Shown here: positions 1 through 14,107 of the stretch, in pieces
Layout of the letters: the number at the start of each line of letters is the position of its first letter
Position numbering within the stretch: the first letter of the stretch is position 1
Assembly: GCA_963558405.1 (NCBI GenBank)
Contig: CAUWGC010000026.1
Span: 1 to 14,107, forward strand
Source of the DNA: an uncultured Clostridia bacterium
GTDB lineage: Bacteria; Bacillota; Clostridia; TANB77; CAG-508
Length of the DNA stretch: 14,107 nt
Direction of reading: 5' to 3'
Notes under the pieces: model-generated
What the model saw: the letters and a program-made list of their open reading frames with translations, nothing else
The model's database searches: none
Told to the model about the DNA's origin: nothing
Translations under genes and position numbers: made by a program

Positions 1-118
1 TTCATAATTCTGTGGATAACATTCCGCAAATTTTCAAAAAATACCGAAACTTAAATTTTGTGCCACTTGCTTTTCCTAAAATTTTATGATATTATATTTT
101 TAGTTTTGTTTTTTGGAG

Positions 119-400
119 TTAGATATGCGCTTTTTGCATTTCCAACTCTTTTATTTTTATATTTGTATATTCTAATGCATTAAAATAATCTTTTTCTAAT
201 ATTGTAGCTTGTATATTTTGAAATGTTTCTCTTTCTTCATTTACAGCTCTGTAATATCTTTTCTCTAATAAATTACATATATCTATACAGATTTCGATAT
301 ATATAAGTATTTCATTTCTTATTGCATCATTATTATTTAATATCCACTGTAATTTTAAACTGATTTTTTTAAGATAAAATTCTATTAGTTCTTTTTCCAA
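119..400 (-). CDS. Hypothetical phage early protein (93 aa)
   Basis: TTG start preceded by AAGGAGG SD; co-oriented with the early operon; no recognisable motif. Confidence 0.75.
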   Translation of the reverse strand: MEKELIEFYLKKISLKLQWILNNNDAIRNEILIYIEICIDICNLLEKRYYRAVNEERETFQNIQATILEKDYFNALEYTNIKIKELEMQKAHI

Positions 401-417
401 CTAGATTTCCTCCTTTT

Positions 418-525
418 CTATAATAAATTAATTAATATATTGCTTATAGTTTCTGCTATATAACAACCTAATATTGGTAACCATATTAGGCTTGTCCCTA
501 ATAAAAATTCTTTAAACTTTTTCAT
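418..525 (-). CDS. Small hydrophobic peptide (35 aa, MKKFKEFLLGTSLIWLPILGCYIAETISNILINLL)
   Basis: Not in the ORF track. ATG at 525 with GAAAGGAG SD and TAG at 418-420; packs tightly between neighbouring genes. Confidence 0.7.
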   Translation of the reverse strand: MKKFKEFLLGTSLIWLPILGCYIAETISNILINLL

Positions 526-544
526 TAGTTAACTCCTTTCGTTT

Positions 545-667
545 CTATTTGACTTGTGTATAAATTAATGTAAGATAATCTTCTACTCTTTTTATTATTT
601 GTTTTTTTTGCTCTTCTGTTGGTGGATTTTTCACAATCACTTTAAACTTTCTTTCTTTATTTTTCAT
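545..667 (-). CDS. Small hypothetical phage protein (40 aa, MKNKERKFKVIVKNPPTEEQKKQIIKRVEDYLTLIYTQVK)
   Basis: Not in the ORF track. ATG at 667 with AGAGGTG SD; TAG at 545-547. Confidence 0.7.
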   Translation of the reverse strand: MKNKERKFKVIVKNPPTEEQKKQIIKRVEDYLTLIYTQVK

Positions 668-787
668 AACCAGCACCTCTCTATATTTTATTTAGAAAGT
701 TTGTACTAATTGATTATTTTTTTTGATATAATTACCTCGAAAGTGAGGTAGTATTATGACTGAATTTATTAGAAAATACTCATAAGG

Positions 788-985
788 TTAATAAGAGTCT
801 TGAAGATTAGTATCAATCTTTTTTAATGATGGTATAACTGCTTCGGAAACTTTTGCACCATCTATTTTTATTTTAGAAAACTCTTCTCTAATTTGTGCCA
901 ATTGTTGTTTTGTAAGTACCGTATCATTACTTTTGAACTCTTTTACAAAATCTTTTATTTCTTGTACACTTCCTTCTATTTTCAA
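788..985 (-). CDS. Hypothetical phage early protein (65 aa)
   Basis: TTG start with a purine-rich SD (AGGAGGGAGAAGG); co-oriented with the early operon. Confidence 0.75.
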   Translation of the reverse strand: MKIEGSVQEIKDFVKEFKSNDTVLTKQQLAQIREEFSKIKIDGAKVSEAVIPSLKKIDTNLQDSY

Positions 986-1045
986 CCTTCTCCCTCCTAA
1001 CTTACTTATTTTACATTCCTGCTATATTCTTAAAATTCAATATTT

Positions 1046-1144
1046 CTAACAATTATAGAAACGTAGAAATATAAATATTCCAAATAAGATTACGTTTATC
1101 CATTGAGTTATCACTAGTACTAGTAATAACTTTTTTCTGTCCAT
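1046..1144 (-). CDS. Small single-TM membrane peptide (32 aa, MDRKKLLLVLVITQWINVILFGIFIFLRFYNC)
   Basis: Not in the ORF track. ATG at 1144 with AAGGAGG SD; basic N-terminus followed by ~22 mostly hydrophobic residues. Confidence 0.7.
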   Translation of the reverse strand: MDRKKLLLVLVITQWINVILFGIFIFLRFYNC

Positions 1145-1164
1145 CAGCTTGCCTCCTTTATGCT

Positions 1165-1192
1165 TTGCTTTTATTTACCACTATGCTATAAT
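1165..1192 (+). promoter_or_regulatory. sigmaA-type promoter for the rightward gene at 1216
   Basis: TTGCTT (1165-1170), 16-bp spacer, TG-C-TATAAT (1184-1192). Confidence 0.65.
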
Positions 1193-1215
1193 TTTGTCGA
1201 AAGGTGGTGATTAAT

Positions 1216-1419
1216 TTGGATATTAAAAATATATCTTCTAAATCAGATGTACATAATCATCTTGAAAGTAATATCGAAGCCTATAAGGAAGAAATAAAAG
1301 ACATAATTAAAAACAGTAACTTTACTTCTTCGCAACAACAAGATTTAGAGAATATAGCTCGACAACATTACTATTCTTTACGTGACATCATTAAATCTAT
1401 TGAAATATTAAGTCAATAG
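1216..1419 (+). CDS. Hypothetical protein (67 aa), oriented opposite to the early operon
   Basis: The SD AAGGTGGTGA (1201-1210) favours TTG at 1216 over GTG at 1204. It has its own promoter, and its 3' end overlaps the convergent 1413-1652 gene by 7 nt. Confidence 0.75.
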   Translation: MDIKNISSKSDVHNHLESNIEAYKEEIKDIIKNSNFTSSQQQDLENIARQHYYSLRDIIKSIEILSQ

Positions 1420-1652
1420 TTATTAATAGTAGCAAGTTCTGTCCCATCAGAATTTGCTATTATTACTTTTGGCGGTCTAGCATTCCAATCTTCTGAAACT
1501 GCTTCTTTATATTTCTTTGCGATTTGTTTAGCCTTTAATAAATTTTTTTCATTAAATTCTTTACTAGAAAAATCTTCTTCTAATAATTCTTCTAGTAACT
1601 TTTTTCTTTGTTTCAAATGTTCTTTATTAATATTTTGAAATTTTATCTCCAT
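1413..1652 (-). CDS. Hypothetical phage early protein (79 aa)
   Basis: ATG with AAGGAGGT SD; first gene after cro. Confidence 0.75.
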   Translation of the reverse strand: MEIKFQNINKEHLKQRKKLLEELLEEDFSSKEFNEKNLLKAKQIAKKYKEAVSEDWNARPPKVIIANSDGTELATINNY

Positions 1653-1696
1653 CTCAGCTTACCTCCTTTGTTTTTAATGCACGTTTTGTGTTTTCA

Positions 1697-1882
1697 TTAT
1701 ATAAAAAAAATATTAACATCAAATTGAGGGTATTTTTTCTTGAGTTTAGTTAAAAATTCTCTACTTGGCTTTCTTGCTCCAGTTTCTAACTTGTCATATA
1801 ATGATTTTGAAATACCTATCGTATTTGCAAATTCTTGAGTAGTAAGGTTTAGGGAATTTCTAAAATCTTTTAATGCTTTCAT
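1697..1882 (-). CDS. Cro-like XRE HTH regulator (61 aa)
   Basis: HTH_3 pattern (LTTQEFANTIGISKSLYDKLETGARKPS). The AGGAGGTG SD supports ATG at 1882 rather than 1924. Divergent from the repressor gene. Confidence 0.9.
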   Translation of the reverse strand: MKALKDFRNSLNLTTQEFANTIGISKSLYDKLETGARKPSREFLTKLKKKYPQFDVNIFFI

Positions 1883-1912
1883 GTTTTCACCTCCTGCACA
1901 TTTCGTGTTTTT

Positions 1913-1941
1913 ATAATATAACACAGTTTGTGCTTTGTCAA
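1913..1941 (-). promoter_or_regulatory. Lytic (cro) sigmaA promoter
   Basis: TTGACA (1941-1936), 17 bp, TATTAT (1918-1913); the operator at 1921-1933 lies in the spacer. Confidence 0.8.
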
Positions 1942-1989
1942 TAGTTTTTTTAAAATTTTTTTATTTTTTTACACAAATTGTGTTTTATG

Positions 1990-2018
1990 TTTACTTAACA
2001 CAATTTGTGTGATAAAAT
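1990..2018 (+). promoter_or_regulatory. Lysogenic (repressor) sigmaA promoter
   Basis: TTTACT (1990-1995), 17 bp, TG-A-TAAAAT (2010-2018); the operator at 1998-2010 lies in the spacer. Confidence 0.7.
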
Positions 2019-2042
2019 AATAATAATTTAGGAGAGTGAATT

Positions 2043-2375
2043 ATGAAAGGAAATAGAATAAAAAAATTAAGAGAAGAAAAGAATATGAAACAAGAAGATT
2101 TAGCTAGGGTTCTTTCTATTTCTTCTAGTGCGGTAGGGATGTACGAAAGGGATGAGCGAGAGCCAAACGATGAAATAACACTTAAGCTGGCCGAATACTT
2201 TGGTGTATCAACAGACTATTTACTTGGCAAATCCGATATACGTAATCCAGAAGAACTCAATAAAGTACAATTTGCTAATGCAGGAGGACTTGATACAAAA
2301 GGACTTGATGAAGAAGATTTAGAAGAGTTACAAAGACAAATAGATTATATAAAGAAAATGAAAGGTAAAAAATAA
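2043..2375 (+). CDS. CI/ImmR-like XRE-family phage repressor (110 aa)
   Basis: N-terminal HTH_3 (IKKLREE...QEDLA...VGMYERDEREP...LAEYFGVSTDYLLG). The short C-terminal domain has no S24 peptidase, consistent with cleavage in trans by ImmA. Confidence 0.92.
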   Translation: MKGNRIKKLREEKNMKQEDLARVLSISSSAVGMYERDEREPNDEITLKLAEYFGVSTDYLLGKSDIRNPEELNKVQFANAGGLDTKGLDEEDLEELQRQIDYIKKMKGKK

Positions 2376-3047
2376 ATGGAAGAAGATAATAATATTCAAA
2401 GAAATAAAGCAATAATACATAAAGATAATTCATTAAATAGGCTTAATTTATCTTTTCTTAAGCATATTGATCTAGAAGAATATAAAACTAGTCATTTATT
2501 ATCTTATTGGATAAATGATTATGCTAATTATCATGATGAAGAAAAATCATTTGATACAGGTAAACTTATAACTTTTAAAAGAGGGACTATTGTCAAAGCT
2601 AATTTAGGATTTAATATTGGTCATGAATTAGGAGGTTTACATTATTGCATTGTTTTAACCAAAAATGATACCCCTAAAAATGGTACATTAAATGTAATTC
2701 CATTAACTTCTAAAGATAAAAAGTATAAAGGTTGTGTTAATTTAGGAAGTGAAATATATGAATTATTAATTCAGAATATACAAGCTGAACAAATATCTTT
2801 ACGTGAATTAGTAAAAGAATCTACAAATCAAGAAATTACTGATGAAATGCAAAGAAAATTAGAGTATATACACAAACTTAGTACAGAAGTAAAGAAAATG
2901 AAAAATAATAGTGTTGCATTATTAAATCAAATAACAACAATTAGTAAACAAAGACTATTTGATATTGATATATTACATAAAGTAAGATTATCTTCCTCTA
3001 CACTTGATATATTAGATAAAACAATTATTGATTTTTTCACAAAATAA
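2376..3047 (+). CDS. Long PemK/MazF-family endoribonuclease-like protein (223 aa), with no adjacent protein antitoxin gene
   Basis: PemK motifs FKRGTIVKANLGFNIGHELGGLHYCIVL, NVIPLTSK and ALLNQITTISKQRL, plus a ~65-aa N-terminal extension and a helical insert. The ATG directly follows the repressor TAA. Confidence 0.85.
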   Translation: MEEDNNIQRNKAIIHKDNSLNRLNLSFLKHIDLEEYKTSHLLSYWINDYANYHDEEKSFDTGKLITFKRGTIVKANLGFNIGHELGGLHYCIVLTKNDTPKNGTLNVIPLTSKDKKYKGCVNLGSEIYELLIQNIQAEQISLRELVKESTNQEITDEMQRKLEYIHKLSTEVKKMKNNSVALLNQITTISKQRLFDIDILHKVRLSSSTLDILDKTIIDFFTK

Positions 3048-3073
3048 AGAGGAGAGTTGCTATTGAACCCTCC
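3041..3073 (-). terminator. Intrinsic terminator of the predicted sRNA
   Basis: GGAGGGUU-CAAUAGC-AACUCUCC followed by a U-rich tail. The one non-Watson-Crick pair is G-U on the minus strand but A-C on the plus strand. Confidence 0.65.
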
Positions 3074-3117
3074 AAAGTGTTTCTGACGCCCGACTACTAT
3101 ATAGTAGTGGGAAAGTT
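3041..3117 (-). ncRNA. Predicted ~75-nt structured small RNA convergent on the PemK gene (candidate antitoxin)
   Basis: Perfect upstream promoter, 5' hairpin at 3089-3111, terminator hairpin at 3051-3073 followed by UCUUUAUUUU. No ORF; GC-richer than the flanks. Confidence 0.65.
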
Positions 3118-3123
3118 AAATAT

Positions 3124-3152
3124 ATTATAACAAATTATATTTAACTTGTCAA
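3124..3152 (-). promoter_or_regulatory. Perfect-consensus sigmaA promoter pointing back at the PemK gene
   Basis: TTGACA (3152-3147), 17 bp, TG-T-TATAAT (3132-3124). Confidence 0.85.
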
Positions 3153-3215
3153 ATATTTGACATTACCTATTATACTCATAAATGAAAAAAATATTACATA
3201 TAGAGGTATCTTATT

Positions 3216-3648
3216 GTGGAATTAATAGATTTAGAAAATGTAGCTAGTCGTGAAAAAATTTGTATCAGCAATTTTAAAATGAGAAAAACAAAGGCTAGAA
3301 TAATTAAATATAATAACACTTGTATTTTTATGGACTATTCCAAAATACATACTTACACAGAAGAAAAATGTTTATTAGCAGAAGAGCTTGGTCACTATTA
3401 TTATTCTGCTTACTATACATTAAATTCTGATAAAGAATTTATAGACAAACAAGAATATAAAGCAATGAAATGGAAATCGCTTATTTGTGTGTCTTTAAAT
3501 TCAATTTTAAGCTGTTTTTATAAACGGAATATATAATTTATCAGATATTGCAGAAGAATTAAATGTGGAACCTAATATGGTAGAATTTGCATACAATTAT
3601 TATAAAGATAATAACCAATTAAAGACAAATGCTTTTGATAGCATTTAA
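3216..3648 (+). pseudogene. ImmA/IrrE-family metallopeptidase (anti-repressor) split by a +1 frameshift near 3511-3533; ~143 aa if joined
   Basis: LAEELGHYY (HEXXH variant) and KQEYKA motifs. Frame 0 stops at 3536. The typical C-terminus GIYNLSDIAEELNVEPNMVEFAYNYY continues in the +1 frame to TAA at 3646-3648. Confidence 0.8.
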
Positions 3649-3697
3649 TTTTCAAGAACATTAACAAACAAAAGTTTTACATAAGGAGATGTTTTAT

Positions 3698-5140
3698 ATG
3701 TTACAAAGAGGAGCTTGCTATATTCGTGTATCTACAGATAATCAAACAGAATTTAGTCCAGACGCACAATTAAAAGCAATTCGTAAGTATGCTGAATTAA
3801 ACAATATTATTTTAAATGATGAATATATTTTTGTTGATGAAGGAATATCTGGAAGAAAAGCTGATAAAAGGCCTGCTTTTCAACAAATGATAAAAATTGC
3901 TAAATCTAAGCCCAAAAAATTTGACGTCATACTTGTACATAAATTTGATAGATTTGCTCGTTCGAGAGAGGACAGCGTAGTATATAAATCTCTACTAAAA
4001 AAAGAATGTGGTATTAAAGTTATTTCTACGACAGAAAGTATTGAAGATGATAAATTTTCTGTTATTCTTGAGGCTATGTTAGAAGCAATGGCAGAATATT
4101 ATTCTTTAAATTTAGCAGATGAAGTAAAAAAAGGAATGACTGAAAAAGCTACAAGAGGACAATATCAGTCTTCTCCACCATTTGGCTATAAAATGCAAAA
4201 TAAAGTACTTTCAATTATTGAAGATGAGGCTAATATTGTAAAATTTATATTTGAGAAATTTACTTCTAAAGAAATGAATGTATTGCAAATTGCTAAATAT
4301 GTAAATAACTTAGGTTATAAGACACATAGAGGAAATAAATTTGAAAACAGGACTATAGAATATATTTTAACAAATCCTGTTTATATTGGTTATGCTCGTT
4401 GGACTCCTTCTGGGAAAATAAAAAGAGGTCAAACTAATAAAGAAACCATAATAGAAAAATCTCAACATGAACCAATAATCTCTGAAGAATTATTTCAAAA
4501 AGCCCATGAAATAATCGAAAAAAACAAAATGATACATAAGAAATATTTTAAAAGCACAAATTCTAATTTACACTGGTTAAATGGATTAATTAAATGTAAA
4601 TTGTGTGGACATACACTAGTTAGAAATCAAAAAGATTTTTATCAATGTAATGGTTATACTAAAGGAAAATGCTTAAAAAGTCAGCTTGTAAAAATAACTA
4701 ATATAGAAAAGGCAATACTTGAACAAATAAAAAATGATTTTACAAATAATATAAATATTAATGTCAAATTTAATTTAGATAAAACTAATAATAATGACGT
4801 TTCTATTATATTATCTGAATTAGAAAAACTTAAAGAAAAAGAAGTTCGTATAAAAGATGCATATATTAATGGAATAGATTCTATAGAAGAATATAAAGAA
4901 AACAAGCAAAATTTAGAGAAACAAAATAAAATGTTAAATAATCAATTGATGAAACTACAAAGTAAAAAAGATATGAAAAAAAGAGAAACAATTATAAAAG
5001 AACAACTAAAAACAATTTACAATATTTTAACTGATGACAGAATCGATATGCAAAGAAAATATGAAGTATCACATATGATTATAGATAGAATAGATTTCAA
5101 TAGAGATGATGGCATTTTAGAGCTTACTTATAAAGTATAA
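3698..5140 (+). CDS. Large serine recombinase (phage integrase), 480 aa
   Basis: Catalytic YIRVSTDNQ, DEGISG...RPAFQQM, KFDRFARS; recombinase domain (PPFGY...ILTNPVYIG...HEPIIS); zinc ribbon CKLCG...C...C; coiled coil. The AAGGAG SD (3683-3688) favours ATG at 3698. Confidence 0.96.
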   Translation: MLQRGACYIRVSTDNQTEFSPDAQLKAIRKYAELNNIILNDEYIFVDEGISGRKADKRPAFQQMIKIAKSKPKKFDVILVHKFDRFARSREDSVVYKSLLKKECGIKVISTTESIEDDKFSVILEAMLEAMAEYYSLNLADEVKKGMTEKATRGQYQSSPPFGYKMQNKVLSIIEDEANIVKFIFEKFTSKEMNVLQIAKYVNNLGYKTHRGNKFENRTIEYILTNPVYIGYARWTPSGKIKRGQTNKETIIEKSQHEPIISEELFQKAHEIIEKNKMIHKKYFKSTNSNLHWLNGLIKCKLCGHTLVRNQKDFYQCNGYTKGKCLKSQLVKITNIEKAILEQIKNDFTNNININVKFNLDKTNNNDVSIILSELEKLKEKEVRIKDAYINGIDSIEEYKENKQNLEKQNKMLNNQLMKLQSKKDMKKRETIIKEQLKTIYNILTDDRIDMQRKYEVSHMIIDRIDFNRDDGILELTYKV

Positions 5141-5154
5141 TATCAAATGCCATC
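5108..5154. repeat. 47-bp imperfect palindrome at the prophage/host junction (att region)
   Basis: Perfect 10-bp outer arms GATGGCATTT (5108-5117) and AAATGCCATC (5145-5154); inner TACTT/AAGTA around 5131. Confidence 0.6.
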
Positions 5155-5250
5155 TGGACCACCATATTGTGAAATAATAAATTTAGCAAGTCTTGGATTT
5201 GGGCATTTTATTTTTACTGGATACTGTAATACTTTGTTATATGTCCACAT
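5143..5250 (-). pseudogene. cotJC: 5' fragment of the spore coat manganese catalase gene cotJC, interrupted by the prophage
   Basis: Translates to MWTYNKVLQYPVKIKCPNPRLAKFIISQYGGPDGI*, the CotJC N-terminus. Starts 2 nt after the cotJB stop and diverges where GGPDG should continue as E-L. Confidence 0.93.
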
Positions 5251-5252
5251 TA

Positions 5253-5633
5253 TTAGTTCCCCCTTTCCCATGGCCATGGTTCTTCCAACCATCTCCATTT
5301 ATTACATGGAAAATAGATTGTAAGTGGTCCATATACCTTTTGATATTTATCTTTTAAATCTTTTAATCTTTTGCAATATTCTCTATGCAAACAAAGAGCT
5401 TTGGGACTATCAGGATGTGTATCTAAATATTGTGCTAATTCTACAATAGCAAATTCTAATTCTCTTATTTGCATAAGCATTTCTTCTCTTACTCTATTTT
5501 TTTCTTGACATTCACATTCATCCATAATATTGGCATTTTCTATTTCTTGTACAGTATTATTTTGATTATTCATTGGCATAAAATTTCCACATCCACAGTT
5601 TCTATTTTCTTCTTTTTCATTATAGTTTAACAT
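5253..5633 (-). CDS. cotJB: Spore coat protein CotJB, with N-terminal extension
   Basis: ELEFAIVELAQYLDTHP...YQKVYGPLT...WRWLEEPWPWE signature; lies between cotJA and cotJC. Confidence 0.93.
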   Translation of the reverse strand: MLNYNEKEENRNCGCGNFMPMNNQNNTVQEIENANIMDECECQEKNRVREEMLMQIRELEFAIVELAQYLDTHPDSPKALCLHREYCKRLKDLKDKYQKVYGPLTIYFPCNKWRWLEEPWPWERGN

Positions 5634-5980
5634 TTATTACATCCCTCCCCAATTTTATTTGTTGCTCTTATATAAGCTATTTCTTCCATTGATTGACCTG
5701 GCATATATGGTCTTACTAATTCTGGAAATATAGTTCCCATTTTAAGTCCAACACAAGGCACAAATGTTGTATTTATTATTTGTTGTGGAACATAACTTTG
5801 AGCTAATATTGGTTCTGATGGAAAAGGATTAAACTCTTCTTCAAATCCACATTCGCAGTTTTTTTCTGAATTGTTGTAATTTGCTACATTTCCTACATTA
5901 TTGCATATTGTTTCTAAATACTCGTTATTACATGTTTTTTGACAATTACAATTACAACAACATTTCCATTGACAATTCAT
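5627..5980 (-). CDS. cotJA: Spore coat protein CotJA, with Cys-rich N-terminal extension
   Basis: LAQSYVPQQ...GLKMGTIFPELVRPY signature; AAGGAGG SD; overlaps cotJB by 7 nt. Confidence 0.9.
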   Translation of the reverse strand: MNCQWKCCCNCNCQKTCNNEYLETICNNVGNVANYNNSEKNCECGFEEEFNPFPSEPILAQSYVPQQIINTTFVPCVGLKMGTIFPELVRPYMPGQSMEEIAYIRATNKIGEGCNKC

Positions 5981-6014
5981 CTGATAATTCCTCCTTATTC
6001 ATAAGTTATATTAC

Positions 6015-6044
6015 ATAATATGAGTTTTTTTTTGTTTTGTTACA
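6015..6044 (-). promoter_or_regulatory. Mother-cell sporulation (sigmaK-like) promoter of cotJABC
   Basis: TGTAAC-N16-CATATTAT matches the AC-N16-CATA-N3-T pattern. Confidence 0.55.
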
Positions 6045-6071
6045 AGATTTATTTGTTATATGGTAATTTAC

Positions 6072-6113
6072 AATAAAAAAGAAGAAAACTGTCTTGTTTT
6101 CTTCTTTTTTATT
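6072..6113 (-). terminator. Intrinsic terminator (possibly bidirectional) after the PP2C-like gene
   Basis: 18-bp perfect inverted repeat AATAAAAAAGAAGAAAAC / GTTTTCTTCTTTTTTATT with a 6-nt loop. Confidence 0.75.
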
Positions 6114-6118
6114 AAATA

Positions 6119-6967
6119 TTATACTTTTTTGTAGATAATCAAAGTTCGCTCAGGTTCCTCATTTTCTAGTATTTCTGGATTATTTAAAAGTGTTTCTATT
6201 TTCTTTGTATCAGAAAATAAGTTTTCACATCCATCTGAATATGCACATATATACTTTACATTTTTTAAATCTATTTTATATACATCTATATAATATTCTG
6301 CATTTTTTTCTCCTGATAAAACTCCAAAAGTAATATCTTTTCCATTTTCCTTTTTACTAGGGTTATTCCTATATTCACTTCTTATTAATTTTCTATCTTT
6401 AGGATTTTCCCAATCAAAGTTATGCAATTTTTCGTAATCTTCAAACCATTTATGATTATTTATTGTTGTAAAAAGCAAATTATATTTTTCATCAAATAAA
6501 CTAATATGACAATCCCCTATTGAAAAAGCATATAAAGTATTATCTGTTATATATCCTCCAACAGAAACACAACAATAATAATCTTCTTTTAAGTAATCAA
6601 TACATCTACCTTTGTTTATATCAATTAGTTCATTATTTGATTTTACTATTGCTTGTTTTATTTTTTCTTCCGAAATGTCATTTTCTTTGATATTTGAAAT
6701 ATTGTTAACAAATGATTCTGCTATAATTTTTGCTGCTAAATATGCTCCACTTGGGTTTGGATATTCTTTTATAAATTCTATTGCTTCTTTTTCATTTTTA
6801 GGTTTTTTTATAGGATTACCATTAATATTATCTCTTGTCACTCCATCTGCTATACAAAAGCAATTATCCTTAATTTTATAATAGTCTTCTGAAACAGGTT
6901 TTAAACCATATTTCTTAAAAATAGATATATCATACATCTTATCATATACTAATTTGAATTCTTTCAT
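6119..6967 (-). CDS. PP2C/PPM-family phosphatase-like protein (282 aa)
   Basis: SED, CIADGV, SIGDC and AYSDG motifs in PP2C order. Confidence 0.75.
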   Translation of the reverse strand: MKEFKLVYDKMYDISIFKKYGLKPVSEDYYKIKDNCFCIADGVTRDNINGNPIKKPKNEKEAIEFIKEYPNPSGAYLAAKIIAESFVNNISNIKENDISEEKIKQAIVKSNNELIDINKGRCIDYLKEDYYCCVSVGGYITDNTLYAFSIGDCHISLFDEKYNLLFTTINNHKWFEDYEKLHNFDWENPKDRKLIRSEYRNNPSKKENGKDITFGVLSGEKNAEYYIDVYKIDLKNVKYICAYSDGCENLFSDTKKIETLLNNPEILENEEPERTLIIYKKV

Positions 6968-6975
6968 TTTTAAAA

Positions 6976-8013
6976 TTATCCTTCCACTTCTTTTTTTAGT
7001 ATTTTAAAAATTCTTTCTTCTGCAAATTTATTATCATATGATGTAAGTTTTATTTTTAATAATTCATCAACGTATTGCTCAAATTGATTGATGTTATCAC
7101 AAAATTTAATGTAGTCTAAATCTTTTAACCAATTATAAGATTCTATTATTTTATGATCCATGCTACTAAATACTATACAAGGAGTTTCTGTTATTGCAGA
7201 AAATATCATTCCATGTAATCTATCAGTTACTACAATTTTTGCTTCTTGAAATTCTTTAAATTTATCTTCCAATAACATTTCTCTGTTTTGGTCTGTTATA
7301 TTTGTAATTTCTACTTTATTATTTAAATTAAAAATGTGAAATCCATCATACTTATTTAACATTTCTTGTCTTAATTCTGGTATATTGCTATCTAAATTCA
7401 TGTCAGATAACTTATATTTTTTTACTTTTTCTTCAAGGACTTTTTTTATTATTACTTCATCATTATTATTTAATACTTTTTCTTTATCAACTCTAAGTAA
7501 TAACAAAGCTCCTTCTCTATTATTTTTATTGCTTGTCCTTTTTAATGTCATTACAATATCTGGAGTAAGATATACTTTTGCATTTTTAAAATTTTCTTTT
7601 ATAAAATTGTATGATTTATTTTCTCTTGCTAATATTACTAAGTGTTGGTGTTTATTATATATTTCCTTTGAAGTTTCTAGTTCTTTTTTACCCTTTTCAG
7701 TATTTGAAAAATATGCAGTTTGAGGAAACATAATAATTTTATTGTTTGGAAATAACTTTATTACTTCTCTTCTTCCATATTCTGGTCTGTCATAAGTATC
7801 TCCAAAATTACCTCCACCATGTAACATAATAATATCATCATCATTTATATATTTTTTTACTTTACCAATACATAAACTTAATAATTCCTCGTGAACTTGA
7901 TACAATTCAAACTCTGGAAAATATTTTTTTAACATTTCTTTTTCCGCCATAAAAATTGCTTGGTCACCTAAATTTCCATGATGAGGTTCTCCAATAATTA
8001 TTATCTTTTTCAT
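6976..8013 (-). CDS. Polysaccharide pyruvyl transferase (EpsI-like), 345 aa
   Basis: GNLGDQAI, HGGGNFGD, FPQT, ARE..SY, PDIV and VVTDRLHGMIF motifs. The GGAGGA SD supports ATG at 8013. Confidence 0.9.
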   Translation of the reverse strand: MKKIIIIGEPHHGNLGDQAIFMAEKEMLKKYFPEFELYQVHEELLSLCIGKVKKYINDDDIIMLHGGGNFGDTYDRPEYGRREVIKLFPNNKIIMFPQTAYFSNTEKGKKELETSKEIYNKHQHLVILARENKSYNFIKENFKNAKVYLTPDIVMTLKRTSNKNNREGALLLLRVDKEKVLNNNDEVIIKKVLEEKVKKYKLSDMNLDSNIPELRQEMLNKYDGFHIFNLNNKVEITNITDQNREMLLEDKFKEFQEAKIVVTDRLHGMIFSAITETPCIVFSSMDHKIIESYNWLKDLDYIKFCDNINQFEQYVDELLKIKLTSYDNKFAEERIFKILKKEVEG

Positions 8014-8031
8014 ATCTTCCTCCATTATTTG

Positions 8032-9948
8032 TTATTTTATAATTGTATCTATTTGTTTTAAATAATCGTTATCCTTTAACTCTTGAGTTTGATTTCCTCC
8101 CTCAACCTCGTTAGTATATTTATTTTCTATTCTTTCACGTTTTGAAACATTTCTTCTATACCATTCATATTCTATATCTATATGACCCATATCTAAAGCT
8201 TGATAACCTTCTTTAGCTAAGTCATAAGCTAATACTGTAGCTGTTGGTCCTAATGCCAATATAATAAGTACATCCTTAGGTTCTTGTTTTAATCTATTTA
8301 TAATTTCATCATATTTATTAAAAGCATCTTCTGCTGGACATAATACTCTTCTTACAGATTTGCATCCTTCTAATAAATCATTTCCAACTCCAACCCCTGT
8401 TTGTTCACCTTCACAAACTACTACGTCTTTATCTTTCCATATTTCTTTTATTATAGAAAAATACTTGCCACATTCACTTCTATCCTTATGTCTTATATAT
8501 GGTCTAGTTAAATTAGCTGTGCAATATTCCATGTTATCATTTATATATTTAAGCCATGTTTTTCTGGTTTTATACATGTTATCAATCCAAAATGCTTCAC
8601 TTTCAAAAGTTAAATTTTCAAATTTATTTATAACATCTGGTATTCCAATTAAACAGAATTCTTGATTATCTGCTAAAATACCTTTTAATCTTTCAGCTAA
8701 TTTTGAATTATGTTCTTGAAATTTTAAATCTTTATCAATGATTATATCAAGTTCTCCATCTCCAAAACGAGCAATGGATTTTCCTTCTTTTATTTTTATT
8801 AAAGATTCTTCTATTCCTAATATTGTTATATTACTTTTTTCCATTTCTTTAAGTAGTTCTTCTTTTTTATGTAAAAGTTCTATATCCATTTTAGTTTCCT
8901 CCATTTCTCTATATGTATCTGCATTTGGTTTAGACATTTTTTCTTTTAATTCCTTTGGTAATATTTTTCTTACTTGATTTAAAATTTCGCAATATCTTAA
9001 AGCTTGAGCATAATCTTTTTCCTCTATTGCATTTATAATGTATTGAACAGATTTAAATATAGTTGGTATTTTTAAATCATTACTAAGCATATAAAACCAT
9101 TTCATCTTATCTAATACTTCAATTCTTTCTTCTAGTGTTAATCTTGTTGAATCTATAAATTTATATAGTATATAATTCATACTTTTAGCATAAAAAAATC
9201 TATAAAAATCTAAACGATTATTCTCTTTAAAATTTTCGTATATAATTTTATACGCTTTATTTATTCCCATAAAATATTCTTTTGAACAGCTATTAGAAAT
9301 AGAATCAGAATATCTCATTCTATAATTGTACATTATTTTTGGCATATAATATACTTGTGAAGATTTTATAAAGCAATATGTTGTGAAAATAGCATCTTCT
9401 GCTGGAACTCTTTCAACAAACTTCATTTTTAATTCTTCCAAAAAACTTCTTCTAAAAATTTTGTTCCAAACAGTTGAATTCATTATAAAGAAGGAATTTT
9501 TGTAATCTTCTATAGAAAGTTTAAATTCCTTGTATTTATCTTGATCAAAGACAGGTTTTTCCCATTTAGTACCGTCTTCATCTATATATATATAATTTCC
9601 AACAACATATTCTGCATTTGTCTTTTCTATTTCTTTATAAAAATTTTCACAAGCATCAAGTTCAAATTTATCGTCAGAATCTAAGAACATTATATATTTT
9701 CCTGTTGCTAAATCTAATCCAGTATTTCTAGCTCCTGATAGTCCTTTATTTTTTTGATGAACTACAGTAATTCTATTGTCTTTTTTTGCATATTCTTCAC
9801 ATATATCACCTGAAGAATCTTTAGATTCATCATCTATTACAATAATTTCTAAATTTTTATAAGTTTGATTAATAACTGAATCTAATGCTTCTCCCACATA
9901 TTTTTCTACATTGTATACTGGTATAATAACTGTTATTTTATCTGTCAT
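8032..9948 (-). CDS. Fusion of a GT2 glycosyltransferase and a C-terminal GT-D fold (DUF1792) glycosyltransferase, 638 aa
   Basis: N-terminal IIPVYNVEKY...ARNTG...FLDSDD; C-terminal SIARFGDGE, TRPY, GVGNDL, LALGPTATVLAYDL and DMGHIDIEYEW. The GGAGG SD supports ATG at 9948. Confidence 0.9.
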   Translation of the reverse strand: MTDKITVIIPVYNVEKYVGEALDSVINQTYKNLEIIVIDDESKDSSGDICEEYAKKDNRITVVHQKNKGLSGARNTGLDLATGKYIMFLDSDDKFELDACENFYKEIEKTNAEYVVGNYIYIDEDGTKWEKPVFDQDKYKEFKLSIEDYKNSFFIMNSTVWNKIFRRSFLEELKMKFVERVPAEDAIFTTYCFIKSSQVYYMPKIMYNYRMRYSDSISNSCSKEYFMGINKAYKIIYENFKENNRLDFYRFFYAKSMNYILYKFIDSTRLTLEERIEVLDKMKWFYMLSNDLKIPTIFKSVQYIINAIEEKDYAQALRYCEILNQVRKILPKELKEKMSKPNADTYREMEETKMDIELLHKKEELLKEMEKSNITILGIEESLIKIKEGKSIARFGDGELDIIIDKDLKFQEHNSKLAERLKGILADNQEFCLIGIPDVINKFENLTFESEAFWIDNMYKTRKTWLKYINDNMEYCTANLTRPYIRHKDRSECGKYFSIIKEIWKDKDVVVCEGEQTGVGVGNDLLEGCKSVRRVLCPAEDAFNKYDEIINRLKQEPKDVLIILALGPTATVLAYDLAKEGYQALDMGHIDIEYEWYRRNVSKRERIENKYTNEVEGGNQTQELKDNDYLKQIDTIIK

Positions 9949-9979
9949 ATTTGTTCCTCCCTTTAAACGCTCTATAGCT

Positions 9980-10008
9980 ATTATACCATAGAGCAAAGCT
10001 TCTTTCAA
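9980..10008 (-). promoter_or_regulatory. sigmaA promoter of the glycosyltransferase operon
   Basis: TTGAAA (10008-10003), 17 bp, TG-G-TATAAT (9988-9980). The TTG used as start by the ORF track is this -35 element. Confidence 0.75.
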
Positions 10009-10077
10009 GCATTCTACTTATTCTTAATAATTAACATAAGGTTGTATATCCAAAATTTTCGATTTTTCCTATATAAT

Positions 10078-10120
10078 AAAAAAGAGGTTTCTATAACTTA
10101 GAAGTGAAACCTCTCTTTTT
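10078..10120 (-). terminator. Intrinsic terminator after the pyk-HAD gene pair
   Basis: AGAGGTTTC (10083-10091) / GAAACCTCT (10106-10114) stem flanked by A and T tracts. Confidence 0.65.
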
Positions 10121-10903
10121 TCATCTTTCTATATTATCTATTATACTTTGCTCTATATCGTATAAATTAATTAAGTGTCTTTGCATTATATTATGATACT
10201 CATTAAATCTTTGCCTAAAATCATTTAAATATAATCCATATTGTGATTTTTTATCAAATAATTTTTCTAATTCTTGATATACCATTTTCAAAGTAGGATC
10301 TTTACTATAGTCTTCTATAGTATGTAATATTTCTAAACTTTGTTCTTTAGAAAAATTGCTTTGTTTTTTTCCAAAACATCTTCCCATTTGATAAATAGAT
10401 GTTGGCTCTACCATTGTAGGAAGTAAAAAGAAATTTACTTCTTTATTTGGAGCATCATCTGTTTTATATAATTCTTGTAGTTTTAGAAACTCTTTTGGAT
10501 TATTTTCTATAAAATAGATTTGTTTGTAATCTAGCAAAGTAACAGGTTTATTATTGTTTTTATATATTTGATATTCTCTTGAATTTAAATACATATTAGA
10601 TTTTGCAATATTATTTTCAATATTTATTACATGGTCAAAAGGATTTTTTATTTGCTTTTCTTGCATCTTCTTAAAAAACATTTCTGTAATACTATTGTTA
10701 TCCGAAGTCCATAAAATCACATTAAATTCTTGATGTTGTTCTTTAAGCTTAGAAATTTTTTCTAAAAATTCTACACTACCTGGTCTTAGGAACATCATGT
10801 AACTTCCATTTTTTGAACAACATCCTCCATCTGCTAAAGTTCCACCTAAATCTATTACGATTACTTTTTCTTTTTGTACTGTTGAATCCTTCACAAAAGG
10901 CAC
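10121..10903 (-). CDS. NIF/FCP1-like HAD-superfamily protein with degenerate motifs; start codon uncertain
   Basis: VIVIDLGGTL, LRPGSVEFL, ILWTS and FIENNP occur in HAD motif order. Confidence 0.6.
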   Translation of the reverse strand: MPFVKDSTVQKEKVIVIDLGGTLADGGCCSKNGSYMMFLRPGSVEFLEKISKLKEQHQEFNVILWTSDNNSITEMFFKKMQEKQIKNPFDHVINIENNIAKSNMYLNSREYQIYKNNNKPVTLLDYKQIYFIENNPKEFLKLQELYKTDDAPNKEVNFFLLPTMVEPTSIYQMGRCFGKKQSNFSKEQSLEILHTIEDYSKDPTLKMVYQELEKLFDKKSQYGLYLNDFRQRFNEYHNIMQRHLINLYDIEQSIIDNIER

Positions 10904-10910
10904 ATCCTTT

Positions 10911-12350
10911 TTATAGTTTTAAAACTCCTCCAATACTTCTGTTAACTTCATCTTTGATTGTTTCATCTTCTTTTAAAATAGAAGCTCCACCAGCAATAAC
11001 AACTGTATCTCCTTCTGCTAATTTTCCTTGTTCCTTTAATTTCTCAATTCCTATTTTTAGCATATGATTTACAGTATCACCTTTCTTTAATAAAAATGGA
11101 TGTATGTTCCAATATAGTGCTAATTGACGATATGTACGTTCATTACTTGTAAATGCATAGATTGGACATGCTGGTAAATAACTTGCAATTATTCTTGGAG
11201 TATCTCCACATTCTGTATATGCAATAATAGCTTTTGCATCCATTTGCATTGCTGTAAAGCAAATAGAATAATTTAAATTAAATTCATAATTTAATGATTT
11301 TAAATCATATTCTCTATTTCTAAATCTCTTCCAATATTTTATGTTTGATTCAATAGCATCTGCTATTTTACTCATTGTTTTAACACATTCTACTGGATAT
11401 TTACCCATTGCACTTTCTCCAGATAGCATTATTGCCCCTGTTCCATCAAAAATTGCATTCGCAACATCACTTACTTCTGCTCTTGTAGGTCTTGGATTTT
11501 CTGTCATACTCTCTAGCATTTGTGTAGCTGTTATAACAATTTTTCCTTCTCTATAGCATGATTTAATAAATTGTTTTTGTACGATAGGCACTTGTTCTAA
11601 TGGTATTTCCACTCCCATATCTCCACGTGCTACCATAATTCCATCAGAAACACTTAAAATTTCTTTTTGGTTTTCTATTCCTTCTTGGTTTTCTATTTTA
11701 GCAATTATTTTTATTTTATCTCCGCCGTTTTCATTTAATACTTTACGTATATCTAAAACGTCTTGTTTTCTTCTTACAAATGAAGCAGCTATATAGTCAA
11801 AATCTGCTTTTACAGCATCTTTTAAATCTTGAATATCTTTTTCTTTTAAACTAGGTAAATTTAATTTTATACCAGGTACATTAACTGTTTTTCTATTTCC
11901 TAATTTAGCTCCATGTGTTATAACACAATGAATATCTTTGTCTTCTACTTTTTCTACTTCTAATTCTATTGAACCATCATCAATTAAAATTTTTGTTCCC
12001 TGTGTTACATCTTTATAAAGTTCTTTATAAGTAACAGATACTTTATTTTTATCTCCTTCGATATCTTCATTTACAAGTACAAATTTTTCTCCTGTTACTA
12101 AAAATACAGGTGCTTCTTTTAATTTTCCAGTTCTTATTTCTGGTCCTTGTGTATCTAATAATAACGCAACTGGAAGTCCAAGTTCTTCTCTTGCTTGTTT
12201 TACTGCATTTATAAATTTTTCTTGTTCTTTATATGAACCATGTGAAAAATTAATTCTAGCAACATTCATTCCTGCTTTAATTAATTCCTTTAAAGTTTCT
12301 ACCTCTCCACTTGCTGGACCTATTGTACATACTATTTTTGTCTTTCTCAA
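10911..12350 (-). CDS. pyk: Pyruvate kinase (479 aa)
   Basis: RKTKIVCTIGPAS, ARINFSHG, DTQGPEIRTG, IAKIEN, MVARGDMGVE, ATQMLESM and PTRAEVSDVANA motifs; TTG start with SD. Confidence 0.98.
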   Translation of the reverse strand: MRKTKIVCTIGPASGEVETLKELIKAGMNVARINFSHGSYKEQEKFINAVKQAREELGLPVALLLDTQGPEIRTGKLKEAPVFLVTGEKFVLVNEDIEGDKNKVSVTYKELYKDVTQGTKILIDDGSIELEVEKVEDKDIHCVITHGAKLGNRKTVNVPGIKLNLPSLKEKDIQDLKDAVKADFDYIAASFVRRKQDVLDIRKVLNENGGDKIKIIAKIENQEGIENQKEILSVSDGIMVARGDMGVEIPLEQVPIVQKQFIKSCYREGKIVITATQMLESMTENPRPTRAEVSDVANAIFDGTGAIMLSGESAMGKYPVECVKTMSKIADAIESNIKYWKRFRNREYDLKSLNYEFNLNYSICFTAMQMDAKAIIAYTECGDTPRIIASYLPACPIYAFTSNERTYRQLALYWNIHPFLLKKGDTVNHMLKIGIEKLKEQGKLAEGDTVVIAGGASILKEDETIKDEVNRSIGGVLKL

Positions 12351-12416
12351 TGTAATTCCCCCTTACTTATTTACAACAATATACGATTTATTTCGACATT
12401 TGTACTCTAAGACCCT

Positions 12417-12446
12417 ATTATACCACACTTTTTCTAATATGTTCAA
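12417..12446 (-). promoter_or_regulatory. sigmaA promoter of pyk
   Basis: TTGAAC (12446-12441), 18 bp, TG-G-TATAAT (12425-12417). Confidence 0.6.
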
Positions 12447-12466
12447 CCTATATTTTTATTTTTTCT

Positions 12467-13168
12467 TTATTTTTCTTCTAATTCTCTTTTTTTATTATCT
12501 GTAATACAACTTTTTGGTTCTTTAAAACTTAAATACCAACTCATTCCATTTTTATTTTCTTCAATATACTTATTTCGTTCTTCTAATTCTATAAATGTTT
12601 TAGGAACAGGTATAATTACAGGATTACAAGGAACCCAATTTGCAGGTATAGCTACTTTTTCTCTATCTGATAATTGAAGAGCTTCTATGGTTCTTAATAT
12701 TTCTGGAATACATCTTCCAACTTGCATAGGATAAACTAAAATAGTTCTTACAATACCTTTATCATCTATAATAAACACATTTCTTACTGTTTCTGTGTTA
12801 CTAATATCCGATGCAATCATACCATATTTTCTAGCTATTACTCCATTTTGATCTGCTATAATAGGAAATGGAATTCTTATTCCAGTTTTGCAAAAAATAT
12901 CATAAATCCATGCAAGATGTGATGCATTGCTATCAACACTAAGTCCTATCAAGCATGTATTTAATCTTTCAAAATACTGTGATGCCTTTGCAAATGCTAT
13001 TATCTCTGTTGTACATACGGGGGTAAAATCTCCTGGATGCGAAAATAAAACTATCCATTTTCCTTTATAATTATCTAAAGATATTTGTCCCATAGTAGTT
13101 ATTGCTTCAAAATCCGGGGCTTTTTGCCCTATTCTTACATTTCCATTCATCATTAATTCATAATCCAT
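12467..13168 (-). CDS. Peroxiredoxin, Prx6-type (233 aa)
   Basis: FSHPGDFTPVCTTE active site, GLSVD, FPIIAD, VRNVFIID, YP...GR...EILR and PANW motifs. Confidence 0.93.
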   Translation of the reverse strand: MDYELMMNGNVRIGQKAPDFEAITTMGQISLDNYKGKWIVLFSHPGDFTPVCTTEIIAFAKASQYFERLNTCLIGLSVDSNASHLAWIYDIFCKTGIRIPFPIIADQNGVIARKYGMIASDISNTETVRNVFIIDDKGIVRTILVYPMQVGRCIPEILRTIEALQLSDREKVAIPANWVPCNPVIIPVPKTFIELEERNKYIEENKNGMSWYLSFKEPKSCITDNKKRELEEK

Positions 13169-13212
13169 ATATAAACTCCTTTCAAGCTATAAAGCTCGTT
13201 TGATATTTATAT

Positions 13213-13243
13213 ATTTTATGAAACATAATGTTTAATGGTTACA
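13213..13243 (-). promoter_or_regulatory. sigmaK-like promoter of the peroxiredoxin gene
   Basis: TGTAAC-N17-CATAAAAT, the same architecture as upstream of cotJA. Confidence 0.5.
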
Positions 13244-13280
13244 TTATTATTGTTACTTTAATTAAAAACTATTTAACTTA

Positions 13281-13667
13281 TTATTTTTTTATATTATTTG
13301 AACTTCTCCATTCTTTTTTTAATTCTTTTTCTTCTCTCTCATCCGCATATTCTTGTTCTACATCTATTAAATATATTTTATCTTTAAATTTCCCCTTCCT
13401 ACTACTTTTTATTTTTCTAGCTTTTTCAACATCTTCTGATGAAATATTTTTTAAATGCATTATTGCACTAATAACCTCTACTAAATCAGCAAGTTCCTCA
13501 ACTGAATGTTCTTCTATAAATTCATGAGCTTCTTCAAATATTTTTTTATCAAGCTCTTGCAAATATTCCTCATTATTTAATATTCTATAATTTGCTTTTC
13601 TGCCTTCTATTTTATTAATTTCTTCTGGTATTTTATCTCTAACTAATTTATTATATACATATTTCAT
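13281..13667 (-). CDS. MazG-like / PRA-PH-family nucleoside triphosphate pyrophosphohydrolase (128 aa)
   Basis: YNKLVRDKIP, EEAHEF, EELADLVEV and RKGKF motifs. Confidence 0.85.
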   Translation of the reverse strand: MKYVYNKLVRDKIPEEINKIEGRKANYRILNNEEYLQELDKKIFEEAHEFIEEHSVEELADLVEVISAIMHLKNISSEDVEKARKIKSSRKGKFKDKIYLIDVEQEYADEREEKELKKEWRSSNNIKK

Positions 13668-13689
13668 AATATCACTCCAATCCTCTTAT

Positions 13690-13718
13690 ATTGTAAAACA
13701 TTTGTTCTTATTTGTCAA
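13690..13718 (-). promoter_or_regulatory. sigmaA promoter with a LexA-like box in its spacer
   Basis: TTGACA (13718-13713), 17 bp, TACAAT (13695-13690); GAAC-AAAT-GTTT at 13707-13696. Confidence 0.7.
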
Positions 13719-13812
13719 TTATCTTTATTATTTTAATTTTATATATAATATGTTAATTAGTATTTGCATAAAGGCTAGTCCTATTGAAATTACTATAATT
13801 TTTATCTTATCA

Positions 13813-14050
13813 ATCGAGTAGAGGATAATTCTTAATGAATTTCTCCCCTCTCACACCACCACTCAAGCGGTTCTCGCAAATGGCGGTTCAATTTGTTATC
13901 GAATTTAGAACTCGGTTCGCTGCTTTTTCACTTTTAACAAGTATTATACAATCATCTGCATATCTTACAAAGTTTAGTCCTCTTGCTTCAAGTTCTTTAT
14001 CTAGTTCATTTAACATTATATTGCTTAGTAATGGGCTTAAGTTTCCTCCT
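13813..14050 (-). mobile_element. Group II intron remnant (class C / IIC type): RT fragment joined to domains V-VI and the 3' splice end
   Basis: DV-like GAACCGCC...GAACCGC...GGTGGTGTGAGAGG (13889-13847), a DVI stem and the terminal CTACTCGAT ending at 13813. Confidence 0.88.
13888..14049 (-). pseudogene. Group II intron reverse transcriptase fragment (RT4-RT5 region, 53 aa)
   Basis: GGNLSPLLSNIMLNELDKELEARGLNFVRYADDCIILVKSEKAANRVLNSITN*; no start codon, and an in-frame stop lies upstream at 14080-14082. Confidence 0.9.
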
Positions 14051-14053
14051 ATT

Positions 14054-14107
14054 TTATGGAAAGCTTTCCATAATATTGGTTATAGAAACTTTATTATTAT
14101 GGAAAGT
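14054..14107. repeat. dif-like 28-bp site (14063-14090) with extra half-site copies
   Basis: GCTTTCCATAA-TATTGG-TTATAGAAACT has an 11-6-11 layout. There is also a 20-bp palindrome TTATGGAAAGCTTTCCATAA (14054-14073) and another TTATGGAAAGT (14097-14107). Confidence 0.55.

Follow-up and report, generated by a model that had tools for sequence, protein, structure and literature searches.

A conserved small RNA gene beside an enlarged MazF/PemK-fold nuclease gene in a Clostridia prophage and its relatives: a candidate type III-like antidote

The window analyzed here is a stretch of 14,107 nt from an uncultured Clostridia bacterium, and the part of it described below is the lysogeny end of a prophage (Table 1). 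A Cro-like gene and a repressor gene face each other over an operator-like spacer with repeats, a layout that recurs in phage records. The stop codon of the repressor gene abuts the ATG of a gene for a 223-aa nuclease, so that the two genes of this prophage are probably transcribed together in the lysogen. Beyond the recombinase gene lies a fragment of cotJC followed by cotJB and cotJA, which indicates that the prophage was inserted within cotJC of a spore-former. The original prediction of a PemK-fold gene in a prophage thus agrees with both the lysogeny-module neighbors and the profile match of the protein.

Table 1. Features at the lysogeny end of the prophage (positions in the window).
Feature	Position	Strand	Evidence and remarks
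Cro-like HTH gene	1697-1924	-	HTH_3 6.6e-8; divergent from the repressor gene; marks the lysogeny switch
CI/RstR-like HTH repressor gene	2043-2375	+	HTH_3 1.2e-16; RstR family 68.9 bits, under the cut-off of 80
Nuclease gene, enlarged MazF/PemK-fold, 223 aa, Sma-like, PHROG 1412	2376-3047	+	Pfam, PHROG and PDB profile
Predicted small RNA, ~77 nt	3041-3117	-	Fold; covariance model match; compensatory pair counts
Small RNA promoter	3124-3152	-	-35 TTGACA 3152-3147, 17-nt spacer, TGt-TATAAT 3132-3124; 12/12 with TG extension
Possible divergent promoter	3146-3173	+	TTGTCA-16-TATTAT; 10/12; back to back with the RNA promoter
ImmA/M78-like gene, frameshifted	3216-3536 plus 3538-3648		After a 168-nt gap 3' of the nuclease gene
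Large serine recombinase gene, prophage edge	3689-5140	+	Resolvase, Recombinase and Zn_ribbon_recom domains; context, outside the gene-RNA pair
Manganese-catalase/CotJC gene, first 34 residues	5143-5298	-	Then cotJB, cotJA

Among Pfam families, PemK_toxin alone matches the 223-aa protein above the cut-off (55.9 bits against 23.1, E 5.8e-15, residues 68-140), while ToxN/AbiQ, CptN and TenpN do not. The protein was first taken for an orphan. A match to PHROG 1412 (2.1e-45 over residues 17-222) places it instead in a large phage family. Of 1395 candidate proteins, 1215 pass at E <= 1e-3, and clustering at 50% identity leaves 814 representatives at E <= 1e-10. A PADLOC scan of the protein, with a model set that lacks Sma, gave no match, and a look-up in the ESM Atlas gave nothing past 'PemK/MazF family'.

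A profile built from 68 relatives of the protein was searched against the PDB. It aligned in two pieces to MazF/EndoA of B. subtilis (4mdx, 1ne8 and 4me7, E about 3e-5) and, likewise in two pieces, to MazF of S. aureus. Residues 66-119 align with residues 3-57 of MazF, and residues 178-221 align with residues 69-108. The protein is laid out as a 65-aa N-terminal extension, the N-terminal half of MazF (~66-119), an insertion of ~55 aa and the C-terminal half of MazF (~178-221). Across 17 diverse members of the family, the length of the central insertion differs widely, and residues E56, G70, G78, N80, E84, H89, P109, S112 and K191 are invariant. The MazF motif 'GGVRP' aligns to 'GGLHY', which puts the invariant H89 at the position of the arginine. 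As the arginine of the GxRP loop is catalytic in MazF, the histidine in its place means that the enzyme chemistry is not assured.

Directly 3' of the nuclease gene, the opposite strand carries the signals of a small RNA gene. We scanned positions 1600-5400 for promoters and terminators and compared the results with shuffled sequences. The 29 promoter-like sites are no excess over the shuffles (28.6 +/- 4.7), and only one of them scores 12/12. This site has its -10 box TATAAT at 3129-3124(-) with the TG just before it, and it serves no ORF of at least 40 aa; the perfect extended promoter without an ORF reported in the original prediction is therefore present as described. The sole terminator-like site of the same scan (1 against 0.7 +/- 0.8 expected) is on the minus strand and consists of a stem-loop at 3073-3051(-) and the tail UCUUUAUUUU, which runs to 3041 and covers the stop codon of the nuclease gene (3045-3047) together with 4 coding bases. 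On the plus strand, the scan found no terminator 3' of the nuclease gene.

The predicted RNA, 3117-3041(-), folds into a hairpin (3111-3089) with a bulged C ahead of the closing GGG, a 15-nt linker (3088-3074), the terminator hairpin (3073-3051) and a U tail (3050-3041), with an energy of -20.2 kcal/mol (z -3.46). This is the architecture proposed at the outset, namely a 5' hairpin, a linker of about 15 nt and a terminator at the toxin stop. The plus strand of the same stretch folds equally well (-20.9 kcal/mol, z -3.77), and the strand is therefore assigned by the promoter, the U tail and a G-U pair rather than by the folding energy. The G-U pair, already cited in favor of the minus strand, becomes an A-C mismatch when read on the plus strand. 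None of the 4227 covariance models of Rfam matches the window at E <= 1. No tandem repeats occur near the nuclease gene, and the RNA of the window is single-copy with one recognition hairpin.

The -35 region of the RNA promoter adjoins a second element. A perfect 16-bp palindrome spans 3147-3162, and a candidate promoter on the plus strand lies within and beside it, pointing toward the ImmA-like and recombinase genes. The TTGTCAA..TTGACA arrangement is alike in relatives, with variable spacing.

Species genomes yielded 219 confirmed loci, and we asked how far the RNA accompanies the gene in the best 80 of them, which come from gut-type Clostridia assemblies throughout and have a protein identity of 49-75%. 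A covariance model, R1, was built on 65 distinct RNAs. It gives a single strong match directly 3' of the gene in the window (3041-3120(-), 75.8 bits, E 6.3e-14) and in 76 of these 80 loci. The strong matches score 52-106 bits (E <= 1.3e-8), and every other match lies at the noise level (E 0.27-0.56). In the four loci without a match (L023, L068, L070 and L081), the contig ends at most 40 nt from the gene or inside it, so that among the loci of this sample with enough sequence the linkage is 76/76. Since the sequences of the loci seeded R1, the scores are partly so by construction, and the independent evidence is the position of the matches and the statistics of the base pairs.

The pair counts were obtained with a structure entered by hand. 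In a MAFFT alignment of the 65 distinct RNAs, which was not fitted to the structure, 97.0% of the cells pair, and 15 of the 19 base pairs show changes on both sides. None of 500 shuffles attains these values for pairing and covariation, and slid controls pair at 42-63%. RNAalifold recovers the terminator alone from the same alignment, because the stem of the first hairpin varies in length. The invariant unpaired bases are the bulged C ahead of the closing G-C pairs and several A/G positions of the linker. The layout of the promoter is also kept beside the Clostridia homologs. The original prediction had proposed a search of homologs for a conserved promoter and a covarying RNA, and both are found. 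Taken together, the data leave us highly confident in the RNA gene itself and in a functional link between it and the nuclease gene.

The genes around the pair do not share this constancy. Among the Clostridia loci, the nearest upstream ORF differs in strand, size and distance (0 to more than 350 nt); even in the closest relatives it encodes an HTH_3/HTH protein, an S24 repressor, an ArsP permease, a DUF6076 protein, a bacterial PH domain or a protein of no family. Most Clostridia loci have no adjoining integrase gene and their flanks differ, and the gene and the RNA still stay together. In L030, the sequence in common with other loci begins only about 110 nt ahead of the gene and ends about 170 nt beyond the stop codon. 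Together with the varied neighbors, this indicates that the conserved unit of ~970 nt consists of the gene, the RNA and their promoters alone. As candidate ends of a cassette, we considered terminal inverted repeats. One 35-nt pair with 74% complementarity was seen in L071 only, nothing like it was among the top pairs in three other loci of this AT-rich DNA, and the candidate was rejected.

In the Clostridia loci examined, no conserved gene for a MazE/PemI-type or other protein antitoxin lies beside the family, which leaves the RNA as the sole partner conserved with the nuclease. The claim that a MazE/PemI-like partner is lacking holds in this form, with the amendment that an HTH gene does abut the nuclease gene in the window. 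We considered whether this HTH protein might be the antitoxin of a type II pair, the RNA being incidental. Besides the abutting stop and start codons, such a pair would be in line with the HTH N-terminal domain and the acidic C-terminal tail read from the sequence of the protein, with weak similarities to HTH antitoxin families of NCBIfam, all far under their cut-offs, and with several Streptococcus phages in which the nuclease gene also directly follows a repressor gene. However, the HTH gene is divergent from the Cro-like gene over operator-like repeats, as phage repressors are. The abutment is a local arrangement, met again in L005 and in those Streptococcus phages, and the conserved unit leaves the repressor out, with upstream neighbors varying even in the closest relatives. 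We regard the HTH protein as a phage repressor and consider a type II pair very improbable.

In six Clostridia loci, the homologous RNA lies on the strand of the gene itself, with a consensus promoter 3' of the stop codon. A profile made from 60 convergent RNAs alone found five of these six RNAs on the plus strand (E 1.2e-9 to 3.1e-4); it missed that of L072 and found nothing in other lineages. A quick protein tree, computed without rows L013, L070, L068 and L081, gathers the same-strand loci into a single group (support 85) that neighbors the group of convergent loci (support 81), and its outgroups are same-strand as well. This grouping points to one inversion, after which the pair persisted. 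As the change of orientation is a single event on the tree, it counts as one evolutionary trial and not as many. The overlap of the two genes varies as well. The 71 convergent RNA matches comprise 26 (the window and 25 loci) that overlap the 3' end of the gene by 4-9 nt, 41 that end 4-16 nt past the stop codon and 4 that lie 68-151 nt off.

These observations bear on the idea that the RNA controls the expression of the nuclease gene, either as an antisense RNA at its 3' end, by the collision of convergent transcription, or by other pairing with the mRNA in a type I-like manner. In the 26 overlapping cases, the terminator tail of the RNA would be suited to such a role, and with no plus-strand terminator 3' of the gene, transcription of the mRNA may continue across the RNA gene, which would let the two transcripts pair. 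On the other side stand the RNAs on the strand of the gene in the six Clostridia loci, the analogous RNAs with this orientation in 20/20 loci of other lineages described below, and the 45 of 71 convergent cases without overlap, with gaps of up to 151 nt. We also found no excess complementarity between the RNA and the 5' or translation start region of the gene in a rough test that did not cover the coding body (-17.4 against -18.2 kcal/mol in shuffled sequences, n = 59). Neither orientation nor 3' overlap is conserved, which speaks against antisense and convergent-transcription mechanisms, both raised in the original prediction and now disfavored, and argues for the RNA acting in trans. Expression control in any of these forms is, in our judgment, decidedly unlikely.

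Relatives outside the Clostridia show a comparable arrangement. A search with the window protein gave 110 phage records (62 Staphylococcus, 48 Streptococcus), and in nearly all of them the gene sits between those for the repressor and the integrase. Seventeen of the 110 were fetched, three satellites among them. All 17 carry a promoter on the strand of the gene, with the start of its -35 box at -22 to +13 nt relative to the stop codon; one to three short hairpins come next, and a strong terminator closes the arrangement. Promoters of at least 10/12 occur in 13 of the 17 windows at this place, compared with 42 of 1128 control windows in the same loci. The hairpins often form two units that have like loops and different but complementary stems (e.g. 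phiMR25 versus BM31); in pneumococcal phages, the units are GGAG-UUUAG-CUCC and GGAU-UUUAG-AUCC, with AUAA after each. Homologs also occur in 16 plasmid records. The three inspected, on small plasmids of Bacillus, Sutcliffiella and Natranaerobius, lie directly after rep, and all three show the same-strand layout of promoter, hairpins and terminator with no integrase. Two tandem hairpin units are seen in the Staphylococcus, Streptococcus and Natranaerobius relatives, and the gene and the RNA share a strand in each of the 20 loci inspected.

Judged by sequence, the RNAs of these lineages appear to resemble the Clostridia RNA in place and build only, as R1 detects no homology in those of the Staphylococcus, Streptococcus and plasmid loci (best E 0.19, noise level). 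The RNAs of the Bacillus plasmid and of the Clostridia seem to have a GCC..hairpin..GCGGUCA look in common, which is an impression only. In the same-strand loci, the RNA can also be read as a 3' UTR. In a scan of 19 related loci, Rfam models left the RNA sites without a match and hit only separate elements, Spy779816 and FuFi-1. Spy779816, a known small RNA, lies on the opposite strand in Streptococcus, adjoining the integrase.

The family resembles a published defence system. In phages of Streptococcus and Staphylococcus, the homologs bear annotations based on similarity to a protein of 'Pathogenicity island SaPIn2', and we take SaPIn2 to be the island vSa-alpha, the site of the FS_Sma gene of RN4220. 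According to PMC12409344, PMC13660305 and PMC12829572, which report on the work of Fillol-Salom et al., Cell 2022, Sma comes from SaPIpT1028 and is expressed during lysogeny; DefenseFinder covers it with the model FS_Sma. As described in PMC13660305, a 221-aa relative in vSa-alpha of RN4220 differs from Sma mainly in the length of the central region. Sma, as these sources describe it, and the window protein are alike in being MazF-like, in having at least ~220 aa, in the conservation of both terminal parts around a central region of variable length, and in their place in the lysogeny region of Bacillota phages and satellites with expression in the lysogenic state. The window family has the features of the Sma type, being a single MazF-like ORF with a variable center between repressor and integrase in phages and satellites. 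Searches started from the phiMR25 and 315.1 homologs did not have the 221-aa S. aureus protein of PMC13660305 among their matches. In our view, the window family is probably the published Sma family. The two descriptions differ in one respect: Sma is presented as a single protein without a partner, whereas a small RNA gene lies beside every family member examined here. A full-text search of the literature, covering main texts, gave no paper in which a small RNA is linked to Sma or to PemK-like proteins of phages. The main text of PMC5737381 does not mention pemK; its toxin-linked RNA motifs are listed in the supplement and may be relevant to an earlier description.

The nuclease gene and the strongly promoted, terminator-ended gene for a predicted small RNA of ~77 nt form a two-part module. 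We propose that the RNA acts in trans on the protein. It would bind the nuclease through its hairpin, with the closing G-C pairs and the conserved bulged C, and through the conserved single-stranded linker. The bound RNA would keep the nuclease inactive, in the manner of a type III-like antitoxin. Phage infection or loss of the element might reduce the supply of RNA, or a phage product might displace it, and the nuclease set free would cut RNA and stop growth or phage development. With the nuclease gene probably read together with the repressor in the lysogen, the pair would act as a prophage-borne defence or addiction module. Of this proposal, the transcription of the RNA, its binding to the nuclease, the toxicity of the latter and the part in defence are inferred.

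On balance, we lean slightly toward the reading that the RNA is a type III-like antitoxin that binds the nuclease in trans. A promoter of consensus strength fits a labile antidote produced in excess, which supports this reading, and the direct neutralization of a protein by RNA in type III systems and in AbiF-RCd22 provides a precedent. A single recognition hairpin with no tandem repeats, unlike the classical type III antitoxins, speaks against it. The main counterweight is the published behavior of Sma, which PMC13660305 and PMC12409344 describe as a single-gene defence system that is active when cloned on a plasmid. If the clone was made without the RNA, the protein would be tolerated without it.

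The nuclease could accordingly be a self-contained, single-protein defence, with the RNA as an accessory or a separate element that controls the integrase or lysogeny, insulates transcripts or targets host or phage mRNA. In keeping with this idea, Sma is described as one gene, the phage RNA sits between the gene and the integrase, and the RNA promoter of the window is back to back with the possible promoter toward the ImmA-like and recombinase genes. Yet the gene-RNA unit persists in the many Clostridia loci with other flanks and no adjoining integrase, the plasmid homologs after rep keep the layout without an integrase as well, and the linkage within the best 80 of 219 loci is complete wherever enough sequence exists. 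We consider a self-contained nuclease unlikely.

The RNA might also act in the opposite sense, as a positive cofactor, a sensor or a specificity element of the nuclease, for example as a scaffold remodeled by the phage or as a decoy for an anti-defence protein. The data on linkage and covariation apply equally to such a role, and the conserved bulged C and linker bases indicate specific recognition, whatever the sign of its effect. However, we know of no MazF-fold enzyme that requires an RNA cofactor, and the placement beside rep on small plasmids fits the logic of an antidote better. A positive role of the RNA therefore seems rather improbable to us.

Returning to the preferred antitoxin reading, the universally linked RNA would give a concrete answer to the question of how a MazF-like nuclease of the Sma family without a protein antitoxin stays harmless in the lysogen, and a family known as a one-protein defence against phages may really consist of protein and RNA together. 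If the RNA is the antidote, the logic of type III systems reaches the true MazF/PemK family, RNA antidotes need not be upstream repeat arrays, and pipelines that find defence systems by proteins alone miss an essential RNA part. The antidote RNA could be the part of the system that senses the takeover by a phage. We see even chances that the MazF/PemK-fold family of Bacillota prophages, satellites and small plasmids, Sma included, is a hidden class of protein-RNA toxin-antitoxin systems whose antidote RNA is transcribed separately, on either strand. Staphylococcus and Streptococcus of medical relevance carry the family in their prophages, and it may influence how sensitive these bacteria are to phages.

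Compared with MazEF and PemIK, the window family has the same toxin fold and sequence family and keeps the core threonine/serine and lysine positions. It differs in having no conserved MazE/PemI-type gene, in the size of the protein, which is doubled by the N-terminal extension and the central insertion, and in the invariant histidine at the position of the catalytic arginine.

Type III systems pair an endoribonuclease of a Kid/MazF-related fold with a small structured RNA and have no protein antitoxin. They include ToxIN/AbiQ-antiQ, CptIN and TenpIN, occur in phages and on plasmids and have a role in abortive infection (see also PMC12283969). Their RNA binds the toxin directly and inhibits it, and is processed by the toxin. 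The window family is similar in joining a MazF-fold protein to a structured RNA in place of a protein antitoxin. The differences are that its toxin matches PemK_toxin and not ToxN, that no Rfam antitoxin family matches the RNA of the window, and that this RNA is downstream with its own promoter and terminator, the RNAs of the family lying on either strand. It is also single-copy, in contrast to the upstream tandem repeat array of type III systems, which is set off by a terminator. The original prediction had stressed that a single-copy convergent RNA is unlike type III; this describes one clade, whereas other members, with two or three tandem hairpins on the strand of the gene, and in particular the Staphylococcus, Streptococcus and Natranaerobius relatives with their two tandem units, come nearer to type III.

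AbiF-RCd22 of a C. difficile prophage is a toxic defence protein that is neutralized by an adjacent non-coding RNA through direct binding, as stated in PMC12373285. RCd22 has two conserved motifs and acts in cis and in trans (PMC12373285 / bioRxiv 10.1101/2025.04.15.648962). The system differs from ours in the protein, which belongs to the Abi_2/AbiD/F family and not to MazF/PemK, and in the motif of the RNA, and it is alike in being a protein gene of a Clostridia prophage with an adjoining gene for a non-coding RNA. Type III systems and AbiF-RCd22 are the nearest precedents for the pair described here.

At the end of the nuclease gene in the window, the coding strand and its complement serve two purposes. 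The gene closes with ACA AAA TAA, and the U tail of the RNA terminator on the minus strand is encoded at 3041–3050, opposite these A-rich last codons and the stop. Of the 71 convergent cases, in which the RNA lies on the opposite strand, 26 show this double use of the gene end: the window and 25 related loci. At the other end of the RNA gene, one strand of a perfect palindrome provides the RNA promoter with its –35 box, and the other strand also reads TTGACA. TTGTCAA..TTGACA is kept in relatives at variable spacing, and about 45 nt past the palindrome are conserved as well. The palindrome may serve as an operator or as part of a divergent promoter arrangement.

The unit of nuclease gene and RNA, approximately 970 nt long, behaves like a cassette in the Clostridia loci L030 (3870–4845) and L071, where its flanks are unrelated. 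A TGTATAA(A/T)TT(A/T)TAACA-like sequence lies in inverted orientation close to both cassette ends (3851–3885 and 4833–4867 in L071); a repeat search in this AT-rich DNA did not single it out. In Staphylococcus aureus phage phiST9-C, the nuclease homolog is broken into two ORFs (L093 1324–2028), and the downstream RNA is cut down to one hairpin and the terminator. The two may be decaying jointly.

On the plasmids L098, L099 and L100, shorter homologs of approximately 180–200 aa directly follow rep with no annotated antitoxin beside them, which suggests that small Bacillota plasmids use the protein-RNA pair for plasmid stabilisation. Another plasmid match, H110, comes from Acinetobacter.

Known RNAs were also found near the homologs by Rfam. 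In Streptococcus phages, the new sRNA and the integrase gene flank the sRNA Spy779816, which is encoded on the opposite strand; weaker matches to it occur in L085, L088, L089, L095 and L097. In one Clostridia locus, the nuclease gene is preceded by a FuFi-1 RNA at a distance of about 2 kb.

Coordinates of features in the window and in loci with nuclease homologs
Feature	Locus	Position	Strand	Remark
Palindrome, 16 bp, perfect	window	3147–3162	both	TGTCAAATATTTGACA
ACACA-N3/4-TGTGT, 3 copies	window	~1921–1933, ~1971–1983, ~1998–2010		
ImmA/M78-like gene, split	window	3216–3648		frameshift near 3536; tail in other frame 3538–3648
Large serine recombinase	window	3689–5140	+	
Mn-catalase/CotJC ORF remnant	window	5143–5298	-	
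cotJB	window	5253–5633	-	
cotJA	window	5627–5980	-	
Shorter nuclease homolog	L098	1183–1782		
Shorter nuclease homolog	L099	1108–1668		
Shorter nuclease homolog	L100	1114–1656		
Spy779816	L001	3322–3408	-	Rfam
Spy779816	L096	2263–2349	-	Rfam
FuFi-1 RNA	L078	1707–1987	+	RF02986, 90.2 bits

Within the window prophage, we notice that the intergenic stretch 1920–2011 between the Cro-like and repressor genes carries three operator-like repeats. The ImmA/M78-like product is probably inactive, since its sequence reads EELGH at the place of the expected HExxH. Next to the recombinase, nothing more than the first 34 residues of cotJC is left, with cotJB and cotJA upstream; the prophage therefore appears to have inserted into this sporulation gene, and it looks like a sporulation-gene intervening element.

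Follow-up and report, generated by a model that had tools for sequence, protein, structure and literature searches.

Insertion of a temperate-phage-type element with a large serine recombinase in the spore-coat gene cotJC of an uncultured bacterium of the Clostridia from the gut

Organization of the cotJ genes and the break in cotJC

The window, i.e. the whole stretch of DNA that was analysed (14,107 nucleotides), contains cotJA, cotJB and the beginning of cotJC on the minus strand. The cotJC reading frame runs into the end of a convergent gene for a large serine recombinase (LSR). The features on both sides of the break are:

6015..6043, minus strand: promoter-like site upstream of cotJA (9/12 in a consensus scan; weak)
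5627..5980, minus strand: cotJA, intact, with a Cys-rich N-terminal extension (Pfam CotJA PF11007, E 5.6e-11)
5253..5633, minus strand: cotJB, intact (Pfam CotJB PF12652, E 3.4e-25; tblastn matches in 75 of the 80 best-matching related loci)
5143..5250, minus strand: cotJC 5' fragment, 34 native codons followed by an element-supplied Ile codon and TGA (translation, Pfam)
5149..5151, no strand: recombination crossover zone, the host/element junction (per-position comparison with 80 intact cotJC genes, blastn end points)
3698..5140, plus strand: large serine recombinase (integrase), 480 aa from ATG 3698, reading frame open from 3689 (Pfam domains, phrog_95)

Translation of 5143..5250 yields a peptide of 35 residues with the C-terminus QYGGPDG-I-stop, which matches positions 1–34 of 284 of Pfam Mn_catalase (E 1.8e-8, above the curated cut-off). 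Its 34 native codons are free of defects and residue-for-residue equal to the CotJC relative P0059. The initial annotation had described a cotJC start that follows cotJA-cotJB and reads correctly for 34 codons, and both the translation and the profile match bear this out. It had also placed the Ile-stop 2 nt from the stop of a convergent large serine recombinase; the two stop codons (5145..5143 for the fragment and 5138..5140 for the LSR) are indeed separated by 2 nt. The break was said to precede the conserved Glu of GGPDGE, in agreement with full-length CotJC relatives, which read ...QYGGPDGE-L-A-A-S-L-R-Y where the fragment ends, and with the 80-locus comparison given below. Ending before this Glu, the peptide lacks the full ferritin-like fold with the metal-ligand residues of Mn catalases; it is the product of a gene fragment and not a functional member of that family.

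The position of the break was determined by comparison with uninterrupted relatives; a comparison with phage-free relatives had been proposed in the initial annotation. The 80 cotJ loci used here were the best 80 matches of a single genome-contig scan with P0059, itself a truncated CotJC relative, as the query. All 80 cover query residues 1–136 or 1–137, by which copies split at codon 34 were outranked; the loci were thus chosen for an intact 5' region, and their source is metagenome-assembled species genomes. For the 25 top-scoring loci, the blastn similarity to the window ends at 5150 (gene nt 101) in 24 and at 5149 in one, and to the left of these positions similarity to the 80 cotJ loci is absent. 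In the per-position comparison the window agrees with all 80 loci at gene nt 100–101. At nt 102, a third codon position where the difference is synonymous, it still matches 3 of the 80, and at nt 103–105 it matches none. Because the agreement breaks off after gene nt 101–102, the crossover is placed at about 5149..5151, that is, 9–11 nt past the LSR stop codon, as for an attachment site near the integrase gene. The local peptide around the break is YGGPDGELAASLRYLSQ in 77 of the 80 intact loci (best 80 matches), with 17 residues identical. By these comparisons the resemblance to cotJC at the junction is not due to chance. The data show that a mobile element has integrated in cotJC between gene nt 101 and 103 and that the insertion parts the first 34 codons, still joined to cotJA-cotJB, from the remainder of the gene; in its present state the interrupted locus cannot yield CotJC.

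The same junction in a different host background

GGPDG-I-stop is also the junction peptide of a second CotJC fragment, P0123, which comes from another host background and is 92% identical over its 51-aa frame; the cluster of P0123 has 13 members from 2 contigs, of which the longer measures 97 kb. P0002 and P0003 have the same first 50 residues as P0123, yet they continue through GGPDGE, so that the element is polymorphic and hence mobile. Among 12 phage records found by tblastn with full CotJC as the query, none had a CotJC match starting at residue ~35.

The recurrence of the junction bears on the possibility that the window is an assembly artefact, with a phage contig and a host contig fused into a chimera. 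The relatives are metagenome-assembled genomes, the window may be one too, and such assemblies can be chimeric. However, the join lies just past the integrase stop, exactly where LSR phages carry attP, and inside a conserved motif; moreover, P0123 represents an independent cluster, on 2 contigs and in a different host background, with the same junction peptide. We consider an artefact very improbable.

The large serine recombinase

The LSR contains the Resolvase (PF00239, E 2.2e-29, residues 9–159), Recombinase (PF07508, E 2.8e-21) and Zn_ribbon_recom (PF13408, E 1.8e-7) domains and matches the integrase family phrog_95 (E 1.1e-111). The Resolvase domain is the N-terminal catalytic domain and has the Ser nucleophile; the Recombinase and zinc-ribbon domains follow it on the C-terminal side. 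Relatives are numerous (3706 at E ≤1e-30), and the 120 listed are all 61–96% identical to the LSR and nearly all 467–485 aa long. Since most of these are 479–480 aa, the start at 3698 is the likely one. In an alignment of 46 relatives, the RVST-motif residues Ser12 and Arg10 show no or almost no variation, and the protein agrees with the family at 213 of the 214 columns that are conserved at ≥90%. By this measure the LSR is intact. The closest phage integrase, with 46.6% identity, belongs to bajarodcaudo virus 3; the genome region of this best-matching phage integrase has no cotJC-like core beside int. In LSRs, a coiled-coil motif inside the zinc-ribbon domain controls directionality. A Lys/Glu-rich stretch is seen at residues ~370–440 of the LSR, which is at most suggestive of a coiled coil.

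The lysogeny module and other reading frames of the element

The element extends from the junction to the left end of the window, and the following features were assigned:

1..5148, no strand: integrase-proximal 5.1 kb of the inserted element, running off the left window end; no cotJ similarity; lysogeny genes
3216..3536, plus strand: short ImmA-like metalloprotease reading frame, 106 aa (phrog_87 metallo-protease, E 8.1e-9, profile positions 41–137 of 227)
2376..3047, plus strand: PemK/MazF-domain protein, 223 aa, directly after the repressor-like gene (Pfam PemK_toxin, E 5.8e-15; phrog_1412, E 2.1e-45)
2043..2375, plus strand: cI-like HTH repressor (Pfam HTH_3, E 1.2e-16; phrog_8, phrog_4 and phrog_3, transcriptional regulator/repressor)
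1925..2042, no strand: divergent switch region, in which two promoter-like sites face each other and operator-like CACAA..TGTG palindromes recur
1697..1924, minus strand: cro-like HTH protein, leading gene of a leftward operon (Pfam HTH_3, E 6.6e-8)
119..1652, minus strand: leftward small reading frames of 79, 65, 43 and 93 aa, the only candidates for a recombination directionality factor in view (reading-frame lists)

The facing sites of the switch region run from 1941 to 1913 on the minus strand (11/12) and from 1995 to 2024 on the plus strand (10/12); they come from a consensus scan that in 1..6200 gave 40 matches, compared with 46.9 expected from shuffles, i.e. no excess. No family was found in Pfam or PHROGs for the leftward 79-, 65- and 93-aa reading frames, and the Atlas gave no lead for those of 79 and 93 aa; these searches identified no recombination directionality factor. 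The ImmA-like frame has no Pfam match and reads EELGH, where we would expect the HEXXH of ImmA-like metalloproteases. A frameshifted ImmA gene was considered and rejected, as the +1 continuation (3538..3647) is without family support. Structural, packaging, head, tail and lysis genes are absent from the window, in which 5.1 kb of inserted DNA can be seen. Scans of the window for tRNAs and Rfam families were empty, and megablast of 1..5142 against 50,697 phage records gave no match.

Pfam, PHROGs and the palindromes together reveal the lysogeny module of a temperate phage, with an integrase, a repressor and a cro-like switch. The term prophage, used in the initial annotation, thus holds as far as the integrase and the cI/cro-like pair are concerned; for structural and lysis genes it finds no counterpart in the window. 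The assignments identify the inserted DNA as an LSR-bearing mobile element of temperate-phage type. A dead end, in which a decayed remnant or the loss of the 3' part of cotJC would make the split an irreversible pseudogene, would fit the short, partial ImmA-like frame with its unexpected EELGH and a view of just 5.1 kb in which structural genes are absent. The intact LSR, the faultless 34 codons of cotJC and the intact cotJA, cotJB and switch genes all argue against decay, and we regard a dead end as improbable.

The cotJ operon as a landing site in related genomes

Insertions were also found at other positions of the operon. An LSR element occupies the 3' end of cotJB in 5 of the 80 best-matching genomes (L001, L007, L024, L045 and L076), and a sixth (L075) has a junction identical to these. 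In three others (L052, L062 and L059) cotJC is split at codon ~139. Both cotJC halves are seen in L052 and L062, where they flank a complete element of 7.4 or 6.6 kb and have an 8-nt core in common; excision in silico gives joined junctions that read EDLAAEQKARAT, in frame. These two elements are small and non-phage, with Rep and resolvase genes. Three gut phage records (MT839280.1, MT837874.1 and MT839831.1) have insertions at cotJC codons ~62–68. In the elements at these other sites the integrase gene lies at the very edge, beside the junction. One of the integrases is a tyrosine integrase, and those of different sites are ≤31% identical to the window LSR and to each other across sites. In total, 9 of the 80 best-matching species genomes have an interrupted cotJ operon, and in 8 of these either an LSR element or both halves of the gene can be seen.

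An attempt to derive dozens of insertion classes from short CotJC N-fragment proteins was dropped after a frame test of the 120 listed. Tails resembling +1/+2 frameshifts of cotJC were found in 51; foreign tails lie at residues 60–70 in 21, at residues 30–37 in 12 and elsewhere in 15. Tails of 3 residues are unreliable either way. Ten fragments are tailless, and 11, including the window fragment and P0123, have tails of fewer than 3 residues.

According to the bioRxiv preprint 10.1101/2022.02.25.481979, in its available part, cotJC of Laceyella sacchari contains a skin-like element; Abe et al. 2013, as cited, lists cotJC among frequent integration targets. The suspicion in the initial annotation that cotJC may already be a known integrase target was therefore justified, and the window element adds to a known class of cotJC insertions. 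In the literature as far as it was available, nothing on cotJC insertion sites or integrases was found beyond these two reports. What appears to be new is that the cotJ operon of this gut clade serves as a multi-site landing pad, each site with its own LSR lineage. This claim derives from DNA loci with integrases in view and not from the short CotJC peptides. In a stronger version, at least four separate LSR lineages and one tyrosine-integrase phage would use the operon of uncultured, low-GC Clostridia of the gut as a dedicated docking platform with several sites. Each of them would have adapted to a conserved motif of its own (in cotJB the PWPW tail; in cotJC GGPDG|E, GTEE|L or LAA|EQ). All the elements would be excision-dependent switches, by which mobile elements could travel in the germ line without any cost for the spore, and the window element would be the codon-34 representative. 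We consider this version unlikely as a whole. By numbering, the three cotJC sites presumably fall at metal-ligand residues of Mn catalases.

Proposed excision and restoration of cotJC

LSRs perform a conservative exchange with a 2-bp stagger, and exact rebuilding of cotJC is therefore possible. Our tentative reading, to which we give slightly less than an even chance, is excision as in SPbeta, both on prophage induction and in the terminal mother cell. The LSR, together with a directionality factor encoded by the element, would rejoin the two junctions and rebuild cotJC exactly. Besides leaving after prophage induction, the element would excise in the terminal mother cell, the site of cotJ expression; the coat would then obtain its catalase and the spore chromosome would retain the element. 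The cotJ genes are expressed in the mother cell in Bacillus subtilis and Clostridium difficile. The insertion lies inside the coding sequence of cotJC in the cotJA-cotJB-cotJC operon, for which mother-cell expression is taken by analogy. Excision in the mother cell is suggested by the analogous pairs SPbeta/spsM, skin/sigK and yin/yabG and by the frequent occupancy of a conserved operon. The strong conservation of the target motif (the 17 residues identical in 77 of the 80 loci) suggests that permanent loss of cotJC would be costly.

The site upstream of cotJA reads AC-N16-CATATTAT, which in our view resembles the sigma-K pattern. The motif CATACAHT, which we take to be a sigma-E-type -10 motif, occurs three times, where 2.05 matches are expected and 66 of 200 shuffles reach three; by our reading, the copy located 92 nt before the start of the LSR gene is without a properly spaced -35. 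As its frequency equals chance, the sigma-E motif was rejected as evidence for sporulation control.

The main alternative is plain lysogeny: an ordinary temperate element would use the conserved cotJC stretch as attB, lysogens would be without this CotJC, and excision would occur only by cI/cro induction, under no developmental control. The switch, with its operator-like repeats, looks complete and could govern excision alone, which speaks against developmental excision; sporulation promoter signals are not above chance. Polymorphism between close hosts is expected for an active phage, and integrases often pick a conserved sequence merely for its presence in many hosts. Furthermore, the available part of PMC11222575 describes cotJC-type catalases as dispensable for coat formation and CotJC paralogues as redundant in C. 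difficile, so that a plain tolerated knockout is possible. On the other hand, uncompensated loss is hard to reconcile with a gene that is highly conserved in the clade and an operon that is nevertheless interrupted in 9 of the 80 best-matching genomes. In addition, in the reports cited here each experimentally examined element in a mother-cell sporulation gene showed excision linked to sporulation or growth phase, and the analogues that were tested excise during sporulation (PMC4191935, PMC5595907 and PMC10747680, available parts). We regard plain lysogeny as a serious possibility that we nonetheless somewhat doubt.

Mobile elements can serve as developmental switches, and the textbook example is the element that interrupts a sporulation gene and is excised in the mother cell; to our knowledge, nearly every tested example is from Bacillus or one of a few pathogenic clostridia. 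The window provides a clear example for cotJC, from a gut lineage that is uncultured, and the 9 interrupted genomes of the 80 best-matching, at sites visible to the scan, suggest how common the arrangement is. They point to a tractable comparative system of one operon with several sites and an own integrase lineage per site, in which one may ask whether reversibility explains the tolerance of insertions and how integrase specificity follows conserved coding motifs. The LSR/att pairs might also serve as new tools for orthogonal recombination.

Comparison with known systems

Intervening elements of sporulation genes include skin, SPbeta, vfbin and yin. SPbeta lies in spsM of B. subtilis and has the SprA integrase and the SprB directionality factor. 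Like the window element, it is a temperate element that is apparently active and encodes a large serine integrase; it likewise sits within a spore-envelope gene expressed in the mother cell, which it splits precisely and reversibly (PMC4191935, available part; reversibility being a prediction for the window). The two differ in target gene, in the class of the host and in the lineage of the integrase. Experiments on SPbeta have shown both a mother-cell promoter of sprB and excision, whereas the searches of the window identified neither a directionality factor nor a sporulation promoter.

The skin element in sigK (recombinase SpoIVCA; B. subtilis, C. difficile, C. tetani and C. perfringens) also splits a sporulation gene and carries the gene of a serine recombinase at its edge. 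It interrupts the regulator sigma-K, is mostly defective and usually has its recombinase beside the 3' fragment (bioRxiv 10.1101/2022.02.25.481979, available part). In the window, by contrast, the gene that is hit encodes a structural coat enzyme, the recombinase gene adjoins the 5' fragment and converges on it, and a phage switch is present. The L. sacchari element described in the same partly available source has the same target gene as the window, in a host of a different class (Bacillus-class).

The yin element in yabG of C. botulinum is prophage-like, carries a serine recombinase and lies in a Clostridium coat-maturation gene of the sigma-K regulon, with the recombinase downstream of the 5' fragment as in the window (PMC10747680, available part). 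For yin, growth-phase-dependent circularisation and a shift in the timing of sporulation have been demonstrated. Finally, the elements of L052/L062, of L024/L076/L045/L001/L007 and of MT839280.1/MT837874.1/MT839831.1 share with the window element the same operon in related uncultured gut Clostridia, but they occupy different sites and have different integrase lineages.

Interruption of cotJC

The window is made up of element DNA (1..~5148) and host DNA (~5150..14107), with a GC content of ~25% throughout. The features at and beyond the boundary are:

3698..5140, + strand: integrase (large serine recombinase, LSR) with Resolvase, Recombinase and zinc-ribbon domains; phrog_95 'integrase', E 1.1e-111
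5250 (ATG), - strand, after cotJB: cotJC 5' fragment, a 35-residue peptide ending in QYGGPDG-I-stop
5253..5633, - strand: cotJB (Pfam CotJB, E 3.4e-25)
5627..5980, - strand: cotJA (Pfam CotJA, E 5.6e-11)
within 5981..10910, - strand: PP2C-like phosphatase, polysaccharide pyruvyl transferase, fused GT2 and GT-D glycosyltransferase (658 aa) and NIF-type phosphatase

Residues 1–34 of the cotJC fragment match positions 1–34 of the 284 in the Mn_catalase profile (E 1.8e-8); full-length CotJC relatives (203–214 aa) continue from this point as GGPDGE-L-A-A-S-L-R-Y. The stop codons of the fragment and of the integrase ORF are 2 nt apart. The insertion cuts all but 34 cotJC codons off the operon, and the integrase at the junction is intact.

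The Pfam domains of CotJA and CotJB begin at residues 59 and 50, respectively, and are preceded by N-terminal extensions rich in Cys and Asn (for instance CCCNCNC in CotJA). The last four listed genes separate cotJA from the pyruvate kinase gene, a gap of less than 1 kb in relatives such as L010 (one of 80 compared cotJ loci). This set beside the coat genes may be a lineage-specific glycan cassette, possibly with a role in spore-surface sugar.

Position and reality of the junction

The junction was compared with cotJ loci from one scan of species-representative genomes, from which the 80 best-scoring loci, each covering query residues 1–136 or 1–137, were taken. Nearly all come from uncultured gut Clostridia assemblies; the closest is Clostridium sp. 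CAG:571 (90% protein identity). DNA identity between the window and its host relatives is only 70–82%, and therefore none of the compared relatives is the window's species. For the 25 best-scoring loci, blastn similarity to the window stops at position 5150 (24 loci) or 5149 (one locus). Per column, the window agrees with 80/80 loci at gene nt 100–101, with 3/80 at the synonymous nt 102 and with 0/80 at nt 103–105; this agreement places the strand exchange at ~5149..5151, 9–11 nt past the integrase stop. Of the 80 loci, 77 have an identical local peptide, YGGPDGELAASLRYLSQ, and all 80 contain a single copy of the degenerate DNA motif for YGGPDG.

The same GGPDG-I-stop ending is found in P0123, an independent cluster of CotJC N-fragments (13 member sequences, 2 contigs, the longest of 97 kb), whose host background differs from that of the window at 4 of 51 residues. 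The CotJC relatives P0002 and P0003 share the first 50 residues of P0123, yet run continuously through GGPDGE. The junction thus exists independently of the window, and one lineage contains both filled and vacant sites. This speaks against an assembly chimera, which we consider highly improbable, and for an element that still moves.

The protein collection contains many short CotJC N-fragments, 1384 of them at E ≤0.01. In a frame test of the 120 listed, 51 tails correspond to cotJC read out of frame; foreign tails begin at residues 60–70 (21), at residues 30–37 (12) or elsewhere (15), 10 fragments lack a tail, and the tails of 11 are too short for a call. Such fragments are not all insertions and serve as supporting colour only. 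Three CotJC forms (P0002, P0003 and P0151) depart after YYTDHGV into a common foreign tail, GLE-S/Y-I-Q/L-KEFN, which may mark another insertion site around residue ~110.

Integrase and lysogeny module

The integrase start at ATG 3698 proposed by the initial annotation is favoured, relatives being mostly 479–480 aa long. At E ≤1e-30 the family has 3706 members, and identity is at least 61% for each of the 120 listed. In an alignment with 45 relatives (62–96% identity) the integrase has the majority residue at 213 of the 214 columns that are ≥90% conserved. By this measure it is not decayed, and that the element is a dead remnant seems unlikely. Phage records yielded no nucleotide similarity to the element, and the nearest phage-record integrase is 46.6% identical. 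Leftward from the integrase the gene order is:

within 3216..3647, + strand: ImmA-like ORF (phrog_87)
2043..3047, + strand: PemK/MazF-domain protein, preceded by the cI-like HTH repressor gene
further left: cro-like HTH gene (divergent), then small family-less ORFs

The region between the two HTH genes has promoter-like sites that face each other and a repeated CACAA..TGTG palindrome. This gene set is a temperate-phage lysogeny module. Within the window, the term prophage used by the initial annotation is backed by this module, and genes for packaging, the capsid, the tail or lysis are absent from the part of the element in view.

The ImmA-like ORF is only 106 aa long, covers positions 41–137 of the 227 in phrog_87, and has EELGH where HEXXH, which we take to be the motif of this metalloprotease family, is expected; this could be a protease partner of the repressor that has degenerated. 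A +1-frame continuation (3538..3647) was rejected, as it has no family support. The repressor stop ends at 2375 and the 223-aa PemK/MazF toxin-domain protein starts at 2376; PHROGs names the family of the latter 'antitoxin mazE-like'. A repressor-linked toxin or abortive-infection module is possible. A candidate small RNA (3045..3152, - strand) lies between the PemK-like gene and the ImmA-like ORF. It has a perfect TTGACA-17-(TG)TATAAT promoter (3152->3124) followed by two hairpins, and of all sites in 1..6200 only the second hairpin resembles a terminator. Its fold has an energy of -20.5 kcal/mol (z -3.39; 0/200 shuffles as good) and it matches no Rfam family; an antisense or antitoxin role is possible.

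Other insertions in the cotJ operon

In the 80 loci cotJC is uninterrupted in 75, cut by contig ends in 2 and split in 3 (L052, L059 and L062). These splits lie at codon ~139, after LAA and directly before the Glu of LAAEQKAR. In L052 (10409..17825) and L062 (10409..16985) both cotJC halves flank complete, non-phage elements of 7.4 and 6.6 kb, respectively, with an LSR (556/547 aa, DUF4368) at the edge beside the 3' half, a small resolvase, a Rep-like protein and DUF6809. The 8-nt core GCAGCAGA is common to both junctions, and in-silico excision brings EDLAAEQKARAT back in frame. L059 has the same left junction, with the 3' half more than 10 kb away.

Five loci (L001, L007, L024, L045 and L076) carry an LSR gene (531–532 aa, 52–69% identical to one another) directly upstream of cotJC and in the same orientation. 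Here host sequence restarts within the last cotJB codons (PWPW motif); in L024 (5253..9973) the left part of cotJB is 4.7 kb off, and the short contig L075 has the same junction at the cotJB 3' end. L024 also contains a second, partial cotJC (13931..14341, residues 62–198), 3.3 kb downstream of the full-length gene, with a DUF772 transposase fragment and a ParE-like gene between the copies; it may be a relic of an earlier GTEE-site insertion that brought or regenerated a gene copy.

A further site, GTEE(L) at cotJC codons ~62–68, is seen in gut-sample phage-collection records:

MT839280.1: cotJB, cotJC 1–65, convergent 562-aa LSR
MT837874.1: 532-aa LSR, then cotJC from residue 59
MT838203.1: cotJC from residue 61
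MT839831.1, 649..4002: cotJC 1–68 (right after GTEELAH), then tyrosine integrase, CHAP endolysin and holin

The tyrosine integrase of the last record means that both integrase superfamilies use one site. Integrases are 42–97% identical within a site and ≤31% between sites. Overall, cotJ is interrupted in at least 9 of the 80 loci, a lower bound because, with query residues 1–137 and the 80 best-scoring loci, splits at codons 34 and ~65 are outranked. The three cotJC sites presumably lie at metal-ligand motifs (Glu35, Glu66/His69 and Glu148 in Mn catalase numbering).

Excision and relation to known elements

LSRs exchange strands at a 2-bp stagger with no bases gained or lost; integration needs no partner, whereas a directionality factor is required for excision. 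Removal of the element would thus rebuild cotJC exactly, provided that the 3' half is intact. We tentatively prefer an SPbeta-like mode, in which the element would leave both upon induction and in the mother cell, because of the elements tested in mother-cell genes, the motif-level conservation of cotJC and the high occupancy of the operon; the timing is inferred. In three papers (PMC10747680, PMC4191935, PMC5595907), the tested elements in mother-cell sporulation genes all show sporulation- or growth-phase-linked excision. High cotJ occupancy by specialised integrase lineages also makes more sense if insertion carries no cost in the place where the gene is required.

An ordinary temperate element, excising without developmental control, is a serious contender to which we give a little less credence. 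The cI/cro switch looks complete, a scan for sigma-E-type -10 motifs gave no sporulation promoter signal above chance, and CotJC-type catalases are described in a C. difficile study (PMC11222575) as dispensable and redundant. The SPbeta-like reading and this one are close.

Elements of this kind are known from skin in sigK, SPbeta in spsM, vfbin, vrin, gin in gerE and yin in yabG. That cotJC might already be a known integrase target, as the initial annotation allowed, agrees with two published mentions: cotJC is named among frequent integration targets with credit to a 2013 study (Abe et al. 2013, as cited), and a skin-like element is mentioned in cotJC of Laceyella sacchari (bioRxiv 10.1101/2022.02.25.481979). 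Prophages beside cotJC-type genes are likewise mentioned for C. perfringens and C. difficile (the latter in PMC11222575). A full-text literature search returned nothing on cotJC insertion positions, cotJB as a target or site-specific integrase lineages. The multi-site cotJ pattern is maybe a new observation, of moderate interest; with cotJC published as a target and its positions and integrase lineages not found in print, the window's element is therefore an addition to a known kind.
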